A stretch of DNA of 64,000 bases, taken from positions 13,054 to 77,053 of the forward strand of contig CAYLUV010000001.1 in the NCBI GenBank assembly GCA_964386955.1, written 5' to 3'. The translations under genes were made by a program, and so were the position numbers. Below are positions 1 through 64,000 of this stretch, one piece after another. This DNA comes from an uncultured Lachnospiraceae bacterium (lineage in GTDB: Bacteria; Bacillota; Clostridia; Lachnospirales; Lachnospiraceae). Under the pieces are notes generated by a model. That model saw nothing but the letters and a program-made list of their open reading frames with translations. It ran no database searches and was not told the origin of the DNA. Position 1 is the first letter of the stretch. Each line of letters begins with the position of its first letter.

Positions 1-875
1 CTATCTTGTATTTATGCGGAAGGATCCGCATTGATGAAAATGATCACTACTCCATTATTGTACAGACAGAGAATGTGACAGTGGCAAGAAAAATCTACTC
101 CTTAGTGAGAAAGACTTTTCAGGCAAAAGCCGTTATCGCAGTGAAAAATGGGGAATATCTGAAGAAAACCAGAATCTATCGGGTAGCAATCAGCAATCAT
201 GAGGATGCCCAGCGCCTATTAAAAGCGGCGAAGATGATGGATGAGTACGGCAATGTCATAGATGATACCGTCGTGTGGAGCCGCAGTGTATTGCAGAGAA
301 ATTGCTGCAAGCGAGCCTTTCTTCGAGGAGCCTTTTTGTGTGCCGGTTCTATGAGTGATCCGGAGAAGAACTATCATTTTGAGATTGTTTGTAATGGAGA
401 AGAGAAAGCAGAACAAATCCAAAAGACCATGCAGGAATTTGGATTGGATGCAAAGATAATTTTACGAAAAAAGGCCTATGTGGTCTATTTGAAAGAGAGT
501 TCCAGTATCGTGGATACTTTGAATATTATGGAAGCCCCAGTGGCGTTGATGAAATTGGAAAATATCCGAATTTTGAAGGATATGAGAAATTCCGTAAATC
601 GTCGGGTAAACTGTGAGGCGGCCAATATTAATAAAACTGTGACAGCAGCACAAAAACAGATTGAGGATATTCAGTATATCAAGGAAGCAGGTGGATTTGG
701 TGATCTTACACCAAACCTTCTTGCAACAGCAGAACTACGACTGAAATATCCAGACAAAGCATTGAAAGAATTGGGAACTATGCTTAATCCGCCAGTGGGC
801 AAATCTGGCGTCAACCATAGATTAAGAAGATTGAGTGAAATAGCTGAGAAGCTCAGAGGCAAGAATGAGGTGTAA
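1..875 (+). CDS. whiA: DNA-binding regulator WhiA, 5'-truncated by the window edge
   Basis: The frame is open from the window edge (codons from nt 3) to TAA 873-875. The translation shows a WhiA-like degenerate LAGLIDADG core (AFLRGAFLCAGSMSDPEKNYHFEIV) and a C-terminal HTH (GKSGVNHRLRRLSEIAEKL). It is followed by crh, as in the B. subtilis yvcK-whiA-crh locus. Confidence 0.85.
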   Translation, partial: ILYLCGRIRIDENDHYSIIVQTENVTVARKIYSLVRKTFQAKAVIAVKNGEYLKKTRIYRVAISNHEDAQRLLKAAKMMDEYGNVIDDTVVWSRSVLQRNCCKRAFLRGAFLCAGSMSDPEKNYHFEIVCNGEEKAEQIQKTMQEFGLDAKIILRKKAYVVYLKESSSIVDTLNIMEAPVALMKLENIRILKDMRNSVNRRVNCEAANINKTVTAAQKQIEDIQYIKEAGGFGDLTPNLLATAELRLKYPDKALKELGTMLNPPVGKSGVNHRLRRLSEIAEKLRGKNEV

Positions 876-901
876 CTTGCCGTTAAAAGGAGGTTATTTA
901 G

Positions 902-1165
902 ATGATTACAAAGACTATGACAATTAATTTAGCATCCGGGTTAGAAGCAAGACCAGTGGCATTACTGGTTCAGATTGCAAGCCAGTATGAAAGCCACATT
1001 TATGTAGAAAGCGGTACAAAGAAGATCAACGCAAAGAGTATTATGGGAATGATGTCTTTAGGACTGGCAGCAGGTGAGGAGATTACCATCGTGGCAGAAG
1101 GCGAAGATGAAGGAAAAGCAGTATCTCATATTGAAGAATACTTAAGCGAGAAAAAGGCTTGCTAA
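902..1165 (+). CDS. crh: HPr-like phosphocarrier paralog of Crh type (Ser46 present, His15 absent)
   Basis: An 87-aa HPr-fold protein (SGLEARPV...INAKSIMGMMSLG). Position 15 is Glu (GAA 944-946) instead of the PTS His, and the regulatory Ser46 is kept. SD AAAGGAGG lies upstream. Synteny with whiA supports the call. Confidence 0.8.
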   Translation: MITKTMTINLASGLEARPVALLVQIASQYESHIYVESGTKKINAKSIMGMMSLGLAAGEEITIVAEGEDEGKAVSHIEEYLSEKKAC

Positions 1166-1195
1166 TTCTAGCTTACATAGAGTAGATAAAGGAAA

Positions 1196-1234
1196 AAACG
1201 GCGGTTTCTTATGAGGAGGAGCTGCCGTTTTTTG
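1196..1234 (+). terminator. Rho-independent terminator after crh
   Basis: Hairpin ACGGCGG (1198-1204) / CTGCCGT (1222-1228) with one G-U pair, followed by a T run to 1233. Confidence 0.6.
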
Positions 1235-1246
1235 TGGTATTTTTCG

Positions 1247-1276
1247 TTGACATTACAATAAAACCTGATATATACT
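1247..1276 (+). promoter_or_regulatory. Sigma-A-type promoter for leuS
   Basis: TTGACA at 1247-1252, then an 18-nt spacer to TATACT at 1271-1276 (or 17 nt to ATATAC). Confidence 0.5.
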
Positions 1277-1364
1277 AAATAGGTTAAGAAGTTGGATAAT
1301 GGATTGTCAAACTATTTGACCCTTTAATCAATAAAAAGATGACTCATACAAGGAGGAAATGATT

Positions 1365-3773
1365 ATGGCATCTTATAATCATAAAGCCATTGAACAGAAA
1401 TGGCGCAAGAATTGGGAAGAAAATCCAATCAACGTAAATGACGGCACAAAGCCAAAATATTACTGTCTTGATATGTTCCCATATCCATCAGGAAGTGGTC
1501 TTCATGTTGGACACTGGAGAGGATATGTAATCAGTGATGTATGGAGCAGATACAAAATGCTGCAGGGATACTACCTCATTCATCCAATGGGATGGGATGC
1601 ATTTGGTCTTCCAGCAGAAAACTATGCCATTAAGATGGGGGTTCATCCAGCCATTACAACAGAACAGAACATTTCCAATATCAAACGCCAGATCAACGAG
1701 ATCGCCGCGATCTATGACTGGGATATGGAAGTAAATACAACAGATCCAGAGTTCTACAAATGGACACAGTGGATTTTTGTAAAGATGTTCAAAGCAGGTC
1801 TTGCATACGAGAAAGAGATGCCAATCAACTGGTGTCCGGATTGTAAGACAGGTCTTGCAAATGAGGAAGTAGTAAACGGATGCTGTGAACGATGCGGCGC
1901 TCCTGTTACAAAGAAAAACTTAAAACAGTGGATGTTAAAGATCACAAAATACGCAGATCGCCTCTTAAATGATTTAGATAAACTTGACTGGCCAGAAAAA
2001 GTTAAGAAGATGCAGGCTGACTGGATTGGAAAGAGCTACGGTGCAGAAGTTGATTTCCCAGTGGAAGGAAGAGACGAGAAGATCACCGTATACACCACAA
2101 GACCAGATACTCTTCACGGTGCAACCTTTATGGTACTTGCTCCAGAACACGCGCTGGCAGCATCTTTAGCCACAGAGGAGAACAAGGAAGCGGTAGAAAA
2201 ATATATCTTTGATGCTTCTATGAAATCCAACGTAGACCGTCTTCAGGACAAAGAAAAAACAGGTGTATTTACAGGAACTTATGCCATCAACCCATTAAAC
2301 GGTGCAAAAGTACCTATCTGGTTATCTGACTATGTATTAGCAGATTATGGTACCGGTGCTATTATGTGTGTACCTGCTCATGACGATCGTGACTTTGAAT
2401 TTGCAACGAAGTTCAATATCCCTATCATTCAGGTTATCGCTAAGGACGGCGAAGCCATCGAAAATATGACAGAAGCCTACACAGATGCAGTGGGAACCAT
2501 GGTTAATTCCGGCGAATGGAATGGCATGGAATCATCTGTACTCAAGAAAGAAGCTCCAATGATGATCGAAGAGATGGGCATTGGACGTAAGACAGAGAAC
2601 TTCAAACTTCGTGACTGGGTATTCTCCCGTCAGCGTTACTGGGGAGAACCAATCCCTATCGTACACTGTCCAGACTGTGGCGCAGTGCCAGTACCAGAGG
2701 AAGAACTTCCATTACTTCTCCCAGAAGTAGAAGCATATCAGCCAACAGGAACTGGAGAATCTCCACTTGCTGACATTGACGAATGGGTAAATACTACATG
2801 TCCATGCTGTGGAAAACCAGCCAAGAGAGAGACAAACACCATGCCTCAGTGGGCGGGATCTTCTTGGTATTTCTTACGCTATGTAGACAGCAAGAACAAA
2901 GAAGCATTGGTATCCAAAGAAGCAGCAGAGAAATATCTGCCAGTAGATATGTATATCGGTGGTGTAGAACATGCCGTTCTTCACTTACTTTACTCTAGAT
3001 TCTACACCAAATTCTTATACGATATCGGTGTAGTAGACTTTGACGAACCATTCAAGAAACTCTTCAACCAGGGTATGATCACTGGTAAGAACGGTATCAA
3101 GATGAGTAAGTCCAAAGGAAACGTAGTATCTCCAGATGATCTTGTAAGAGACTACGGATGTGACTCTTTAAGACTCTACGAACTCTTCGTAGGACCACCA
3201 GAATTAGATTCTGAATGGGATGAAAGAGGCATTGACGGTGTATACCGTTTCTTAAACCGTTTCTGGAAATTGGTAACAGACAATGCAGAAAAGGATGCAG
3301 CACCATCCAAAGAAGCCACAAAACTTCGTCATAAGATGGTATATGACATCACAACACGTCTGGAATCTTTCAGCTTAAACACAGTAATCAGTGGTTTCAT
3401 GGAATACAACAACAAGTTCATCGAACTTTCCAAGAAACAGGCTATCGATAAAGAAACATTAAAGACCATGGCAATCTTAATTGCACCATTTGCTCCACAC
3501 GTAGGTGAGGAATTATGGGAGCAGTTAGGTGGAGAAGGAAGCGTATTCCATCAGACATGGCCAACTTATGATGAGAACGAGATGAAAGATGATGAAGTAG
3601 AAATCGCTGTTCAGGTAAACGGCAAGACAAAATGCACTATGAGCATTGCCGCTGATGCAGCAAAAGAAGATGTCATCGAACAGGCAAAAGCCCTTCTCGG
3701 AGACAAAATTACAGGCACAGTAAGAAAAGAAATCTATGTACCTGGCAGAATCGTAAATATTGTTGCCAAATAA
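1365..3773 (+). CDS. leuS: Leucine--tRNA ligase
   Basis: About 800 codons with class I aaRS HIGH-type (GSGLHVGHWRGY) and KMSKS (GIKMSKSKGN) motifs and LeuRS-like length and Zn-Cys pairs. SD AGGAGG 1351-1356 is 8 nt from ATG 1365 but only 2 nt from the ORF-track ATG 1359, so 1365 is preferred. Confidence 0.96.
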   Translation: MASYNHKAIEQKWRKNWEENPINVNDGTKPKYYCLDMFPYPSGSGLHVGHWRGYVISDVWSRYKMLQGYYLIHPMGWDAFGLPAENYAIKMGVHPAITTEQNISNIKRQINEIAAIYDWDMEVNTTDPEFYKWTQWIFVKMFKAGLAYEKEMPINWCPDCKTGLANEEVVNGCCERCGAPVTKKNLKQWMLKITKYADRLLNDLDKLDWPEKVKKMQADWIGKSYGAEVDFPVEGRDEKITVYTTRPDTLHGATFMVLAPEHALAASLATEENKEAVEKYIFDASMKSNVDRLQDKEKTGVFTGTYAINPLNGAKVPIWLSDYVLADYGTGAIMCVPAHDDRDFEFATKFNIPIIQVIAKDGEAIENMTEAYTDAVGTMVNSGEWNGMESSVLKKEAPMMIEEMGIGRKTENFKLRDWVFSRQRYWGEPIPIVHCPDCGAVPVPEEELPLLLPEVEAYQPTGTGESPLADIDEWVNTTCPCCGKPAKRETNTMPQWAGSSWYFLRYVDSKNKEALVSKEAAEKYLPVDMYIGGVEHAVLHLLYSRFYTKFLYDIGVVDFDEPFKKLFNQGMITGKNGIKMSKSKGNVVSPDDLVRDYGCDSLRLYELFVGPPELDSEWDERGIDGVYRFLNRFWKLVTDNAEKDAAPSKEATKLRHKMVYDITTRLESFSLNTVISGFMEYNNKFIELSKKQAIDKETLKTMAILIAPFAPHVGEELWEQLGGEGSVFHQTWPTYDENEMKDDEVEIAVQVNGKTKCTMSIAADAAKEDVIEQAKALLGDKITGTVRKEIYVPGRIVNIVAK

Positions 3774-3790
3774 GACGTGCAACTAAAAGT

Positions 3791-3834
3791 AGGACACAGT
3801 TTCCCACTAGTGGGAGGGACTGTGTCCTTTTTTT
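3791..3834 (+). terminator. Rho-independent terminator after leuS
   Basis: Perfect 10-bp stem AGGACACAGT (3791-3800) / ACTGTGTCCT (3819-3828), followed by T6. Confidence 0.8.
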
Positions 3835-3910
3835 GATGAAATATTTTCAAAAACATGGCTATAGTTGTCTGGAAATAAATAAAAATACATATAATTATCT
3901 GTAAGTTTTA

Positions 3911-3939
3911 TTGATGTATCCCTTGATGAGGGGTATAAT
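3911..3939 (+). promoter_or_regulatory. Sigma-A-type promoter for the Big_2 protein gene
   Basis: TTGATG 3911-3916, a 17-nt spacer, then TATAAT 3934-3939. This leaves a leader of about 130 nt before ATG 4079. Confidence 0.5.
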
Positions 3940-4078
3940 GAGGATATACTATTGTGATAATTGACAGGATATTTCTTAAAAATAATAGAGAAGGGGGAAG
4001 AGAGGAAATTTATGAAGAAATGCATGATAGATAATATCACAGCCAATTATAGGAACAATAAAGTGAAAGGAGGACGCG

Positions 4079-5932
4079 ATGAAAAAATATGTAAAAGGAA
4101 TGTTAGCGTTGTTGTTGATCTTGTGCATGGCATTGGGAAATACTAGCTTGACAGCAGTGGCGGCTGCTGCGGAGAGTGGAACAAACGGAAATATATGCAA
4201 AATAGAAGTAATGAAGATAGAACCATATATGAATAATCTTTTCGATACATCGGAAGAGTATAAATGTTACGATGGAAGTATTGATTTTATTTTAACCTAT
4301 GATGACGGGAAAACGGATACGATAAAGAGTCATAATTTTAGCAGTGCAACTTGGAAGAAAAATTCATGGTATGTCGGTCTTCGTTGGGTGAACGATACAT
4401 ATTTAGATAATATACGTGATCATGTAGCTGGTGCTTATCCTGCAGTATTGGAAGCATATCGTTACGTAAATGGTGAAAAAAAGGTATATGCTACTTCTGC
4501 ACCTTTTGATTTTACTGTTGCCAGTATGGAGGAAAATCTGAAAAAGGCAGGGAAGAATTATAGAGACCTTTCATATAATACAAAGACATCCGTTTCTGTA
4601 AAGATGAAAGAAGTGGATGATGGAACGGGTGGATTAAAAACAGTGTATCAGTCAACTTATTTAAAATTTGTAGCACAATATGATGGGTACCACGTTCTTC
4701 AGAATACAGATAAAATAAAAAGATCTGGTGATAAAGGGACAAATTGGTATGCGAATATCTATGTGGATGGTCAATATAAATATATGGAATGGGATGAAGA
4801 TGAGACATATGTAGTTGCAAAATTAAAAAAAGGACAGACTTGTTTCATTGAATTGCATGCCTACGACGAGAATGGTATCAAGTCCTACAATTTTATGCTG
4901 GGCTATTTTGGTGACACCAAGAAGCCAGTAGAAGAAACGAGAAGAATTCCTGTAACAGCGGTTACCTTAAATCAATCTGCTCTGGCAGTAAATATAGGTT
5001 CTAAAACCTTGCTATCTGCAGCATTGGCACCAACAAATGCAACAGATAAATCCGTAACATGGACAAGCAGTAATACAGATGTAGCAGCAGTTAGTCAAAG
5101 TGGTATGGTTTATGGCACTGGCAAAGGTACAGCAGTGATTACGGCCACGGCTCATAATGGAGTGAAGGCATCCTGTACAGTTACCGTATATCCTGTCTAT
5201 GCAAATGGTATTTTAATTAACAAGACAACAGCGGAAGTAAAAAAGGGAAAAACACTCAATTTGATTGCAATGGCAAGACCTGTGGGTGTCACAAATGGTG
5301 TTTTACAGTGGACGAGCAACAAGCCAGAGGTGGCATCTGTAGATGAAAATGGTAATGTAACCGGTATCAAAGGCGGTACCGCTTTCATTACAGCGGCAGC
5401 AACAGATGGAAGCGGACAAAAGGCAACCTGTAAGGTAACGGTAGTTGTTCCGACAACAAAAGTAACGGCAGCAAAGAAGACCGTGTATCTAGCTAAGGGA
5501 AAGAGCACAATGATTTCCACCATCGTTACGCCATTGGATTCCACAGACAAAGTGATATTTGCCACAAGTAATAATAAAATTGCTGCAGTAAATGCAAAGG
5601 GAAAGGTGACCGGAAAAGCGAAAGGCACAGCAATCATTACTGTCAAAGCAGGTAAAAAATCTGTGAAGGTAAAAGTAAAAGTCGATTCTGCAAAGAAAGT
5701 GACAAAATTGAAATTTACGAAGAAATCTATCACAGTAAAGACAGGAAAAGTTCAGTTCTTAGACTGGAGAGTCACACCAAGTACAGCGAATGCCGCATTA
5801 ACATGGAAAACGAGTAATAAGAAGGTTGTGGAAGTAAGTAATGGAAAGATTACCGCTAAGAAAGCTGGTATAGCAAAGATTACAGTATCCAGTGGAAAAG
5901 TGAAGGCAACTATCACGGTTCAAGTGAAATAA
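4079..5932 (+). CDS. Secreted/cell-surface protein with tandem bacterial Ig-like (Big_2) domains
   Basis: Signal peptide MKKYVKGMLALLLILCMALGNTSLTAVAAAAES. An N-terminal region of about 290 aa has no motif I recognise. It is followed by four to five Ig-like repeats of about 85 aa with the recurring pattern VTWTSSN..VA.V...G.V.G...GTA.ITA, and a Lys-rich C-terminus. SD GAAAGGAGG lies upstream. Confidence 0.8.
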   Translation: MKKYVKGMLALLLILCMALGNTSLTAVAAAAESGTNGNICKIEVMKIEPYMNNLFDTSEEYKCYDGSIDFILTYDDGKTDTIKSHNFSSATWKKNSWYVGLRWVNDTYLDNIRDHVAGAYPAVLEAYRYVNGEKKVYATSAPFDFTVASMEENLKKAGKNYRDLSYNTKTSVSVKMKEVDDGTGGLKTVYQSTYLKFVAQYDGYHVLQNTDKIKRSGDKGTNWYANIYVDGQYKYMEWDEDETYVVAKLKKGQTCFIELHAYDENGIKSYNFMLGYFGDTKKPVEETRRIPVTAVTLNQSALAVNIGSKTLLSAALAPTNATDKSVTWTSSNTDVAAVSQSGMVYGTGKGTAVITATAHNGVKASCTVTVYPVYANGILINKTTAEVKKGKTLNLIAMARPVGVTNGVLQWTSNKPEVASVDENGNVTGIKGGTAFITAAATDGSGQKATCKVTVVVPTTKVTAAKKTVYLAKGKSTMISTIVTPLDSTDKVIFATSNNKIAAVNAKGKVTGKAKGTAIITVKAGKKSVKVKVKVDSAKKVTKLKFTKKSITVKTGKVQFLDWRVTPSTANAALTWKTSNKKVVEVSNGKITAKKAGIAKITVSSGKVKATITVQVK

Positions 5933-5944
5933 TGAGAAATGTCA

Positions 5945-5983
5945 AAATAAAAATGCCGAATACTTCCCGAAGAAATACCCGAC
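5945..5983. terminator. Bidirectional hairpin terminator between the Big_2 gene (+) and tRNA-Thr (-)
   Basis: A 12-bp stem (with G-U pairs) within GCCGAATACTTCCCGAAGAAATACCCGAC (5955-5983). The A-rich run 5945-5953 gives a U tract on the minus strand downstream of the tRNA. The tract on the plus strand is weaker. Confidence 0.6.
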
Positions 5984-5992
5984 ATTTTACTA

Positions 5993-6065
5993 AGCTGAAA
6001 AAGGGACTTGAACCCTCGACCCCTTCATTACGAGTGAAGTGCTCTACCAACTGAGCTATTCCAGC
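5993..6065 (-). tRNA. tRNA-Thr (anticodon CGU)
   Basis: The reverse complement GCTGGAATAGCTCAGTTGGTAGAGCACTTCACTCGTAATGAAGGGGTCGAGGGTTCAAGTCCCTTTTTCAGCT folds by hand into a cloverleaf. It has a 7-bp acceptor stem, a GCTC/GAGC D arm, a CTTCA/TGAAG anticodon stem with loop CTCGTAA (anticodon CGT), a 5-nt variable loop and a T arm with TTCAAGT. CCA is not encoded. Confidence 0.93.
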
Positions 6066-6078
6066 AACTACTCTTCGT

Positions 6079-6107
6079 ATTTTACTACAGTCATTCTCGA
6101 ATTTCAA
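6079..6107 (-). promoter_or_regulatory. Sigma-A-type promoter for tRNA-Thr
   Basis: On the minus strand: TTGAAA (6107-6102), a 17-nt spacer, then TAAAAT (6084-6079), about 13 nt upstream of the mature tRNA 5' end. Confidence 0.5.
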
Positions 6108-6210
6108 GGAGAAAATGAAAAAATAGAAGAAACGGAGAATTTTTGACGGAAAAAAATAAAAAAGTTTTGTTAAACTATGTGAAAAATAAATAAAAGAGAA
6201 AAAAGTTAGG

Positions 6211-6248
6211 AAAAAATGAAATTTTCTTTTTTGAAAATTTCATTTTTT
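6211..6248. repeat. Perfect 16-bp inverted repeat (AT-rich) with a T6 loop, just upstream of the gdhA -35
   Basis: AAAAAATGAAATTTTC (6211-6226), TTTTTT, GAAAATTTCATTTTTT (6233-6248). The arms are exact reverse complements. Confidence 0.9.
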
Positions 6249-6250
6249 TC

Positions 6251-6279
6251 TTGCGTATTGAAAACAACTGTGATAGAAT
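6251..6279 (+). promoter_or_regulatory. Sigma-A-type promoter for gdhA (extended -10)
   Basis: TTGCGT 6251-6256, a 17-nt spacer, then TGaTAGAAT with TAGAAT at 6274-6279. Confidence 0.55.
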
Positions 6280-6318
6280 CCAAATAGAAAAAAGCAGTAC
6301 ACTAACTTAGTAAAGTGA

Positions 6319-7692
<1,374 letters not shown>

Positions 7693-7781
7693 AATTGATG
7701 CCGAGAGGCTGATGGAGATTGTTTTTCCGGTCTCCATGGGATTGATATCCTCTTTATAAGATATAAAAGTAAGTGTGGGAG

Positions 7782-7819
7782 AAGGACACGGCTTGTGAAA
7801 ACAGGTTCGTGTTCTTTTT
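7782..7819 (+). terminator. Rho-independent terminator after gdhA
   Basis: Stem AAGGACACG (7782-7790) / CGTGTTCTT (7808-7816) with an inner CTTGT-GAAA-ACAGG extension, followed by a T run to 7819. It lies inside the ORF-track 5' extension of ppx. Confidence 0.65.
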
Positions 7820-7827
7820 CATATCCA

Positions 7828-7856
7828 TTGAGTTTTTTTCTGCAATTTAGTACAAT
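7828..7856 (+). promoter_or_regulatory. Sigma-A-type promoter for ppx-ppk
   Basis: TTGAGT 7828-7833, a 17-nt spacer, then TACAAT 7851-7856. Confidence 0.45.
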
Positions 7857-7902
7857 AAAAGAAAACTGCAAAAGTGGAAGAAAAGCAGAAAGGAAGGACA
7901 GT

Positions 7903-9426
7903 TTGGCTTATTTTACATATGGAGCCATTGTGGTTGGCTCACAGGAAATTTCCTTAAAAATATATGAGATTTCAAAAGACAAGGGCATTCGACAGATTGA
8001 TTACGTTACCCAATATCTGGATATCAGTAAGGTGGCTTATGGGGGCGAGAAGATTAGTACGGAACAGGTAGAAAAAATCTGTGAGGTGCTGCTGGGATTT
8101 AAGAACAAATTGGCGGAATATCAGGTGAAAAAGGTGGAGTGCATGGCCACCAGTGCCATTCGCATTGTAAAGAATCGAGAGATGGTGGTGCATCAGATTA
8201 AGCTTCGTACAGGATTTGATTTGAAGGTGCCAAGCAATTCTGAAATGCGGCTTTTGATGTATAAGGGAATTACACTGAAGGGGGAATTTCATAAGCTGGT
8301 ACAAAAAAAGACAGCCATATTGGATATCGGTTCCAATACGGTGCAGATTTCCCTGTTTGACAAACAGGTACTTCACGTAACCCAGAATATTCGTATAGGG
8401 GCGTTGCGCACCCAAAATGCCCTTTCAGAGGTAGAAAAAAGCAGCTTGGAGTATGCCTCCATTATGGAGGAATACATCAACTATGAGATAAATACATTCC
8501 GGAGCATTTATTTGAAAGAAAAGGCCATCAAACATGTCATTGCCATTGGGGACAGTTCCCTTACCTGGGGAAAGATAGCACCGGAATTAAATATTACGGA
8601 GTATCTTACCAAGGAACAGGTAGATTACATCTACAAAAAACTCCGGCGCGCCACTTCCAAACAGCTTGCCATCGAGTACGGCATTAGCTATGAGGCAGCG
8701 AGACTGCTGATTCCTTCTATTATTATATATAAAATTTTCTTAAGCCAGTCCAAGGCAGATATGATTTGGCTTACCAAGACCAATCTCTGTGATGGTATGG
8801 CGGTGGATTTCGGAGAGCGAACAGAACAGTTGGTTCCGCTGCATGACTTTGACGAGGATATTGTGGCGGCAGCCAAAAATATGGCAAAACGGTACCGCTA
8901 CAATAAAGAACATACCAACTTTATTACCAAATTGGCGTTGGAGATTTTTGATCATACCAAGCGGTATCATGGACTTGGAAAGAGGGAACGCTTGCTTTTG
9001 CAGTTGGCCTGCATCCTTCACGAGTGCGGTAAATTTGTTAACATGAATGAACCGGGAATCAACGGCTACCAGCTCATTATGTCCACAGAGATTATTGGTC
9101 TTTCTCATCGAGAAAGAAAAATGCTGGCGCTGATTGTATATCACAACACGAAGGAGCTTCCAACCTATGAGGAGATGCATGCCGATGAGGCGGAGGAGTA
9201 TCTTTTGGTGGCAAAACTGACGGCGATTCTAAGGCTTTCCAATGTACTGGATCGAAGTCACACCCAGAAACTTGCCGGATGCAGTGTAAAACGAAAAGAA
9301 CATGAACTTTGGATCTGTTATGAGAGCAGTAAGGATATTACCCTGGAACGGAGTTTGCTAAAACCAAAGGCAGAATTTTTTGAGGAAATCTATGGACTTA
9401 AGATTCGACTGGGAAAAAGAGATTGA
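7903..9426 (+). CDS. ppx: Exopolyphosphatase / GppA-family phosphatase with C-terminal HD domain
   Basis: Ppx/GppA ASKHA-type N-terminus (GAIVVGSQEISLKIYE...ILDIGSNTVQISLF) and an HD-domain motif (LACILHECGKFVN). The TTG at 7903 follows SD AGGAAGGA and lies downstream of the gdhA terminator and a promoter. The ORF-track start at 7795 is therefore rejected. Confidence 0.85.
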   Translation: MAYFTYGAIVVGSQEISLKIYEISKDKGIRQIDYVTQYLDISKVAYGGEKISTEQVEKICEVLLGFKNKLAEYQVKKVECMATSAIRIVKNREMVVHQIKLRTGFDLKVPSNSEMRLLMYKGITLKGEFHKLVQKKTAILDIGSNTVQISLFDKQVLHVTQNIRIGALRTQNALSEVEKSSLEYASIMEEYINYEINTFRSIYLKEKAIKHVIAIGDSSLTWGKIAPELNITEYLTKEQVDYIYKKLRRATSKQLAIEYGISYEAARLLIPSIIIYKIFLSQSKADMIWLTKTNLCDGMAVDFGERTEQLVPLHDFDEDIVAAAKNMAKRYRYNKEHTNFITKLALEIFDHTKRYHGLGKRERLLLQLACILHECGKFVNMNEPGINGYQLIMSTEIIGLSHRERKMLALIVYHNTKELPTYEEMHADEAEEYLLVAKLTAILRLSNVLDRSHTQKLAGCSVKRKEHELWICYESSKDITLERSLLKPKAEFFEEIYGLKIRLGKRD

Positions 9427-9466
9427 TTCCCGGAAAACAGCGCAAGATATAAAGAGGATTTGAGAC

Positions 9467-11605
9467 ATGCAAGAAAAAAACAGCTTTAACGAACCGAAGA
9501 ATTTTACCAATCGGGAGCTTTCCTGGCTTCAGTTTAATGATCGAATCCTAAAGGAAGCCTGTGACAGCGAAAATCCTTTGATGGAGCGAGTGAATTTTTT
9601 GGGGATTACCGCTTCCAATCTGGATGAATTTTTTATGGTACGGGTGGCTTCACTAAAAGATATGATTCATGCTGGATACACCAAGGAAGATTTGGCGGGG
9701 ATGACCGCGGGAGAACAGTTAGCTGCTATTGCAGTGGAGACCCATCGCATGATAGAGGCACAATATCAAGTACTAAATCAGTCTTTGATTCCAGAGTTAG
9801 CTCAGGAAGGCATTTATTTTATTTCCAGGCATGAGGAGCTGACAGAGGAAGAGGGAGAGTATGTGGATGACTATTTCCATCGAAATATTTATCCGGTGTT
9901 GACACCGATGGCGGTGGATTCCTCCCGACCGTTTCCACTGATTCGGAATAAAACCTTAAATATAGCCGCTCTCATAAAAAATAAATCCGGGGAAAAGGGA
10001 TACGAGGTGGCTACCGTACAGGTGCCATCGGTGCTTCCAAGAGTTATTACGTTGCCTCAAAAAGAAGGGGAAGAGCGAAGAGTTTTGTTGCTGGAACAGG
10101 TCATTGAGCGAAATATCCATCAATTATTTTTAAATTATGAGGTAAAATGCGCCTATCCTTATCGTATTATGCGAAATGCTGACCTTACCATTGACGAGGA
10201 GGAGGCGGAAGATCTTTTAAAAGAAATTGAAAGACAGGTGCGAAGACGACAGTGGGGAGAAGTTATCAAGTTGGAATATGAGGAGGGCATGGAACCGGAA
10301 CTGGCAGCTTACTTAGAGGGACAGCTGGGAGTACAAAAGGTGGACATTTATGCTATCGATGGTCCACTGGATTTAACTTTTCTGATGAAACTATATGATT
10401 TGGAGGGACTTTCCAGGCTGAAAGAGACGCCTTATGAGCCGCAGCCAGTGGAGAATCTTCGACTGGATGAGACGATTTTTGAACAGATTAAGAAGAAGGA
10501 TGTTTTGATGCATCATCCCTATGACAGCTTTGATCCTGTTCTATGGTTTATTCATCAGGCGGCAGTGGATCCCGATGTGTTGGCCATTAAGATGACCTTA
10601 TACCGGGTCAGTGGTCACTCCCCTATTATTACTTCCCTTGCCCTGGCGGCGGAAAATGGCAAACAGGTCACCGTCCTGGTGGAACTAAAGGCAAGATTTG
10701 ATGAGGCCAACAATATTGTCTGGGCGAAGAAGCTGGAGCAGGCAGGATGCCATGTAATCTACGGTTTGGTAGGATTAAAAACCCACAGCAAGATTACATT
10801 GGTGGTGCGAAAAGAGGCAGAGGGAATCAAGCGATACGTTCATTTGGGAACGGGAAACTATAATGATTCCACAGCAAAGCGATACACAGACTTGGGCTTT
10901 TTTACATCAAATGACCTATTTGGAGAGGATGCCACAGCGGTCTTTAATATGCTTTCCGGTTACTCTGAACCGGCGCACTGGGAAAAACTTGCAGTGGCGC
11001 CAATTTGGTTAAAACATAAATTTCTGGAGCTGATTGGAAGAGAGACGAGAAACGCAATGGAGGGAAAAGAAGCCCGCATTGTGGCGAAGATGAATTCTCT
11101 TTGCGATCCGGATATGATTTGTGCTCTTTACAGAGCTTCCTGCGCTGGGGTGAAGATTCAGCTTATTGTGCGGGGAATTTGCTGTCTGATTGCCGGAAGA
11201 GCAGGGCTTAGTGAAAATATCGAAGTTCGTTCCATTGTGGGACAATTTTTAGAACATGGCCGGATTTTTTATTTTTACAATGGGGGACATGAAGAAGTAT
11301 ATCTGGGAAGTGCAGATTGGATGCCTCGCAACCTGGAACGACGAGTGGAGATCGTTTTTCCTGTGGAAGATGAAGACTTAAAAGAACGGGTAAAAGAGAT
11401 TCTTGCGATTCAGTTGGCAGACAATCGAAAAGCCCATATGATGCAGGAAGATGGCACCTACAAAAAGCCGGAAACAGAGGGAGAAGAACGAAGAGAAGCC
11501 CAGAGATATTTCTGTGAAGCAGCAGAAAAAAGGCAACTCCAGCAAAAAAATGAAAAGAAACGAATTTTTGAACCAATCTTTGGACCAGAGTCGGCAAAGG
11601 TTTGA
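9467..11605 (+). CDS. ppk1: Polyphosphate kinase 1
   Basis: A 712-aa protein with a PPK1 N-terminus (FTNRELSWLQFNDRILKEA...ERVNFLGITASNLDEFFMVRV), two PLD-like C-terminal domains (KTHSKITLVVRKE; VGQFLEHGRIFYF) and the typical length. It is adjacent to ppx. Confidence 0.95.
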   Translation: MQEKNSFNEPKNFTNRELSWLQFNDRILKEACDSENPLMERVNFLGITASNLDEFFMVRVASLKDMIHAGYTKEDLAGMTAGEQLAAIAVETHRMIEAQYQVLNQSLIPELAQEGIYFISRHEELTEEEGEYVDDYFHRNIYPVLTPMAVDSSRPFPLIRNKTLNIAALIKNKSGEKGYEVATVQVPSVLPRVITLPQKEGEERRVLLLEQVIERNIHQLFLNYEVKCAYPYRIMRNADLTIDEEEAEDLLKEIERQVRRRQWGEVIKLEYEEGMEPELAAYLEGQLGVQKVDIYAIDGPLDLTFLMKLYDLEGLSRLKETPYEPQPVENLRLDETIFEQIKKKDVLMHHPYDSFDPVLWFIHQAAVDPDVLAIKMTLYRVSGHSPIITSLALAAENGKQVTVLVELKARFDEANNIVWAKKLEQAGCHVIYGLVGLKTHSKITLVVRKEAEGIKRYVHLGTGNYNDSTAKRYTDLGFFTSNDLFGEDATAVFNMLSGYSEPAHWEKLAVAPIWLKHKFLELIGRETRNAMEGKEARIVAKMNSLCDPDMICALYRASCAGVKIQLIVRGICCLIAGRAGLSENIEVRSIVGQFLEHGRIFYFYNGGHEEVYLGSADWMPRNLERRVEIVFPVEDEDLKERVKEILAIQLADNRKAHMMQEDGTYKKPETEGEERREAQRYFCEAAEKRQLQQKNEKKRIFEPIFGPESAKV

Positions 11606-11714
11606 CAAAAGACAGGAAAAGTAAGATAATGAGTAACGGATTTACCGTTTTATAGCTGAAAACACAGCGAAAAATAGGACGGAGGAAACCATAGATCAGG
11701 TAAGGAGGAATGCA

Positions 11715-13946
11715 ATGAAACTTAGTATTATTGTTCCATTTTACAAGTACAGACAGTATTTGGAGGATTGTCTGGCAAGCTTGAAAGACAGTCAGTTAGA
11801 GGATTTTGAAACGATTTTGGTGCTGGATCATGTGGAAGAGGAGATACAGGACCTGATTGATGGATATAAAGAGTCCCTTCGCTTGAAGGTAGTTGAAGTA
11901 AAAGGGGCGGAACCTGGTGTTTCTGTAGCAAGAAATGCCGGATTAGCAGCAGCAGAAGGGGAATATGTGTATTTCCTGGACAGTGATGATTATCTCTATG
12001 AAGATACATTACAGATTCTTCTGGATAAGGAGAAAGAGACGGGAGCCGATGTTGTCTATGGAAGAAAGCGATATACCTGGTTTAGCCGCAAGGTGTATCT
12101 TGGGGTGACAGAGGAGCGACGCAACCTGGACGATGCTAACGAGATGAAGGATGACGGCGGAGAGGCAGACGTGGAAGCGGACGACGATACAGTACAGCTT
12201 TCTGACTACGAGATGGCGATGCACAAGCTGCTTCGTACCAGAAGAGGCATGCGAAACATTTCGTCCCTTCATATGCTGATTCGCAGAGAATTCTTGTTGG
12301 AAAGAAAGATTACATTCCCAGAACAGTTCTATCTCTATGCAGATATGTCCTTTGTAGTGGAATTGTTAAAATATACGAGAAGCTTTGCCTACTGTCCAAC
12401 GGCTTTCTATATTAAGAGAAAGCACAACGACCCTGTCAGTATGCCGGCAATTTCTCAGTCTGGGGTAGGCACCCGTATGGAAGAGCAGATGGAGGTCTTC
12501 GAGTATTGCCGCAGTCTGGTGGATGGGGAAGGAGAAATCCGTAAGACCTTAGATCGCAAATTGGTGAATTTCTACACCAATTATTTCGCATCCAAACTTC
12601 GTCGCGGTGTGGAAAAGAGCTGGAGAACCACTCGATTTGAGACCATCGGAAGATTGCTTGCAGACACCCATCCAGAGATTTTGCGAGAGCTGCATGGCTA
12701 CAAAAAGAAAGTGGTACAGGCAGCCATCAACAGGGATGTGGAGAAGGCAACGAAGATTTCCAATCAGCATTTGGCAGTAATCAAGGCCAAAAAGATTGTA
12801 AGAAACCGCAACGAGTTATACAAATATCTGTACAAAAATAAATATTCCAAAGAGCCAATCGAGGAAAAATGGGTGATGTTTGAGACTTTCTTCGGAAAGA
12901 ACTATTCCGATAGCCCAAAATATATCTATGAATATTTGGCAAACCACAACACAAAGGATTATAAATTTATCTGGGTATTGAATAACGGTACAAAGCCGCC
13001 TTATGGTGCCACCGTGGTAAAACGGTTCTCTAAGGAATATGCTTATTATCTGGCAAAATGTAAATACTTTGTATTTAACGTAAGACAGCCTCTCTGGTTT
13101 GTAAAGAGAGAGGGACAGGTATTTTTGGAGACATGGCATGGAACACCGCTGAAAAAGCTTGTATTTGATCAGGAAGAAGTAACTTCTGCAGATCCTCATT
13201 ACAAGGCACAGTTCTATCGTCAGAGAGCAGAGTGGGATTATCTCATTGCAGCCAATCCATTTTCCACAAAGACTTTCCGAAGCTGCTTTAAGTTTGACAA
13301 TGAGATGCTGGAAGTAGGATATCCTAGAAATGACTTACTTTACCATCCAAATAAAGAAAAAATTGCAGAAAATCTGAAGAAGAAATTGGGAATTCCGCAG
13401 GATAAGAAAACTATTCTTTATGCACCAACATGGCGTGATGATGAGTATTATAAGCCCGGACAGTACAAATTCCAGCTGCAGTTAAATCTCCAGAAGATGA
13501 AGGCAGCATTGGGAGATGAGTATGTGATTCTTCTTCGTATGCACCACTATGTGGCGGACAATCTGGATGTGACAGGGGTGGAAGATTTCGCCATTAACTT
13601 AAGTAAATACGATGACATCACAGAGATTTATCTGGTTTCTGATCTGTGTATTACAGATTATTCCTCCGTATTCTTTGACTATGCGAACTTGAAACGTCCG
13701 GTACTTTTCTATACCTATGACATTGAGAAATACAGAGACATTCTTCGTGGCTTCTACATTGATATCAACACAGAAGTGCCAGGACCATTGGTGTACACCA
13801 CAGAGGAAGTGATTGATGCCATCCAGAACATTGATCAGATTACAGAGCAGTACAAAGAGCGCTACGAGGAATTCTATGAGAGGTTCTGTAGCGTGGACGA
13901 TGGAAATGCTTCCAAGAGAACAGTAGAACGGGTTTTTGATCTGTAA
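11715..13946 (+). CDS. Bifunctional family-2 glycosyltransferase / CDP-glycerol glycerophosphotransferase (TagF-like)
   Basis: The N-terminus has GT2 motifs (LSIIVPFYK...ARNAGLAAAEGEYVYFLDSDDYL). The C-terminal half is TagF-family (ETWHGTPLKKL...YAPTWRDDE...ITDYSSVFFDY). SD AAGGAGG lies upstream. Confidence 0.85.
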   Translation: MKLSIIVPFYKYRQYLEDCLASLKDSQLEDFETILVLDHVEEEIQDLIDGYKESLRLKVVEVKGAEPGVSVARNAGLAAAEGEYVYFLDSDDYLYEDTLQILLDKEKETGADVVYGRKRYTWFSRKVYLGVTEERRNLDDANEMKDDGGEADVEADDDTVQLSDYEMAMHKLLRTRRGMRNISSLHMLIRREFLLERKITFPEQFYLYADMSFVVELLKYTRSFAYCPTAFYIKRKHNDPVSMPAISQSGVGTRMEEQMEVFEYCRSLVDGEGEIRKTLDRKLVNFYTNYFASKLRRGVEKSWRTTRFETIGRLLADTHPEILRELHGYKKKVVQAAINRDVEKATKISNQHLAVIKAKKIVRNRNELYKYLYKNKYSKEPIEEKWVMFETFFGKNYSDSPKYIYEYLANHNTKDYKFIWVLNNGTKPPYGATVVKRFSKEYAYYLAKCKYFVFNVRQPLWFVKREGQVFLETWHGTPLKKLVFDQEEVTSADPHYKAQFYRQRAEWDYLIAANPFSTKTFRSCFKFDNEMLEVGYPRNDLLYHPNKEKIAENLKKKLGIPQDKKTILYAPTWRDDEYYKPGQYKFQLQLNLQKMKAALGDEYVILLRMHHYVADNLDVTGVEDFAINLSKYDDITEIYLVSDLCITDYSSVFFDYANLKRPVLFYTYDIEKYRDILRGFYIDINTEVPGPLVYTTEEVIDAIQNIDQITEQYKERYEEFYERFCSVDDGNASKRTVERVFDL

Positions 13947-14035
13947 CAGTATAGGAAAGCGGCAGATTCTAAGGAAAATCCATCTTGTCAGATGGTCTGC
14001 TGCTTCACTGTTTCGTAAGTAATAAGAAGAAACTG

Positions 14036-14064
14036 TTGCATATAAAAATAATTCGTAGTATAAT
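14036..14064 (+). promoter_or_regulatory. Sigma-A-type promoter for the tagGH-like genes
   Basis: TTGCAT 14036-14041, a 17-nt spacer, then TATAAT 14059-14064. Confidence 0.5.
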
Positions 14065-14098
14065 CTTGTTGCTTATTACGAAGAAATGGAGATAAGAT

Positions 14099-14875
14099 AT
14101 GAAGCAATATATGAAGAACTTTGCCAAGTATCGTTTTTTGCTGAACGAACTGGTAAAGAAAGGAATTAAGTTGAAATACAGACGTTCCTATCTTGGTATT
14201 ATCTGGACTCTGCTGGAGCCATTAATGACCATGATGGTACTCTGTCTAGTATTCGGAACCTTATTTGGAAAAGATGATCCGACTTTCCCAGTTTATGTCT
14301 TAACTGGTCGTCTGCTGTATTCTTTCTTTTCCACAGCAACAAAGACTGCCATGCGTTCCGTAAGGCAAAATGCAGCTATGATTAAGAAAGTGTACGTGCC
14401 AAAGTATATGTATCCATTGTCAACAGTTATTTATGAGTATGTCATTTTCCTGATTTCTCTTATTGTACTGTTTGTGGTTGCCGTTGTATTAAAGGTTAGA
14501 CCAACCATTTATCTGATTCAGGCGGTGGTACCGTTGATCTTAATTTTTATTTTGGTATTGGGCGTGGGACTGATTCTGTCCAACATTGCGGTATTTTTCC
14601 GTGATATGGAATATATCTGGAGTGTTGGTTTGATGCTTATTATGTATACTTGTGCTATCTTCTACAAGACAGAGAAGGTTATTGGCACTGGAAATGGATG
14701 GGTATTCAAGATTAATCCGCTGTACTCTATCATTGCCATCTTTAGAAATGCAGTGTACGGACAGCCAATGGAGCTGTATCATCTGTGCTACGCAACCATC
14801 TGTGCCTTTGGCGCACTTATTGTAGGTGTTGTTTTATTTATTCGTAAACAGGATGACTTTATCTTGTACTTATAG
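14099..14875 (+). CDS. tagG: ABC-2-type polymer (teichoic acid/polysaccharide) export permease, TagG-like
   Basis: A 258-aa protein with six hydrophobic segments and an ABC-2 N-terminal signature (LLNELVKKGIKLKYRRSYLGIIWTLLEPL). It is immediately followed by the cognate ATPase. Confidence 0.85.
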   Translation: MKQYMKNFAKYRFLLNELVKKGIKLKYRRSYLGIIWTLLEPLMTMMVLCLVFGTLFGKDDPTFPVYVLTGRLLYSFFSTATKTAMRSVRQNAAMIKKVYVPKYMYPLSTVIYEYVIFLISLIVLFVVAVVLKVRPTIYLIQAVVPLILIFILVLGVGLILSNIAVFFRDMEYIWSVGLMLIMYTCAIFYKTEKVIGTGNGWVFKINPLYSIIAIFRNAVYGQPMELYHLCYATICAFGALIVGVVLFIRKQDDFILYL

Positions 14876-14886
14876 GAGGAAACGCT

Positions 14887-15630
14887 GTGGCAAAGACAGT
14901 ATTGAAGGTTGAACACGTAGGAATGAAGTTTAACCTGAGTAAAGAAAAGGTAGATAATCTGAAAGAGTACGTGATAAAGGCACTGAAACATCAGATTTCA
15001 TATAATGAGTTCTGGGCGTTAAAGGATGTAAACTTTACCCTGGAAAAGGGCGATCGTCTGGGTATCTTAGGTCTCAATGGAGCGGGAAAAAGTACCCTGT
15101 TAAAGGTAATCGCCGGCGTATTGAAGCCAACAGAGGGTTCTGTTTCCACCAAGGGAAGAGTGGTACCTCTTCTGGAACTTGGAGCAGGTTTTGACCCTCA
15201 GTATACTGGTGCAGAGAACATCTATCTCTATGGCTCTGTGCTGGGATATTCTAGAGAATTTTTGGATTCCAAATATAAAGAGATCGTGGAATTTTCGGAA
15301 CTTGGAGATTTCATCGACGTACCGATCAAGAACTATTCATCCGGTATGAAGGCTCGTCTTGGTTTCTCTATTGCGACGGTAGTAGAGCCAGAGATTCTGA
15401 TTTTGGATGAAGTATTGTCTGTTGGAGATGCTAAGTTTAGAAAGAAGAGTGAAAAGAAGATTATGGGTATGTTCGACAAGGATGTTACCGTGCTTTTCGT
15501 ATCTCACTCTTTGGAGCAGGTAAAGAGACTTTGCAACAAAGCCATTTTGTTGGAGAAGGGCAAGATCATCTCTGCAGGAGATATTGATTCTGTCAGCGAA
15601 GTATATTTGCAGAAAACAGGTGGTTATTAA
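14887..15630 (+). CDS. tagH: Polymer export ABC transporter ATP-binding protein, TagH-like
   Basis: Walker A GLNGAGKST, ABC signature YSSGMKARLGFS and Walker B ILILDE. GTG start 11 nt after the permease stop, with SD AGGAGGA. Confidence 0.88.
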   Translation: MAKTVLKVEHVGMKFNLSKEKVDNLKEYVIKALKHQISYNEFWALKDVNFTLEKGDRLGILGLNGAGKSTLLKVIAGVLKPTEGSVSTKGRVVPLLELGAGFDPQYTGAENIYLYGSVLGYSREFLDSKYKEIVEFSELGDFIDVPIKNYSSGMKARLGFSIATVVEPEILILDEVLSVGDAKFRKKSEKKIMGMFDKDVTVLFVSHSLEQVKRLCNKAILLEKGKIISAGDIDSVSEVYLQKTGGY

Positions 15631-15641
15631 AATGTAAGGAG

Positions 15642-15668
15642 GGGAGTGCATGGCGCTCCCTTTTTCTT
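15642..15668 (+). terminator. Rho-independent terminator after the tagH-like gene
   Basis: GGGAGTGC (15642-15649) / GCGCTCCC (15653-15660) with one G-U pair, followed by T5. Confidence 0.55.
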
Positions 15669-15683
15669 TATACGAGGTATAGC

Positions 15684-16871
15684 ATGAAAAATAAGCTAAG
15701 AAGGATAATAAAAAAAATAACGGTTCAGTGTTATAGAGGAATGGTGCGTCTGTTGCCGGTGCAAAAAAAGACGATTCTTTTTGAGAGTAATCTAGGACGC
15801 AATTATACGGGAAATCCCAGAGCCATTTATGAGAAATTCGTGGAGCAGGGCTTGGACAAGGAATATCGCTGTGTCTGGTTTTTTGAACATCCGCAGCAGG
15901 AAATTCCCGGAAATGCCAAGATAGTAAAGCGGGCAAGAATGCGTTATTTGTACTATATGGCCATCGGTGGCGTTTGGATTTTTGACTGCAGACAGCCAGA
16001 GTTCTTGATCAAGAGAAAAGATACCACCTATATTCAGACCTGGCATGGTACGCCACTAAAGAAGCTGGCTTTGGATATGGAGCGGATTGATTCTGTGGTG
16101 AGTGCCTCCATTGAGGAATACCATGAGGCCTTTCGTAAAAATACAGCCACATGGGATTACTTGATTTCTCAGAACCATTTTTCCACGGAGATTTTTCGCC
16201 GCTGTTTTGCCTTTGAGTATAAGCCAATCCTGGAGATTGGTTATCCTAGAAATGATATTCTGTTTTATGGAAATACCAAAGAGGAAATCAAGGCATGGAA
16301 AGAAAAAATGGGAATTCCCCCTCATAAGAAAGTAATTCTCTATGCTCCTACCTGGAGGGACAATGCCTTTTACAGCCAGGGCAGATACAAATTTGTGTCC
16401 CCTCTTGACTTTGACCGGGCAAGAGAAGTGCTGGGGGAGGAATATGTGATCTTAGTGAAATATCACTATCTGGTGGCAGATCAGATTGATTGGAGCGCCT
16501 ATAAGGGCTTTGTATATAGCTTCGATGAGAAGGTGGATATTGCAAGGCTGTATTTGGCAGCAGATCTTCTGATTACCGATTACTCTTCTGTCATGTTTGA
16601 TTACAGCATTTTACAAAGACCGATGTTTTTCTTTGCCTATGATCTGGAAGATTACAAGGATAGTCTGCGAGGCTTCTATTTTGACTTTTTGGAGGAAGCG
16701 CCGGGACCAATTTCTAAGGATACGGAGCAGCTTCTTACAGATATTTTGCACTATGAAAAGAGTCAGTGGCAGGAGAAATACGAGGCTTTTCATGAGAAAT
16801 ACAACCATGTGGATGACGGAAGGGCAGCGGAGAAAATCCTTAAATTAGTGGAAGAGGTAACAAAACAGTAA
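15684..16871 (+). CDS. CDP-glycerol glycerophosphotransferase family protein (TagF/TagB-like)
   Basis: TagF-family motifs: TWHGTPLKKL, YAPTWRDN, ITDYSSVMFDY, RGFYFD. Confidence 0.85.
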   Translation: MKNKLRRIIKKITVQCYRGMVRLLPVQKKTILFESNLGRNYTGNPRAIYEKFVEQGLDKEYRCVWFFEHPQQEIPGNAKIVKRARMRYLYYMAIGGVWIFDCRQPEFLIKRKDTTYIQTWHGTPLKKLALDMERIDSVVSASIEEYHEAFRKNTATWDYLISQNHFSTEIFRRCFAFEYKPILEIGYPRNDILFYGNTKEEIKAWKEKMGIPPHKKVILYAPTWRDNAFYSQGRYKFVSPLDFDRAREVLGEEYVILVKYHYLVADQIDWSAYKGFVYSFDEKVDIARLYLAADLLITDYSSVMFDYSILQRPMFFFAYDLEDYKDSLRGFYFDFLEEAPGPISKDTEQLLTDILHYEKSQWQEKYEAFHEKYNHVDDGRAAEKILKLVEEVTKQ

Positions 16872-16900
16872 AATAGAGTTTCGGATGAGGAGGAAATAGA

Positions 16901-18031
16901 ATGAAAGAAATGGGATATCGCATATTTGCTTTCTTTTATACAATATTTAAGCTGTTTCCGATAAAGAAAAATACGGCTTTTCTTGTAATGACCCACGATT
17001 CTGGATCGGAAGGCAATGTATCGGTATTATTTTCCTATATGGAGAAAAATTATGGCACCAAGGGAGAACGCTTGGTGAGAAGGGATACGGACTTTTCTGG
17101 AGAGGGAAAAGGAAGAAGAGCCTGTGTCTTTTTCCTAAAGAAATCCTGGAAGATGGCAAGAGCAGAGTATATCTTTATGGATAATGCCTTTTTGCCTATG
17201 GCATATTTAAAGGTGCGAAAAAATACCAAGGTGGTGCAACTTTGGCATGGCACGGGAACCATTAAGAAATTTGGTCAGGATGTGAATGAAGGAAAGCTCT
17301 ATGAACTGGAAAAAAGAGCCAACAGCAACATTGACTACCTGATTGTCAATTCAGAGGCTACGAGAGAACTCTACAGTGGATGTTTTTCCGTTCCTTTAGA
17401 AAAGGTAAAGGTGATGGGACTTCCAAGGACAGACCTTCTTTTTTCGGAAAGCCAGATTCGCATGAGAAAAGAACGATTTTATCGGCAGTATCCGGAATTG
17501 CGGCGAAAAAAGATTATCCTCTATGCCCCAACTTTTCGAGATCATGAGGTGAAGGATCCAAAGATCTACTTGGATGTAAGAAAGATGGCGGAGCAATTGC
17601 CGGAGGAATACTGTCTTGGTCTGCGCTTACACCCATTTGTGGCATCCTCTTTTCAATTTCCGGAGGACTTGAAAGAAAAAATCGTGAATTTTTCAGGCTA
17701 TGACAGTATCAATAGCTTGTTGATGGTGACGGACATTTTGATTACAGACTATTCTTCCATTATCTTTGAGTATTGCATTTACCGAAGACCAATGCTATTT
17801 TTTGCCTATGATTTGGAGGAATTTTCTGATCACGGAAGAGGTTTTTATCGGGATTATGAAACCTATGTGCCGGGTCCGGTGGTAAAAACAACAGAAGAAC
17901 TTTTGGATGTGATACAAAGAGAAGATTATAGAAAAGAAAAGCTTCACGATTTTGTAAAGGAATCCTATCGATATATGGATGGAAAATCAGCCAAGAGAAT
18001 TGCAGATTTTCTGGTAAAGGGAAAAGAATAA
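16901..18031 (+). CDS. CDP-glycerol glycerophosphotransferase family protein (TagB/TagF-like)
   Basis: TagF-family motifs: LWHGTGTIKKFG, YAPTFRD, ITDYSSIIFEY, RGFYRD. SD GAGGAGG lies upstream. Confidence 0.85.
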   Translation: MKEMGYRIFAFFYTIFKLFPIKKNTAFLVMTHDSGSEGNVSVLFSYMEKNYGTKGERLVRRDTDFSGEGKGRRACVFFLKKSWKMARAEYIFMDNAFLPMAYLKVRKNTKVVQLWHGTGTIKKFGQDVNEGKLYELEKRANSNIDYLIVNSEATRELYSGCFSVPLEKVKVMGLPRTDLLFSESQIRMRKERFYRQYPELRRKKIILYAPTFRDHEVKDPKIYLDVRKMAEQLPEEYCLGLRLHPFVASSFQFPEDLKEKIVNFSGYDSINSLLMVTDILITDYSSIIFEYCIYRRPMLFFAYDLEEFSDHGRGFYRDYETYVPGPVVKTTEELLDVIQREDYRKEKLHDFVKESYRYMDGKSAKRIADFLVKGKE

Positions 18032-18034
18032 AAA

Positions 18035-18081
18035 AATAGGTAAATCTAAGGAGAAGTTTCCTCGGATTTACCTATTTTTTT
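18035..18081. terminator. Bidirectional terminator between the TagB-like gene (+) and htrA (-)
   Basis: 12-bp stem AATAGGTAAATC (18035-18046) / GATTTACCTATT (18065-18076), flanked by A6 upstream and a T run downstream. Confidence 0.75.
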
Positions 18082-18114
18082 AGTTAAAATATTTTCCTTT
18101 GGAAAAAGGGAAAT

Positions 18115-19587
18115 TTATTTTTGTTCAGATTTTGCACCTAAGGTAATCGTTAAGTCTTTTTCTTCAAATTCACCAAGCTGCGTTCTTCTGGATACAGTGA
18201 TGATTACCTCGTCACCGGCCTTATTGTTGCCCATTTTGTTAATCAAGCTTTCCATGGATGTAACGGAATTACCCTGATATTTTATGATAACATCACCAGC
18301 GTAAATACCGCCATTTTCTGCAGGAGATCCCTGCTGTACTTCCTGCACATAGATTCCTTCTGGAAGACCTAACTGCTGAGAGTAGGATTCTGTAATATCA
18401 CTTCCGGAAATACCAAGATATGCCTGCTGGCTTTCAGGAATGGTTTCCTTATTCATCAGTGCCTCGATGATAGGTTTTGCAGTGTCAATTGGGATGGCAT
18501 ATCCCATACCTTCTACCGTTGTATCAGAGTATTTTACCGTATTGATACCGATAACTTCGCCTTTGATATTTAAAAGTGCGCCGCCGCTGTTACCAGGGTT
18601 GATGGCTGCATCTGTCTGAAGAAGAGTCATAGTCTTGTCAGTCAGGGCAACTTCACGATCTTTTGCGCTGACATAACCGGCAGTAACGGACTGACCATAG
18701 CCTAAGGCGTTACCGATGGCGATGGCTGGTTCTCCAACTTTTAATGCGGAGGAATCTCCAAGGGTTGCAACCTTGATAGAAGATTTGGTTGTGTCATTTA
18801 ATTTATTCATTGGAACGGACACAACAGCCAAATCTGCATCGGAATCGTATCCTTTTACGGAAGCTTCTACGCTGGAATCATCAATAAAACCAACGGAGAG
18901 AGATTTGGCATCTTCGATAACATGGTAGTTGGTTACTACAAGAAGTTCGGAATCATTCTGACCGATGATAATACCGGATCCAGCACCCTCAGATTCCTGT
19001 GTGCCGCTCTGTCCCCACCATCCGTAGCTTATCTGCTGTTCCACAATACTTGTGATGGATACAATGGAAGGCATAACGTTTTCTACTGTCTGGGAAAGGT
19101 CTGTGGTTGTGGAAATGGTATCTTTGCTGGTGGTCAATGTGGTGGTAGCTTGAATCGCGCTGTTCGCTGGATTTGCAGATGGATTTATCTTGTAATACAC
19201 TGCATTAAAGCCCTGGAAAGCTGCGCCAGCCACAAGTCCGAAGGCAAGTGCCGCTGCCACAAATTTTATAAAACGGCGTCCCTTTCCTTTTTTCTTTGTC
19301 TTCTTTGGTTCCTCCACAGGAGGTGTTGCCTTTCGATATGCGTAGTGGTAGGTGGTATCCTCCTCTGACTGGTCATGGAGATGATTGAAGTAGCCAGAAT
19401 CCTGACTGGCTGCTGACTCTGCAGATGCTTCGGAATCAACATGACTGGAAGTTTCATAAGGATTCTCAGCTCCAGTGTCTATCGTTTGTTCGGAAGAATC
19501 AAATACATTATTTGTTGTCTCCGTAGACGCATCATAGTTCTCAGATTCGCCAGATGTATTAAAATCATTAGAATTGAAATCGCTCAT
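18115..19587 (-). CDS. htrA: HtrA/DegP-family membrane-anchored serine protease with PDZ domain
   Basis: Trypsin-like catalytic motifs (VVTNYHVI; DLAVV; TDAAINPGNSGGALLN), a C-terminal PDZ-like segment (GIYVQEVQQGSPAENGGIYAGDVII) and one TM helix (FIKFVAAALAFGLVAGAAF). These follow a Ser/Glu/Asp-rich N-terminal region of about 100 aa. Confidence 0.9.
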   Translation of the reverse strand: MSDFNSNDFNTSGESENYDASTETTNNVFDSSEQTIDTGAENPYETSSHVDSEASAESAASQDSGYFNHLHDQSEEDTTYHYAYRKATPPVEEPKKTKKKGKGRRFIKFVAAALAFGLVAGAAFQGFNAVYYKINPSANPANSAIQATTTLTTSKDTISTTTDLSQTVENVMPSIVSITSIVEQQISYGWWGQSGTQESEGAGSGIIIGQNDSELLVVTNYHVIEDAKSLSVGFIDDSSVEASVKGYDSDADLAVVSVPMNKLNDTTKSSIKVATLGDSSALKVGEPAIAIGNALGYGQSVTAGYVSAKDREVALTDKTMTLLQTDAAINPGNSGGALLNIKGEVIGINTVKYSDTTVEGMGYAIPIDTAKPIIEALMNKETIPESQQAYLGISGSDITESYSQQLGLPEGIYVQEVQQGSPAENGGIYAGDVIIKYQGNSVTSMESLINKMGNNKAGDEVIITVSRRTQLGEFEEKDLTITLGAKSEQK

Positions 19588-19830
19588 AATAAATGCTCCT
19601 TTCTTTCTCTTGCCTCTCTTTATTTACAGGCATATCTTAGCAATCTTTTGTGTAAAAAGTGTGTCGGTTTTGTTTTGATTTTGTGGGGAAAATGAGAATC
19701 ACAAAATGGTCACAGGAATCTGAAATAATAACTTTTGTCAGTAACAGCACCCCTATACAAGAGGGGATTTTTTGTGATATACTATTACTAAGTATGCAAA
19801 TAATGAAGATTTACATTTGGGAGAAAAAAT

Positions 19831-21243
19831 ATGATTAAAGAAAATCAAAAAGTCTTTAACCGAATACAGGTAATAATAGATGGGCTTGTGGTGTATCTGG
19901 CTTTTGCTCTTTCTTATTATATGAGATTTCAGACATCCTTTTCTGTCTTTTTTGATCAGAGAGGGTATCATATGATTTTTCGTCAGTACCAGCCTATGAT
20001 GCTAGTGTTGATTCCACTGTATCTGCTGCTTTATTCCACGTTTCATCTATATCAGCCAAAACGGTATCAGGCTAGATATATTGAATATTTCGACATTTTA
20101 AAAGCCAATTCCACAGGGATTGCCACACTTCTGGCAGTGATCTTTTTCTTTCGGATTCAGCATATTCCTCGAAGCCTTCTGGCAATCTTTTATGTGATGA
20201 GTACCATTTTGATGGTGGTGGAACGCTACACGGTCCGAAAAATTCTCTATCGAACACGAACTGGTGGAAAGAATATGAAGCATTTGATCTTGGTTGGTTT
20301 TAGTACGGCGGCAGCAGGCTACATTGACCGAATCAAATCCAATCCTCATTGGGGATATATGATTCACGGTATTATCGATGACAATCTTCAGTCTGATTTT
20401 GAATACCGCGGGGTACCAATTGTGGGAACGGTACAGGATCTTCCGAAGTTTTTGGAGGAGAACAATCTGGACGAAGTGGCCATTACCTTAAGTTTGAAGG
20501 AATATGGCAAATTGGAAGAGATTGTAGCAGTCTGTGAAAAATCAGGAACGCACACGAAGTTTGTACCGGATTATTATAAGATTATCTCCAGCCGTCCTTA
20601 TACGGAAGATCTCAATGGGCTTCCGGTAATCAATATTCGAAATGTGCCACTAACCAATACCACCAATAAGATTGTGAAACGAACGATGGACATTGTGGGT
20701 TCCTTGGCCTGTATTATACTTTTTTCACCGCTGATGCTTTTGACGGCTCTCTTAGTAAAGAAAAGTTCACCAGGGCCGGTGTTCTTTTGTCAGGAACGAA
20801 TCGGTCTTCACAACAAACCATTTAAGATGTACAAGTTCCGCTCTATGGGGGTACAGCCTCAGAGCAAGGAAGAAAAATGTTGGACCGTTAAAAATGATCC
20901 TAGGGTTACGCCGATCGGAAAGATTATTCGAAAGACCAGTATCGATGAGCTTCCACAGCTTTTCAATGTGTTGAAGGGAGATATGAGTTTGATTGGCCCG
21001 CGACCGGAACGCCCTCTCTTTGTAGAGAAATTTAAGGAAGAGATTCCACGCTATATGATCAAACATCAGGTTCGACCGGGTATGACGGGATGGGCCCAGG
21101 TCAATGGTTTCCGTGGGGATACCTCCATTCGAGGCCGCATTGAACACGATCTCTATTATATTGAAAACTGGACCTTAGGTTTGGATATTAAGATACTGTT
21201 TCTTACAGTATTTAAGGGCTTTGTCAATAAAAATGCCTACTAA
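19831..21243 (+). CDS. Polyprenyl-phosphate sugar-phosphate transferase (WbaP/CpsE-type bacterial sugar transferase)
   Basis: Several N-terminal TM helices, and a C-terminal Bac_transf signature (KRTMDIVGSLACIILFSPLML...PGPVFFCQERIGLHNKPFKMYKFRSM...DELPQLFNVLKGDMSLIGPRPERP). Confidence 0.9.
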   Translation: MIKENQKVFNRIQVIIDGLVVYLAFALSYYMRFQTSFSVFFDQRGYHMIFRQYQPMMLVLIPLYLLLYSTFHLYQPKRYQARYIEYFDILKANSTGIATLLAVIFFFRIQHIPRSLLAIFYVMSTILMVVERYTVRKILYRTRTGGKNMKHLILVGFSTAAAGYIDRIKSNPHWGYMIHGIIDDNLQSDFEYRGVPIVGTVQDLPKFLEENNLDEVAITLSLKEYGKLEEIVAVCEKSGTHTKFVPDYYKIISSRPYTEDLNGLPVINIRNVPLTNTTNKIVKRTMDIVGSLACIILFSPLMLLTALLVKKSSPGPVFFCQERIGLHNKPFKMYKFRSMGVQPQSKEEKCWTVKNDPRVTPIGKIIRKTSIDELPQLFNVLKGDMSLIGPRPERPLFVEKFKEEIPRYMIKHQVRPGMTGWAQVNGFRGDTSIRGRIEHDLYYIENWTLGLDIKILFLTVFKGFVNKNAY

Positions 21244-21245
21244 AG

Positions 21246-21297
21246 ACAAAAAATGCCTCTAAGAGTTAGAGTAATTCTAGCTTTTAGAGGCTTTTTT
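21246..21297. terminator. Bidirectional terminator between the sugar transferase (+) and DUF1292 (-) genes
   Basis: GCCTCTAA (21255-21262) / TTAGAGGC (21284-21291), flanked by A6 upstream and T6 downstream. Confidence 0.7.
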
Positions 21298-21326
21298 CAT
21301 AGAACAAAAGATAAAGTGGAGATGGA

Positions 21327-21653
21327 TTAGTCATCCAATCCTTCAATCTCGTCTTCGTATAATTCTTCTAATCCTAATTCATCAAATTCCATCTCATCCA
21401 AAATCTCATCAAAGGCTTCGGATACCAGTTCGTATTCTTCATCAGATTCGATGTTTTCTAAGACTGGATTGCCTTCTTCATCTTCGGAATAGCGGTAAAC
21501 AAATACTTCGCTTTCTTCGTCATCTGCAGGTGCAAGGGCGATATAATCATAGTCACCAGCAGGGAAAAAAGCTTCTACAACACATTCCACTTTGGAACCA
21601 TCGTCCAATTCTAAGTGGATGATAGGCTGATCAATATCGAATTCGTGGCTCAT
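21327..21653 (-). CDS. DUF1292-family small acidic protein
   Basis: A 108-aa, highly acidic protein. Its pattern (IIHLELDDGSKVECVVEAFFPAGDYDYIALAPADDEE.EVFVYRY....G.PVLENIESDEEYELVSEAFDEI) matches my memory of DUF1292. Confidence 0.7.
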   Translation of the reverse strand: MSHEFDIDQPIIHLELDDGSKVECVVEAFFPAGDYDYIALAPADDEESEVFVYRYSEDEEGNPVLENIESDEEYELVSEAFDEILDEMEFDELGLEELYEDEIEGLDD

Positions 21654-21791
21654 ACTATATACCTCGTTCTTTCTGAAACTAACATTCCAACTGGGTTGGA
21701 GTAAAAGATACCAATAGGATAAAACCTCGTGATATCCCAGTATTTTCTTAAACGATTATACTTGAAAAATGCAGGTATGACAAGAGAAAGG

Positions 21792-21820
21792 TTGCCACTT
21801 TAAAAAAAAGCTTTTATAAT
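21792..21820 (+). promoter_or_regulatory. Sigma-A-type promoter for the alaX-like gene
   Basis: TTGCCA 21792-21797, a 17-nt spacer, then TATAAT 21815-21820. Confidence 0.55.
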
Positions 21821-21842
21821 AAAAAGAAATTAGGCGCAAGAA

Positions 21843-21870
21843 TGGAGACAATAAAGTGGAGACAATAAAG
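21843..21870 (+). repeat. Perfect 14-bp tandem duplication (TGGAGACAATAAAG x2) at the alaX-like start codon
   Basis: Copy 1 is 21843-21856 and copy 2 is 21857-21870. Copy 1 is preceded by A, giving ATG 21842; copy 2 is preceded by G, giving GTG 21856. Confidence 0.95.
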
Positions 21871-23040
21871 TTATATTATGAAGACAATGAGCAGAAAGAA
21901 TTTTCGGCGAAGGTTCTTTCTTGTGAAAAAATAGAAGAGGCATATCAAATTGTCCTAGATCAGACGGTATTTTTTCCAGAAGGAGGCGGACAGACCGCAG
22001 ATACTGGAGTGATGTGGCTAGATGGGGAAGGAAAGGATCCGATACAGGTTCTGGATGTGCAGGAAGAGGAAGGAAAGATTTTTCATAAAACAGACAGACC
22101 AGTGGAAGTGGGAAGCGAGATCTGTGGGAAAATTTTTTGGCCGGAGCGTTTTTCCAAGATGCAGCATCACACGGGAGAACACATTGTATCTGGTCTGATA
22201 AATCACCATTTTGGACTCCAGAACGTGGGATTTCATTTGGGCAGTCAAGTGGTAACTCTGGATTTTGACGGAGTGCTTACGAAAGAACAGCTTCGGCAGA
22301 TTGAATATGAGGCAAACGAGGCGGTTGCCAAAAACATCCCTATTGTGGTGACTTATCCAACCAGGGAGGAACTTCCGGGCTTGACTTACCGAAGTAAGAT
22401 AGAGATTGAAGGACAGGTTCGAATTGTGGAGATTCCGGGATACGATACCTGTGCCTGCTGCGCACCTCATGTAAGCACAACGGGCCAGATTGGCATGATT
22501 AAGCTGGTGAATATGCATAATTACAAAGGCGGCGTTCGTATTTATATGCTCTGTGGCTTTGCAGCTCTGGCAGATTACAACGAAAAGGAAGAAAGTGTAA
22601 GAACCATCGCCCTTTCCCTTTGTACTCAGGAACAACTGGTGGCAGACCGTGTAGAAAAACTTCAGGAGGAGATATACCGACAGAAGGGGCAAATTATGAA
22701 TCTGGTAAATGAATTACTGGATTACAAGGTGGCTGCTGTGGAGGAAAATGCACCTGTGGGACTGATTGTGGATTCCAATCTGGAGGACAATCAGCCAAGA
22801 GAACTGGCCAACAAATTGATGGATAAAGGCGTGGATTTGGCAGCAGTATTTGCTGGAAATGACGAAGCAGGATATCGCTATGTTCTGGGAAGTCGAAAGA
22901 GGGATGTGCGAGGCATTGCAAAGGAGATGAACGGCGCATTACAAGGACGAGGCGGTGGAAAACCGGAGATGGCACAGGGCTATGTGCAGGGGCAAAAAAC
23001 AGAGATAGAAGCATATTTTGCAGATTTTAGTCTGGAGTAG
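21856..23040 (+). CDS. Alanyl-tRNA editing protein (AlaX-L-like; tRNA_SAD domain)
   Basis: The Zn-binding editing motifs HTGEHIVSG (HxxxH) and CCAPHV (CxxxH) are present, and the length is about 394 aa. GTG start at 21856, with GGAGA 7 nt upstream supplied by the duplicated copy. Confidence 0.85.
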   Translation: METIKLYYEDNEQKEFSAKVLSCEKIEEAYQIVLDQTVFFPEGGGQTADTGVMWLDGEGKDPIQVLDVQEEEGKIFHKTDRPVEVGSEICGKIFWPERFSKMQHHTGEHIVSGLINHHFGLQNVGFHLGSQVVTLDFDGVLTKEQLRQIEYEANEAVAKNIPIVVTYPTREELPGLTYRSKIEIEGQVRIVEIPGYDTCACCAPHVSTTGQIGMIKLVNMHNYKGGVRIYMLCGFAALADYNEKEESVRTIALSLCTQEQLVADRVEKLQEEIYRQKGQIMNLVNELLDYKVAAVEENAPVGLIVDSNLEDNQPRELANKLMDKGVDLAAVFAGNDEAGYRYVLGSRKRDVRGIAKEMNGALQGRGGGKPEMAQGYVQGQKTEIEAYFADFSLE

Positions 23041-23114
23041 GATGGAAGTATATTTGCAGATTTTGGTCTGACAGAAGACAGAAGCAGGTTGACACAAAAA
23101 TGAGGTGACACAAG

Positions 23115-23993
23115 ATGGAAAAAAGAATTAGCGGAACAACAAGATTATTGGGACTGATTGGATCTCCAGTGGAGCATTCCGGATCACCAGCCATGTACAA
23201 TTATGGATTTCAAAAACTGGGAATCGACTATGCGTATCTGGTGTTTAACATTGATACGGTACATGCCAAAGATTTTTTGGAGACAGCAAAGCTACTCAAT
23301 ATGAGAGGCTTTAATGTGACGATGCCTTGTAAGGCGGAGGTTGCCCGTTTGATGGATGAGCTTTCTCCGGCAGCCAAGATTATCGGGGCGGTCAACACGG
23401 TAGTCAATGAAAATGGCAGACTGATTGGTCACAATACAGATGGTGTTGGATTTGTGCGAAATTTGGAAGACCATGGTGTTTCGATTCAAGACAAAACAAT
23501 CGTTCTTTTAGGGGGCGGCGGTGCTGGAACATCCATCTTTGCTCAGTTGGCTTTAGATGGTGCGGCGAAGATTCAGGTCTTTAACCGAAAAGGTGCCAAT
23601 TTTGATAAATTATTGGAAAAAACAGTCCTGCTCCAGGAGATGGTACCTGCGTGTCAGGTGGAAATCTGTGATTTGGAGGATGAGGCATTGCTCTATGAGA
23701 AGGTAAGAGAATGCGATATCCTAGTCAATGCCACCAGCGTTGGTATGACGCCGAGAGCGGGGGAAACATTGATTTCCGATACTTCTGTTTACCGAGAAGA
23801 CATGGTGGTGGCAGAGATTGTCTATAATCCGTTGGAGACAAAAATGATGGCGGATGCCAAAGCGGCTGGGGTAAAGACCATTGTAGGTGGCAAAGGTATG
23901 CTGCTGTGGCAAGGAGAAGAAGCATTTCGTCTCTTTACCGGACAGGATATGCCGGTGGAAGAGGTAAAAGAGGCGTTTTTTAAAGGATGTTAA
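23115..23993 (+). CDS. aroE: Shikimate (or quinate/shikimate) dehydrogenase
   Basis: AroE motifs: GLIGSPVEHSGSPAMYN, FNVTMPCK, GAVNTVV, NTDGVGF, LGGGGAGTS. Confidence 0.9.
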   Translation: MEKRISGTTRLLGLIGSPVEHSGSPAMYNYGFQKLGIDYAYLVFNIDTVHAKDFLETAKLLNMRGFNVTMPCKAEVARLMDELSPAAKIIGAVNTVVNENGRLIGHNTDGVGFVRNLEDHGVSIQDKTIVLLGGGGAGTSIFAQLALDGAAKIQVFNRKGANFDKLLEKTVLLQEMVPACQVEICDLEDEALLYEKVRECDILVNATSVGMTPRAGETLISDTSVYREDMVVAEIVYNPLETKMMADAKAAGVKTIVGGKGMLLWQGEEAFRLFTGQDMPVEEVKEAFFKGC

Positions 23994-24031
23994 ATGGCAG
24001 CAAATAGGGGATAGATCAGGAGGTTTGGAGA

Positions 24032-25426
24032 ATGATCGAGGTAAGAGATTTTGGCAAAACAAAAAATGGCGAGGAGATTCAAGAATACATTTTAAAAAAT
24101 CAAAATGGCATGGAAGTGCATGTGATTAATTTTGGCGCAACCATCAAAAATGTGTTGGTGCCAGACCAAAATGGAAACTTGGAAGATGTCATTTTGGGAT
24201 TTGATGACATAGCGGGTTATGAAAAAAATGAGGTGGCTTGTCATGGAGCTGTGATTGGCAGAGTGGCAAACCGCATTGGAGAGGGACGTTTTACATTAAA
24301 TGATGTGGAATATACGCTGGACATTAACAATGCCGGAAATTGTCTACATGGGGGAAACAATCGATATGAGACAAAGGTATATAAGGCATATCCGGAGGAA
24401 AAGAGCAATTCAGTTATCTTTAAACGAATCGATCCACACATGTCTCAGGGCTTTCCAGGGAATCTAAATCTTTCTGTGGAGTATACTTTGACGGAGGACA
24501 ACGCTCTGGTTATTGCCTATGAAGCCCGCAGTGACAAGGATACGCCTCTCAATGTGACAAACCATGGATATTACAACTTAAAGGGTTGCCAGAGTATGGA
24601 GCTTGGCACTCATCAGATTATGATTCGCAGTCATGCCATTACAGAAACCGATGATGATTTGCTGCCAAACGGTAACTACATTGATCTTACCGGAACCCCG
24701 ATGGATCTTCGGGAAATGACACCGTTTTTGGATAAGGTGGAGGAAGACTATTTGCCATTAAAGCAGGGCAAGGGATTTGATCACAATTATGTCTTGGATC
24801 ACGAAGTTGGAAAGCCGGATGCTATTGTGATAGAGACCACCACAGGAAGAAAGATGGAGCTTTATACGGATATGCCGGGGGTTCAGTTCTACACAGCCAA
24901 TTGGCTCAGCGAGGAAGAAAGCGGAAAAGGTGGCATGCCACATCAGGCATATGGTGCCTTCTGCTTAGAAACCCAGTTCTACCCAAACAGCTGCAATATC
25001 TCAGATTTTCCAAATACAATCCTAAAAGAGGGAGAAAAGTATCGAAGCGTTACGAAGTATGTATTTGGCATTGCAGAGGAAACGGGAAGTCTGAATGGGA
25101 ATAAGGAGCAGACCAAGGAAACGATAGAGAAAAAGGAGGAAAATGATATGAATGAAAATACAGTAATGGAAGATTTATATGAGGAATATATTACCTTTCA
25201 CGTGACAGCCCAGGATGGCTCAGACGTGGAGATGGCAGTGGTGGATGAATTTGACTATGACCACAAGCATTATGTGGTTGGTGCAGTGGTAAAAGACGAT
25301 GTGATTGACGAGGAAGGACAGTATATCTATCGATGTAAGGTACAGGGAGATGATTTTACCGCGGAAAAGATTACAGATGTAAAAGAATATGAAGCGGTAG
25401 TAAAGGCTTATATAGAGATGGAATAA
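24032..25426 (+). CDS. Aldose 1-epimerase (mutarotase) fused in frame to a C-terminal DUF1292-like domain
   Basis: Residues 1 to about 350 are GalM-like (GAVIGRVANRIGEGRFTLNDVEYTLDINNAGNCLHGG...GFDHNYVL...FCLETQFYPNS). A Lys/Glu-rich linker follows, then a 92-aa DUF1292-like tail starting at an internal SD-ATG (GGAGG 25135-25139, ATG 25148). Confidence 0.8.
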   Translation: MIEVRDFGKTKNGEEIQEYILKNQNGMEVHVINFGATIKNVLVPDQNGNLEDVILGFDDIAGYEKNEVACHGAVIGRVANRIGEGRFTLNDVEYTLDINNAGNCLHGGNNRYETKVYKAYPEEKSNSVIFKRIDPHMSQGFPGNLNLSVEYTLTEDNALVIAYEARSDKDTPLNVTNHGYYNLKGCQSMELGTHQIMIRSHAITETDDDLLPNGNYIDLTGTPMDLREMTPFLDKVEEDYLPLKQGKGFDHNYVLDHEVGKPDAIVIETTTGRKMELYTDMPGVQFYTANWLSEEESGKGGMPHQAYGAFCLETQFYPNSCNISDFPNTILKEGEKYRSVTKYVFGIAEETGSLNGNKEQTKETIEKKEENDMNENTVMEDLYEEYITFHVTAQDGSDVEMAVVDEFDYDHKHYVVGAVVKDDVIDEEGQYIYRCKVQGDDFTAEKITDVKEYEAVVKAYIEME

Positions 25427-25542
25427 AGATTTAAAATTCGCGCCAAATCCTTTAAAAAACTAGCATTTCTATTTCAATTTTATGCCGATGTAGTATAATT
25501 AGGATAATAATTCGGTACGAAAATGGATAGAGAGGGAAGAAC

Positions 25543-26790
25543 ATGTTTGTTTTAACAAAGGAAAATATCACAGAATATTTGAAAAAACATATGCCGGGAT
25601 TGGATTATTCCAAACCCCTTACCATTTCAGCTATTGGAGAGGGGACAGAGGAAGAAGATGGCGATGGATATTTGAATTTTATTTATCGTGTCAGTGACGG
25701 AACCTGCAATTTGATTTTAAAGCAGGGGCGAAGTGAGGGACGTGTGGCAGGATTTTCAGATCTTTCTTCCGAGCGAAGTCGATTGGAATATGAATCTATG
25801 GAACTTCGAAAGGCCATTGCACCGGAATATATACCGGAACTCTACTTTTTTGATGCAGAAAATCGAATTTTTGCTACAGAGGACGTATCCTATTTGCAGA
25901 TTTCACGTTTTCAGTTGAACAAATCCATCATGTTTCCAGAGTTGGCAAAACATGCAGCAGCCTTTTTAGCGAAGATGCATTTTTACACATCGGACTACTA
26001 TCTGGACACGGAGACATTCCGCAATTTGAAGATCCATTTTAATAATCACAAGATGAGAAGTATTTTTGACGATATGGTCTTTGTCTCTCATCCTTACGGT
26101 ACGGAAGGCGAAGGATTTGAAATTCGTGAAGAATTGGATCCCTATGTTCGCGATATCGTGATGGATCCAGCGGTAGTTTTGGAGCGTTACAAGATGCGGG
26201 ATTTATTTATGAATAAGTCCGAGGCATTGATTCATGGAGATTTTCATACCTCCAACATTTTTGTTGGACAGGGGCTAATGAAGGTAATCGATATGGAGTA
26301 TGCCTTCTGTGGACCTGTTGCCTTTGATCTTGGATATCTGGAAAGTCATTTGATGTCACAGTTTATCTGTGCCGCTTTTCGGTCATATGATACAGAGCAG
26401 GAGCGACAGGAATTTCAGGCATATATTTTGGCATCTATGCAGCAGTTATTTGAAGATTACTGTAGAAACTTTTTTGCACACTGGAAGGAAGATGCAAAGC
26501 ATATATATCAGAACGTGGAAGGGCTGATGGAATCAGTGCAGGCGAATCTGTTAAAGGACATGATTGGCTTTTGTGCTACTTCCAATCTGTTTCGCTGTAC
26601 GAGCATTATTGACTATCCGGAATATGATGCGTTGGATGATCCGGTGAAACGACGCCATGCCGTTGTTTTATCTGCACTGATGGATCAACGCATGCTTTTG
26701 CACCGGGAAGAATATAAAAATGTAGAAGAATTTATTGATGAAATGTTAGGCATAGAACAGCTTTATAGGAAGAAATATTGCAATAAGTAA
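25543..26790 (+). CDS. mtnK: 5-methylthioribose kinase-like (APH-fold) sugar kinase
   Basis: It aligns by eye with B. subtilis MtnK along its length (ISAIGEG..NFIYRV; FYTSDYYL; ALIHGDFHTSNIF; KVIDMEYAFCGPVAFDLGY). No mtnA or other salvage genes are adjacent. Confidence 0.75.
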   Translation: MFVLTKENITEYLKKHMPGLDYSKPLTISAIGEGTEEEDGDGYLNFIYRVSDGTCNLILKQGRSEGRVAGFSDLSSERSRLEYESMELRKAIAPEYIPELYFFDAENRIFATEDVSYLQISRFQLNKSIMFPELAKHAAAFLAKMHFYTSDYYLDTETFRNLKIHFNNHKMRSIFDDMVFVSHPYGTEGEGFEIREELDPYVRDIVMDPAVVLERYKMRDLFMNKSEALIHGDFHTSNIFVGQGLMKVIDMEYAFCGPVAFDLGYLESHLMSQFICAAFRSYDTEQERQEFQAYILASMQQLFEDYCRNFFAHWKEDAKHIYQNVEGLMESVQANLLKDMIGFCATSNLFRCTSIIDYPEYDALDDPVKRRHAVVLSALMDQRMLLHREEYKNVEEFIDEMLGIEQLYRKKYCNK

Positions 26791-26854
26791 GGAGATGAAG
26801 GGCAAACAAGGGAAGTTTGAAATCAATGCCCTTTATTTTAAAAGGTGATTGTTT

Positions 26855-27724
26855 ATGGCTAAAATGCTGAAACAACTGCGGATTGGACCAGATGCAAAAG
26901 AAAATGATCTTCATGGAACACCGGATTATCCCTGTGAGGTGTATTATACGGATTTGTCCAAGCATAAGGCAGGGCTGTTGCCGGAACATTGGCACAATGA
27001 ACTGGAATATGGATTGGTGACAAAGGGAAAAATCATTTTAAAATGCAATGGACAGGAAAATTTGGTGGAAGAAGGGCAGGGATTTTTTATCAATACCAAC
27101 GTACTTCATTCCATGCAGGCAAAAGAGAAAGAAGCCTGTTATTACAGTGCAGTTTTCCATGAAAAATTTCTCGGACTGCCGGAGCGACTGCAGGATCGCT
27201 ATGTGTATCCTATAGTGAAGGATGCGACCTATTCTTTTGCTATTCTAAAGGAAAACGAACTGGTGGAGATGCTTCAAAGGGCGATGCAGTGTTATGAGGA
27301 TAAAAAAGAGGAATTTGAATATGATTTTTATCAAATGCTCTGTGCCATCTGGAAGCGGATGTATCAGATGTATCCACCAGCAGCTGGAATAGAGGAAAAG
27401 GTAAATCAGCGAATTCAAAAAATGCTCCAATTTATTGCGGAACATTATTGGGAAGATATCGGTGTGGAGGAGATTGCGGCGAGGGCAGGAATCAGTAAAC
27501 GCGAATGTTTTCGCAGCTTCAAGAATCATTTAAACAGCTCACCCAATATATATCTCACACAATTTCGCATGAATCGGGCGGCGGAGCAAATTATTTTAAC
27601 GGATAAAACCATGGCGGAGATTGCCAGGGACTGTGGATTTTCCAGTGCCACTTATTTTTCTACCAAATTTTTGGCTGTATATGGAATGAGTCCCAAAGAG
27701 TATAGGATTTGTAATCAACAATAA
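26855..27724 (+). CDS. AraC-family transcriptional regulator (cupin sensor + HTH)
   Basis: C-terminal AraC HTH (IAARAGISKRECFRSFK...MAEIARDCGFSSATYFSTKFLAVYGMSPKEYR) and an N-terminal cupin-like domain. ATG 26855 follows an AAAGGTGA SD; the ORF-track TTG at 26849 is 2 codons upstream. Confidence 0.85.
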   Translation: MAKMLKQLRIGPDAKENDLHGTPDYPCEVYYTDLSKHKAGLLPEHWHNELEYGLVTKGKIILKCNGQENLVEEGQGFFINTNVLHSMQAKEKEACYYSAVFHEKFLGLPERLQDRYVYPIVKDATYSFAILKENELVEMLQRAMQCYEDKKEEFEYDFYQMLCAIWKRMYQMYPPAAGIEEKVNQRIQKMLQFIAEHYWEDIGVEEIAARAGISKRECFRSFKNHLNSSPNIYLTQFRMNRAAEQIILTDKTMAEIARDCGFSSATYFSTKFLAVYGMSPKEYRICNQQ

Positions 27725-27747
27725 AGGAAAAAAGGGAGGTGGAAGCA

Positions 27748-28149
27748 TTGAGCAGATGTATCGGCGTAATCGAGACGCGGGGATTGGCAGCAGCGATCCA
27801 GGCGGCAGATACTGCAGTGAAAACTGGAAAAGTGCGCCTCATAGGATATGAGTATAACGGATATGATGCTACCGTGGCAGTCAAAATCGAAGGAAAGGTA
27901 AGTGCTGTGAAAGCGGCAGCCCAGGCGGCTTCCATGACGGCCCAGACGGTAAAAGGCGATTGGGGCGGTTTTATGAAATACAGTATTCGACCAGCTCTAA
28001 AAGAAGAAGTCTATGATATTCTTGTGGATAACAAGAACACAGTAGGAACCGAACGCCAGATTGCTTCCGGCAGACGACCACAGGGAACAGGAAAACGCGG
28101 TAAGTGGATTGGCATTTGGGATCCAAAGGGATGTTATATATACGAATAA
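27748..28149 (+). CDS. Orphan bacterial-microcompartment shell protein (BMC-H, PduA/EutM-like) with a basic C-terminal extension
   Basis: A complete BMC domain (CIGVIETRGLAAAIQAADTAVKTGKVRLIGYEYNGYDATVAVKIEGKVSAVKAAAQAA...SIRP) plus a tail of about 45 aa (GRRPQGTGKRGKWIGIWDPKG). TTG 27748 is 8 nt after GGAGG (27735-27739); the ORF-track GTG at 27739 overlaps the SD. Confidence 0.8.
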   Translation: MSRCIGVIETRGLAAAIQAADTAVKTGKVRLIGYEYNGYDATVAVKIEGKVSAVKAAAQAASMTAQTVKGDWGGFMKYSIRPALKEEVYDILVDNKNTVGTERQIASGRRPQGTGKRGKWIGIWDPKGCYIYE

Positions 28150-28154
28150 ATAAG

Positions 28155-28182
28155 ATAGGACTTGGGGAAACCCAAGTCCTAT
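28155..28182. terminator. Bidirectional terminator between the BMC gene (+) and the G3PDH-like gene (-)
   Basis: Perfect 12-bp stem ATAGGACTTGGG / CCCAAGTCCTAT with a GAAA tetraloop. The downstream sequence is T-rich. Confidence 0.75.
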
Positions 28183-28214
28183 TGTTGTGTAATGCCTGAA
28201 TAAATAATTTATAA

Positions 28215-29249
28215 TTACATTGTAAATTTATCCCAAGGAATGTCCACTTCTTTGCCCTCGTTGATGATTTCATCCACGTGCATTAAAAGTGGATAGTCTT
28301 CCAGGGAAACGACACCTTTAGCTGCCAGCTTTCTTACGGCGCGGGCCGTGCGGGTGGCGATGACGATGGATTCCAAAGTTACACCGGAAAGCTCTTCCAT
28401 TGCTTCTTGGAAAGTAAGGCCACGGCCAAGAAGGGTACCGATTTTTCTAGTTCTTCCACCAAAGACAGTAACATATAAGTCGCCGGCACCGTAGATGATA
28501 TTTTCAGGACCGCCGTGGATCAGTTCCAAGAGGGCGGTCATTTCACGAACACTCTGACCAAATAAGGCTGCCTGGGAGTTGTAATGGATGGCGCCAATCT
28601 TGCCATCTCTTTTTTCTGCCAGACCAACGGCGAGGGTAACACCGAGAGCGTAGGCATTTTTCATGGCTACGGCACATTCTACCCCAACGATATCGGTGGA
28701 AAGGCTGACATGGTAGTAGTCACAGGCAAATGTATCCTTTAAAAACTGTAAGGTTTCCATATTTCTTCCGCAAAATGCCACGTGGGAGTGATCTCCATCT
28801 GCCAATTCATAGCTGGTGCATGGACCGCCGATGGCGTTGATATCCAGTTTTTTTCCTTCTGGAAGACGGTCTTCCAGTACAAAAGGATATGGAATTAATT
28901 CACCTTCTTCTGTGTCCACCATTCCCTTTGTAACGGAAATCAATGGAGCGGATTCTGGGAGAATGGGGAGCATTTCATCGGCAAACCAGTCCAGACCAAA
29001 GCTGCTGACACCGTTTAACACGACATCGCATCCTTCCAAGGCTTCCTGTACGTCTTCAATCTGATAATATTTGATGCCTTCCGGAAGCTGACGTTTCAAG
29101 GTGATGTGATAACCGCTTTTTTTCGCTTCCTCGATAATCTCACGGTCTAAAGGGGTTCCTACTAAACGAACTTCATGTCCATTTTTTCTAGTGGGAAAGG
29201 TCAGTGCAGATGCCATCTGTCCGGCACCGATAAAGGTTAAAATACTCAT
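28215..29249 (-). CDS. NAD(P)-dependent glycerol-3-phosphate dehydrogenase family protein (GpsA-like, divergent)
   Basis: N-terminal Rossmann motif (ILTFIGAGQMASAL), GpsA-like length (344 aa) and central/C-terminal blocks (TKGM...; NAYALGVTLAVGL; GDLYVTVFGGRTRKIG). It is more divergent than a housekeeping gpsA. Confidence 0.75.
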   Translation of the reverse strand: MSILTFIGAGQMASALTFPTRKNGHEVRLVGTPLDREIIEEAKKSGYHITLKRQLPEGIKYYQIEDVQEALEGCDVVLNGVSSFGLDWFADEMLPILPESAPLISVTKGMVDTEEGELIPYPFVLEDRLPEGKKLDINAIGGPCTSYELADGDHSHVAFCGRNMETLQFLKDTFACDYYHVSLSTDIVGVECAVAMKNAYALGVTLAVGLAEKRDGKIGAIHYNSQAALFGQSVREMTALLELIHGGPENIIYGAGDLYVTVFGGRTRKIGTLLGRGLTFQEAMEELSGVTLESIVIATRTARAVRKLAAKGVVSLEDYPLLMHVDEIINEGKEVDIPWDKFTM

Positions 29250-29327
29250 AGCAATCCTCCTATGCTAAACTTCCTACAATCTGTTTCTGCTGAAAGAATA
29301 ACAAAGATATTTTGAAAAGTCAACATA

Positions 29328-29347
29328 AAATGAAATATATTTCATTT
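29328..29347. promoter_or_regulatory. Perfect 20-bp palindrome in the divergent G3PDH-like / SorC intergenic region (candidate operator)
   Basis: AAATGAAATA|TATTTCATTT, exactly self-complementary. Confidence 0.5.
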
Positions 29348-29400
29348 CAATTTCAATAAATTGCGAAAAATAAGAAAAAGATAAAATTTCTTTCATTTTG

Positions 29401-29430
29401 TTGACAGTATTTCTTAGAGTGCGATATAGT
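29401..29430 (+). promoter_or_regulatory. Sigma-A-type promoter for the SorC-family regulator gene
   Basis: TTGACA 29401-29406, an 18-nt spacer, then TATAGT 29425-29430. Confidence 0.5.
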
Positions 29431-29461
29431 AGGAAAAAAAGAAGGATAGAAGGAGAAAAAC

Positions 29462-30406
29462 ATGAGTGACAGCAAAATGCTCCAAACCTTGCGGGTTGCA
29501 AAAAAGTATTATGAATTTGGCATGGATCGGAAAGACATCGCCAGAGAAGAGGGCATTTCCAATCCTACCATTTCAAGAATGCTGCAAAAGGCATTGGATC
29601 TAGGATATGTAAAGATAACGGTAGACTTTCCTATTCTCTGTCAGGAGGATTTGGCGAAGGAATTAAAACAAGCCTATGGATTGCAGGAGGTTTTTGTAAC
29701 ACCGGTGTTGGTGGAAGAGGAAAACAGCATTCTTATAGATACCTGTAAAGCTGCGGCAACAGGACTAGTGAAATATATTTCATCCAATCAAGTCATTGGC
29801 ACAGCTTGGGGCAATACCATGAAATGTCTGGCAGCCTTTATCCCAGCTTTGGAGGTGGAAGGGATAAAGATTGTGCAGTTAAATGGAAGATGTTCCAAGG
29901 CCGCTATGCCAGTGGGGGCAGATGCCATGATGGAAGCATTGGAAAAACAGGGAAATGGAGAAGGCTATATTATTCCCGCTCCTGTGGTTGTGGACGATGG
30001 GGCAATCGCAGATATGTTAAAAAAAGATTCCGGTGTCAGGGAAGTGCTTGACTTGGCAAAATCCTGTGATGTGGCGATCTTTAGTGTAGGAGAATTGACG
30101 GAGGACTCTGTGATGTACCGGGCGGGCTATCTGGATAAGGGCGTCTATGAAAATCTGCAAAAGCAAGGCGCTGTGGGAGACATTGCCTCCAACTATTTCG
30201 ATAAGACGGGACAGAGCGTGGATGAAATGCTGGCAAAACGGAGAGTCGGTGTCTCATTGGAAGAATTAAAAAAGATACCACAAAAGATTGCTGTGGTATC
30301 CGGTGAAAAAAAGGCGCAAGCCGTAAGTGGAGCTTTAAAGGGCGGTTATATTGATGTGCTCTATGTGGATGAAAAACTGGCACAAAAGCTACTTTCCTAC
30401 CTATAA
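29462..30406 (+). CDS. SorC/DeoR(CggR)-family sugar-phosphate-binding transcriptional regulator
   Basis: N-terminal HTH (LRVAKKYYEFGMDRKDIAREEGISNPTISRMLQKALDLGYVKI) and a C-terminal sugar-binding domain (IGTAWGNTM...VQLNG...VVSGEKKAQAVSGALKGGYIDVL). Confidence 0.85.
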   Translation: MSDSKMLQTLRVAKKYYEFGMDRKDIAREEGISNPTISRMLQKALDLGYVKITVDFPILCQEDLAKELKQAYGLQEVFVTPVLVEEENSILIDTCKAAATGLVKYISSNQVIGTAWGNTMKCLAAFIPALEVEGIKIVQLNGRCSKAAMPVGADAMMEALEKQGNGEGYIIPAPVVVDDGAIADMLKKDSGVREVLDLAKSCDVAIFSVGELTEDSVMYRAGYLDKGVYENLQKQGAVGDIASNYFDKTGQSVDEMLAKRRVGVSLEELKKIPQKIAVVSGEKKAQAVSGALKGGYIDVLYVDEKLAQKLLSYL

Positions 30407-31498
30407 AGTGTATACTCTTTTACAAGGTCCGGTGGAATTGCGAATGAGAAGCTGCGGCTGATATTCCAGACGCATCAGAGGTGCAGGAACCTCCTGATTT
30501 TCTAAAGTCAGATGTTTTCGCTGACTGATCAGCATATCCACTGCATCTTTTCCTTTGGTATCGATACAGTGATCGATGGTGGTAAGAGAGATGCCGCTGA
30601 ATTTGGAAGCTAGTGTATTGTCAAAGCCACAGACGGAATAATCCTCAGGGACGGAATAGCCGAGGGTAGTTAGGGCATCTAAAATGCCGATAGATACAAG
30701 GTCATTGGTTCCCACGAATGCGGTGGTTTCCTTTTTCAGTTTGGTTTGATTTGCCATCACAAGATGATATCCAGCATCGTAGTAGCGGTTACCCAGAAGC
30801 TGGTGGTTCCACTGATCCTCCGTGAGTGCATAGACTTCCACACTGTTGGTACCGAGTCCAGCCTCTAAAAAGGCTTCCTTCAATCCTTCCAGACGACGGA
30901 TTCTAGGAAATTCTGACTTGGAGAGAGGGGTTGTCATATAGGCAACCTGTCGATGCCCCAGCTCAATTAAGTGTCGCCCCATCAATTTACCAGATTTTTT
31001 GCTGTCAAATTCAATAAAACCAACGTGAAGCCCTGGATTGTAGTCATTGATCATCACAAAGGAATGTTTTTTGGAAAGACGGTTGATTAGGTCGATGGCC
31101 TTGGCGGGATAAGTATAGATTACACCGTAGAAGCCGCTTTCTGCTGCCAGATGCAGATAGTACTCCTCAATCTCTGCACTGCGGGAGGTGTGAGCAATGA
31201 GGGTATGAAGATTCTGCTTTTGGGCATATTCAGTGATTACCTGAATCAGGGTGGTGTAATATTGACTGGAAAGAGAAGGACACATAATGAGAATCGTATC
31301 TTTGGAACGGTTCTCTTTTTTTGTACGCTTTTTTTCATAGTGATAGTGAAGACGATCCGCTGTATTTTTTACCCGCTCCACAGTCTCTGGGGTGAACTTT
31401 ATATCTTTTCGACCGCTTAAAATCATGGAGACGGTGGACTGGGAAAGCCCCGCCTCTCTGGCAATGTCTCTTGTAGTTACTTTATTTTTCTTTGGCAT
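30401..31498 (-). CDS. LacI-family transcriptional regulator
   Basis: N-terminal HTH (VTTRDIAREAGLSQSTVSMILSG) plus a periplasmic-binding-protein-like core. The 3' end overlaps the convergent SorC gene by 6 nt. Confidence 0.9.
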   Translation of the reverse strand: MPKKNKVTTRDIAREAGLSQSTVSMILSGRKDIKFTPETVERVKNTADRLHYHYEKKRTKKENRSKDTILIMCPSLSSQYYTTLIQVITEYAQKQNLHTLIAHTSRSAEIEEYYLHLAAESGFYGVIYTYPAKAIDLINRLSKKHSFVMINDYNPGLHVGFIEFDSKKSGKLMGRHLIELGHRQVAYMTTPLSKSEFPRIRRLEGLKEAFLEAGLGTNSVEVYALTEDQWNHQLLGNRYYDAGYHLVMANQTKLKKETTAFVGTNDLVSIGILDALTTLGYSVPEDYSVCGFDNTLASKFSGISLTTIDHCIDTKGKDAVDMLISQRKHLTLENQEVPAPLMRLEYQPQLLIRNSTGPCKRVYTL

Positions 31499-31605
31499 AG
31501 AAGTTCCTCCTGATGATATATCGATTTCTATGTGATTTGGTTATGTTAAAAATTAAGGAAAAATTAAGAAAATAATTTTTCACGAAATTTTGGGTGGAAA
31601 ATTAT

Positions 31606-31620
31606 TTGATTACTAATCAA
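31606..31620. promoter_or_regulatory. Candidate operator: 15-bp perfect palindrome TTGATTAcTAATCAA
   Basis: Exact inverted half-sites TTGATTA/TAATCAA. It lies in the LacI / G1PDH divergent region. Confidence 0.5.
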
Positions 31621-31680
31621 AAACTGACATTTTTACAAAATCTGAACTAATCAAAATTTATGATTAATTATAACGCTAAG

Positions 31681-31695
31681 TTGATTATTAATCAA
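31681..31695. promoter_or_regulatory. Candidate operator: 15-bp perfect palindrome TTGATTAtTAATCAA
   Basis: A second copy, 75 bp centre-to-centre from the first and abutting the -35 at 31711. Extra half-sites are TAATCAA at 31648-31654 and TGATTA at 31661-31666. Confidence 0.5.
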
Positions 31696-31710
31696 TGTTT
31701 TTTGTGTATA

Positions 31711-31738
31711 TTGACAGTTTTACGGAAATGAATATAAT
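31711..31738 (+). promoter_or_regulatory. Near-consensus sigma-A promoter for the G1PDH-ribulokinase genes
   Basis: TTGACA 31711-31716, a 16-nt spacer, then TATAAT 31733-31738. Confidence 0.6.
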
Positions 31739-31793
31739 AAAGAAAAGACAATATACACAATAAAACGGAATGCATTACAAAAAGGAGCGACAT

Positions 31794-33152
31794 ATGAGTA
31801 ATACACTAGATTTAAACGAATACTTGGGAAAAGAAATTCATTGCAGCTGCGGACATACCCATTCCGCCAACGTAAAATTGATTGATATCAATCTTGGCGC
31901 TACGGAGCGTTTGCCGGAACATATCAAGAATTTTGGATATAAGAAAGTCTACATGGTGGCAGATAAGAATACCTGGAAGGCGGCTGGAGAAGCAGCGGCG
32001 GAGGCGCTGACAAAGGCAGGGGTTGCATTTTCTAAGATTATTCTGGACTACGATGAATTGATTCCAAATGAAGAGGTGATTGGTAAGATTCACGTGGCAT
32101 TTCCAAAGGATGCAGATCTTGTACTGGCAGTAGGTTCCGGCACCATCAATGACCTTTGTAAATTTGCCAGTTACCAGATGGGAGTGGATTATATTATTTT
32201 TGCAACAGCTCCATCTATGGACGGATTTGTATCTGTGGGGGCAGCGTTGATGTTGAATCACGTAAAGACAACCTTAGATGCCCATGGTCCGGTGGCGGTA
32301 ATTGGAGATACAGATATTTTGGCAGAGGCACCGATGAATATGATTACAGCAGGCTTGGGAGATACTCTTGGCAAATATACTTGTCTTCTGGATTGGAAAC
32401 TTGCCCGCATCATTAACAATGAGTATTACTGTGAAGAAGTGGTATCCATGGTAGAACAGGCATTAGAGACGGTGATGTCCCAGAAGGACAAAATCGGTGA
32501 CAGAGACCGAAATGCGGTAAAATCCGTAACGGAAGCTTTAGTCTTAACCGGTATGGCCATGAGCTTTGTGGGAAATTCCAGACCGGCTTCTGGATGTGAA
32601 CATCATTTATCCCATTACTGGGAGATGAAATTCATCATGGAGGGCAAGAAACCGATTCTTCATGGAACGAAGGTCGGAGTAGGCATGATTACTGCATTGA
32701 AGATGTATCACATGCTGGCAGAGGAAAATGTCGATTTTGAGGCAGCCAGCAAGAAAGAATATGACAAAGAGGCTTGGCTTACAAAGATTCGGGGCTGTTA
32801 TCAAGTGGCAGCGGACGGAATCATCCAGTTAGAGGAAGATACACAGAAAAATGACGTGGAAAAACGAAACAAACGTCTGGCAGTGGCGGAAGAAAAATGG
32901 GATTTGATTCAAAAGACCATCAAAGAGAGCCTGCCAAAGACAGAGGAGATGGAAGAATTGCTTCGTTCCCTCGGTGCACCAATCAATCCAGAAGAGATTG
33001 GCGTTTCCATGGAATTGACAAGGGATGGCGTGATGATTGCTAAGGAAGTAAGAGAGCGCTACACCTTGTTACAGCTTTTGTGGGATCTGGGACTGTCTGA
33101 AAAATATGCAGATAAAATGGTGGAATATTTTTCAGAGACACAAAAGAAATAA
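31794..33152 (+). CDS. sn-Glycerol-1-phosphate dehydrogenase-like protein (AraM/EgsA family, Fe-ADH/DHQS fold)
   Basis: Family motifs GSGTINDLCKFAS, GLGDTLGKY and CEHHLSHYWEM. ATG 31794 follows SD AAAGGAG. It sits directly upstream of ribulokinase, like araM in the B. subtilis ara operon. Confidence 0.75.
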   Translation: MSNTLDLNEYLGKEIHCSCGHTHSANVKLIDINLGATERLPEHIKNFGYKKVYMVADKNTWKAAGEAAAEALTKAGVAFSKIILDYDELIPNEEVIGKIHVAFPKDADLVLAVGSGTINDLCKFASYQMGVDYIIFATAPSMDGFVSVGAALMLNHVKTTLDAHGPVAVIGDTDILAEAPMNMITAGLGDTLGKYTCLLDWKLARIINNEYYCEEVVSMVEQALETVMSQKDKIGDRDRNAVKSVTEALVLTGMAMSFVGNSRPASGCEHHLSHYWEMKFIMEGKKPILHGTKVGVGMITALKMYHMLAEENVDFEAASKKEYDKEAWLTKIRGCYQVAADGIIQLEEDTQKNDVEKRNKRLAVAEEKWDLIQKTIKESLPKTEEMEELLRSLGAPINPEEIGVSMELTRDGVMIAKEVRERYTLLQLLWDLGLSEKYADKMVEYFSETQKK

Positions 33153-33282
33153 TCCATCAGGAACCTTCCTGTAAGGGAAGGAAAAAAGAACAAAAGGATC
33201 AGGGATTGCGCTGCATTTGCAATCCGAAAAATACAATAAGAATCTAAAAAAATGTTTTATATATAAAGAAAGGAAAAGAAAC

Positions 33283-34953
33283 ATGGCAAAATACGCAATT
33301 GGATTGGATTACGGAACATTATCTGTACGTGCATTGATGGTGGATATTCACACAGGAGAAGAGGTAGCAACTAGTGTTTTTGAATACCCACATGGAGTTA
33401 TGGAGACAAGAATTCCAAACGGAAAACAGCTTCCAAGTGGTTGGGCACTGCAGGATCCACAGGACTACATGGACGGTTTAGTGGAAACAGTAAGAGCAGT
33501 TATGGCACAGTCTAAGGCATTTCCTGAAGAAATCGTAGGTATCGGCGTAGACTTTACATCTTCTACCGTAATGCCAGTTGGTGCAGACAAAATGCCACTT
33601 TGCTTAACACCAGAGTTCAAAGACGAGCCACATGCCTATGTAAAACTGTGGAAACACCATGGCGGCGAAGAGGAAGCAGCTTTTATTGATAAAGTTGCCA
33701 TCGAAAGAGGAGAAAAATGGCATTCTCTTTACGGAAGTAAAGTATCCAGTGAATGGATGATGCCTAAAGTATTGGAAACTATCAGAAAAGCACCGGAAGT
33801 ATACGACAAATGTGACCGCTACATGGAAGCATTAGATTGGATTATCTGGGAACTGACAGGGGAAGAAAGCCGTTCTGCATGTGGAGCTGGTTATAAAGCC
33901 TTCTACCATCATGAAATGGGTTATCCATCTAAAGACTTCTTCAAAGCATTAGATCCAAAGATGGAAAACATTATCGAAGAAAAAATGAATGCACCAATTA
34001 AAGGGGTAGGCGAAAAAGCGGGTCATCTGACAGAATCCATGGCAAATGTGCTGGGACTTCTTCCAGGTACACCAGTGGGAACAGGTATTATCGATGCGCA
34101 CTCTTCCGTAGTAGGTGCTGGTATCTCCGGACCTGGTACAATGATGATTATTGTAGGAACCTCTTCTTGTCATATGCTTCTTTCTGAGACAGAAGCAGGT
34201 ATCCCTGGTGTTGCAGGTATCGTAAAAGACGGTATCATGCCTGGATACTTTGCATACGAAGCAGGACAGAGCTGTGTAGGAGATCATTTTGCATGGTTTA
34301 CAGACAACTGTGTGCCAGCAAGCTATGCGGCAGAAGCAAGAGAAAAAGGAATCAGCGTACATCAGTTATTAACGAACAAATTGGAAGGCTACAAAGCAGG
34401 ACAGAGTGGACTGGTTGCCCTTGACTGGTTTAACGGTGTTCGTTCTCCACTGATGGACTTTAACTTAAATGGTCTGATCATGGGTATGAACCTTCAGACA
34501 AAACCGGAAGAAATCTATCTTTCCCTCATCGAAGCAACTGCTTACGGTACAAGAATGATCATCGAAAACTTTGAAAATGCAGGTGTACATGTAGAAAACA
34601 TCGTTCTTTCCGGCGGTATCCCATTAAAGAACAAAATGTTAGTACAGGTTTACTCTGACATCTGTAATAGAGAGATCAAAATCTGCGGTAGCAGCAACGC
34701 CAGCGCCATGGGTGCAGCAATCCTCGGTGCAGCGGCAGCATCTGAGCAGGTAACTGGTTACAAGAATGCCAACGAAGTAGCAAAAGCCCTTGGAAGAATC
34801 AACGAAGAAGTATACAAACCAAACCAGGAAAATGTTGCAGTATACGACAAACTCTACGATGAATACAAGATTTTACTGGATTACTTTGGACGCGGTGCAA
34901 ATGACGTAATGAAACGTCTGAACCAGATCAGAGATGAGCAGAGAGCAAAATAA
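33283..34953 (+). CDS. araB: Ribulokinase (FGGY family)
   Basis: A 556-aa protein that aligns by eye to B. subtilis AraB (YAIGLDYGTLSVRALMV; GIGVDFTSSTVMPV; EPHAYVKLWKHHGGEEEA). ATG 33283 lies 22 codons inside the ORF-track start. Confidence 0.9.
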   Translation: MAKYAIGLDYGTLSVRALMVDIHTGEEVATSVFEYPHGVMETRIPNGKQLPSGWALQDPQDYMDGLVETVRAVMAQSKAFPEEIVGIGVDFTSSTVMPVGADKMPLCLTPEFKDEPHAYVKLWKHHGGEEEAAFIDKVAIERGEKWHSLYGSKVSSEWMMPKVLETIRKAPEVYDKCDRYMEALDWIIWELTGEESRSACGAGYKAFYHHEMGYPSKDFFKALDPKMENIIEEKMNAPIKGVGEKAGHLTESMANVLGLLPGTPVGTGIIDAHSSVVGAGISGPGTMMIIVGTSSCHMLLSETEAGIPGVAGIVKDGIMPGYFAYEAGQSCVGDHFAWFTDNCVPASYAAEAREKGISVHQLLTNKLEGYKAGQSGLVALDWFNGVRSPLMDFNLNGLIMGMNLQTKPEEIYLSLIEATAYGTRMIIENFENAGVHVENIVLSGGIPLKNKMLVQVYSDICNREIKICGSSNASAMGAAILGAAAASEQVTGYKNANEVAKALGRINEEVYKPNQENVAVYDKLYDEYKILLDYFGRGANDVMKRLNQIRDEQRAK

Positions 34954-35002
34954 TAGAAAAGCTATTCTATTGCACTAAAAAAGTAAAGAATACATAAAAC
35001 AA

Positions 35003-35060
35003 AACGCCCAAGTCAGCAGACAAGGAGAGGGATTCTCAAACTGCGATTTGGGCGTTTTTG
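35003..35060 (+). terminator. Probable terminator after araB
   Basis: AACGCCCAA (35003-35011) / TTGGGCGTT (35048-35056) enclosing a 36-nt loop, followed by a T run. Confidence 0.5.
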
Positions 35061-35227
35061 GATGGCTTTTCAGTAGTAAATTCAAACTTTCTGTGGTAGA
35101 CTTAAATAAAATCTTCTTTGCTAGAGGAAAACATCAATTTGCAGGAAAAGAATAAAGAATGATTGCTTCAGCTTGAGGAACTACAAAGGAAAATAAAGGA
35201 ATAGAAAGACAAAGCAGGACGTTTAAA

Positions 35228-36703
35228 ATGGATAAAAAGGCTAGTTTATTGGATATGCTCCGAAAAGAGGGATACGAGATACCATCTTACTGCGGTGGTA
35301 AGGGCTTATGCGGCAAATGTAAGGTTCGATTCCAGAAGGAAGCGCCTATGGCAACAGAGCAGGAGCGGATATTTTTTTCAAAAGAGGAAATAGATGCGGG
35401 CTGGCGCTTGGCCTGTGAACAGGAAGAAGTAGAGATTAGCAATCTGGAAATTCCCCGTGCTGCAGACCATTCTATGATAGAAAAAAAAGAATATTGTCAG
35501 GAAGCAGACAGCGACATATGTGATATTGTGGTGGATATTGGTACCACCACAATAGGAGCGGCTAAGGTAGATCGAAAGAGTAAAAAGGTATTAAAAACCA
35601 TCACTTCCATGAATCATCAGAGAAGTTTTGGTGCCGATGTGATTTCCAGAATTGATGCTGCAAACCGGGGAAAAGGAAAAGAATTGCAGCAGTCTATTCA
35701 GAGGGATTTAAAGAATCTATTTCAGGAGATGGAGGCATGTGTGGGAGGAAATGAGAAATCCGCCATCGTGATTTCTTGTAACACTACCATGGGACATCTT
35801 CTGCAGGGATTTTCCTGTAAGGGATTGGGGGTTGCACCCTATCAAACAGGAGATATTTCGTTGCATACCTATGAAAAAATGATTATGCTGCCGGGAATCA
35901 GTGCATTTGCCGGAGCCGACCTTGTGAGCGGCATTGTGGCTGTGGGCATGCATAAGAAGGATGAAATTAGCATTTTGGTGGACGTTGGTACCAACGGTGA
36001 GATGGCAATCGGAAATAAGAACCGGATTTTGGTAGCATCCGCGGCAGCAGGACCAGCCTTTGAGGGCGGCAATATTAGCTGTGGTGTGGCTGGCATTCCC
36101 GGGGCAATCAGCGGCGTGGAATTTTTTTCCAACCCGTTGGAAGCGAAAGAATTCTCCCGTTCAGAGGAAAATATCCAGATTCGATTGGAAACGATACAGG
36201 GAAAAAGTCCCGTGGGAATCTGTGGAACCGGTGTACTCGAGACCGTCTACGAGCTTCGAAAGAAGAAGCTGATGGACGAGACCGGTTTACTGAAAAAAGA
36301 ATATTTTTCCAATGGATTTCCCCTTACGAAAGACATTTTCTTTACCATTGGAGATGTTCGACAGGTACAGGCGGCAAAATCAGCTATCCGCACAGGAATA
36401 GAGCTTTTGATAAAAGAGTACGGTGTGGATTACGAAGAAATCCATACGCTCTACCTTGCAGGAAGTTTTGGAGAGCACATGAACATTCGAAAGACCGTGG
36501 GAATTGGGCTTTTGCCGCAGGAATTAGAGCAAAAGACAGTGTCCCTGGGGAATACATCTCTGCTAGGTGGGATTCTTTACCTTACCGAACCGGAGCGCAG
36601 ACAGGAATTTGTAGAAACAGCAAATAGAGCAGAGGAAATCTTATTGGCAGAGCATAAGGATTTTCAGGAACTGTATCTAAAATATATGTATTTTCCGGAA
36701 TAA
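35228..36703 (+). CDS. 2Fe-2S ferredoxin-domain + ASKHA (DUF4445) protein, RACo-like corrinoid reductive activase family
   Basis: N-terminal plant-type ferredoxin Cys motif (YCGGKGLCGKCKV...WRLAC). ASKHA motifs DIVVDIGTTTIG and VDVGTNGEMAIG...AAAGPAFEGGNISCG. Confidence 0.8.
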   Translation: MDKKASLLDMLRKEGYEIPSYCGGKGLCGKCKVRFQKEAPMATEQERIFFSKEEIDAGWRLACEQEEVEISNLEIPRAADHSMIEKKEYCQEADSDICDIVVDIGTTTIGAAKVDRKSKKVLKTITSMNHQRSFGADVISRIDAANRGKGKELQQSIQRDLKNLFQEMEACVGGNEKSAIVISCNTTMGHLLQGFSCKGLGVAPYQTGDISLHTYEKMIMLPGISAFAGADLVSGIVAVGMHKKDEISILVDVGTNGEMAIGNKNRILVASAAAGPAFEGGNISCGVAGIPGAISGVEFFSNPLEAKEFSRSEENIQIRLETIQGKSPVGICGTGVLETVYELRKKKLMDETGLLKKEYFSNGFPLTKDIFFTIGDVRQVQAAKSAIRTGIELLIKEYGVDYEEIHTLYLAGSFGEHMNIRKTVGIGLLPQELEQKTVSLGNTSLLGGILYLTEPERRQEFVETANRAEEILLAEHKDFQELYLKYMYFPE

Positions 36704-36746
36704 AATATGAAAATATATCAATAAGGAAAATAGGAACAGATAAAGT

Positions 36747-36788
36747 CAATGATTTTTGCGACAATGCAAAAAATCATTGGCTTTTTTT
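36747..36788 (+). terminator. Strong rho-independent terminator after the RACo-like gene
   Basis: Perfect 11-bp stem CAATGATTTTT (36747-36757) / AAAAATCATTG (36769-36779), followed by T7. A second weak hairpin with a long T tract lies at about 36793-36840. Confidence 0.8.
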
Positions 36789-36927
36789 AAATTGAACAGA
36801 TAATCCAAAAGTGTTCTGTTTTTTTGTCCTTTTTTTTTCTAGAATGAAATTGACATATCAATAGCAAATAATAGTTTGCGGGTAAGTATGTGAATAAAAC
36901 GTGATATGAAAAAAGGAGGATAAAGTT

Positions 36928-37167
36928 GTGACTAGAGAAGAAGTATTAGCAAAAATGATTGAATTTGCAGCAAGAGCATTTAACAAGGAGGCAGAAGGGA
37001 TTACTGAAGATACTAACATTGCAGAAGAATTAGGTGTGGCATCAACACAGAGAGTTGCTATGAGTGCATCTATTGAAAATGATTTTGATGTTATGATTCC
37101 GGTTGCACGATTTGGAAAATTTGAGACAATCGGTGATCTTGTTAATTTTGTAATGGATGAAATGTAG
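36928..37167 (+). CDS. Stand-alone acyl/peptidyl carrier protein (PP-binding)
   Basis: A 79-aa four-helix ACP pattern. EELGVASTQRVAMSASIENDFDVMIP aligns to the ACP (E/D)LGxDSLdtVElvmalEeeFd..IP motif, with Ser in GVAS at the phosphopantetheine position. GTG start follows SD AAAGGAGG. Confidence 0.8.
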   Translation: MTREEVLAKMIEFAARAFNKEAEGITEDTNIAEELGVASTQRVAMSASIENDFDVMIPVARFGKFETIGDLVNFVMDEM

Positions 37168-37178
37168 GGAGAAATAAT

Positions 37179-38468
37179 ATGGTACATAACGTAAAACTTG
37201 GGAAAAATATGAGAAGTGTCTCCATTGTAGGAATCGGTGCAACTCCATTTTTTAATGGTGTAGAAAACAAAACCTATAAAGGATTAACAAATGGTGAACT
37301 TTTTGGTTATGCGTCGTTGGATGCCATGAAAGATGCAGGAATGGAACCTCGTGATGTGCAGTATTTCTTTCATGGGTCTGCTAACCCATATGTGTTAAAT
37401 AAAAGTATTACACCAAATTTACAGGTGGCTGATTGGTTTGGTATGAGAGGAAAAGGTTCTATTTCTCACTCAGAAGGCTGCTGTACAGGATATATTGCGT
37501 TGGAAGAGGCAGTATTTGCAGTTGCGAGTGGAGCATATGATATTGTGTTGACAGGCTGTAGTGAGCAGGGAACAGGTATGCCTGATGGTAACACACCAGC
37601 GCACATGCGTGTACCATTAACAACAGATATTTTGTTCCCAGATCTTGATTCTATCTTTGACCGTTCTTATGGAAGATTTCTTGGTGGTGGACCAGGCATG
37701 AATCATGATGATTGGATTAATTATTATGCAAAAGAAAACGGACTTACACCAGAGCAGATTGACGAAGTATTGGCACATCAGGCATATCATTTCAGACGTG
37801 CTGCAACGCTTTGCCCTCGAGCAATTAGAAGAACACCATATGAGCAGTTGGCAAAGGAAGCTGGTTATGACAATGTATGGGATTATATGAAATCTCCACA
37901 CAATCCTAAAATGACACAGTATTTAAGAACATCAAGTGATTCCTGCGTGGCAGATGGTGCTGCTGCTTGTATTGTTGTGCCTACAGAGATTGCAAAACAG
38001 TTTACAGATAAACCTATAGAAGTTTTAGCGATTGGATCTTCTGTATTGGATGCGATTGTTCCTCATTTAGAGAAAAAAGCAACAGCAGAAGCGGCACGTC
38101 AGGTATTTGAAATGACAGGTTTAACTGCAGATGATATGGATTTATTATACGTAAATGACTTTATTGGTTCTTCCGCTTTCCTCGCAGCAGAAGAAATTGG
38201 TTATCTTCCAAAGGGTGAAGGATGGAAATATGTATTAGATGGAAGAATTGCTTACGATGGAGATAAACCAATGAACACAAATGGAGGAAGAACATCGTAT
38301 GGTCATGCGTTTGCTGCATCCGGTATGGCAGATATTTTTGAAGCTGTTACACAGATGAGAGGAGAAGCAGGAGAACGTCAGATTAAGAAACTTCCAAAAT
38401 ACACTTTTATCCGTGGCTTTGGTGGAGCACAGAATGTGCGTGCGATTATTTTGAAATCAAATTTTTAA
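37179..38468 (+). CDS. SCP-x/nsLTP-type thiolase-like protein (DUF35-partner thiolase)
   Basis: Thiolase fold with Cys in SEGCCTGYIALEEAV and a C-terminal block NTNGGRTSYGHAFAASGMADIFEAVTQMRGEAGERQ, typical of SCP2-type thiolases. SD GGGAG is 7 nt before ATG 37179; an alternative ATG is at 37209. Confidence 0.85.
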   Translation: MVHNVKLGKNMRSVSIVGIGATPFFNGVENKTYKGLTNGELFGYASLDAMKDAGMEPRDVQYFFHGSANPYVLNKSITPNLQVADWFGMRGKGSISHSEGCCTGYIALEEAVFAVASGAYDIVLTGCSEQGTGMPDGNTPAHMRVPLTTDILFPDLDSIFDRSYGRFLGGGPGMNHDDWINYYAKENGLTPEQIDEVLAHQAYHFRRAATLCPRAIRRTPYEQLAKEAGYDNVWDYMKSPHNPKMTQYLRTSSDSCVADGAAACIVVPTEIAKQFTDKPIEVLAIGSSVLDAIVPHLEKKATAEAARQVFEMTGLTADDMDLLYVNDFIGSSAFLAAEEIGYLPKGEGWKYVLDGRIAYDGDKPMNTNGGRTSYGHAFAASGMADIFEAVTQMRGEAGERQIKKLPKYTFIRGFGGAQNVRAIILKSNF

Positions 38469-38494
38469 TGAAAGAATAGATAAGAGGTATTAGT

Positions 38495-38647
38495 ATGAGT
38501 GCTGAAAAGATAAAAGCAGAAGAATTTTGGAATCCAGAACATATTGTCGAGACATTTTGGAACGGATTAAAAGAAGGAGTTATCTACGCAAGAAAGTGCG
38601 AAGTATGGTCATGCGTTTGCTGCATCCGGTATGGCAGATATTTTTGA
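38495..38647 (+). pseudogene. Chimeric 50-codon ORF: DUF35 N-terminal 36 codons fused out of frame into duplicated thiolase 3' sequence
   Basis: ATG 38495 carries the same SD as the intact gene. The translation is MSAEKIKAEEFWNPEHIVETFWNGLKEGVIYARKCE then VWSCVCCIRYGRYF, with stop at 38645-38647. Confidence 0.8.
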
Positions 38648-38774
38648 AGCTGTTACACAGATGAGAGGAGAAGCAGGAGAACGTCAGATTAAGAAACTTC
38701 CAAAATACACTTTTATCCGTGGCTTTGGTGGAGCACAGAATGTGCGTGCGATTATTTTGAAATCAAATTTTTAA
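38603..38774 (+). pseudogene. Duplicated 3' fragment of the thiolase-like gene (last 56 codons + stop), without start or promoter
   Basis: Identical to 38297-38468. There is no in-frame upstream continuation. Confidence 0.85.
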
Positions 38775-38800
38775 TGAAAGAATAGATAAGAGGTATTAGT

Positions 38801-39238
38801 ATGAGTGCTGAAAAGATAAAAGCAGAAGAATTTTGGAATCCAGAACATATTGTCGAGACATTTTGGAACGGATTAAAAGAAGGAGTTATCTACGCAAGAA
38901 AGTGCGAAGAATGCGGTGAAATTGAATTTCCACCTCATATCGCATGCAATAATTGTGGCTATCATGAAACAAAGTGGACGACATTAACCGGTAAAGGACA
39001 GTTGAATACATTTGTATTTACTGGTGTAACCAATGCTAGATTAGAATTAGAAGAACGTGGACTTAAGTATGTCTGTGGAGAAGTTCAGTTGGATGAAGGT
39101 CCTGCTATTAATGCAGTTATTCTTGGCATTAATAAAAAGAAGGGGCGTGAAATTGAGCATAAACTTCCTTTGAGAGTGCGTCCAGTTTTTTATGATATGG
39201 GTAGATATACTACACTATTTTTTGAATTAGACGAGTAA
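38801..39238 (+). CDS. DUF35 protein (Zn-ribbon + OB-fold), thiolase partner
   Basis: Rubredoxin-like ribbon CEECGEIEFPPHIACNNCG, followed by an OB-fold region (GKGQLNTFVFTGV...CGEVQLDEGP). It is immediately downstream of the thiolase, as in archaeal thiolase/DUF35 and BbsAB-type pairs. Confidence 0.85.
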   Translation: MSAEKIKAEEFWNPEHIVETFWNGLKEGVIYARKCEECGEIEFPPHIACNNCGYHETKWTTLTGKGQLNTFVFTGVTNARLELEERGLKYVCGEVQLDEGPAINAVILGINKKKGREIEHKLPLRVRPVFYDMGRYTTLFFELDE

Positions 39239-39266
39239 TCGTGTTATAAAAACTGGAGGATTTGAA

Positions 39267-40271
39267 GTGAAGGTTTTAGAGCAAATTTATAGCAAAGCAA
39301 AAGAAAATCCGCAAAAAATCGCATTTCCAGAAGCAACAAATGAGAAGATGATGCAAGCTGCATATGAAACTGGAAAAGAAGGATATATCATACCGATTTT
39401 AGTTGGCGAAGCGGAAGAATTAAAAAAACTTGCACAGGATAGAGGATATGATTTATCTGTGTTCACTTTTGTCGATATCAATGAGGAAGAGTATAAAAAT
39501 CATCTTATTGCAGAATATGTAAAACAGCCAGATACAATGCTAAAAGAAAAAGCATTGGGCAGACGTATGCAAAATCCATTATATTATGCAATGGTAATGC
39601 AAAAAGTTGGTGAAGCAGATGTTACCTTTGCGGGGATTGATAATACAACAGGAGATGTTCTTTTAGCCGGACAGATGATCATTGGAATGAAGCCAGGAAT
39701 CAGCACAGTATCAAGTATTGGACTTGCAGACATTCCAGGTTATGAGGGAAGCGAAGGAACACTGTTGGCGATAGGAGACAGCGCTGTTTGTACAAATCCA
39801 AATGAGGAACAGCTTGCAAGTATTGCAATTTCTGCTTGTGATACAGTCCAGGAACTTCTAGGTTGGGAACCAAGATGTGCCATGGTTAGTTATTCTACAC
39901 TTGGAAGTGGTCAAGGTGAACTGATTGACAAAGTAAAAGCAGCCTTAAAAATTGCAAATGAACTTCGTCCAGACTTGGAGATTGATGGCGAGTTTCAGCT
40001 GGATGCAGCGATTGTACCTGAGGTTGCAGCTAAAAAAGTACAACGTGAGAGTCGCGTGGCAGGTAAAGCAAATGTACTTATTTGGCCAGATTTGAATGTT
40101 GGAAATACTGCGGTAAAACTGATCCAACAGTTTGGACATGCAGATGTATACGGTCCAATGCTGCAGGGCTTCAATAGTATTGTTTGCGATTGTTCCAGGG
40201 GAGCCCCAGTTTCAGAAATAAAGGGAAATATCGTAATTTCTGCTGCTCGTGCAGCAGGAAGCAAAAAATAA
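39267..40271 (+). CDS. Phosphate acyltransferase (PTA_PTB family; Pta-like, substrate unknown)
   Basis: A 334-aa protein with a Pta-like N-terminus (IAFPEATNEKMMQAAYETGKEGYIIPILVGEAEEL) and C-terminal blocks (YSTLGSGQGE; ANVLIWPDLNVGNTAVKL). GTG start follows SD TGGAGGA. Confidence 0.85.
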   Translation: MKVLEQIYSKAKENPQKIAFPEATNEKMMQAAYETGKEGYIIPILVGEAEELKKLAQDRGYDLSVFTFVDINEEEYKNHLIAEYVKQPDTMLKEKALGRRMQNPLYYAMVMQKVGEADVTFAGIDNTTGDVLLAGQMIIGMKPGISTVSSIGLADIPGYEGSEGTLLAIGDSAVCTNPNEEQLASIAISACDTVQELLGWEPRCAMVSYSTLGSGQGELIDKVKAALKIANELRPDLEIDGEFQLDAAIVPEVAAKKVQRESRVAGKANVLIWPDLNVGNTAVKLIQQFGHADVYGPMLQGFNSIVCDCSRGAPVSEIKGNIVISAARAAGSKK

Positions 40272-40292
40272 GATAGGTCTAAGTTAAAGGTG

Positions 40293-40913
40293 TTAGGTCA
40301 AAGGATATTCTATTAATTTAATTGCAGTATCACTGTATTCGTAACAGAGTGAAAGGATATGGCCTTGAGAAAGTGTTGACTGATAGCAGGCAACAGAACT
40401 GTCAGAACAAATGATATTCATGAGGTCTTTTGTTTGAGTAAAAGAAAAAGAGAAATCCTTCAAATTGGTATCAACACCTAAGCCGGATTTTTTTACATAG
40501 GCTTCCTTTAGTGTCCACAGGCGGTAGAACCACTCTTGTCTAAGCGGCAAAGTGGAGCCTGTACGCTGGAGGAAGTCTTTTTCTGTTTTGGACAAAGATT
40601 TTGTTATCAAGATTTCAGGAAAATAGCCTGGAAATTCTACATCAACACCAATGGATGCGGTGTCAAATGCACATGCTACAAGGCCATTGCAATGACTGAT
40701 ATTAAAAAATATGTCTAAATGTTCAGCCAAAAAGGGTTTTCCGTTGGAATCTTTTTTCAAAGCAGAATCAAGTTCTTTAAGAGAAAGTTCGATACCATAG
40801 ATATCTTTCAGTCCATGCAGAAGAAGTTCTCTGCCCAAGATATGTTCTTGATTACTGATAGATGATATGGTTGAGTCAACAGATGTATAATAAGTATAGT
40901 AAATAACTGGCAT
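40293..40913 (-). CDS. Sfp-type 4'-phosphopantetheinyl transferase
   Basis: Sfp-family motifs: KDSNGKPFL, FNISHCNGLVACAF, IGVDVE, FYRLWTLKEAYVKKSGLG. Confidence 0.85.
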   Translation of the reverse strand: MPVIYYTYYTSVDSTISSISNQEHILGRELLLHGLKDIYGIELSLKELDSALKKDSNGKPFLAEHLDIFFNISHCNGLVACAFDTASIGVDVEFPGYFPEILITKSLSKTEKDFLQRTGSTLPLRQEWFYRLWTLKEAYVKKSGLGVDTNLKDFSFSFTQTKDLMNIICSDSSVACYQSTLSQGHILSLCYEYSDTAIKLIEYPLT

Positions 40914-41007
40914 AAAAACTCCTTTTTATCAATGATGGTGATATTTATTATATCTATTATACATTATTTGTGGTGAAAATCATATAGAAAGAAATAAAGG
41001 TGAAGGT

Positions 41008-41811
41008 ATGTACTTGGAGAGAGAAGATGTTCGTTTATATTATGAAGTACATGGCGAAGGTGAACCGCTGTTACTTATTCATGGCGTGATAGTGGATTCT
41101 GATTTGTACCGACAAACAGCAAAATATTTGTCAAAATATTATCAAGTTATCACCTACGATAGAAGAGGAAATTCAAGAAGCACTTGTGAAAGAAAGTCAA
41201 AGTTCCACATAAAAGAGCAGACGGAAGACATATTGAATCTTATGGATGCTCTAGGGATAGACAAAATAAATATTGTCGGAAGTAGCGCTGGGGCAGTCAT
41301 TGGTCAGTATTTTCTTCAGGAATATCCGGATAGAGTTCGTCATCTGATTATGTATGAACCAGGTATGTTGGGACTTATGATGAATATAAGCGAGGAGTTT
41401 CGAGTATGGGTTGCCGAGATGGAAAAAATAATCAATAAAGGAAAATATAATATGGCACTACTCAAGTTTGCAGAACATATCGGCACATCAGATCCACGAA
41501 GCCCACAGAAGGAAGAGTCAGTATCCTTGCGTGAGATGGAAAATATAGAATACGCATTTAAGGTGGAAATACCAGGTTTAATTGCGTATCAACCAGATAT
41601 TGATCGGATGAAATTAGTTGCTGAAAAGATTACCATTGCTGCAGGCGAAAAGAGTGGTGATACAATGTATGTACAAATGTCCGCTTCATTAGCAAAACAG
41701 ATAGGGAAAGAAAATATCTTCTATCCAGGTGGCCACAATCTGCCTTATGATCTGCCGAAAGAGTTTGCAGTATGTGTTTTAGGCACGCTGATGCTTCAAG
41801 ATGAATGCTAA
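41008..41811 (+). CDS. Alpha/beta-fold hydrolase (possible thioesterase/esterase)
   Basis: HG oxyanion motif (LLLIHGVIVD), nucleophile elbow VGSSAGA and C-terminal GGHNLPYD. Confidence 0.8.
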   Translation: MYLEREDVRLYYEVHGEGEPLLLIHGVIVDSDLYRQTAKYLSKYYQVITYDRRGNSRSTCERKSKFHIKEQTEDILNLMDALGIDKINIVGSSAGAVIGQYFLQEYPDRVRHLIMYEPGMLGLMMNISEEFRVWVAEMEKIINKGKYNMALLKFAEHIGTSDPRSPQKEESVSLREMENIEYAFKVEIPGLIAYQPDIDRMKLVAEKITIAAGEKSGDTMYVQMSASLAKQIGKENIFYPGGHNLPYDLPKEFAVCVLGTLMLQDEC

Positions 41812-41815
41812 TATG

Positions 41816-42529
41816 CTAATTTTCAAGGGTGTTGTTGTTATCTAGTTGGCAGTTATCTTTTCTGATTTTCATTTTGAGGTCAAAGTCGGGATCGCAGCGT
41901 CGTTTATAACTGAGGTAACTGCCGCCGACCCTGGTTGTATTTAACAAATTTACAATTTCGTCAATAGGTAAAAAGTCATTTTCGTTATCCTCAATCCAGA
42001 GTTGTGCAGCTAACAAGTGCATCTCTAAAAAAAGGTGCACAAAAGGGGAACGCAATTCGTCTTTTGGTCGGCCATCACAATCCATCATATGATTGATATA
42101 TTCGGTTAAAATTTGTTTTACACGCTGAATAAAATAGGAATCCCCATTTTTTCGATCCAATAAGACTCTAATAGCTTTGTGGTGTTCTTTGCAAAATTCG
42201 AACCATGTCAAAAGCATTTCTGGTGGAGCGTAATCAAATTTGTCAATAAAATGTTCCTCTGGTATAACTGCGTAGGGAGCCTGATGGATATTCATGTATC
42301 TATTTGTAAGATCATCCAATAAAGAGGTTTCTAGGGATTCTATCAAATCATAAATATCATCATAATACTGATAGAAGGTTCCTCTTGTGATTTCAGCGTA
42401 TGCACAGAGTTCTTTTACAGATATCTTATCCCACTTCTTGTTAGTCATCAAATGCAGATAGGAATCAATTATTTTCTCTTTGGTTCGTGCAGATTTGCGA
42501 ATTTTCTTAGTTGCCGTTGTTTTTGTCAT
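41816..42529 (-). CDS. TetR-family transcriptional regulator
   Basis: N-terminal TetR HTH (KIIDSYLHLMTNKKWDKISVKELCAYAEITRGTFYQYY). Confidence 0.9.
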   Translation of the reverse strand: MTKTTATKKIRKSARTKEKIIDSYLHLMTNKKWDKISVKELCAYAEITRGTFYQYYDDIYDLIESLETSLLDDLTNRYMNIHQAPYAVIPEEHFIDKFDYAPPEMLLTWFEFCKEHHKAIRVLLDRKNGDSYFIQRVKQILTEYINHMMDCDGRPKDELRSPFVHLFLEMHLLAAQLWIEDNENDFLPIDEIVNLLNTTRVGGSYLSYKRRCDPDFDLKMKIRKDNCQLDNNNTLEN

Positions 42530-42589
42530 GAAGTGTCCCCTTTGTCAAATGATATTTAAATCATAAAATTAGTTTATCAAGATTATACA

Positions 42590-42604
42590 TGAAAAATTAT
42601 TTCA
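42590..42604. promoter_or_regulatory. Candidate TetR operator (TGAAAAATTATTTCA)
   Basis: A near-palindrome about 60 nt upstream of the TetR start. It shares ATTATTTCA and TGAAA with the site at 42801. Confidence 0.4.
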
Positions 42605-42800
42605 TATCAAGTTTGGAAATAAAAGTATATTGTACGACGCGAGAATGTTTTGCGCACGAAATATGTTAAATGATGGTACAATGACAACTGTGAATCCTAA
42701 TTAAATAAAAAAAATCTCATTTATTTTTGCCATATTAAAGCGGAAATAGTGAAGTTGAGGTGAAATAAAAAAATCGATATTCTTTTAACATAAAGACGCG

Positions 42801-42816
42801 TGAAATAATTATTTCA
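42801..42816. promoter_or_regulatory. Candidate TetR operator: perfect 16-bp palindrome TGAAATAATTATTTCA
   Basis: Exactly self-complementary. It lies 27 nt upstream of the flavoprotein ATG at 42843. Confidence 0.45.
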
Positions 42817-42842
42817 AAAAAATTAAATTGAAGGAGAAAAAA

Positions 42843-43805
42843 ATGGAGAAGAAAAAAGTTGTTGGATTTTCTTTTGGAAGAAAATTAAGTAATACGGAGA
42901 TTCTCATTAAAGAAGCTCTGTTGGAATGTGAAAAAGCAGGAATGGAAATTCAATTTGTTAGATGCGATGATTTGGATATTCATATTTGTACTGGATGCTG
43001 TAGCTGTGTGGCTGGATTAGCAATGTGCACAGGCAATGGATCCTGTATACATAAAAACGATGATTTTCCAATTATTCATGAAGCGTTGATGTCTGCAGAT
43101 GCAGTTATTGTTGGTTCACCTACCTATGTTTTGGCTCCTACAGGAAACTTTAAGAAGGTGTGCGACCGCCTTGGCCCTGCTCATGACATTACTTTTATCA
43201 AACCAGCAATTGAGGCGGGAAAACGAGAAGGAAGAGCACCGGAAACATATCCGGATGAGAGATTTTTGAAGAAGAGAGTAGCGGCTTTAATTACAGTTGG
43301 AGGAGCGAGAACAGAAAACTGGTTATCACTTGCTATGCCTAATATGTTTGAATTTACTTTATCTATGGACATGTCTGTGGTTGACAAATTACAATATCCT
43401 GCGGCTATGGATTATGTCAGTGTTATCGGAAGAGAAGATGTTTTAGAAAGAGCACGTAAAGTTGGACAGAACATTGCAGAAGCGGTAGTGGCTGAAACAG
43501 AAGAAGAAAGAGTGAGATACAGAGGAGACGAAGAAGGCGTCTGCCCAGTATGTCATGAAAAAATATTGACAATCACAGGTCCAGGCACAACGGTAGAGTG
43601 TCCAATTTGCGGTATTAAAGGAGAATTAGAAATCGTAGATGGAACAATTAAGGCAAAATTTTCAGAGGAAGAGATAAAACGTTCTCGTTTATTTGAAGCG
43701 GGAAAATGGGAACATTCTGATGAAATCAGAGATGGTCTTAGAACACAGAGAAAAGTGGAAAATCTTGCTGAAAAGAAGAAAAAATATATTGGCGTTGGTG
43801 AATAA
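42843..43805 (+). CDS. Flavodoxin-fold (FMN-reductase/iron-sulfur flavoprotein-like) protein with Cys cluster and C-terminal Zn-ribbon
   Basis: Isf/FMN_red-like features: VVGFSFGRK...; Cys-rich CTGCCSCVAGLAMCTGNGSC; VIVGSPTYV. C-terminal ribbon CPVCHEK...CPICG. ATG 42843 is 6 nt after AAGGAG; the ORF-track TTG is at 42828. Confidence 0.7.
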   Translation: MEKKKVVGFSFGRKLSNTEILIKEALLECEKAGMEIQFVRCDDLDIHICTGCCSCVAGLAMCTGNGSCIHKNDDFPIIHEALMSADAVIVGSPTYVLAPTGNFKKVCDRLGPAHDITFIKPAIEAGKREGRAPETYPDERFLKKRVAALITVGGARTENWLSLAMPNMFEFTLSMDMSVVDKLQYPAAMDYVSVIGREDVLERARKVGQNIAEAVVAETEEERVRYRGDEEGVCPVCHEKILTITGPGTTVECPICGIKGELEIVDGTIKAKFSEEEIKRSRLFEAGKWEHSDEIRDGLRTQRKVENLAEKKKKYIGVGE

Positions 43806-43819
43806 GAAGGGTGATGAAG

Positions 43820-45958
43820 ATGAAAGAGCAAGTGACAGTTTGGATCGACGGAAAACAGATACAAACTGAATATGGAAAACAGATGTTGGATGTGGCCTTA
43901 GAAAATGGAATCTACATACCTCATTTGTGCCATCATCCAGATCTGCCTGATATTGGCTCATGTCGCTTGTGTTTAGTACAGAAAGAAGGAAGTGATGATG
44001 TCATTCCGTCTTGTACATTAAAGGCAGAAGATGGATTAAAGATTACTACACAGAGCGAAAAAATACAGCAATATAGAAATTTGTCTATGGAATTGATTTT
44101 GGCAGCACATCCGGAAGATTGTTCTACTTGCCCTAAATATGGTAGATGTGAACTGCAAACATTAATTCAGTACATGGGTGTCTCAGCAATGCGAATGAGA
44201 ACCAGAACAAAAGGGTTTGCAAAAAATGAAAAGAATCCATTATATGTTCATGATATGACACGTTGTATATTGTGCGGTCGATGTGTGCGTGCATGCAAAG
44301 ACTTAAGAGGTGTTGGCGTTCTCCAGTATAACAGAGATGATATGGAAGTATATGTGGGGACAATTAAAGATAAGCTCTTAAAAGATAGCGATTGTCGGTT
44401 CTGCGGCGCGTGTGCAGAGGTTTGTCCGACAGGAACGATTAGAGATCTTATTAATTATACTCCGATTGAGAAAAAAGATGCCCTGGTTCCATGTCAAGCA
44501 ACATGTCCGATTCATACAGATATTCCTAGATATGTACGATTAGCAAAAGAAGGGAAATTTGATGAAGCAACGGCGGTTATCCATGAGAAATTACCATTTC
44601 CAGAGTGTTTGGGTCATGTATGCGCCCATACTTGCGAAGCGTCTTGTCGAAGAGGAGACGTAAATGAACCAATTTCTATTCGAAATATAAAACGTTATGT
44701 GGCAGAACATACAGATAATGCATTGTGGAAGAAAAATAGCAAACAGCTTCCAGCTACAGGGAAGAAGGTTTGTGTGGTAGGTGGTGGACCAGCGGGTATG
44801 ACAGCAGCATTCTATCTTGCAAAACAGGGACATGAAGTTGTTTTAAAAGAAGCAAATGCAGAATTAGGCGGTCAAATGCAGTATGGTATTCCTTCCTATC
44901 GTCTTCCTAGGGATACTGTTAAAAAAGAAGCAGCATATTTAGAAGATGTCGGTGTCAAGATAGAGAAAAACTGTCGCGTAGAAAAACCGGTAGATTTGTT
45001 AAACGAATATGATGCTGTTCTTATGGCTATTGGAACACATCAGGGTGTTCGCCTTTCCATGGAGGGAAATGATTTAGAAGGTACGTTGTTGAATGCAGAT
45101 TTCCTAAAAAATGCGTCCATGAATCAAGAAACTGGAATGGGAGAAAAAGTTGTTGTGTTAGGTGGTGGAAATGTAGCCTTTGACTGTGCAAGAACAGCAG
45201 TACGATTAGGCGCAAAAGAAGTACACCTTGCATGTCTAGAAAAGAGAGAAGCAATGTTGGCTGATGACGAGGAAATTGAACAAGCAAAAGAAGAAGGAAT
45301 TTTTATTTATCCTGGCAGAAATTTTGAAAAAATCTGTGGAGATACTTCTGTGACAGGTGTTCAGTTTAGCAAAATCAAGAGTTTTACATTTGATGAAAAT
45401 CGTCGTGCAATCATAGAAAAAGAAGATAATTCAGAGCATACAGTTGAATGTGATACAGTAATTTTTGCTGTAGGACAGAGAACTGCATTGGCTGAGGATT
45501 CTGGTTTGGAACGAGGAAGAGCAAATTCTATTGCAGTAAAAGAAAATAGCAAGGAAACAAATGTAGAAGGAATTTTTGCTTGCGGTGATGCAATCTATGG
45601 AACAAAAACAGTCATTCAGGCAGTAGCGTCAGGAAGAGAAGCGGCAACAGAGATTGACAGATATCTGGGTGGTGATGGAGACATTTCAGAAGTGCTTCTT
45701 CCAAGAGAGGAAGTGGATTCTAAGATTGGAAAAGTGGAAAACTTCGGATATCTGGAACGTGCAGAAGAACAATTTTTAGGCGCAGAGGAACGAAAAAAAG
45801 ATTTTAGACCAATTAGTGGTGGCATTTGTGATCAAGAAATTTGCAAAGAGGCAGGAAGATGTTTACAGTGTGATTTGAGATTTTCTATTACTGCACCACG
45901 AGTTTGGAGTGACTATACTGATCAGAACGAAAAGGAGGCCGCAGCAGATGTTAATTAA
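43820..45958 (+). CDS. Multi-cluster Fe-S / FAD NAD(P)H oxidoreductase: NuoG/HydA-type N-terminal domains fused to a GltD/NfnB-like module
   Basis: Motifs in order: 2Fe-2S (GSCRLCLV); His-Cys3 cluster (AHPEDCSTCPKYGRCELQ); two ferredoxin motifs (CILCGRCVRAC; CRFCGACAEVCP); GltD-type Cys motifs (CQATCP..., CAHTCEASCRRG); FAD Rossmann VCVVGGGPAGMTAA; NAD(P)H Rossmann VVVLGGGNVAFDCA. Start is ambiguous (GTG 43811, ATG 43814 or ATG 43820). Confidence 0.85.
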   Translation: MKEQVTVWIDGKQIQTEYGKQMLDVALENGIYIPHLCHHPDLPDIGSCRLCLVQKEGSDDVIPSCTLKAEDGLKITTQSEKIQQYRNLSMELILAAHPEDCSTCPKYGRCELQTLIQYMGVSAMRMRTRTKGFAKNEKNPLYVHDMTRCILCGRCVRACKDLRGVGVLQYNRDDMEVYVGTIKDKLLKDSDCRFCGACAEVCPTGTIRDLINYTPIEKKDALVPCQATCPIHTDIPRYVRLAKEGKFDEATAVIHEKLPFPECLGHVCAHTCEASCRRGDVNEPISIRNIKRYVAEHTDNALWKKNSKQLPATGKKVCVVGGGPAGMTAAFYLAKQGHEVVLKEANAELGGQMQYGIPSYRLPRDTVKKEAAYLEDVGVKIEKNCRVEKPVDLLNEYDAVLMAIGTHQGVRLSMEGNDLEGTLLNADFLKNASMNQETGMGEKVVVLGGGNVAFDCARTAVRLGAKEVHLACLEKREAMLADDEEIEQAKEEGIFIYPGRNFEKICGDTSVTGVQFSKIKSFTFDENRRAIIEKEDNSEHTVECDTVIFAVGQRTALAEDSGLERGRANSIAVKENSKETNVEGIFACGDAIYGTKTVIQAVASGREAATEIDRYLGGDGDISEVLLPREEVDSKIGKVENFGYLERAEEQFLGAEERKKDFRPISGGICDQEICKEAGRCLQCDLRFSITAPRVWSDYTDQNEKEAAADVN

Positions 45959-48728
45959 AAATGAAAATGCTTTGCAGATTGTGGACAACTTATCGCCTGA
46001 ACAGATTTATGAGTACATTAAGAATGTTCAAAATTATGGCAGTTACAAAGAATCATTGGCAGAGCTGATGAAAGAAAATCCACAGAAGAATCTTGTAGTC
46101 GCTTTGAATAACGATGATTTTGATGCCGTAGCCAACATACTTTTAGAGAAAAATCCAGAAGCAATTGTTGCTGGTATGAAGGCAGTAACGAAAGCACTAG
46201 AAATCAAGCAGCTTGTATGTGTAGTCAGAGATGAAAAATATGTAGATGAGTTACAAGATATTGCCAAGAAATATGGATTAAATCTGGACGTTGAAGTAGC
46301 TGATATTGTGGATATTAGAAAATATAAAGATAGCATGATGCTTCATATAGAAACTATGGCAGCCTATAGTGATGTGTTAATGGGCCAGACTCCAGGCGTA
46401 CTCTTGGCTGTTGACGACAGTGAACCGGTGGAAGTTCCATTTGGTACAAAATTATCGGAACTGTTAGGCGAAGAGGCAAAGGCATATAAAGTCAACCACG
46501 AATACTATGGCAGCGAATTTTATGAAAGTAGTGTGCAGGAAGGCGCAGCGTACGGAAGCGGAAGAATTTGTAAGATTTCTGATAAGCAATGTATGGTGTG
46601 CAATTGTCTAGAAGAGATTCATCACTTTAGAGAACAAACTTGTGGAAAATGTACATTTTGTCGAGAAGGATCCTATCAGTTGGAAGCAATTCTTCGAGAT
46701 ATTACAACAGGAAAAGCATCTAGTGAAGATACAAAGCTGATACAGGAACTTGGTGAGGCGATGCAGTCCTTAAACAATTGTTCTTTAGGTTGTGCAGCGG
46801 CTAAACCGGTAATCAGCATTCTCAATAATTTTGGTGAAGAAGTAGAAGAACATTTACAGAAGCATTATTGTAGATCAGAGCAATGTAAGGCGTTTATTAT
46901 GTACTACGTCGATTCTGCAAAATGTAAGGGATGTGGAACATGCCAGAAATCATGTCAGGTAAATTGTATTGATATGAAAAAAGGATACACAGCAGTGATT
47001 GATGAATTTGATTGTGAAAAATGTGGCGCATGTATGGAAGCTTGCCCGAATGGAGCTATAAAGAAAGCAAATGGAAGTAAGCAAAAGATCAATCAGAAGG
47101 CGGTAAGATTAAAAGGCGTTGCCCTTGAAAAAACTGACGCGAAGGAGCGAAAGAAAGTATCAAGAAAAGGCAGACACAAAACCAAAATTATGCCATTTAA
47201 ACCGGCAGAAAACGTAATGACCACAAAGGAAAACTTAAATCATGTTAAGGCTGAAAGTGAAAGGGGGCAAAATATGAAGAGACTGGAAACGGATGTAGTA
47301 GTAGTTGCCGGTGGTCCTGCGGGACTAGCAGCAGCAGTTACATTGGGCGAGCACGGTATTAAGAGTATTCTGTTTGAAAAATCCAATACTACAGGTGGCG
47401 CAGCCAACATGGGTATGGGACCATTGGGTATCAACACAAAGATTCAGAAACAGAATTTCAACAATGTCAGTGTTGATGAGGCGTTGGATATGCATATGAA
47501 ATATACACATTTCCAAGTAGATGCTGATTTGGTACAGACATATTTCCACAAGAGTGCAGATACCATCGAATGGCTTGAAAGTTTAGGCGTGGAATTTGCA
47601 GGTGCATATCGCTATTTCAAGGAATCTTACGCAACATGGCATATCGTGAAACCTGACAATGGTGTAATCGGACCAAGAGCAGCAGGAAAAATGGCCAGAA
47701 TTCTGACGGAAAAAGCAAAAGAGTATGGCACAGAGATTTACTTGGAAACAGCAGCAACGGATCTGATTTATGAAAATGATAAGGTTTGTGGTGTTATTGC
47801 GAAAGATAATGATGGAAATCTGATAGAAGCAAGAGCGAAAGCGGTAGTAGTTGCGACCGGTGGTTTTGGAAATAATAAAGAGATGATTAAGGAAGAATTT
47901 GGTCTTACTCTTGGAGAAGATTATTTCCCATTCCAGATTCCGGGATTAAACGGTGATGGACTTAAAATGATGTGGAATGTGGGGGCCAAGAAATTTGGAA
48001 CTAACATCGAAGCGATTTATCAGTTACCGGACAATGCCACATGGTCAATCCTTGATGCTGTTTTAAGACAACCGAATTTGTTGATTAACCAATTTGGTGA
48101 TCGTTTTATGAACGAAGGTGACATGGGGAATACAACGCATACAGGAAATGCGATTCATATGCAGCCTGGAAATTATGCATACTGTATTATGGATGAAGGA
48201 ATTTTAAAAGAATATAAGAGAAATGGTCCAGATTTGATTGATTTGGTACATTCTCCAACTGCTGTGGATGAATTTGACGAAGTTGCGGCAAAAGCGGTAG
48301 AACAGGGATACGGAGCATATTTTGAAGCAGAATCAATCGAAGAATTAGCAGAAAAACTTGGTATTGATGAAGATAAACTTCAGGATACCATCGATGAATA
48401 CAATGAAATGTGCGAAGTTGGTGTGGATAGTAAATTCCACAAGAGTCAGAAGTTTTTACATCCAATTACAGGAAAAGGAAAATATTTGGTTGGAAAATTC
48501 TATCTTGGCGCGTATGGAACTTTGGGCGGTGTAAGAATCAATAAGTACTGTGAAGTATTGGATGAAGATTTATTGCCGATTGAAGGACTGTATAGTGCGG
48601 GTACAGATGCAAATACTATTTATGGCGACAGTTATAATTTTAATTTACCAGGCAATAGCATGGGATTTGCAGTTAATTCAGGACGTATGGCGGCAGAGGC
48701 AATTGCAGATTATCTAGATACTATGTAA
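45948..48728 (+). CDS. Fusion: degenerate NuoF/HydB-like domain with [4Fe-4S] motif + 2x[4Fe-4S] ferredoxin + FAD_binding_2 (fumarate-reductase/KstD-family) reductase
   Basis: The NuoF-like block lacks the usual Gly-rich FMN/NADH motifs (LVVALNNDDFDAVANILLEKNPEAIVAGM) but keeps CGKCTFCREG...NNCSLG. The ferredoxin motifs are CKGCGTCQKSC and CEKCGACMEACP. A Lys-rich linker follows, then FAD dinucleotide motif DVVVVAGGPAGLAAA, VVVATGGFGNN and GLYSAGTDA. ATG 45948 (SD AAAGGAGG) overlaps the upstream stop. Confidence 0.85.
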   Translation: MLIKNENALQIVDNLSPEQIYEYIKNVQNYGSYKESLAELMKENPQKNLVVALNNDDFDAVANILLEKNPEAIVAGMKAVTKALEIKQLVCVVRDEKYVDELQDIAKKYGLNLDVEVADIVDIRKYKDSMMLHIETMAAYSDVLMGQTPGVLLAVDDSEPVEVPFGTKLSELLGEEAKAYKVNHEYYGSEFYESSVQEGAAYGSGRICKISDKQCMVCNCLEEIHHFREQTCGKCTFCREGSYQLEAILRDITTGKASSEDTKLIQELGEAMQSLNNCSLGCAAAKPVISILNNFGEEVEEHLQKHYCRSEQCKAFIMYYVDSAKCKGCGTCQKSCQVNCIDMKKGYTAVIDEFDCEKCGACMEACPNGAIKKANGSKQKINQKAVRLKGVALEKTDAKERKKVSRKGRHKTKIMPFKPAENVMTTKENLNHVKAESERGQNMKRLETDVVVVAGGPAGLAAAVTLGEHGIKSILFEKSNTTGGAANMGMGPLGINTKIQKQNFNNVSVDEALDMHMKYTHFQVDADLVQTYFHKSADTIEWLESLGVEFAGAYRYFKESYATWHIVKPDNGVIGPRAAGKMARILTEKAKEYGTEIYLETAATDLIYENDKVCGVIAKDNDGNLIEARAKAVVVATGGFGNNKEMIKEEFGLTLGEDYFPFQIPGLNGDGLKMMWNVGAKKFGTNIEAIYQLPDNATWSILDAVLRQPNLLINQFGDRFMNEGDMGNTTHTGNAIHMQPGNYAYCIMDEGILKEYKRNGPDLIDLVHSPTAVDEFDEVAAKAVEQGYGAYFEAESIEELAEKLGIDEDKLQDTIDEYNEMCEVGVDSKFHKSQKFLHPITGKGKYLVGKFYLGAYGTLGGVRINKYCEVLDEDLLPIEGLYSAGTDANTIYGDSYNFNLPGNSMGFAVNSGRMAAEAIADYLDTM

Positions 48729-48754
48729 AAATAACAAGTGCAAAGGAGAAAGTT

Positions 48755-50134
48755 ATGAATAATACAAGTCAAAAGAAAAAAACACCGCTTAGTTTAGCTG
48801 TTGGATATGGTTTTGGTGAACTTGGTGGCCAGATGAGCTGGTATATGATTAATACATATCTAATGATTTTTTATACGGATGTAGTGGGCTTAACGGCATC
48901 TGCAATTTCTCTTATTATGTTGATTGCCCGTGTGTGGGATGCGATTAATGATCCTATGATGGGAATGCTGTGTGACAGAACACACACAAGATGGGGAAAA
49001 TTTAGACCTTATATTATGTTTGCGCCCCCTGTCTTAGCAATCTTTAACATATTAACTTTTACAGTTATGCCGGTTAAAGGTGTTGCAAAAGTGTTGTTGT
49101 GTTTACTTTTCTATATTGGTGCAGGTATGGCATATACAGTTGTTATGACAGCATATGCAAGTCTTGTAAATGTTGTTTCTAAAGATAGTCAGGAAAGACA
49201 AACATTGTCTGCAGCAAGAAATATGTTTAGTTCAATTGGATCTACAATTATGGGTGCGGTTGCGATGCCTCTTATTCTCTTCTTTGGTAAGAGTGAAGTA
49301 GCTACAGCAAAAGGTTATTTTTGGACAACGGTAGTATTCTCTGTAGCAATGATTCCAATCTATCTTATTACGGCTGGAACATGTAAAGAAAACTATATTG
49401 AAGAGTTACATGGTGAAAAAACGGAAGAAAAGAGAAGTATTATCGACAGCTTGAAAACCGTATTTAAAAATGATCAACTTATGATGGTTGTTTTGAATAC
49501 ATTAGGCGGTACGATTGGTGTTTTAGGAAGAATGACTATGCTTTCCTACTATGTTATCTATGTTGTAGGATCTTATACAATGATTGCTCCTATCTATACG
49601 ATTATGTCAATCGGAGCTTTTTTAGGAAGCTGTATTATTCCAAGAATGACTGCATGGTTGGGCAAGAAAAAATATGCACTCCTGTTAAATGGAGTAATGG
49701 CTGTAGGGTTTATCATTATGTATGCATTCCCTGTTAATAATGTGGCATTCTTATTAGCTATTTCATTTGTTATTGGTATTGGAAATTCATCCCAGGGTGT
49801 TGCATATGGAATGGTATCAGACAGTATTGAATATGGTGATTACAAAAATGGTGTTCGAGAAGAAGGATTATCTTGTTCCTTCTTAAGCCTTAGTGCAAAA
49901 ATTGCAACAGCTGTATGCGGATCCGTTGGAGTTCTTTTACTGGCTTCCGTTGGATATGTTCCAAATGCAGCACAGACAGAAACTGCAAAAAATGGTATTA
50001 ACTTTGTAGTTAATATTATTCCAGCAATCTGTGTAATTGCTAGTATGATTCCACTTTTCTTCTATAAACTCGAAAACAAAAAGATGGTGGAAATTGGCGC
50101 AGAACTTGAGAGAAGAAGAGTAGAAGAAAAATAG
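48755..50134 (+). CDS. GPH-family (glycoside-pentoside-hexuronide):cation symporter
   Basis: Twelve predicted TM helices and a GPH signature (ARVWDAINDPMMGMLCDRTHTRWGKFRPYIMF). Confidence 0.85.
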   Translation: MNNTSQKKKTPLSLAVGYGFGELGGQMSWYMINTYLMIFYTDVVGLTASAISLIMLIARVWDAINDPMMGMLCDRTHTRWGKFRPYIMFAPPVLAIFNILTFTVMPVKGVAKVLLCLLFYIGAGMAYTVVMTAYASLVNVVSKDSQERQTLSAARNMFSSIGSTIMGAVAMPLILFFGKSEVATAKGYFWTTVVFSVAMIPIYLITAGTCKENYIEELHGEKTEEKRSIIDSLKTVFKNDQLMMVVLNTLGGTIGVLGRMTMLSYYVIYVVGSYTMIAPIYTIMSIGAFLGSCIIPRMTAWLGKKKYALLLNGVMAVGFIIMYAFPVNNVAFLLAISFVIGIGNSSQGVAYGMVSDSIEYGDYKNGVREEGLSCSFLSLSAKIATAVCGSVGVLLLASVGYVPNAAQTETAKNGINFVVNIIPAICVIASMIPLFFYKLENKKMVEIGAELERRRVEEK

Positions 50135-50170
50135 TAATTTGTAACAAAGGAAAATGAAAGGATGAAGGGA

Positions 50171-51274
50171 ATGAAGGCATATAAAGTTTTTACAGTAAAT
50201 CCGGGATCCACATCAACCAAAATTGCATTATTTGAGGGAAGTGAAAAAGTTTTTTCTGCAAATGTCAGTCATGATGCAAAAGTACTTGCTCAATATGGTA
50301 CGATGAAGGAACAACTTGATTACAGAAAAGAAACAATTGAGAAGTTGTTAAAGGATAATGAAGTTGATTTAAATGGACTGGATGCCTGTGTCGGAAGAGG
50401 TGGCGGCCTTTTAGCAATGGAGGGTGGAACTTACGAAATAGATGATTTAGTTTTGACACATTCTCTTCATTGCGCAAATGGTGTTGTACATCCAGCTAGT
50501 TTAGGGCCAAGCATTGCCAAAGAGTTCGGAGATGCATATGGTGCAAGATCCTTTGTAGTGAATCCACCGGATGTGGATGAGCTGCAGGATGTTGCTAGAA
50601 TGACGGGAATTAAAGGTGTTTACCGTGTGATTCATTTGCATGCCCTAAATCTAAAGGAAACAGCTATTCGCCATGCAGAAAGTATTGGAAAGAAATATGA
50701 AGAATGCAACTTTATAGTATGTCATATTGGTGGTGGTATTTCTATATCCGCCCATCGCAATGGTAAAATGATAGATGGATTTGACATTGTTGGTGGAGAA
50801 GGACCGATAGCTCCTACAAGATGTGGCAGCATCTCTGTCGCAGATTTGTTAAGATATTGCGAAGGAAAAGACATAAAGAGTGTGAAGCAGCTGTGCACTA
50901 AAAATGGTGGTTTTGTGAATCATCTAGGTATTTCTGATGCAATTGAGCTGACAGAGCGTGCAGAAAAGGGAGATAAGTATGCGGAGATGCTCTGGAATAC
51001 GATGATATACCAGATTGAAAAGTGCATTGGCTCTATGGCTGCAGTGCTAAAAGGCAAGATTGATGGAATTTTACTTGGCGGTGGAATGGTTCATAGCCAA
51101 GATATGGTAAATCAGATTAAAGATGCCTGTAGTTGGATAGCACCAGTAACTGCTTACCCAGGCGAGTTTGAGATGGAAGCCATGGCATCTGGCGCTTCCA
51201 GGGTGCTTGCTGGTGAAGAAAAAGTAAAGAGATATGAAGGAGTTTGTATCTTTCAAGGATTTGACTTTGAGTAA
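50171..51274 (+). CDS. buk: Butyrate (short/branched-chain acyl) kinase
   Basis: Buk N-terminus YKVFTVNPGSTSTKIALFE, CHIGGGISISAH and ASKHA acetate/butyrate kinase blocks. ATG 50171 or 50162. Confidence 0.9.
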   Translation: MKAYKVFTVNPGSTSTKIALFEGSEKVFSANVSHDAKVLAQYGTMKEQLDYRKETIEKLLKDNEVDLNGLDACVGRGGGLLAMEGGTYEIDDLVLTHSLHCANGVVHPASLGPSIAKEFGDAYGARSFVVNPPDVDELQDVARMTGIKGVYRVIHLHALNLKETAIRHAESIGKKYEECNFIVCHIGGGISISAHRNGKMIDGFDIVGGEGPIAPTRCGSISVADLLRYCEGKDIKSVKQLCTKNGGFVNHLGISDAIELTERAEKGDKYAEMLWNTMIYQIEKCIGSMAAVLKGKIDGILLGGGMVHSQDMVNQIKDACSWIAPVTAYPGEFEMEAMASGASRVLAGEEKVKRYEGVCIFQGFDFE

Positions 51275-51293
51275 ATGAAATAGTTGCGTATGT

Positions 51294-51334
51294 AAAGGAC
51301 CACAGTATCCAAGTGTGATACGGTGGTCCTTTTT
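51294..51334. terminator. Bidirectional terminator between buk (+) and the large regulator (-)
   Basis: AAAGGACCAC (51294-51303) / GTGGTCCTTT (51323-51332) with an inner GTATC/GATAC stem, followed by a T run. Confidence 0.75.
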
Positions 51335-51336
51335 GA

Positions 51337-53280
51337 TTACGATTGAGAGAAAAAATCGATAATAGATTTTTTAGTTTTTAACGATTTTATGGATTCGATA
51401 TTTAAAGAGGAATCATTAAAAATATGAACTAGGTGAAGCAAATAAGGAGCGTCTTCCGGTCTAAAGGATGCCATAACAATTACTCTTATTTTATGAGAAT
51501 TCCGGACAATGCGATGATCGAGGGTCACAACAGATAATTGTGTTTTTGTGGCAGGTTTTAATGAGTGTAAAAATAAAATTCCAGGATGAAATGCAAATGT
51601 ACTAATTGATTCTCGTCTTAGTATATCTTCTAGATAATCGTCAGTTACAATCTTATCTTTTATAAAATCTTGGACCATTAGTTCAATGATAGAAAAGTAA
51701 TCAGAAACTAACAGTTGTTCATGCCAATAAGCATGATCGAGTAATGTTTGAACGGACAGAGTGGTTGATGGGCACAATTTTTGAATACGATGTTTCGAAA
51801 TAAAGGAAGATAAATACAAATAATCGGTAGGAGTCATGAAATTTGAGATTTTCAGACACTCTGTTGCAGGGGTGGCGGTAATATCATTTCGCATAACAGT
51901 AGTAAGAACCAAATCTATATTAGAAAAATCGTAGGCACTCTTGGCATTAATAGGTAATAGATCTGTTATATTAATGTAATTTTCAAAAGCGCCAAGGATG
52001 CTTCTTTTTATAGCCCATCCTGCGGCAAGATTTAGGTGGCAACAAATCACGCTTTGGATTTTGTTGTCGGGATGTATACGGAACTGAAATTCTAGTGCTC
52101 CGGCCAAACATTGCGCTAAATATAAAAGTTCTGTCAAGGTAAGATAACGATTCATATATTCGAAAGCTATTTCCTGAAAAATAACAGCAATTTCAAATTC
52201 CGCCAATAAATTTTCTCTGGCAATGTCAGGGTTTCCTTGGGAATTGAATATACGGGATGGAGTTTGCAGATAACGAATATATTGCAGCAATGTGATATAA
52301 AAATCTTCATCTTTTGAAAAATCAAGCCCAAAAACATGATGGATTTTTTCTAAGTATTTATCTGTCATTTCGATAGAAATAGAATCCACGTAATTATGTA
52401 TGGTTAGAAAATTTAATTTTTGTGAATCTAGAAGATGGGATGATTCAATTCGTTGGTAAATATCGTCCCGCTCTGTTTGAGAGAAGGAACACTGAAAATG
52501 CTCTTCTAGTTTATCAAAAATGCCATTCGTTGCATGTAATGCCATGGTATCAGATTTTGGACATGGAGAACTAGGTGGAAGTGCGTGTCCAGAGTTCACC
52601 CTGTGATACATAATTGCAATTGCAAGATGAAGAGATACGATATTGGCGTCTTCCATATGAATATTGTATTTATGTAAATGTAACGGAATTTCATTCATGA
52701 TATAGTCTAGCACATCTACCTGAAGGAAGTGATAACCATAATAAGCATTTCCTTTTCTGCTATAGTTCCAATCTTCATGAAACAATTGGTTTAAAATAGA
52801 GCGACGTTTGCGCTCATCATGTTCAAATTCCAGATTGTCCTTTAATTGGGTTATGCGAATGTATGGTTCAGACATAACATATTTCATTTTTAAGTGTTGT
52901 AAATCGTTTTCTAAAGTTGTGTGACTTACAAATATTTCGTCTTCTAGGTCGTATGTATTAATAGGAATATCTGATAAACATAAGCGGAAAGCAAGATAAC
53001 GGATACGATCGTCTTTGGTGAAAAAGGCGATATCAATTTGATTTAAATCTTGTATTAATTCAAAGTCGTTGGCTTGAAATATATATCCTTTGCTTCGTTC
53101 CGACGCTATTTTCGCATTATGCGGAGATAGATGCTCGTTGATTTCAACAATCTCACTTCGAATTGTTCTTGCAGAAACACCAAGTTGCTTTGCTAGCTCT
53201 GTGCCAGTAATATATTTATTATGTTCTTGCATAATATGCAAAAGTTTTCGTTGCCTGAGTGATAAATTAAGTGTTTCCAT
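51337..53280 (-). CDS. Large HTH transcriptional regulator (tentatively MtlR/LicR/BglG-like with PRD/PTS-regulatory domains)
   Basis: N-terminal HTH_11/DeoR-like motif (LRQRKLLHIMQEHNKYITGTELAKQLGVSARTIRSEIVEINEHL). The length (647 aa) and His-containing central repeats fit PRD-type activators, but I could not verify the PRD signatures by eye. Confidence 0.6.
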   Translation of the reverse strand: METLNLSLRQRKLLHIMQEHNKYITGTELAKQLGVSARTIRSEIVEINEHLSPHNAKIASERSKGYIFQANDFELIQDLNQIDIAFFTKDDRIRYLAFRLCLSDIPINTYDLEDEIFVSHTTLENDLQHLKMKYVMSEPYIRITQLKDNLEFEHDERKRRSILNQLFHEDWNYSRKGNAYYGYHFLQVDVLDYIMNEIPLHLHKYNIHMEDANIVSLHLAIAIMYHRVNSGHALPPSSPCPKSDTMALHATNGIFDKLEEHFQCSFSQTERDDIYQRIESSHLLDSQKLNFLTIHNYVDSISIEMTDKYLEKIHHVFGLDFSKDEDFYITLLQYIRYLQTPSRIFNSQGNPDIARENLLAEFEIAVIFQEIAFEYMNRYLTLTELLYLAQCLAGALEFQFRIHPDNKIQSVICCHLNLAAGWAIKRSILGAFENYINITDLLPINAKSAYDFSNIDLVLTTVMRNDITATPATECLKISNFMTPTDYLYLSSFISKHRIQKLCPSTTLSVQTLLDHAYWHEQLLVSDYFSIIELMVQDFIKDKIVTDDYLEDILRRESISTFAFHPGILFLHSLKPATKTQLSVVTLDHRIVRNSHKIRVIVMASFRPEDAPYLLHLVHIFNDSSLNIESIKSLKTKKSIIDFFSQS

Positions 53281-53415
53281 AACTAGTCAGTCCTTTCTAA
53301 GTTACTGCATATATTTTAACAAAAAGCATTTCCGTTTTAAAGAGGAAAAAGGAAATTTGAGAAGAGAAAAAAGATAATTTAACATAAGTATATAAGAAAA
53401 AGGAGGACTATCATT

Positions 53416-54054
53416 ATGAAATATGAAAAAACTAGAAAGATTGTTTTAGATGCAATTTTAGAAGCAGTAGATATGGGACTTATTCATGGTACTTCAGGAA
53501 ACATTGCGATGCGAGATGATGAGGAGGACGTGGTGGCAATCACACCAAGTGGAATTTCCTATAAGAATATGACAGCGGATCAGATTGCAATCGTAGATAT
53601 GGATGGAAAATGGTTAGATGGACCTTTTAAACCATCTTCAGAAGTACCGATGCATACAGCAGTTATGAGAGCGAGAAAGGATGTACGTGCTACTGTACAT
53701 ACGCATGGTATGTTTGCAACAATTGCAGCAATGAGTGGAGAACTTCTTCCAACAACACCTCCACAGGCAGAGTTTGTGCCAGTAGGTATTGTGCCATTTA
53801 CTATGCCTGGAAGTGACGAAGTGGCAGACAAGGTGGTGGAAGCACTTGGCGAAGAAGGAAGAGCAGTGCTGATAAAAAATCATGGTATGTTCTGCTGCGG
53901 AAAAGATATGAAAGCAGCTATGGCAGCAACTATTTATACGGAAGAAATGGCTCAGACAGCTTATTATGCAAAAGTAGCTGGAGTATATGAGCCAATGCCA
54001 GAAGAGGCAGTTAAAAAAATGAAAGAATTAATTGCAGCTGATCAGGCAGTGTAG
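53416..54054 (+). CDS. Class II aldolase/adducin-family protein (L-fuculose-1-P aldolase / ribulose-5-P 4-epimerase-like)
   Basis: Motifs: GTSGNIAMRD, VAITPSGISY, SSEVPMHTAVM, TVHTHGMFAT, LIKNHGMFCCG. Confidence 0.88.
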   Translation: MKYEKTRKIVLDAILEAVDMGLIHGTSGNIAMRDDEEDVVAITPSGISYKNMTADQIAIVDMDGKWLDGPFKPSSEVPMHTAVMRARKDVRATVHTHGMFATIAAMSGELLPTTPPQAEFVPVGIVPFTMPGSDEVADKVVEALGEEGRAVLIKNHGMFCCGKDMKAAMAATIYTEEMAQTAYYAKVAGVYEPMPEEAVKKMKELIAADQAV

Positions 54055-54066
54055 GAGGCAGTTACG

Positions 54067-55215
54067 ATGAGTTATAACTTTTTTGTAAAAAGTAATATTA
54101 CTTTTGGAAAAGGTGCTGTGGAAAAGCTTCCAGAACTTATTCAGAACTATGGCATGAAAAATATCATGGTTGTATATGATCAGGGCGTAAAAGCAGCGGG
54201 AATTGCACAGGTTGTACTGGAGCAGATAAATAAAGCGGAGGCAAATGTAGTTATATTCGATGGTGTCATCCCAAATCCTACAAATGACGTTGTGGAAGAG
54301 GCAGCGTCATTAGCCAAAGAATCCAATGTGGATGGATTTGTCGCTGTGGGAGGTGGAAGCAGTATTGATCTTGCAAAGGCAGTTAATATTTTGATGAAGA
54401 ATCCTGGAAAAATAGGCGAGTATGGTGGAATGAATCTGGTGAAAAATCCTTGTTTGCCTTTGATTGCAATTCCAACAACGGCAGGTACATCTAGTGAAAT
54501 TACAAATGTGAGTGCCTTGATTGATACGGAAAAAGTAGTGAAATATGTCGTAATTGATAATAACATTGTGGCATCTGATGTAATCGCTGATCCAGAATTT
54601 ACGAGAACAGTGCCTGCAAGTGTTACTGCAGCCACTGGTATGGATGCGATTACTCATGCAGTGGAAAGCTATATTTCTAATATGGCAACTCCGCTTACAG
54701 AGTATAATTCTTTAAAGGGACTTGAAATTTTATATCATAACCTTCCTAAAGCGGTAAAAGATGGGAACGATATGGAAGCTAGAGAACAGATGATGCTTGG
54801 TTGCATTATTACGGGATTTGGATTTTCTAATGCAAATTTGGGACTGGTTCATGGAATTGCACATACATTGAGCGCACATTTTGGGTTGGCTCATGGAATG
54901 GCAAATGCCACAGTGCTCCCATATGTTATGGAATATAACGCAGAGAGTTGTCCAAAGAAAATGGTTAATCTAGCAAAAGCAATTGGGCTTGAGGTTTCGG
55001 GCGATTTAGAGAATGATAAGTATCTCTTAGCGAAAGAATTTAAAAAATTGATTAAGGAACTTAATATTAAGACTTTATCTGAACAAGGAATAGAAAAGAC
55101 TCATTTTGATATGATTGCGGAAGATGTATTAAAAGAGCCGGTATTGGGATTTAATCCACGTCAGAACATTTCGAAAGAAGATGTGATCGCAATTCTGGAG
55201 AAAGCGTATGAGTAA
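54067..55215 (+). CDS. Iron-containing (group III) alcohol dehydrogenase, FucO/DhaT-like
   Basis: Motifs: VAVGGGSSIDLAKA, IAIPTTAGTSSE, GMDAITHAVESY, and metal His residues in LVHGIAHTLSAHFGLAHG. Confidence 0.9.
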   Translation: MSYNFFVKSNITFGKGAVEKLPELIQNYGMKNIMVVYDQGVKAAGIAQVVLEQINKAEANVVIFDGVIPNPTNDVVEEAASLAKESNVDGFVAVGGGSSIDLAKAVNILMKNPGKIGEYGGMNLVKNPCLPLIAIPTTAGTSSEITNVSALIDTEKVVKYVVIDNNIVASDVIADPEFTRTVPASVTAATGMDAITHAVESYISNMATPLTEYNSLKGLEILYHNLPKAVKDGNDMEAREQMMLGCIITGFGFSNANLGLVHGIAHTLSAHFGLAHGMANATVLPYVMEYNAESCPKKMVNLAKAIGLEVSGDLENDKYLLAKEFKKLIKELNIKTLSEQGIEKTHFDMIAEDVLKEPVLGFNPRQNISKEDVIAILEKAYE

Positions 55216-56359
55216 AACTAAAAAATTTAAAATTATTTTATCAATTGTATGTATTTCATTTATTCAAGGATTACAGTATTGTGTTTCACCAGTTTTGGGA
55301 CAGATTCAGTCCTATTATCTGGATGTAGATGTGAGCCTTGTGCAAATGCTAATTACAGCTCCGGCAATGCTTTCTATGATTGTTGCTATAGCATCTGGAT
55401 GGATCGTTACAAAAATAAGCAAAAAGAAGTTATTGATATTTTCTGGACTAGTAGCAGGTGTAACAGGATTTTTACCATTTTTATCAGATAGCTTCCAATT
55501 GTTGTTCTTCTCTAGAATTATATATGGCATAAGTTTAGGTCTGGCAACGGCATTAAATACTGCAGTTGTTGCAGAATTTTTTGAAGGCGATGAGAGAGTT
55601 GCTGTTATGGGAATTCAGTCCGCAAGTATTGGAGCAGGAATGGTTGTAATAAGCACTGTAGGCGGTTATCTTGGAATGAATGGATTCAAGAATACTTATT
55701 TTATTAACGTGATTGGTTTTATTGCGATGCTTCTTATTGCAATATGTCTTCCAGAAACAGAACTGACTAAAGTGACAAAGACAGAAAAAATTGAATTGAA
55801 TAAGGATGTCTTTAAGGTGTCATTCTTGGGAATGTTAGAATTTTTATTTTTGATCACCTTTACTACGAATATTGCAATGCATTTGAGTGGAACACTTGCA
55901 GGCAATACCACAGTTTCAGGCACATTGACAGGTATATTTTCAGGTTCTCAGATTATTGTAGGATTGATTTTAGGAAATGTTAGTAGAATTACGAAAGGTT
56001 ATACACTGCCGACAGCGATGCTAAGTTTTAGTGTAGGCGCTATATTGTTGATTCTATTTCCTTCTAATTATATTGCACTTATGATTGGAGCATTATTTTG
56101 TGGCTTTTCGCAAGGAGTCTTTGTACCAACAGCAATGGTGGAAGTGGCAAACGCAGTAAAGCCGGTGGCAACAACCATGGCATCTGCCTGTCTGACTTGT
56201 ACGATGTGTGTGGGGCAAATTATTTCTCCAGTTGTATTAAATACATTAGCAAAAGTGACATTAGGTGAGGTTACGACAACAAACGTATATATCATTTCAG
56301 CAATAGGTATGACAGCTGTAGCACTTATAACAATTTTAACAACGAAAAAAGTAAAATAG
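55208..56359 (+). CDS. MFS transporter
   Basis: A 383-aa protein with about 12 hydrophobic helices. Its ATG overlaps the ADH stop (ATGAGTAA, 8-nt overlap), implying translational coupling. Confidence 0.8.
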   Translation: MSKTKKFKIILSIVCISFIQGLQYCVSPVLGQIQSYYLDVDVSLVQMLITAPAMLSMIVAIASGWIVTKISKKKLLIFSGLVAGVTGFLPFLSDSFQLLFFSRIIYGISLGLATALNTAVVAEFFEGDERVAVMGIQSASIGAGMVVISTVGGYLGMNGFKNTYFINVIGFIAMLLIAICLPETELTKVTKTEKIELNKDVFKVSFLGMLEFLFLITFTTNIAMHLSGTLAGNTTVSGTLTGIFSGSQIIVGLILGNVSRITKGYTLPTAMLSFSVGAILLILFPSNYIALMIGALFCGFSQGVFVPTAMVEVANAVKPVATTMASACLTCTMCVGQIISPVVLNTLAKVTLGEVTTTNVYIISAIGMTAVALITILTTKKVK

Positions 56360-56370
56360 GAGATGGCAAA

Positions 56371-57423
56371 ATGAAGAAGTTGGCTTTATGTACACCGATT
56401 CCAGAAAAATTAATGACAGAGATAAAGGAACAGTGTGATATTACAATTTGTGGTGAGTTAAAACATGGAAAAGGAAATGTTACCGAGGAAATGACCAAAG
56501 AAGAATGTATGGGACATGAGTTGGTTGTGCTTGGTGATGAATATGCTGGGGCGGAGACTATAAAAGCCTGGGCAGAATCAGGTATGAAATTTATGGGAGT
56601 TGCAAAAGGAACACCAGCCACAGTAGATCATGATGCTATTGCAGAAGCAGGTTTGGAACTTTCCTATACACCAGGGCGAAATCGTGTGGCAGTAGCAGAA
56701 TTCAATATTGGTCTTATGATTGCAGCAGCAAGAAGATTAACAATTAGCAGCACAGGACTTCAAAAAGGTGAACACCTTGGGGCACCCGTAGATGACATTT
56801 ATGATGTACCAGATGTTAAAAATGTTATTTGGGGACCGCTGGATGAGAATCATCCATATACAGACTATGGGATTGGCTTTGAATTGTATGGTAAAAAACT
56901 TGGTATTGCAGGGTATGGTGCAATTGGACGAGAAGTTGCGGTAAGAGCAAAAGCATTTGGAATGGAGATCTTGGCTTATGACCCTTATATGCCCGCAGAA
57001 CTGATAGAAGCAGATGGGGCAAGATCAGTTGATCTGGATACTATGCTTGCAGAAAGCGATATGGTGAGCATTCATTTGCCTGTACTTCCATCTACAAAAG
57101 GCATGGTAAATAAAGAATGGTTTTCTAAAATGAAACCGACAGCATATTTAATCAATACGGCAAGAGCTGCGGTTATTGATCAGAAAGATTTTATAGAAGC
57201 GTTACAGAACAATGAAATCGCAGGTGCAGCCATTGACGTATATTGGCAGGAGCCAATTCCAGCAAATCATCCGTTACTTTCTATGAGAAATGTAACGTTA
57301 ACACCTCATATGGCGGGGCTTACAACAGATGTAGATGGCTGGTCCGGCACAATGATGGGAGAAGAAATTTTGTCCTATTTAAGGGATGAACCAAGAAAAT
57401 ATATTTGGAAAACAAAAAAATAA
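56371..57423 (+). CDS. D-isomer-specific 2-hydroxyacid dehydrogenase family protein
   Basis: NAD motif LGIAGYGAIGREVA, SIHLPVLPSTKGMV, INTARAAVID, AAIDVYWQEP, LTPHMAG. Confidence 0.88.
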   Translation: MKKLALCTPIPEKLMTEIKEQCDITICGELKHGKGNVTEEMTKEECMGHELVVLGDEYAGAETIKAWAESGMKFMGVAKGTPATVDHDAIAEAGLELSYTPGRNRVAVAEFNIGLMIAAARRLTISSTGLQKGEHLGAPVDDIYDVPDVKNVIWGPLDENHPYTDYGIGFELYGKKLGIAGYGAIGREVAVRAKAFGMEILAYDPYMPAELIEADGARSVDLDTMLAESDMVSIHLPVLPSTKGMVNKEWFSKMKPTAYLINTARAAVIDQKDFIEALQNNEIAGAAIDVYWQEPIPANHPLLSMRNVTLTPHMAGLTTDVDGWSGTMMGEEILSYLRDEPRKYIWKTKK

Positions 57424-57436
57424 GGAAGGTGTAAGT

Positions 57437-59407
57437 ATGAGTGCAAAATGTTATGCAGGGAAAGAAAAATATCCTAATCTTTTTTCTCCAATTAGAATTG
57501 GAAACATTCGTTTGAAAAATCGAATTATTGCAGCTCCAACTAGTCCAAGCATGATTACTACAGAGGGACACTTTACTCCAGAAATGATAGCATATCTGGA
57601 AGAAAAAGCAAAAGGTGGAGTCGGTGTTGTAACATATGGAGAAGCCATTGTACACTCAGCTACAGGAAAATCCCATAATAAGCAGTTACAGCTTGATTCT
57701 TTTGGAGTACGACAGGGAATGGCAGAAGCTGCAAGAGCAATCCATAATGCTGGAGCGTATGCGAATATTCAGTTATCTCATGGTGGTAAATATGGCGGAT
57801 TAGATAGCGTTGGCGGTGACCAAGATGGTTGCGATGTGGCATATGGTCCAAGTTATGAAATGACACCGGCTGGCGAAGTATTAGAAATGCCAAAAGAAAT
57901 TATTTATGAAATTGTTGATTCTTATAAAACAAGTGCAAAACTCTGCAAGGAATGCGGTTTTGACATGGTACAGGTACATGCAGCACATGGTTGGTTATTT
58001 TCACAGTTCTTATCTCCAGTGTTGAATCAGAGAACCGATGAGTTTGGTGGTTCCTTAGAAAATCGTGCAAGATTTCTTCTTTTAGTTCTGGATGCAGTAA
58101 GAGAGGCAGTAGGACCTAGATTTCCGATTGAAATTCGTCTGTCAGGAGATGATTTGACAGATATTGGATTAGGATTGGATGATTGTATCAAGGTTGCGGA
58201 AATGGTAGATGATAAGGTGGATTTATTCAATATTTCTTGTGGTAATCATGAAGATCCGGATATGTTCTGTCGTACACATCCTTCTGCATTTTATCCTAGA
58301 GGAGTGAATGTTTATTTGGCAGCAGAGATTAAAAAGCATGTAAAATCTCCTGTTGCATGTGTGGGTTCTTTAAATGATCCGGCACAGATGGAAGAGATTA
58401 TTGCAAGTGGTCAGGCTGATATTGTCGAAATTGGACGTGCTTTACTGGCAGATCCATATCTTGCTAAAAAAGCATTAGAAGGTAACGATGCGGATATTAC
58501 ACCTTGTCTGCGATGCTATGAATGTTTCGGAGAGTCTGTAAAGTGTGAAATGGTAAAATGTACTGTTAATCCAACTATGGGACAGCAGTTAGAAGAAAAA
58601 TATGGCAGAAAGGCGCCTGAACAGGTGAAAAAAGTTTTAATTGCCGGTGGAGGACCTGCTGGTATGGAAGCTGCTATTACTGCTGCCAATAGGGGACATG
58701 ACGTAACATTAGTGGAAAAAACAGAAAAATTAGGCGGAAATCTTCATCCAGCTGGAGCTCCTTATTTTAAAGAAGATATTGTGAAATTATGTGATGTATT
58801 GGCGAATAGAGTACAAAAAGCCGGGGTAAACGTAATTTTAAATACAGAAGTAACCGCAGAATATGTAAAAGAATTTAATCCAGATGCATTAATTGTAGCG
58901 ATTGGATCTGATGAAATGAAACCTCCGATTAAAGGAATGGATTTACCTCATGTTGTTATGGCGATTGATGCAGAATTGCATCCAGAAACACTTGGAAACA
59001 AAGTGGCCATTATGGGTGGCGGTTTAGTCGGTGCTGAGGCAGCAGTTTCTTTTAAACATGAAGGAAAAGAGTGTTCTATCATTGAAATGAAGAAAGCAGT
59101 GGCCGAGGATGTAAACTCTTTTTATAGAGGTGGTTTAATGCCGGAGGTTGAAAAGTCAGCAGAATGTTATGTAAATACGAAGGTAAAAGAAATTCTGGAA
59201 AATGGTGTTCTGTGTGAAAAAGACGGAGAAGAATTTGTGGTTGAGGCAGATTCTGTGGTTTGTGCATTAGGATTCCGTTCACCATATGACAGAGTGGATG
59301 CCCTTTGCGATGTTGTTGATGAATATTATATTGTTGGTGATGCTAAAAATGTAGGCATGATTTATCAGGCAATCAATGATGGATATCGTGTGGCGGTTAA
59401 TTTATAG
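57437..59407 (+). CDS. OYE-like FMN + [4Fe-4S] + FAD/NAD(P) oxidoreductase (2-enoate reductase / FadH / BaiH family)
   Basis: OYE domain (LFSPIRIGNIRLKNRIIAAPT...IQLSHGG...VQVHAAHGWLFSQFLSP), a Cys motif (CLRCYECFGESVKCEMVKCTVNP) and the dinucleotide motif VLIAGGGPAGMEAA. ATG 57437 follows SD AAGGAAGG; the ORF-track start at 57386 overlaps the upstream gene. Confidence 0.88.
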   Translation: MSAKCYAGKEKYPNLFSPIRIGNIRLKNRIIAAPTSPSMITTEGHFTPEMIAYLEEKAKGGVGVVTYGEAIVHSATGKSHNKQLQLDSFGVRQGMAEAARAIHNAGAYANIQLSHGGKYGGLDSVGGDQDGCDVAYGPSYEMTPAGEVLEMPKEIIYEIVDSYKTSAKLCKECGFDMVQVHAAHGWLFSQFLSPVLNQRTDEFGGSLENRARFLLLVLDAVREAVGPRFPIEIRLSGDDLTDIGLGLDDCIKVAEMVDDKVDLFNISCGNHEDPDMFCRTHPSAFYPRGVNVYLAAEIKKHVKSPVACVGSLNDPAQMEEIIASGQADIVEIGRALLADPYLAKKALEGNDADITPCLRCYECFGESVKCEMVKCTVNPTMGQQLEEKYGRKAPEQVKKVLIAGGGPAGMEAAITAANRGHDVTLVEKTEKLGGNLHPAGAPYFKEDIVKLCDVLANRVQKAGVNVILNTEVTAEYVKEFNPDALIVAIGSDEMKPPIKGMDLPHVVMAIDAELHPETLGNKVAIMGGGLVGAEAAVSFKHEGKECSIIEMKKAVAEDVNSFYRGGLMPEVEKSAECYVNTKVKEILENGVLCEKDGEEFVVEADSVVCALGFRSPYDRVDALCDVVDEYYIVGDAKNVGMIYQAINDGYRVAVNL

Positions 59408-59426
59408 AACTATTGAAGGTAAGAAT

Positions 59427-59467
59427 AAGTTCAAAGAGAGCGAAAGCTCTCTCTGGACTTATTTTTT
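59427..59467 (+). terminator. Strong rho-independent terminator after the enoate-reductase gene
   Basis: A 15-position stem with 1 mismatch, AAGTTCAAAGAGAGC / GCTCTCTCTGGACTT, with a GAAA loop, followed by T6. Confidence 0.8.
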
Positions 59468-59501
59468 AAAGTAGCTAGAAAAGAAGAAAGGATAAAAGAA
59501 G

Positions 59502-60773
59502 ATGGATACTAGTTTACAAAAACGGTTGACAAACAAAAGATGGATCATTCTTGTGGCAAGCTGCTTGATCAATTTGTGTATTGGTTCATTATATGCATGG
59601 AGCGTTTTCTCTACACCGTTAGCAGAAAAATTAAATTCTATTACTGTGATACAGGGGACTGGAATTACAGCTGCCAGCTTGGCTATTGTTTTTACGGTAG
59701 CCAATGCAGTGGGACCGGTAACAATGATTTCAGGGGGATATATTAATGATAAATTAGGACCTAAATGGGTAATTTTTGTTGGTGGACTACTGTTTGGAAT
59801 TGGATTTTTTTCTTGTGGTTTTGCGAAAGGAATACCAACACTTCTCTTATGCTATGGATTAGGATGTGGTCTTGGTATGGGAATGGTATATGGCTGTACA
59901 GTAAGCAATTCAGTGAAATTCTTCCCAGATATGCGAGGTTTAGTGGGTGGAATTACAACAGCTACATACGGTCTTAGCTCCGTGGTAATTCCTCCAATTG
60001 CAAATAGGTTGATTACAAAAATGGGAATCAGTACGACATTTAAAGCAATGGGTGTATTATTTGTAGTTGTTATATGTGCATGTGGAATGTTAATTGAGGC
60101 ATGTCCAGAGGGATTCCAGCCGGTCAACGAAAAAAAGAAAAAAAAGGAAACGGTAACTGCGGTTAGTATAAACAAGAGAGAAATGAATTGGAAAGAGATG
60201 ATGCGAGTGCCGGAATTTTATGTGATGTTACTTATTCTGGTATGTGGAGCATTCAGTGGTCTCATGATTACTTCGCAGGCGTCTCCAATGGCACAGAAAA
60301 TGGCTGGAATGTCAGTGAGTATGGCAGCAACAGCAGTTTCAGTATTAGCATTATTTAATGCGTCAGGGCGTGTGATCGCTGGATTTTTATCTGATAAAAT
60401 TGGAAGAATCAATGTGCTTAGGGTTGCTTTTGTTTTAGAAATAGTAGGATTACTCTTGTTAATTAATGTTCGAGAGGGAAAGAGCTTGATGTTCCTTGTG
60501 AGTGTATCAATCATGGGTATCTGCTTTGGCTCGTTGATGGGCGTTTATCCAGGGTTCACTGCAGATCAATTTGGAACGAAAAACAGCAGTGTAAATTATG
60601 GTATTATGTTTATTGGATTTGCACTGGCTGGTATTTTAGGGCCTACCATAGCATCTAAAATAGTATCTGCATACGGTAGCTATACAATTGCTTTTTATGT
60701 TGCTGGAGCATTTGCATTAATTGGAATTGCGATGACGATAGTATTTCAAAAGATTACAAAGATAAAAAAATAA
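59502..60773 (+). CDS. MFS transporter, oxalate/formate antiporter (OFA)-like
   Basis: OFA-type N-terminus (KRWIILVASCLINLCIGSLYAWSVFSTPLAEKL), 12 TM helices and a central Lys-rich loop. Confidence 0.8.
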   Translation: MDTSLQKRLTNKRWIILVASCLINLCIGSLYAWSVFSTPLAEKLNSITVIQGTGITAASLAIVFTVANAVGPVTMISGGYINDKLGPKWVIFVGGLLFGIGFFSCGFAKGIPTLLLCYGLGCGLGMGMVYGCTVSNSVKFFPDMRGLVGGITTATYGLSSVVIPPIANRLITKMGISTTFKAMGVLFVVVICACGMLIEACPEGFQPVNEKKKKKETVTAVSINKREMNWKEMMRVPEFYVMLLILVCGAFSGLMITSQASPMAQKMAGMSVSMAATAVSVLALFNASGRVIAGFLSDKIGRINVLRVAFVLEIVGLLLLINVREGKSLMFLVSVSIMGICFGSLMGVYPGFTADQFGTKNSSVNYGIMFIGFALAGILGPTIASKIVSAYGSYTIAFYVAGAFALIGIAMTIVFQKITKIKK

Positions 60774-60780
60774 ATGAAAT

Positions 60781-60816
60781 AAAGCTGCTAACGGAGGTTT
60801 GTTAGCAGCTTTTTTT
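60781..60816. terminator. Bidirectional terminator between the OFA transporter (+) and the FGGY kinase (-)
   Basis: AAAGCTGCTAAC (60781-60792) / GTTAGCAGCTTT (60801-60812), followed by a T run. Confidence 0.8.
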
Positions 60817-60826
60817 GAGGGATTTT

Positions 60827-62383
60827 TTACAAGAGGTGCATCGTATTTTCAAACTGTTTTAAATCAGAATCCAGATGCTTGTACATATTTATGTAGTATG
60901 GATATATTTTATCATAAACATCTGCCCACTCTTCTATAGGATAGATGACCTCTTTTACTTGGATTAGTTTTTCTACTGTTTCAGAAAGATTGGAAAAGAC
61001 TCCAACAGCATTTCCAGCAATCAATGTATCTCCAAACGGAACATCGCCTGATTTTTCGTCCAGAACATAAACCGGCATTCGAAGAACAGAGGCTTTAATC
61101 TGGTTCCAAGTGTGGCTTTTGGAACCACCGCCGGTAATTCGCAGGCAATCGGCTTTACCACCAGCCTCTCTTATAGTTTCTATTACATGACGAAGGGAAA
61201 AGGCGGTGCCTTCAAAAATGGAACGTATCAGATCTTCGCGCGATGTATCGAGAGACATGCCGATAAACATTCCTTTTGCATGAGAATTCCACAATGGAGC
61301 GCGTTCTCCTAGTAGATAAGGGAAATAAATCACACCATTGCTTCCGGCTTTTACGTCTGAAGCAAGTTGATTTAAATGATCATATACATTTATATTATTT
61401 TTCTTAGCATAATCAATTTCTGGTTGTCCAAATGTATCAAGGTACCATTTGATGGAAGCACCACTGGCACTGATTGGAGCATCATATATATAAGGCATAC
61501 CTTTGATAGAACAAGGTTTTGCTACAACAGGGATGTCAGAGGCACTGGCATTATTGCTTCCAACAAATACGAGAGATGTAGTTCCGGAAGATTCTCCAGC
61601 TTCTCCCAATTGGCATAAACCAGTAGCGTACATAGATGCCATGGCATCACTTGCGCCTGCTACCACTGGGATTCCTTTCACAAGACCTGTCTCTGCTGCT
61701 GCAGATTCTGTGACAGTACCGATGATATCACTAACTTGCTGGGGAGCGGGAAGAATATCATTAAGGTTAATACCGATGATATTTCCGATGGTTTCGGACC
61801 ACTTTAAAGTTTGAATATCTAGGCATTGACATTTAGACGCCTGATCAATATCCATGGTCATTTCTCCAGTGAGTTTATAATTGATGTATGAACTTGCTTG
61901 TAATACACGGTATGTTTTCTCAAATAATTCGGGTTCATTTTTACGATACCAAAGCAATTTGTTAGGGAGAAATGCAACATCTGGCTGCGCTCCAATAATG
62001 GATACATATTTATCGAAACCGAGGTGATCAATAATATATTGAAGTTCCTCTGTTGAACGGCTATCCATCCAAATAAGAGCATTCCTAAGCGGTGTACCTG
62101 TTTTATCCAGAGGAAGCAAGGTTACAGTTTGGGAACTGACGGAAATACCACGAATTTTTCGTACAACATCTAAACCAGCTTGTTCTGTGATGGAACGAAG
62201 AATTGCTGCTGTATTTTCCCACCAAAGATTTGCATCCTGTTCTACCATATTGGGGCCAGGAAAAATAAGAGCATTTTGTCTGGAATCAGAAGCGATAACA
62301 GTTCCATTTTCATCTAAGATAATTGCTTTGATATTTGTTGTACCTAAATCAATGCCAAGCAAGTAATTTTCTACATGAGTCAT
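60827..62383 (-). CDS. FGGY-family carbohydrate kinase (xylulokinase-like; substrate unknown)
   Basis: N-terminus LLGIDLGTTNIKAIILDENG. FGGY blocks (GTTSLVFV; ITGGGSKSHTWNQIKASVL). Confidence 0.88.
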   Translation of the reverse strand: MTHVENYLLGIDLGTTNIKAIILDENGTVIASDSRQNALIFPGPNMVEQDANLWWENTAAILRSITEQAGLDVVRKIRGISVSSQTVTLLPLDKTGTPLRNALIWMDSRSTEELQYIIDHLGFDKYVSIIGAQPDVAFLPNKLLWYRKNEPELFEKTYRVLQASSYINYKLTGEMTMDIDQASKCQCLDIQTLKWSETIGNIIGINLNDILPAPQQVSDIIGTVTESAAAETGLVKGIPVVAGASDAMASMYATGLCQLGEAGESSGTTSLVFVGSNNASASDIPVVAKPCSIKGMPYIYDAPISASGASIKWYLDTFGQPEIDYAKKNNINVYDHLNQLASDVKAGSNGVIYFPYLLGERAPLWNSHAKGMFIGMSLDTSREDLIRSIFEGTAFSLRHVIETIREAGGKADCLRITGGGSKSHTWNQIKASVLRMPVYVLDEKSGDVPFGDTLIAGNAVGVFSNLSETVEKLIQVKEVIYPIEEWADVYDKIYPYYINMYKHLDSDLKQFENTMHLL

Positions 62384-62457
62384 AGACGGCCTCCTACTTA
62401 TATTTTGAGTATTTTTTCTAAGTACATATTATCAAAAAGTTTTGAAAGGGTTCAAAA

Positions 62458-62469
62458 CGGAAATTTCCG
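62458..62469. promoter_or_regulatory. 12-bp perfect palindrome CGGAAATTTCCG in the FGGY-kinase / Crp divergent region
   Basis: Self-complementary. It is embedded in AAAACGGAAATTTCCG, whose first 11 nt recur as a reverse complement at 53328-53338. Confidence 0.35.
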
Positions 62470-62556
62470 CTATTAAACGGCAATTATGAAATTGCAGGAG
62501 GACGAAAGATTTTTATACTATAATAACAGATGGTAGTAGGAAGGGAGGAAGGTACC

Positions 62557-63303
62557 GTGTCAATGATTGATTCCTATATGCAAAAATATAAAGCCACAGA
62601 AACAGATTATAATAAAATCTCTAATTCAAATGAAAATAAAGGTAGTTTCTTTCCTTCTTATAGCTATAGTGGTGTGGATGAGTTGGAAAAATTGGGGACG
62701 GTCATTTCGTATCCTAAAAATCAACTGTTAGTAAAAACTGGTCAGTATACGGATTATTGTTATATAGTGAAAAAAGGAAATGTGATTGCCTATGAAAACT
62801 GCGAAGGCGGAAAACAGAGAATTTATGGTATTTATGAGATGAATTCGTTGTTTCTTGAATCGAACCTTTTATTCGATAAACCAGTTACAATGGCATACAG
62901 GACAATGTGTAAAACGGAGTTGCTGTGTATCAATAAACGTACGTTAATGACGGCTATAGAGACAGAACCAAAGTTTGCAATGGTTCTTATGAAATCCATA
63001 TCAGATAAAATGTTCACTTTTATGGAACAAATACGCAGTGAGAATAATCATGACGTTGCTTGGAGAGTAGGTGATATGATTATCAATCTTGCTGAAGAAT
63101 ACGGCGTGCAAAGTGATGAAAAGGTAATTATTACTAAAAAGCTGAAACAAAAAACAATGGCGCAAATTCTTGGCGCCAATAGAGTCACAGTGGCTAGAAG
63201 TATAAAGAAATTAAAGGAACTGAATTTTATAGATTATATGGATGGTTTATTGTGTGTATATAATATAGATCATTTGAAGAAATATACTTATGGATGTGGC
63301 TAA
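62557..63303 (+). CDS. Crp/Fnr-family transcriptional regulator
   Basis: cNMP-binding-like beta-roll region (YPKNQLLVKTGQYTDYCYIVKKGNVIAY) and a C-terminal HTH (QKTMAQILGANRVTVARSIKKLKE). GTG 62557 is 8 nt after GGAGG (62544-62548). Alternatives are ATG 62530 and ATG 62563. Confidence 0.8.
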   Translation: MSMIDSYMQKYKATETDYNKISNSNENKGSFFPSYSYSGVDELEKLGTVISYPKNQLLVKTGQYTDYCYIVKKGNVIAYENCEGGKQRIYGIYEMNSLFLESNLLFDKPVTMAYRTMCKTELLCINKRTLMTAIETEPKFAMVLMKSISDKMFTFMEQIRSENNHDVAWRVGDMIINLAEEYGVQSDEKVIITKKLKQKTMAQILGANRVTVARSIKKLKELNFIDYMDGLLCVYNIDHLKKYTYGCG

Positions 63304-63331
63304 TATTAGTACTTAATTTATGCTAAAAACT

Positions 63332-63367
63332 CCCGCAAACTCCGTAATGAGAGGATGCGGGTTTTTT
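63332..63367 (+). terminator. Rho-independent terminator after the Crp-family gene
   Basis: CCCGCA (63332-63337) / TGCGGG (63356-63361), followed by T6. Confidence 0.65.
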
Positions 63368-63440
63368 ATTTAAAATAGTCGCTTTTTTATTATTTTCTCA
63401 TACAATAAAAACATAGAACAGAATACAGGGAGGGCATATT

Positions 63441-64000
63441 ATGCCATCGATTATCTTAGATGCCGGCCATGGTGGCTTTGATAACGGCGCCCAATATGGC
63501 GGCAGAAGAGAAAAGGATGATACCCTTACTCTCACCCTTGCGGTGGGGGAGGAGCTGAAGGATCGGGGGTATGATGTAATTTACACCAGAACGGAGGATG
63601 TGTACGATTCGCCGGGACAGAAGGCTCGCATCGCCAATGCATCGGGTGGGGATTATTTTATTTCCTTTCATAGAAATTCCAGTCCGAATCCCAATACCTA
63701 TTCCGGGGCGGAGACGCTAGTGTATGAGGATGAGGGGATTGTGGCGGAGCTTGCCAGAAACATCAATCGGGAGCTTTCTGAGGCGGGCCTCGCAGATCTT
63801 GGGGTGACAGAGCGAAAAAATCTTGCGGTGCTGAGAAGAACGCAGATGCCAGCTATCTTGGTGGAGGCAGGATTTATTAATACAGATCGGGATAACGAGA
63901 CCTTTGACCAAAATTTTGCTCAGATTGTGCAGGGGATTGCGGATGGCATTGAAGAGACTCTAGGAGAACCAAAGGAGGTACCAACAAGAACCTATCGAGT
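63441..64000 (+). CDS. N-acetylmuramoyl-L-alanine amidase (Amidase_3 family), 3'-truncated by the window edge
   Basis: Not in the ORF track because there is no stop inside the window. ATG 63441 follows SD GGGAGGG. My translation is MPSIILDAGHGGFDNGAQYGGRREKDDTLTLTLAVGEELKDRGYDVIYTRTED...YFISFHRNS...AETLVY...LAVLRRTQMPAILVEAGFINTDRD, which carries the Amidase_3 Zn-ligand pattern (H...E...H). Confidence 0.85.
   Translation, partial: MPSIILDAGHGGFDNGAQYGGRREKDDTLTLTLAVGEELKDRGYDVIYTRTEDVYDSPGQKARIANASGGDYFISFHRNSSPNPNTYSGAETLVYEDEGIVAELARNINRELSEAGLADLGVTERKNLAVLRRTQMPAILVEAGFINTDRDNETFDQNFAQIVQGIADGIEETLGEPKEVPTRTYR

Follow-up and report, generated by a model that had tools for sequence, protein, structure and literature searches.

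A recurrent gene set for a carrier protein, a thiolase–DUF35 pair, a phosphotransacylase-like enzyme and butyrate kinase in anaerobic bacteria: a possible route to ATP from carbon–carbon cleavage without coenzyme A

Benzoylsuccinyl-CoA thiolase (BbsAB) of anaerobic toluene degradation consists of an SCP-x-type thiolase and a DUF35 subunit with a zinc ribbon and an OB fold, has no HMGS-like subunit, and performs a catabolic, thiolytic cleavage of a C–C bond beside an aromatic ketone. The gene set described here, called the module below, resembles BbsAB in its composition, and would resemble it in the type of cleavage as well. Unlike the module, BbsAB works with CoA thioesters and free CoA, has retained the HDxF motif (NDF in the family of our thiolase), and has no acyl carrier protein (ACP), 4'-phosphopantetheinyl transferase (PPTase), phosphotransacylase (Pta) or butyrate kinase (Buk) as partner. 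The archaeal acetoacetyl-CoA thiolase/HMG-CoA synthase/DUF35 complex and the archaeal KT/DUF35 fatty-acid synthase complexes share the thiolase subfamily and the DUF35 scaffold with the module, but are biosynthetic, strictly CoA-dependent and explicitly ACP-independent, contain extra partner enzymes and conserve HDxF. The Friedel-Crafts C-acyltransferases PhlACB and MucABC, like the module, have an acyl-cysteine thiolase-like subunit, a DUF35 protein and a lost HDxF histidine; unlike it, they are tripartite with an HMGS-like subunit, take acetyl-CoA as the donor, serve biosynthesis and lack ACP, Pta and Buk. PhlC and MucB, thiolase-like proteins of these DUF35 complexes, reversibly make and break the C-acyl bonds of 1,3-dicarbonyl or phloroglucinol-type compounds via an acetylated cysteine, and have lost the His of HDxF (PMC12960953).

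The locus lies in a 64,000-nucleotide stretch of DNA from an uncultured Lachnospiraceae bacterium (the window). Pfam and NCBIfam profiles recovered every gene named in the first-pass annotation, with positions equal to those given there or only a few bases off. A stand-alone ACP of 79 aa (36928–37167, + strand) matched Pfam PP-binding (E = 1e-7, 32.5 bits against a cut-off of 20.8) and scored under every NCBIfam cut-off for FAS ACPs. The serine of its LGVAST motif aligned with Ser36 of E. coli AcpP, and this attachment serine was invariant among the 74 distinct module ACPs compared. The next gene encodes an SCP-x/archaeal-type thiolase of 429 aa (37179–38468, +; Pfam Thiolase_C_1, E = 1.8e-33), whose signature EGCCTG, VNDFI and YGHAF is common to 93/95 distinct module thiolases; NDF takes the HDxF position of the thiolase family in 93/95 sequences. 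Its closest PDB relatives were archaeal ACAT, BbsB and PhlC, with the archaeal complexes (7YVY, 6ESQ) nearest. BbsB aligned with the module thiolase profile from end to end (103.7 bits), while identity between the window proteins and BbsAB was low and the NCBIfam BbsB and BbsA scores were far under cut-off. The DUF35 protein (38801–39238, +; Pfam zf-ChsH2 and OB_ChsH2_C) has a Cys4 zinc ribbon and an OB fold and is the partner subunit of the thiolase; its relatives in the PDB come from thiolase and aldolase complexes, in which they are the DUF35 subunits. A divergent Pta-like phosphotransacylase (39267–40271, +; Pfam PTA_PTB, E = 3e-85) follows. Convergent with it, 21 nt from its stop codon, is the gene of a PPTase of Sfp type and size (40293–40913, −; Pfam ACPS, E = 4e-13; NCBIfam AusB/HetI/AcpT-like).

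An alpha/beta-fold hydrolase similar to PcaD/MenH/BphD (41008–41811, +; Pfam Abhydrolase_1 and NCBIfam) is possibly a thioesterase or a C–C/ester hydrolase with an accessory function. Its homologues are paired with the PPTase gene or lie directly 5' of the ACP gene in five other loci (L008, L017, L020, L054, L087), and the hydrolase slot is filled by four different Pfam families across the loci, which fits an accessory role. The Buk-family acyl kinase (50162–51274, +; TIGR02707, 369 bits against a cut-off of 289) is encoded 9 kb downstream of the ACP-thiolase-DUF35-Pta cluster, at the end of an operon for a flavone reductase homologue, a reductase and a transporter. It is 68% identical to the Buk of M. 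faecis, whose gene lies immediately before that of the Pta-like enzyme. When all the remaining large ORFs of the window were scanned with Pfam, there were no FAS-II, PKS, NRPS, acyl-CoA ligase or CoA-transferase genes, in agreement with the absence claimed previously.

The 333-nt gap between the thiolase and DUF35 genes was explained by a perfect tandem duplication of 306 bp (38297–38908, +; copies 38297–38602 and 38603–38908, 100% identity), which had been missed before. The duplicated unit covers the 3' end of the thiolase gene, the ribosome-binding site between the two genes and the opening 108 nt of the DUF35 gene, leaving a non-functional remnant between an intact thiolase gene and an intact DUF35 gene. 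The duplication is missing from two contigs that are 99.6–99.96% identical (L167, L168).

The gene combination recurred in about 80 genome loci selected through the thiolase and in about 40 metagenome loci selected through Pta. This recurrence far exceeds chance, but the loci are not phylogenetically independent, many being from related Lachnospiraceae, and the counts therefore overstate the statistical support. For the linkage counts we used the 42 thiolase-selected modules flanked by at least 5 kb on either side. The ACP gene adjoined the thiolase gene in 41/42 modules, and DUF35 followed the thiolase in all 42/42; within 10 kb were a Pta-like gene (27/42), Buk (20/42), a PPTase of Sfp or AcpS type (23/42) and an ene-reductase (35/42). 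Neither Pta nor Buk was present within 10 kb in 15/42 modules, where these genes could be located elsewhere in the genome, as for the second module of M. faecis: this species (L001) has two ACP-thiolase-DUF35 sets, with the Buk-Pta pair after one of them. In another locus (L063), two such sets flank a single Buk-Pta pair.

The first-pass annotation had suggested a survey of neighbourhood conservation, and co-localisation proved to be conserved across three phyla, with varying gene order among the thiolase-selected loci; the linkage is thus shown by comparative genomics. In clade b, a contiguous operon of thiolase, DUF35, ACP, Pta and Buk is found in Bacillota, Chloroflexota (Anaerolineales) and Actinomycetota (Collinsella). 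Minimal self-contained operons consist of TetR, thiolase, DUF35, ACP, Pta, Buk and MFS genes, and make sense when read as import, cleavage and ATP formation. Some loci have a PPTase of Sfp type and others one of AcpS type, and this interchange argues for selection on ACP priming itself. A CocE/NonD serine hydrolase replaces thiolase and DUF35 beside the ACP in 13 loci. Thiolases and CocE/NonD serine hydrolases both operate via an acyl-enzyme intermediate, and the replacement fits a variable cleavage enzyme that feeds a constant ACP/Pta/Buk unit. The combination had been described as not belonging to a recognised pathway; our literature search likewise found neither a report on the module nor a characterised pathway with these genes. 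The gene set is conserved, and apparently undescribed, in gut and sediment anaerobes.

The Pta-like enzyme of the window scored under both NCBIfam pta cut-offs (276 against 310, and 247 against 311). By residue mapping, it keeps the catalytic Ser309/Arg310, lacks Arg87 and Arg133, and has Glu in place of Asp316. All 46 module-linked Pta homologues from genome loci lack Arg87 and Arg133 and keep Ser309/Arg310, and the canonical basic residues Arg28, Lys212 and Arg287 are also missing from this subfamily, while both Arg87 and Arg133 are present in all canonical Ptas compared (6–7, solved or neighbouring). The two arginines lie within the CoA-binding "site 2" of Pta, and their mutation chiefly alters Km and does not abolish activity (PMC6461089). 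As a converse test, 80 metagenome loci were chosen through the Pta gene alone. About 40 arginine-less Ptas had an ACP, a PPTase and a genuine Buk as neighbours, whereas the canonical Ptas were next to an Ack-like kinase, with no ACP. An ACP or PPTase was nearby for 14/17 arginine-less Ptas and 1/16 canonical Ptas (Fisher p = 1.3e-5). The arginine loss suggests a changed thiol substrate, and we propose that the Pta-like enzyme may be an acyl-ACP:phosphate acyltransferase. The family assignments, the conservation of the attachment serine and of the cysteine and histidine of the thiolase, and the arginine loss are established at the level of sequence. The first-pass annotation is thereby supported in part. 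Its core idea is a dedicated carrier protein with a PPTase of its own that partners thiolase/DUF35, and a Pta-like enzyme and Buk that connect acyl-carrier protein, acyl-phosphate and free acid. This idea is strongly supported, by comparison and by sequence, through the conserved linkage, the placement of Buk-Pta pairs with ACP-thiolase-DUF35 sets in L063 and L001, and the arginine loss that tracks ACP and PPTase; the catalytic steps, their direction and the nature of the substrate are what we infer.

These observations bear on an ordinary CoA-dependent system, in which the thiolase/DUF35 pair acts on acyl-CoA, Pta and Buk use acyl-CoA as usual, and the ACP and PPTase are unrelated neighbours by inheritance. 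The characterised thiolase/DUF35 systems all use CoA substrates or donors, the survival of Pta activity after mutation of Arg87 or Arg133 is compatible with such a system, and related Lachnospiraceae supply many of the loci. We nevertheless consider it very improbable, as the ACP stays adjacent to the thiolase in three phyla and in different gene orders, the arginine loss follows ACP/PPTase adjacency even in loci selected through Pta, AcpS-Pta-Buk-ACP operons exist without a thiolase, the window has no CoA ligase or CoA transferase, and one locus (L015) has a canonical Pta as well, at a distance of 9 kb from the module.

The neighbourhood of the module may point to a substrate class. A TetR-family regulator (41816–42529, −; Pfam TetR_N, weak) is encoded divergently to the reductase/Buk operon; it shares 57% identity with the TetR that neighbours the M. 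faecis modules, and TetR genes recur in the loci. The first gene of the operon ending in Buk encodes an FMN_red-family homologue of flavone reductase (FLR; 42828–43805, +), whose only PDB match, over the full length, was 7D38–7D3B (E = 6.7e-37); 7D38 appears in the FLR paper (PMC7862272). It is followed by a two-protein Fe-S flavoprotein reductase (43811–48728, +), assigned from domain matches and the VprA model. In the first protein (715 aa), an Fe-S N-terminus resembling NuoG is combined with an NAD(P)H/FAD module resembling GltD; in the second (939 aa), an Fe-S N-terminus of NuoF type is combined with a catalytic FAD_binding_2 domain that is related to the vinyl-phenol reductase VprA (317 bits, under the cut-off of 600). 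The same components lie after Buk in Anaerolineales clade-b operons (L067–L069) and upstream of the thiolase in Collinsella (L080). A glycoside-pentoside-hexuronide (GPH) cation symporter (48755–50134, +; Pfam MFS_2; NCBIfam gph, 364 bits against a cut-off of 231) precedes Buk. Beyond Buk, a companion block (51337–59407, no single strand assigned; Pfam) contains a PRD/EIIA regulator (−), a class II aldolase-family protein, an Fe-ADH, an MFS_1 transporter, a D-2-hydroxyacid dehydrogenase and an OYE-type Fe-S flavin reductase of 673 aa. The best PDB match of the OYE protein was 2-naphthoyl-CoA reductase (334 bits; FadH, 224 bits), and the BaiCD (466 bits) and BilR models were matched below cut-off. 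The class II aldolase, Fe-ADH and FGGY kinase of the block look like deoxy-sugar metabolism. The block adjoins ACP-thiolase-DUF35 in 20–32 loci, and its presence may reflect gene order inherited among related Lachnospiraceae. VprA-like and OYE reductases, GPH transporters, C-glycoside deglycosidase alpha/beta genes, Gfo/Idh/MocA, ThuA, GH3/GH39 and feruloyl-type esterases all recur in the loci. By association, the setting of the module is probably polyphenol-glycoside catabolism. The flavone-reductase, ene-reductase and glycoside context had been missed earlier. No Phy or CHI homologue was seen within the window.

The same neighbours weigh on a small biosynthetic system, in which Buk and the Pta-like enzyme load an acid onto the ACP, and thiolase/DUF35 or the CocE/NonD protein, as an acyltransferase, moves the acyl group to a carbon or oxygen of an acceptor by Friedel-Crafts or Claisen-type chemistry; the product would be a modified polyphenol or some specialised metabolite. 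Secondary metabolism typically has such a pairing of a free-standing ACP and its own Sfp-type PPTase, the thiolase/DUF35-type C-acyltransferases PhlACB and MucABC serve biosynthesis, and in about 10 loci Pta or Buk has a gene for a SnoaL-like cyclase as its neighbour. On the other hand, importers, glycosidases, sugar catabolism and substrate-responsive regulators (PRD/EIIA, TetR, CdaR) surround the module instead of tailoring or export genes, PKS, NRPS, FAS and HMGS-like partners are all missing, and the gene order of clade b is that of cleavage, carrier, phosphorolysis and kinase. We regard biosynthesis as improbable.

The reading that we prefer, tentatively and as possible rather than likely, is that 1,3-dicarbonyl compounds are thiolysed onto holo-ACP and the acyl-ACP is converted via acyl-phosphate to yield ATP, the carrier module working without coenzyme A. 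The PPTase would convert the 79-aa ACP into holo-ACP. The thiolase/DUF35 heteromer would break the C–C bond of a 1,3-dicarbonyl intermediate with its active-site cysteine and hand the acyl group to the phosphopantetheine thiol of the ACP. The Pta-like enzyme, as an acyl-ACP:phosphate acyltransferase, would release acyl-phosphate and free holo-ACP, and the Buk homologue would use the acyl-phosphate to phosphorylate ADP, with free acid and ATP as products. The 1,3-dicarbonyl would most likely be produced by the FLR homologue and the Fe-S flavin ene-reductases from imported flavonoid-type polyphenol glycosides. In this sequence of steps, the ACP would therefore be a recycled, protein-bound stand-in for CoA in substrate-level phosphorylation. 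The chemistry of PhlC and MucB, together with NDF in the module thiolases, provides a precedent for the cleavage; the HMGS-like third subunit that PhlC-type enzymes require, and which is missing here, counts against it. By our own estimate, ATP-coupled cleavage looks feasible for beta-diketones and cyclic 1,3-diones; acylphloroglucinols, phloretin among them, are a marginal case and ordinary esters an unfavourable one, so the CocE/NonD variants are hard to account for in the catabolic direction. If the proposal is true, the role of the module is probably to make ATP during degradation of plant polyphenols, with a small carrier protein replacing coenzyme A.

The evidence for ACP/Pta-like/Buk coupling is symmetrical as to direction, and it would also suit an activating direction, in which Buk phosphorylates an imported carboxylic acid and the Pta-like enzyme loads holo-ACP, as a short-chain analogue of FakAB/PlsX. 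FakAB/PlsX is a known Firmicutes route from acid through acyl-phosphate to acyl-ACP. The ene-reductases and thiolase/DUF35 would then take the thioester tethered to the ACP as their substrate, for instance by reducing an enoyl or aryl-carboxyl thioester and then thiolysing a beta-ketoacyl-ACP, and the products would leave via the same Pta-like enzyme and Buk with recovery of ATP. AcpS-Pta-Buk-ACP sets with a reductase and no thiolase within 8 kb (L114, L116–L118, L124, L126) agree with this direction, but every thiolase-less locus has CocE/NonD beside the ACP and is therefore not simply activation plus reduction. The characterised Fe-S flavoenzymes resembling the window OYE protein (2-naphthoyl-CoA reductase, FadH, BaiCD) take CoA thioesters, whereas free compounds are the usual substrates of the VprA, urocanate and fumarate types of FAD_binding_2 reductase. 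Furthermore, the loci have no conserved hydratase or 3-hydroxyacyl dehydrogenase to supply beta-ketoacyl-ACP, and the minimal thiolase/DUF35/ACP/Pta/Buk/MFS operons would require a free beta-keto acid. We judge the activating direction unlikely, yet worth keeping in view beside the catabolic one.

To our knowledge, FakAB/PlsX stands alone among well-known systems in interconverting free acid, acyl-phosphate and acyl-ACP, and PlsX is a fold relative of Pta. FakAB/PlsX differs from the module in its families (PlsX and DegV/Dak-type Fak, not PTA_PTB and Buk), and serves phospholipid synthesis, not catabolism, with long-chain fatty acids and the housekeeping AcpP. The ACP subunits of citrate lyase and malonate decarboxylase resemble the module ACP as dedicated carriers whose thiol is recycled in catabolic C–C cleavage. 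They carry 2'-(5''-phosphoribosyl)-3'-dephospho-CoA attached via CitX/MdcG-type enzymes, whereas the module ACP would carry 4'-phosphopantetheine from an ACPS-family PPTase, and these systems have neither a thiolase nor phosphorolysis to acyl-phosphate. Phloretin hydrolase (Phy) and the DAPG hydrolase step share the gut flavonoid context (FLR, ene-reductase) and act on the acyl-phloroglucinol C–C bond, the type that the module would break, but belong to an unrelated hydrolase family and conserve no energy; that the module replaces Phy is pure speculation on our part. Pta-AckA and Ptb-Buk match the module in folds and in chemistry, from thioester and phosphate through acyl-phosphate to ATP, with Ser309/Arg310 kept and a window Buk that passes the curated butyrate-kinase model. 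Their thiol carrier is CoA, whereas the Pta-like subfamily of the window is tied to an ACP and a PPTase.

The first-pass annotation proposed that a carrier protein takes the place of CoA in an acyl-phosphate/thiolase module, and all the genes that it named were found in the window from the ORFs and from Pfam and NCBIfam searches. The carrier protein (ACP; PP-binding) is encoded at 36928-37167, followed by a thiolase of the SCP-x/archaeal type (37179-38468, 429 aa), a DUF35 protein with a zinc ribbon and an OB fold (38801-39238), a PTA_PTB enzyme (39267-40271), a convergent PPTase of the Sfp type 21 nt from the PTA_PTB stop codon (40293-40913) and an alpha/beta-hydrolase (41008-41811). A butyrate kinase (Buk) homologue, encoded at 50162-51274, scored above the curated Buk models (TIGR02707, 369 vs 289 bits; NF002834, 408 vs 222 bits). 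FAS-II, PKS, NRPS, CoA-ligase and CoA-transferase genes, which had been described as absent, gave no Pfam match in the other large ORFs of the window. Housekeeping functions (tRNA synthetase, polyphosphate kinase and the synthesis of teichoic acid) occupy the initial 28 kb of the window. The gene directly upstream of that for ACP (35228-36703) encodes a reductive activator of corrinoid enzymes of the RACo type, and no methyltransferase or corrinoid-protein gene adjoins it in the window. Promoter and terminator counts from a scan of 36600-43000 were not above those from shuffled sequence.

The 333-nt interval between the thiolase and DUF35 genes, a feature not mentioned in that annotation, reflects a perfect 306-bp tandem duplication (38297-38908), of which the unit runs from the 3' end of the thiolase gene through the ribosome-binding site to codon 36 of DUF35. 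Both genes are intact, and the dead remnant between them is composed of a frameshifted 36-codon DUF35 fragment and a second thiolase tail. The duplication is not present in L167 and L168, two independent contigs with 99.6-99.96% identity to the window, and therefore, it is either peculiar to the strain or an artefact of the assembly.

The ACP matched the PP-binding family (PF00550) with 32.5 bits against a cut-off of 20.8 bits, and was below the cut-offs of the fatty-acid-synthesis AcpP models (TIGR00517 and related; 47 vs 66 bits at best). Its attachment serine aligned with Ser36 of AcpP and was invariant in 74 sequences, in which the preceding residue was Ala, Lys or Gly in place of Asp. The PPTase (206 aa; PF01648, E = 4e-13) had AusB, HetI and AcpT as its best NCBIfam matches, and its ACPS-superfamily domain, together with a size within ~200-230 aa, places it in the Sfp type. 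No fab gene was detected in the window by Pfam scans, and a FAS or PKS fragment was ruled out because the partner genes are absent. A biosynthetic role of the whole system is considered unlikely.

The window thiolase matched Thiolase_C_1, Thiolase_C and Thiolase_N in Pfam. Its Cys101 aligned with the catalytic Cys of 7YVY and 6ESQ, and G375-H376 was invariant in the module family. The segments E[GA]CC[TS]G (nucleophile region), xNDF, [YF]GHA and RG[FY]GG were common to 93 of the 95 distinct module thiolases. In the same number of them, N326-D327-F328 occupies the place of HDxF, whereas archaeal ACATs, BbsB and SCP2-thiolases have HDxF; the HD is kept at this position in 7YVY, 6ESQ, 4YZO and BbsB. 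The DUF35 protein contains zf-ChsH2 and OB_ChsH2_C domains and the sequence CxxC...CxxC. PhlC and MucB, which are thiolase-like subunits of DUF35 complexes and function as Friedel-Crafts C-acyltransferases, have likewise lost HDxF; they retain CxS and GHx, carry acetyl-cysteine, and catalyse the reversible C-acylation of phloroglucinol or tetramic-acid scaffolds (PMC12960953). PhlC, with the catalytic residues Glu116, Asp137, Thr132 and His144, was aligned by HMMER to the module thiolases over the C-terminal part only. Moreover, the PhlACB and MucABC complexes require a third, HMGS-like subunit (PMC12960953). No HMGS/KAS-III-like gene was found in the window or in the conserved neighbour clusters of ~82 loci, which places the window enzyme outside this group.

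More than 1,200 relatives of the thiolase were found at E ≤ 1e-10, and the closest named ones were from Mediterraneibacter faecis, Blautia and other Lachnospiraceae. M. faecis has one set in the order thiolase-DUF35-ACP-DUF1097-Buk-Pta and another in the order PPTase-ACP-thiolase-DUF35-MFS-OYE reductase, and its Pta, Buk and TetR proteins are 78%, 68% and 57% identical to those of the window. A scan of one genome per species with the thiolase alignment gave 374 relatives; the best 80 loci among these were taken and their neighbours were mapped with phmmer. Clade a, with thiolases 81-92% identical to the window protein and the gene order ACP-thiolase-DUF35, occurs in many genera of Lachnospiraceae. 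It also includes, at 87% identity, thiolases from Erysipelotrichaceae (Absicoccus, L026) and Anaerovoracaceae (L034 and L035), and this identity across families, and possibly orders, suggests that the module has spread horizontally and recently among gut bacteria. In another locus (L002), an IS element (rve) lies between the Pta and TetR genes. Clade b, with thiolases 53-58% identical to the window protein, has a contiguous operon, thiolase-DUF35-ACP-Pta-Buk, in Lachnospiraceae, Erysipelotrichaceae, Clostridium caldaquaticum, Anaerolineales (Chloroflexota) and Collinsella (Actinomycetota).

The co-localisation, which the first-pass annotation had proposed to survey, was conserved across genomes. 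Of the 42 thiolase-selected modules flanked by 5 kb or more on each side, DUF35 was adjacent in all 42 and ACP in 41. Within 10 kb, a Pta-like gene was present in 27 modules, Buk in 20, a PPTase in 23 (some of the module-locus PPTases are of Sfp type and others of AcpS type) and an ene-reductase in 35. One locus, L063, has a single Buk-Pta pair flanked by two ACP-thiolase-DUF35 sets. Another, L080 from Collinsella phocaeensis, has one ACP-Pta-Buk set on each strand, the two being within 10 kb of sequence (9995-20506) and adjoining two FLR-like genes and a three-part reductase. Many clade-b operons have a gene for a DUF1097 membrane protein between ACP and Buk or just past Buk (L001, 4470-4979; also L086, L088-L092, L103 and L113), which may be a transporter of the acid product or the substrate. 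All characterised thiolase/DUF35 systems depend on CoA, in the substrate or in the acyl donor (PMC12960953, among other sources). The genomic linkage described here points to ACP, instead of CoA, as the partner of the thiolase/DUF35 pair.

The Pta-like enzyme has a clear PTA_PTB fold in Pfam (287 bits). It scored below both curated pta cut-offs (TIGR00651, 276 vs 310 bits; NF007233, 247 vs 311 bits) and far under that for Ptb (TIGR02706, 69 vs 410 bits). Residues were mapped by alignment to the Pta of M. thermophila. The catalytic Ser309/Arg310 is retained, and position 316 is Glu instead of Asp in all module-linked homologues, as it also is in EutD of E. coli. However, Arg87 and Arg133 are gone, with 'YELRKHKG' replaced by 'VKQPDTM' and 'DTLRP' by 'DVLLA'. 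None of the 46 module-linked homologues from genome loci, and none of the 43 metagenome homologues assigned to the arginine-less class, has either arginine, and both are kept by the five solved Ptas/EutD, by a neighbouring canonical Pta and by 27 canonical Ptas from metagenomes. Arg28, Lys212 and Arg287, invariant in canonical Ptas, are replaced in this subfamily as well. A housekeeping Pta was ruled out because of the scores below the family cut-offs and because a canonical Pta with both arginines coexists with the module in L015, at a distance of 9 kb. Iyer and Ferry reportedly found in 2001 that Arg87 binds the 3'-phosphate of CoA and Arg133 the 5'-phosphate. The two residues form part of a CoA-binding site of Pta, which acetyl-CoA occupies in the crystal structure from P. 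gingivalis; their mutation mainly alters the Km (PMC6461089).

For the converse analysis, metagenome contigs were scanned with the Pta-like protein alignment. The resulting 80 loci, from 85% down to 35% identity, were a mix of the arginine-less subfamily and ordinary Ptas. All matches of at least 281 bits were without both arginines and had Glu316, and ACP, PPTase and a genuine Buk were encoded alongside wherever flanks were available. On the other hand, Ptas with 'ELRKxKG/DTLRP/SRD' had an acetate-kinase-like gene alongside and no ACP. The separation of arginine-less from canonical Ptas by ACP/PPTase adjacency was nearly clean: ACP or PPTase was found within 4 kb in 14 of 17 arginine-less loci and in 1 of 16 canonical loci (Fisher p = 1.3e-5, only indicative since the loci are not phylogenetically independent). 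This split is the strongest evidence for our proposal that the carrier protein would be the thiol substrate of the Pta-like subfamily. ACP, the Pta-like enzyme and Buk are probably coupled, and an ordinary CoA-dependent system seems very improbable. Two Ptas, both with 'SRD', with ACP and AcpS nearby, and with an adjoining kinase that scores like acetate kinase and not Buk, are possible evolutionary intermediates: the Pta of L131 keeps both arginines ('ETRRKRG/SVIRA'), and that of L154 keeps the arginines in the Arg87 region and has Gln at 133 ('RRKN/SVIQA').

A second architecture was found from the Pta side. In 13 Pta-selected loci (L098, L099, L100-L102, L106, L114, L116-L118, L124, L126 and L142), most of them recovered from metagenomes of sediment, soil and peat, a ~575-aa serine hydrolase of the CocE/NonD type (Peptidase_S15 and PepX_C) directly adjoins ACP, and AcpS, an arginine-less Pta and Buk are also encoded, as in the order ACP-S15-Pta-Buk-AcpS of L098. 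In most of them no thiolase was seen; L100 and L101 have a thiolase/DUF35 pair in addition. As the enzyme next to ACP varies, the constant unit consists of ACP, PPTase, the Pta-like enzyme and Buk. The thiolase/DUF35 and CocE/NonD variants alike use covalent acyl-enzyme intermediates. In the metagenome locus L120 (10806-16996), two thiolases with the canonical HDC/GHP (SCP2-like) residues in place of NDF/GHA accompany ACP, AcpS, Buk and a Pta of the arginine-less kind, and therefore, the NDF signature is not obligatory for the ACP linkage.

The Buk gene of the window is the last of an operon (42828-51274), divergent from a TetR gene, that encodes a flavone reductase (FLR)-like protein, a 715-aa Fe-S/GltD-like protein, a 939-aa NuoF-like/FAD_binding_2 protein resembling vinyl-phenol reductase (VprA) and a GPH transporter. 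The sole PDB match of the FLR-like protein (42828-43805) was 7D38, the FLR of Flavonifractor plautii (E = 6.7e-37, residues 10-319 against 2-292). This is comparable to the match of a validated FLR homologue of C. ljungdahlii (29.7% identity, e-33; PMC7862272), and the window protein can be assigned to the FLR family at the sequence level. The 715-aa protein is a NuoG/GltD-like Fe-S protein, and the 939-aa fusion is split in other genomes into a ~490-aa FAD_binding_2 protein and a 210-400-aa NuoF-like protein; the multi-component reductase of this operon appears to be uncharacterised. A downstream block, recurring in 20-32 loci, encodes a PRD/EIIA regulator, class II aldolase, Fe-ADH, MFS, D-2-hydroxyacid dehydrogenase and an OYE-type Fe-S flavin reductase (OYE). 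OYE came closest to 2-naphthoyl-CoA reductase and to the BaiCD/BilR models, with all scores below cut-off. Since the 2-hydroxyacid dehydrogenase, class II aldolase and Fe-ADH were also below the NCBIfam cut-offs, these companions do not allow a substrate to be inferred. A role of the block in breaking down the keto-sugar that C-deglycosylation sets free was considered, and no role for a thiolase was found there. Recurrent neighbours were C-glycoside deglycosidase beta (PF19906) with a TIM-barrel alpha partner, Gfo/Idh/MocA oxidoreductases, ThuA, FGGY kinases, GH3, AraC-GH39, feruloyl-type esterases, carboxylesterases, SnoaL-like proteins and a metallo-beta-lactamase-fold protein. The operon, the companion block and these neighbours point to the catabolism of plant polyphenol glycosides; common descent within Lachnospiraceae may account for some of the pattern. 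Cleavage of bile-acid/steroid side chains, hinted at by the BaiCD-like OYE and the Ltp2/ChsH2-like thiolase/DUF35, was judged unlikely because the module occurs in Anaerolineales, hot-spring and soil/sediment bacteria, and beside glycoside/polyphenol genes.

The best explanation, which we put forward tentatively, is a four-step catabolic scheme. Neighbouring ene-reductases would reduce imported polyphenol-derived compounds to a 1,3-dicarbonyl intermediate, which the thiolase/DUF35 pair would cleave via an acyl-cysteine, with transfer of the acyl group to holo-ACP. The acyl-ACP would then be phosphorolysed by the Pta-like enzyme, and ATP would be made by Buk. We infer both the catabolic direction and the substrate type. 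On a rough estimate of the thermodynamics, ATP could be paid for by beta-diketones or by cyclic 1,3-diones such as reduced phloroglucinol/resorcinol rings; acylphloroglucinols such as phloretin would be marginal and ordinary esters unable to do so. The CocE/NonD variants would then have no explanation unless they act on activated esters. The main rival is that the same enzymes form an activation system like FakAB/PlsX, from acid through acyl-phosphate to acyl-ACP, with the reductases and the thiolase acting on tethered substrates. The OYE relatives are indeed of the thioester type, but conserved hydratase and dehydrogenase genes are absent and the minimal operons are self-contained, and we regard this rival as doubtful. 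Extending the catabolic scheme more speculatively, gut, sediment and soil anaerobes might carry out CoA-independent substrate-level phosphorylation, in which polyphenol-derived acyl groups pass through an acyl-enzyme (thiolase/DUF35 for C-C bonds, the CocE/NonD hydrolase for activated C-O bonds) to holo-ACP and, through a new Pta-fold subclass of acyl-ACP:phosphate acyltransferases and Buk, yield ATP.

The first-pass annotation had not recognised a characterised pathway for this gene set, and our literature search agreed, as no description and no paper on ACP with thiolase/DUF35 and Pta/Buk was found. The papers on Catenibacillus and FLR do not mention the module genes, which are publicly annotated as thiolase or 'YhfS'. 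If the proposal is true, this would be the first thiolase/DUF35 enzyme to use a carrier protein in place of CoA, and the loss of Arg87 and Arg133 would be the signature of a new functional subclass of phosphotransacetylase-fold enzymes. Carrier proteins would then be recycled cofactors in energy-conserving catabolism, beyond biosynthesis. In Mediterraneibacter, Blautia, Dorea, Extibacter and other common Lachnospiraceae of the gut, genes now labelled 'acetyl-CoA acetyltransferase', 'phosphate acetyltransferase' and 'butyrate kinase' would gain a role; the current labels would be misleading in metagenome-based predictions of butyrate and acetate pathways. It would also provide an energy-conserving step in gut flavonoid breakdown, where only hydrolytic enzymes such as Phy are known, and the link to FLR and C-glycoside deglycosidase makes the energy gain of gut bacteria from dietary flavonoids testable.

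Under the tests that its author proposed, the core idea of the first-pass annotation holds up well. Unlike PlsX, the acyl-ACP:phosphate transacylase, the Pta-like protein of the window has no FA_synthesis domain and matches PTA_PTB only, and its likeness to PlsX would be functional and not familial. The closest architecture to the thiolase/DUF35 pair is that of BbsAB, which is likewise two-component. Thiolase/DUF35 enzymes and phosphorylation by Pta and Buk are both of known kinds, and here they appear to be rewired around a carrier protein.

Follow-up and report, generated by a model that had tools for sequence, protein, structure and literature searches.

A putative iron–sulfur-wired reductase system linked to flavonoid catabolism in gut Clostridia

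The flavone reductase FLR from Flavonifractor plautii (PDB 7D38; PMC7862272) does not depend on NAD(P)H, and its physiological electron donor is stated as unknown in the literature. In Clostridium butyricum, FLR belongs to an FLR–Fcr–Phy operon (PMC11868195). According to published models (PMC12018979), bifurcation in Bfu enzymes is centered on the FMN site within the NuoF-like subunit. Here, we describe a locus that combines relatives of both systems. Within the window—a 64,000-nucleotide stretch of contig CAYLUV010000001.1 from an uncultured Lachnospiraceae bacterium—ORF calling places three tightly packed genes, termed g1, g2, and g3, at positions 42843–48728. On balance, homology and gene context incline us to read them as a flavonoid-catabolic reductase system of gut Clostridia, serving the reduction and ring opening of flavonoids from the diet.

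All three genes lie on the forward strand and start with ATG: g1 (42843..43805) encodes 320 aa (325 aa from a TTG at 42828), g2 (43820..45958) 712 aa (715 aa from a GTG at 43811), and g3 (45948..48728) 926 aa. The g1/g2 gap amounts to 14 nt, or 5 nt with the GTG start, and the last 11 nt of g2 are shared with g3 (45948–45958), just as the earlier note had described. The chosen starts agree with homologs, since g1 residue 5 pairs with FLR residue 2, g2 residue 5 with residue 4 of 9bov_A, and M1 of g3 is invariant among 20 homologs. Divergent from g1 lies a TetR-family regulator gene (41816..42529, reverse strand; weak Pfam TetR_N and TetR_C_8 matches), a position that TetR genes also occupy in 14 related loci. 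As noted earlier, a GPH-family (MFS_2) cation symporter gene (48755..50134, forward strand; TIGR00792, 364 bits, above cut-off) directly follows, 26 nt past g3. Overall, the earlier note's observation of this gene set was confirmed, its domain parsing of the three proteins agreeing with Pfam, NCBIfam, and PDB matches, and its interpretation was partly supported.

g1 had been described as a Cys-rich flavodoxin-fold protein. The fold holds, yet the protein is not a generic one, being homologous to FLR: its sole PDB match is 7d38_A (E 6e-37), aligned over the full length (g1 5–314 against 2–292) at 28% identity. Pfam detects FMN_red and nothing else, and the architecture comprises a WrbA/flavodoxin-like FMN domain, a CxxCxxC..C motif, a 4-Cys ribbon, and a C-terminal tail. 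FLR residues H271, I275, W149, G146, and V144 are kept in g1, and the substrate contacts H271 and I275 occur in all 24 of 24 family members; T279, the proposed activating residue of FLR, is not conserved in g1, which, like the identity of only 28%, counts against an FLR-type role. By homology, g1 would reduce the C2=C3 bond, converting flavones or flavonols to flavanones or flavanonols.

The C-terminal part of g3 (residues 445–926; 47280..48728, forward strand) is a FAD_binding_2 domain (Pfam, 449–896, E 2e-51), assigned as a reductase from Pfam, NCBIfam, fold, and gene context, and its fold resembles Fcc3, UrdA, and KstD by Foldseek. At the fumarate-reductase catalytic positions, the alignment places other residues in g3; this loss of the canonical fumarate and urocanate reductase residues agrees with the earlier note, which had found the C-terminal motif to differ from theirs. 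g3 carries the motif YGDSYNFNLPGNSMG, most positions of which are invariant across a 20-sequence family alignment. No other part of g3 is as well conserved as this domain, which includes a complete substrate (clamp) domain along with numerous invariant non-FAD residues and occurs elsewhere with an FMN_bind input module or stand-alone. No model of known substrate was reached: the top NCBIfam match, vinyl phenol reductase VprA (E 2e-94), scored 317 bits where the cut-off demands 600. The benzyl ether reductase Ber of E. lenta, a fumarate-reductase homolog (10.1101/357640), sets an example of p-hydroxybenzyl ethers being cleaved by an enzyme of this fold.

The earlier note had found the substrate of this domain not obvious; gene context across related loci, however, points to flavonoids. 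We surveyed 80 such loci from different species, chosen as the best tblastn hits (phylogenetically related and not independent samples), and searched for flavonoid markers within 8 kb. An FLR-like gene was found in 34 of 80 loci, a PhlG/phloretin-hydrolase-like (Phy) gene in 23 (one representative matched Pfam PF18089 at E 2e-74, with phloretin hydrolase 5xe5 as top PDB match), and flavonoid C-glycoside deglycosidase genes (CGDB plus a TIM-barrel partner, DgpBC-like) in five to six; 45 loci carried at least one marker. A recurring gene order was TetR/LysR, FLR, g2, g3, DUF1097, Phy, and operon-level linkage is repeated in Oscillospiraceae, Lachnospiraceae, Clostridium, Erysipelotrichaceae (e.g., Sharpea), and Streptococcus. 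Compared with the FLR–Fcr–Phy operon of C. butyricum, g2 and g3 take the place of Fcr in these loci, and OYE genes are missing from the operon in all 23 Phy loci. The remaining 35 of the 80 loci, including the whole FAD-domain clade L022–L053, had no flavonoid marker within 8 kb, and substrates may therefore differ between clades.

From this context, the FAD domain is predicted to catalyze the step that links the FLR product to the phloretin hydrolase substrate, as a reductase forming dihydrochalcone from flavanone or chalcone: it would open the C-ring of the flavanone reductively or, equivalently, saturate the C=C bond of the chalcone. Other bacteria, in contrast, use the unrelated OYE-type Fcr for this step. 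An OYE-type Fe-S flavoenzyme is encoded in the same window, 8 kb downstream, and could be an Fcr analog, which counts against the reading preferred here.

Alternatively, though we consider it unlikely, the FAD domain may be an HcrB/VprA-type reductase of hydroxycinnamates or vinylphenols (p-coumarate, caffeate, ferulate, or vinyl derivatives), perhaps freed from chalcones or esters, with g2 and the g3 N-terminus replacing the lactobacillar FMN_red/FMN_bind electron-input modules. In favor of such a substrate, VprA is the closest model by profile, matching over the full length, and the domain is 56–62% identical to HcrB-like FMN_bind+FAD_binding_2 fusions of Streptococcus and Lactobacillus; moreover, HcrA and HcrB work with partners of the FMN_red family (COG0431), to which g1 belongs too. 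The VprA score, however, is half the curated cut-off, and a cinnamate reductase would have no obvious role beside FLR and Phy, since phloretin hydrolase already yields a saturated arylpropionate. In the order FLR–g2–g3–Phy, exactly one reduction is left unassigned, that of flavanone to dihydrochalcone, and the FMN_bind homologs of Streptococcus carry a thiolase/ACP cassette that would be superfluous for a free-acid reductase.

How electrons may reach the predicted dihydrochalcone-forming site is suggested by g2 and the remainder of g3. The N-terminus of g2 is NuoG-type, with a [2Fe-2S], a His/Cys3 [4Fe-4S], and 2x[4Fe-4S], and is followed by a GltD-type module with 2x[4Fe-4S], FAD, and an NAD(P)H site (Pfam: Fer2_4, NADH-G_4Fe-4S_3, two Fer4, Fer4_20, and Pyr_redox_2); together with its PDB matches, this points to g2 as an NAD(P)H-oxidizing FAD/Fe-S subunit. 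The latter comprise 9bov_A (E 3.5e-131), subunit A of the complex also represented by 9bp5, titled Nfn-ABC of C. saccharolyticus, as well as 9n5u_A (NfnA; E 4e-110) and 8oh5_C (of the StnABC complex; E 1e-105). Compared with NfnA and StnA of the Bfu-type transhydrogenases, the modules are shared but their order is permuted. In 61 of 80 loci, g2 lies directly 5′ of the NuoF-remnant gene, mostly 0–120 nt apart.

Residues 1–190 of g3 (45948..46517, forward strand) form a NuoF/HydB-like Rossmann-type domain, seen as a weak Complex1_51K match (62–117, E 8e-4, below cut-off) and by profile alignment to T. maritima HydB. While homologous to NfnB, HydB, and StnB, it lacks both FMN/NADH glycine loops, as the earlier note had proposed: GLRGRGGGGFPTGLKWE of HydB pairs with a non-glycine stretch of g3 and CNGDEGDPGAF with aLNNsDtDgal, and thus the site is not intact. 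Foldseek aligned g3 with BfuB-type subunits over about 456 columns (AF2 model pTM 0.49, pLDDT 80–94 for residues 1–190), and the domain is probably a docking scaffold. Residues 192–373 (46521..47066, forward strand) hold an N3-type [4Fe-4S] cluster (ligands C232, C235, C238, and C278) and a 2x[4Fe-4S] ferredoxin domain (Pfam NADH_4Fe-4S, 225–302, E 2e-21; two Fer4, 319–372); this region matches HydB 8a6t_B 449–629 (E 5e-36), and its Cys ligands are invariant in the 20-sequence alignment. A Lys/Arg-rich linker (391–440; 47118..47267, forward strand), predicted to be disordered (pLDDT below 50), leads to the FAD domain. The fusion reported earlier is real, but hardly unusual: among 65 related loci, the linker is fused in 35 and split by a gene boundary in 30 (e.g., L022 and L035), making it one of two common arrangements.

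These matches fit the earlier idea of a wire from NAD(P)H via Fe-S clusters to FAD, g2 corresponding to NfnA/StnA and the g3 N-terminus to NfnB/HydB/StnB. Going by the homologous NfnABC and StnABC structures, the GltD-type FAD of g2 would accept a hydride from NAD(P)H, and single electrons would then move through the two GltD-type [4Fe-4S] clusters and the NuoG-type clusters of g2. The NuoF/HydB-like domain of g3 may serve only to dock g2 and hold the N3-type cluster, which, with the two ferredoxin-domain clusters, would deliver electrons to the C-terminal FAD, giving about nine Fe-S clusters along the route. So many clusters exceed the need of a linear two-flavin wire, and a flavin-based electron-bifurcating or confurcating complex, in which NAD(P)H reduction of an organic substrate drives ferredoxin reduction or in which ferredoxin and NAD(P)H are used together, is a further, rather improbable reading, suggested by the earlier note's comparison with the bifurcating logic of NfnAB/HydABC. 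Descent of g2 and the g3 N-terminus from the Bfu-type Nfn/Stn/Hyd scaffold would fit, as would the HydB-type C-terminal ferredoxin domain that g3 keeps; in NfnSL, bifurcation takes place at the GltD-type FAD, and enone reduction by NADH releases sufficient energy for bifurcation. Against this, the NuoF-like subunit has lost its FMN site, and the operon has no NuoE/HydC-like gene and no linked ferredoxin gene, so that the two features defining Bfu enzymes, the NuoF-like FMN site and the NuoE-like subunit, are both absent here.

For the flavonoid pathway that we favor, the genes flanking g1–g3 suggest how the dihydrochalcone would be consumed. As in the window, 13 further loci carry, in place of the Phy gene, parts of an ACP/thiolase/DUF35/phosphotransacylase/kinase cassette; Phy and the thiolase cassette co-occurred in none of the 80 loci (hypergeometric P = 0.008), and both types are interleaved within the FAD-domain clade of the window. 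The predicted thiolytic cassette begins with a small acyl carrier protein of 79 aa (36928..37167, forward strand), found by tblastn with PP-binding ORFs of L073, L019, and L036 (36913–37164, E 5e-16) and by NCBIfam acyl carrier protein models (47 bits, below cut-offs); these homologs themselves match Pfam PP-binding. Next is a 429-aa SCP-x/DUF35-associated thiolase-like protein (37179..38468, forward strand; NCBIfam ‘thiolase domain-containing protein’) with invariant Cys101/102 and His376, whose gene recurs adjoining reductase homologs and which we predict to be a C–C-cleaving acyltransferase acting on acyl-phloroglucinols (dihydrochalcones). In the PDB, the protein is related to archaeal thiolases, BbsB, and PhlC (5m3k_C, E 8e-22), among others, but it is not specifically closest to PhlC, which counts against an acyl-phloroglucinol role. 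A 145-aa DUF35 OB-fold/Zn-ribbon partner (38801..39238, forward strand; PDB matches 9myr_B, 6esq_E, and ChsH2 DUF35; weak NCBIfam BbsA) and a 334-aa Pta-family phosphotransacylase (39267..40271, forward strand; NCBIfam phosphotransacetylase, 276 bits, cut-off of 310 not reached) follow, then a 206-aa Sfp-type 4′-phosphopantetheinyl transferase (40293..40913, reverse strand; NCBIfam AusB, HetI, and AcpT models, all below cut-off) that presumably activates the ACP. The final operon gene encodes a 370-aa butyrate-kinase-family acyl kinase (50162..51274, forward strand; NCBIfam butyrate kinase, 408 bits, above cut-off), the predicted ATP-forming step, and genes for phosphotransacylase, thiolase, DUF35 protein, and kinase co-occur beside reductase homologs. 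Judging by this context, the dihydrochalcone would not be hydrolyzed here; the thiolase-like and DUF35 proteins would cleave it and transfer the acyl group to ACP, from which phosphotransacylase and acyl kinase would yield 3-arylpropionate and ATP.

The cassette would, by our reasoning, equally suit a β-diketone of the tetrahydrocurcumin type, and it is quite doubtful, yet conceivable, that the enzyme acts on some unrelated enone or enoate (such as a steroid, a bile acid, a coumarin, a curcuminoid, or an acid derived from a glycoside), the nearby flavonoid genes marking general ‘polyphenol islands’. The KstD-like fold and the 35 marker-free loci would fit, as would the adjoining GPH transporter, which is related to glucuronide carriers, adjoins homologs in L001, L003, and L036 as well, and is possibly an importer of flavonoid glycosides or glucuronides. 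That operon-level linkage is repeated across families and involves FLR, Phy, and DgpBC-like genes, three distinct types that are all flavonoid-specific, argues otherwise. Least probable of all is that g2 and g3 act chiefly as an NAD(P)H:FLR oxidoreductase with FAD_binding_2 in an electron-transfer or regulatory role rather than as a second catalytic site: FLR requires an external reductant, g1 and g2 are translationally coupled, and the CxxCxxC..C motif kept in the FLR family could hold a cluster, but an FLR-like gene is nearby in just 34 loci and missing from those of Streptococcus, Lactobacillus, and many Lachnospiraceae, and the conservation, complete clamp domain, and independent occurrence of the FAD domain speak for catalysis.

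We found no published description of this three-gene architecture, a point that the earlier note had left to be checked, and the iron–sulfur-wired enzyme system proposed here is most likely previously undescribed. More speculatively, the FMN of FLR could be reduced by the same Fe-S wire of g2 and g3; if the flavonoid reading is true, this wire may account for the electron supply of the known flavone reductase.

Three tightly packed genes on the forward strand form the set considered here: g1 (42843–43805; 320 aa counted from its ATG), encoding a protein similar to flavone reductase (FLR); g2 (43820–45958; 712 aa), encoding an Fe-S/FAD/NAD(P)H protein; and g3 (45948–48728; 926 aa), encoding a fusion of a NuoF remnant, a ferredoxin and an FAD_binding_2 domain. 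An ORF check returned all three with the coordinates and spacing that the earlier note had given them: a gap of 5 or 14 nt between g1 and g2, set by the choice of start, and an 11-nt overlap of the g2 stop with the g3 start. As that note had also said, a GPH transporter gene (48755–50134, forward strand) comes next. Since it and the following butyrate-kinase-family gene (Buk; 50162–51274, forward strand) lie at a spacing of 26–27 nt, g1-g2-g3-GPH-Buk is probably a transcription unit of five genes. A promoter/terminator scan of this operon gave a number of sites not above that in shuffled sequence. The proposed domain strings were reproduced by Pfam: FMN_red alone for g1; Fer2_4, NADH-G_4Fe-4S_3, two Fer4, Fer4_20 and Pyr_redox_2 for g2; and NADH_4Fe-4S, two Fer4 and FAD_binding_2 for g3, preceded by a Complex1_51K match under the cut-off (residues 62–117, E 8e-4). 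Fer4_Nqo3 was matched as well within the g2/g3 pair.

Against solved structures, g1 had a sole match, 7d38_A (E 6e-37), which is the FLR of Flavonifractor plautii (PMC7862272). Residues 5–314 of g1 align with FLR 2–292, and this full-length homology covers the C-terminal tail that sets FLR apart from WrbA and that matters in FLR (PMC7862272). The two proteins are 28% identical; the genetically validated FLR of C. ljungdahlii shares 29.7% identity with the F. plautii enzyme. Of the residues with which FLR contacts its substrate, H271 and I275 are kept in 25 of 25 sequences, as are W149, G146 and V144, which contact FMN, and K282, variable across the family, is kept in the window's g1. Differences from FLR fall at M10, S14, N15, E91, K92 and T279, the last of which is not conserved among the 25 FLR-family sequences. 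g1 is an FLR homologue, with a predicted flavone-to-flavanone activity.

Two cysteine motifs recur throughout this family. In a set made up of the window's g1, genes from 23 related loci and the crystallised F. plautii FLR, CxxCxxC (FLR C46/C49/C52) and a four-cysteine ribbon (C216/C219/C233/C236) are kept in 25 of 25 sequences; a fourth cysteine (C64) occupies an aligned column in 16 of the 25 and lies one residue off in the window's g1. The CxxCxxC..C motif is similar to the compact [4Fe-4S] site known from iron-sulfur flavoproteins (Isf) and may be the entry point of physiological electrons. In the FLR paper (PMC7862272), neither cysteines nor zinc nor an Fe-S cluster of the enzyme is mentioned.

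The structures closest to g2 are A subunits of transhydrogenases of the electron-bifurcating HydABC/NfnABC/StnABC family (Bfu). The best is 9bov_A (E 3.5e-131; g2 220–685 on 9bov_A 99–567), the A subunit of the complex to which 9bp5 also belongs (Nfn-ABC, Caldicellulosiruptor saccharolyticus); g2 also matches 9n5u_A (Thermococcus sibiricus NfnA; E 4e-110) and 8oh5_C (one of the subunits of StnABC from Sporomusa ovata; E 1e-105). Its GltD/NfnA-type module combines Fer4_20 (PF14691, E 2e-19) and Pyr_redox_2 (PF07992, E 2e-33) with an NAD(P)H Rossmann motif; the NCBIfam model PRK12771 scores 428 bits, under its cut-off of 516. With NfnA and StnA, g2 has in common a [2Fe-2S] site, a His-ligated [4Fe-4S] site, two ferredoxin clusters and, in a GltD-type FAD/NAD(P)H module, two further [4Fe-4S] clusters, but the order of its modules differs and the C-terminal molybdopterin-like domain is missing. 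Because of this permutation and loss, g2 and the g3 N-terminus together look, from their sequences, like a cut-down NfnA/NfnB pair without NfnC.

In a single-sequence search, only residues 192–373 of g3 aligned with HydB-type proteins (8a6t_B, E 5e-36). A 12-sequence profile of the g3 N-terminus, aligned to T. maritima HydB, reached weakly into the FMN domain, where HydB GLRGRGGGGFPTGLKWE lies opposite a glycine-poor stretch and CNGDEGDPGAF opposite aLNNsDtDgal. Both HydB loops are replaced, in agreement with the claim that the NuoF-like region has lost its FMN/NADH glycine motifs. In an AlphaFold2 model, residues 1–390 have a pLDDT of 80–94 and residues 391–440 are disordered; Foldseek aligned about 456 columns of it to BfuB-type (that is, NuoF-like) subunits—HydB, NfnB and StnB—with a tungsten aldehyde oxidoreductase B subunit also among these matches. 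The N-terminus of g3 has kept the NuoF/HydB fold, while its cofactor and substrate loops are gone. In the g3 family alignment, the four cysteines of the N3-type cluster are invariant and those of the ferredoxin mostly so. A search with g3 residues 1–386 recovered stand-alone FMN-less NuoF-remnant proteins of 395–440 aa; true HydB/NuoF proteins match just the C-terminal 55–62% of these residues.

How far the likeness to Bfu enzymes (PDB 9bov/9bp5, 9n5u, 8oh5, 8a6t and 7p5h) extends bears on a possible alternative, namely that a g2–g3 complex is itself electron-bifurcating. Residues 1–373 of g3 share the NfnB/HydB fold and, with it, an N3-type cluster and a C-terminal 2x[4Fe-4S] domain, so that g2/g3 combine NuoG-type A-subunit clusters with an N3-type/2x[4Fe-4S] B subunit as Bfu enzymes do. 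However, the centre at which Bfu bifurcates, the FMN of the B subunit, is missing from g3: unlike BfuB, its NuoF-like part has neither intact FMN and NADH glycine loops nor the N-terminal [2Fe-2S] domain. The C subunit is likewise missing from the g1-g2-g3-GPH-Buk operon, and Pfam scans of the region found no thioredoxin-like [2Fe-2S] domain of the kind that marks this NuoE/HydC-like protein. The output differs as well, being an FAD_binding_2 reductase, fused or adjacent, rather than NAD+/ferredoxin or an H-cluster. The pair would then be the scaffold of a bifurcating enzyme without its bifurcating flavin, reused as a plain electron wire.

From homology with Nfn, Stn and Hyd, we infer a path along this wire: hydride from NAD(P)H would reduce the g2 FAD, and electrons would pass over the two GltD-type [4Fe-4S] clusters to the NuoG-type clusters, then to the N3-type cluster of g3, its two ferredoxin-type clusters, the g3 FAD and the substrate. 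The earlier note had read the three genes as an NAD(P)H-fed Fe-S chain ending at a catalytic FAD reductase; its observation was confirmed, and this interpretation is supported in part only.

In g3, the FAD_binding_2 domain (PF00890, residues 449–896, E 2e-51) has the fold of its family, with an N-terminal dinucleotide-binding motif, and Foldseek matched it to 1d4c, 6t85 and 4c3x (E 1e-25 to 1e-30). Among curated NCBIfam families, no equivalog cut-off was reached, and therefore no substrate can be read directly off the domain; the best profile, vinyl phenol reductase VprA (NF053717), scored 317.4 bits against a cut-off of 600. This accords with the view that the domain is not tied to a family of known substrate. 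The catalytic and carboxylate-binding residues of the fumarate reductase Fcc3, which we take to be H365, R402, H504 and R545, lie in the HPT, AVRG, HHTMGG and RLGGN motifs. In the alignment to 1d4d, g3 has EAIYQ for QAHPT, DAVLRQP for EAVRGNG, AYGTLGG for HHTMGG and GDSYNFNLPGNSM for GANRLGGNA, so that other residues stand at the catalytic positions of fumarate and urocanate reductases; R707 of g3 is not invariant in the family alignment. The departure of the C-terminal motif from the canonical form, with YNFxLPGNSMG where RLGGN stands in fumarate reductase, is thus real, and the motif YGDSYNFNLPGNSMG was found in g3 with most positions invariant in a 20-sequence family alignment. Other residues at the fumarate-reductase His/Arg positions are in line with a non-dicarboxylate substrate.

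The soluble FAD_binding_2 reductases Fcc3, UrdA, VprA, HcrB and Ber share the two-domain flavoprotein fold with g3 and reduce C=C or benzylic C-O bonds beside a carbonyl or p-hydroxyphenyl group. They differ from it in electron input, which in g3 is an Fe-S chain rather than haems, FMN_bind or an OYE domain.

About 100 clusters of g3-like fusions of full length (50–74% identity) came out of a protein search; Clostridium, Lachnospiraceae and numerous MAGs are their sources, and none has a name more specific than 'FAD-binding protein' or the like. Among named relatives, a Mordavella MAG is closest, with 74% identity in g3. A scan over one genome per species confirmed 567 FAD-domain relatives; we fetched the best 80 loci, which were chosen by similarity and are related to one another. 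Within these 80, g2 and a NuoF-remnant gene co-occur in 61, mostly 0–120 nt apart, and the NuoF remnant and FAD domain form one ORF in 35 and two adjacent ORFs in 30. The split form was verified in two loci (L022 and L035); in L022 a single tblastn HSP runs through the stop codon, and the genes are truly split. Two Oscillibacter loci have the FAD gene 5′ of a g2-like gene and no NuoF remnant. In Streptococcus and Lactobacillaceae (L073 7728–9500, L074 7611–9353, L077, L079 and L080), an FAD domain 56–63% identical to that of g3 has FMN_bind fused to its N-terminus and lacks both an Fe-S module and a signal peptide. As fused and split Fe-S forms, a g2-like gene alone and FMN_bind all occur, the catalytic FAD domain is one that is combined with several electron-input modules.

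We then considered the neighbours of these reductase genes, clustering the ORFs of the best 80 of the 567 loci and scanning representatives. Phloretin-hydrolase-like (Phy) genes of the PhlG/DAPG-hydrolase family (PF18089, E 2e-74), whose closest solved relative is phloretin hydrolase 5xe5, were placed in 15 of these loci when ORFs were clustered and in 23 when tblastn was used. The operon typical of them reads TetR/LysR, g1, g2, g3, DUF1097, Phy. Among the carriers are Clostridium hydrogenum, Butyricicoccus pullicaecorum, Sharpea azabuensis and a Blautia isolate, as well as genomes of Faecalibacterium, Gemmiger and Mediterraneibacter. FLR-like genes occur in 34 of the best 80 loci, and a C-glycoside deglycosidase (Dgp) beta subunit (PF19906) with a TIM-barrel partner adjoins the reductase genes in five to six. 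These PF19906 loci (L005, L067, L069 at 9096–9488, L071 and L075 at 2927–3982) hold the most divergent g3 homologues (39–42% identity); GFO/IDH/MocA oxidoreductases occur in five of the 80 and, in some other loci than those with PF19906, likewise stand beside most divergent homologues. This suggests a link of the most divergent homologues to flavonoid C-glucoside catabolism. Altogether, 45 of the best 80 loci have at least one flavonoid marker or parts of the cassette described below; the other 35, including one whole FAD-domain clade, have no flavonoid marker within 8 kb.

That clade (L022–L026, L041–L053 and L076) is large, consists mostly of Lachnospiraceae MAGs with split g2, NuoF-remnant and FAD reductase genes, and shows no FLR, Phy, Dgp or thiolase marker within 8 kb. 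Glycyl radical enzymes that resemble pyruvate-formate lyase recur in some of its loci, as do regulators of the Rrf2 or LysR type. Its substrate may differ.

Beyond domain homology, function is assigned here through guilt by association. In the route of F. plautii, Eubacterium ramulus and C. butyricum, flavone is converted via flavanone and dihydrochalcone to phloroglucinol and an arylpropionate, and C. butyricum has its FLR, Fcr and Phy genes one after another (PMC11868195). Fcr is an OYE-type reductase that cleaves flavanone and flavanonol. This logic recurs in our loci, with an FLR homologue in the window and a Phy-like hydrolase as operon partner in related loci; in contrast to that route, what stands between FLR and Phy in the operons found is g2 and g3, an FAD_binding_2 protein with its partner instead of OYE-type Fcr/ERED. 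Exactly one reduction separates the product of FLR (flavanone) from the substrate of Phy (dihydrochalcone), and none of the 23 Phy loci has an OYE-type gene; for these reasons we lean, by a modest margin of confidence, towards the g3 FAD domain reducing flavanone to dihydrochalcone, driven by g2. No PF00724 (OYE TIM barrel) occurs in g2 or g3, and the claim is that the pair would work like Fcr, not that it belongs to that family. Such chemistry appears reasonable by analogy because VprA is the nearest profile, flavanone ring opening has been described as benzyl-ether cleavage, and there are two precedents: Lactobacillus HcrB, which reduces hydroxycinnamates with the same fold and FMN_red-family partners, and the E. 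lenta benzyl ether reductase Ber, a fumarate-reductase homologue (10.1101/357640). A role of the g1-g2-g3 cluster in flavonoid catabolism can be advanced with considerably greater confidence, and the cluster is best explained as a flavonoid-reducing system with Bfu/Nfn-derived electron input. Resorcinol, phloroglucinol, curcumin, aconitate and steroids, considered as substrates of reduction plus thiolytic cleavage, were set aside once the neighbouring genes proved to include FLR, Phy and DgpBC-like ones.

Homologues of Phy, DUF1097 and Dgp are absent from the window; where the known route has Phy, the window has a cassette whose genes flank g1-g2-g3. On the forward strand these are a small ACP gene (36928–37167) directly 5′ of a thiolase-like gene (37179–38468), a DUF35 gene (38801–39238), a Pta-family gene (39267–40271) and, 3′ of the GPH transporter, Buk; an Sfp-type PPTase gene (40293–40913) lies on the reverse strand. 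Cassette parts adjoin the reductase genes in 13 of the best 80 loci, including those of Streptococcus caprae and S. orisasini, whose reductase has the FMN_bind form. Cassette and Phy never share a locus (P = 0.008 over the best 80 loci, uncorrected for phylogeny), and the window's clade, in a rough neighbour-joining tree built from FAD domains, has Phy-linked loci interleaved with cassette-linked ones. In two Streptococcus loci the FMN_bind-FAD gene adjoins the gene of a PucR-type regulator and all of the ACP/thiolase/DUF35/Pta/Buk cassette. In loci of Streptococcus, Oscillibacter and Oscillospiraceae, homologous ACP genes are placed between those for DUF35 and Pta. For substrate-level phosphorylation, it is unusual to find an ACP paired with enzymes of the Pta and butyrate-kinase families.

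The thiolase family has a cysteine at the nucleophile position (C101/C102 invariant), a conserved histidine, and NDF at the site of HDCF in SCP2-type thiolases. The thiolase-like protein matches PhlC (5m3k_C, E 8e-22), and the DUF35 partner is also matched; a PhlC-like fold with nucleophilic cysteine and its DUF35 partner are thus present, and the cassette has no gene for a PhlA-like (KAS III/HMGCS-like) third subunit. We rejected a specifically PhlC-like thiolase: archaeal and SCP2-type thiolases outscore PhlC, and since PhlC is a relative and not the closest, the likeness is a family-level analogy only. PhlABC moves acyl groups off acyl-phloroglucinols. The pairing of a thiolase-like protein with DUF35 is common to PhlABC, BbsAB and archaeal thiolase/HMGCS/DUF35, but the cassette, unlike PhlABC, links it to ACP, phosphotransacylase and acyl kinase. 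From this composition we infer a thiolytic cleavage of dihydrochalcone, in which the acyl group would pass to ACP with release of phloroglucinol, then to phosphate and then to ADP.

Between the thiolase-like and DUF35 genes, a gap of 333 nt, absent in the Mordavella relative (L001), is due to a perfect 300-nt tandem duplication (38297–38596 and 38603–38902; 100% identity, spacing 306 nt). It covers the thiolase-like 3′ end, the intergenic region and the first ~36 DUF35 codons, leaves both genes intact, and could be recent or an assembly artefact.

Further genes of the window deserve mention. At 57386–59407, an OYE-type Fe-S flavoenzyme (673 aa; best NCBIfam matches BaiCD, 466 bits, and long-form bilirubin reductase, both under cut-off) is 33% identical to OYE genes adjoining FAD-reductase homologues in L077 and L059. 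It belongs to a separate cluster, with class II aldolase-like, Fe-alcohol dehydrogenase, MFS transporter and 2-hydroxyacid dehydrogenase genes at 53416–57423, and could, judged by sequence, be an Fcr/ERED-type enzyme contributing in the window. Directly 5′ of the ACP gene, a RACo/AcsV-like corrinoid reductive activase (35228–36703; 2Fe-2S and ASKHA ATPase), beside which no corrinoid protein or methyltransferase was seen, may relate to O-demethylation of methoxylated aromatics. An alpha/beta-hydrolase (41008–41811) between cassette and TetR gene weakly matches NCBIfam 3-oxoadipate enol-lactonase and meta-cleavage C-C hydrolases (BphD, HsaD).

Flavonoids are the main dietary polyphenols, and their colonic breakdown decides which metabolites reach the host. 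The accepted bacterial route comprises FLR, Fcr, CHI and Phy according to a 2026 review, which lists electron delivery to FLR as unknown (PMC13515148). Searches of open-access papers and bioRxiv turned up neither the g2/g3 architecture, nor an Fe-S/FAD_binding_2 flavanone or chalcone reductase, nor thiolytic dihydrochalcone cleavage, and partners of the fumarate-reductase type go unmentioned in the Bfu family survey. With g1 and g2 tightly coupled and CxxCxxC..C in 25 of 25 FLR-family proteins, we speculate that the g2/g3 wire is a candidate electron donor of FLR. More daring, and in our estimate improbable, is a single g1-g2-g3 complex that feeds both the FLR FMN and the g3 FAD, possibly with ferredoxin coupling, while the cassette conserves the energy of the C-C bond as ATP. 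If true, one machine would perform both reductions from flavone to dihydrochalcone, the acyl-phloroglucinol bond energy would be kept as ATP rather than lost by hydrolysis, and a complete energy-conserving flavonoid fermentation module would be widespread in gut and rumen Clostridia.

The cluster offers FLR a candidate source of physiological electrons and the ring-opening reduction a second and non-homologous candidate enzyme—encoded in abundant commensals, namely Faecalibacterium, Gemmiger, Butyricicoccus, Mediterraneibacter, Blautia and Flavonifractor relatives—and, in the cassette, a candidate for replacing phloretin hydrolase by a route that yields ATP. The organisms that carry it would be missed by metagenomic surveys limited to homologues of FLR, Fcr and Phy.
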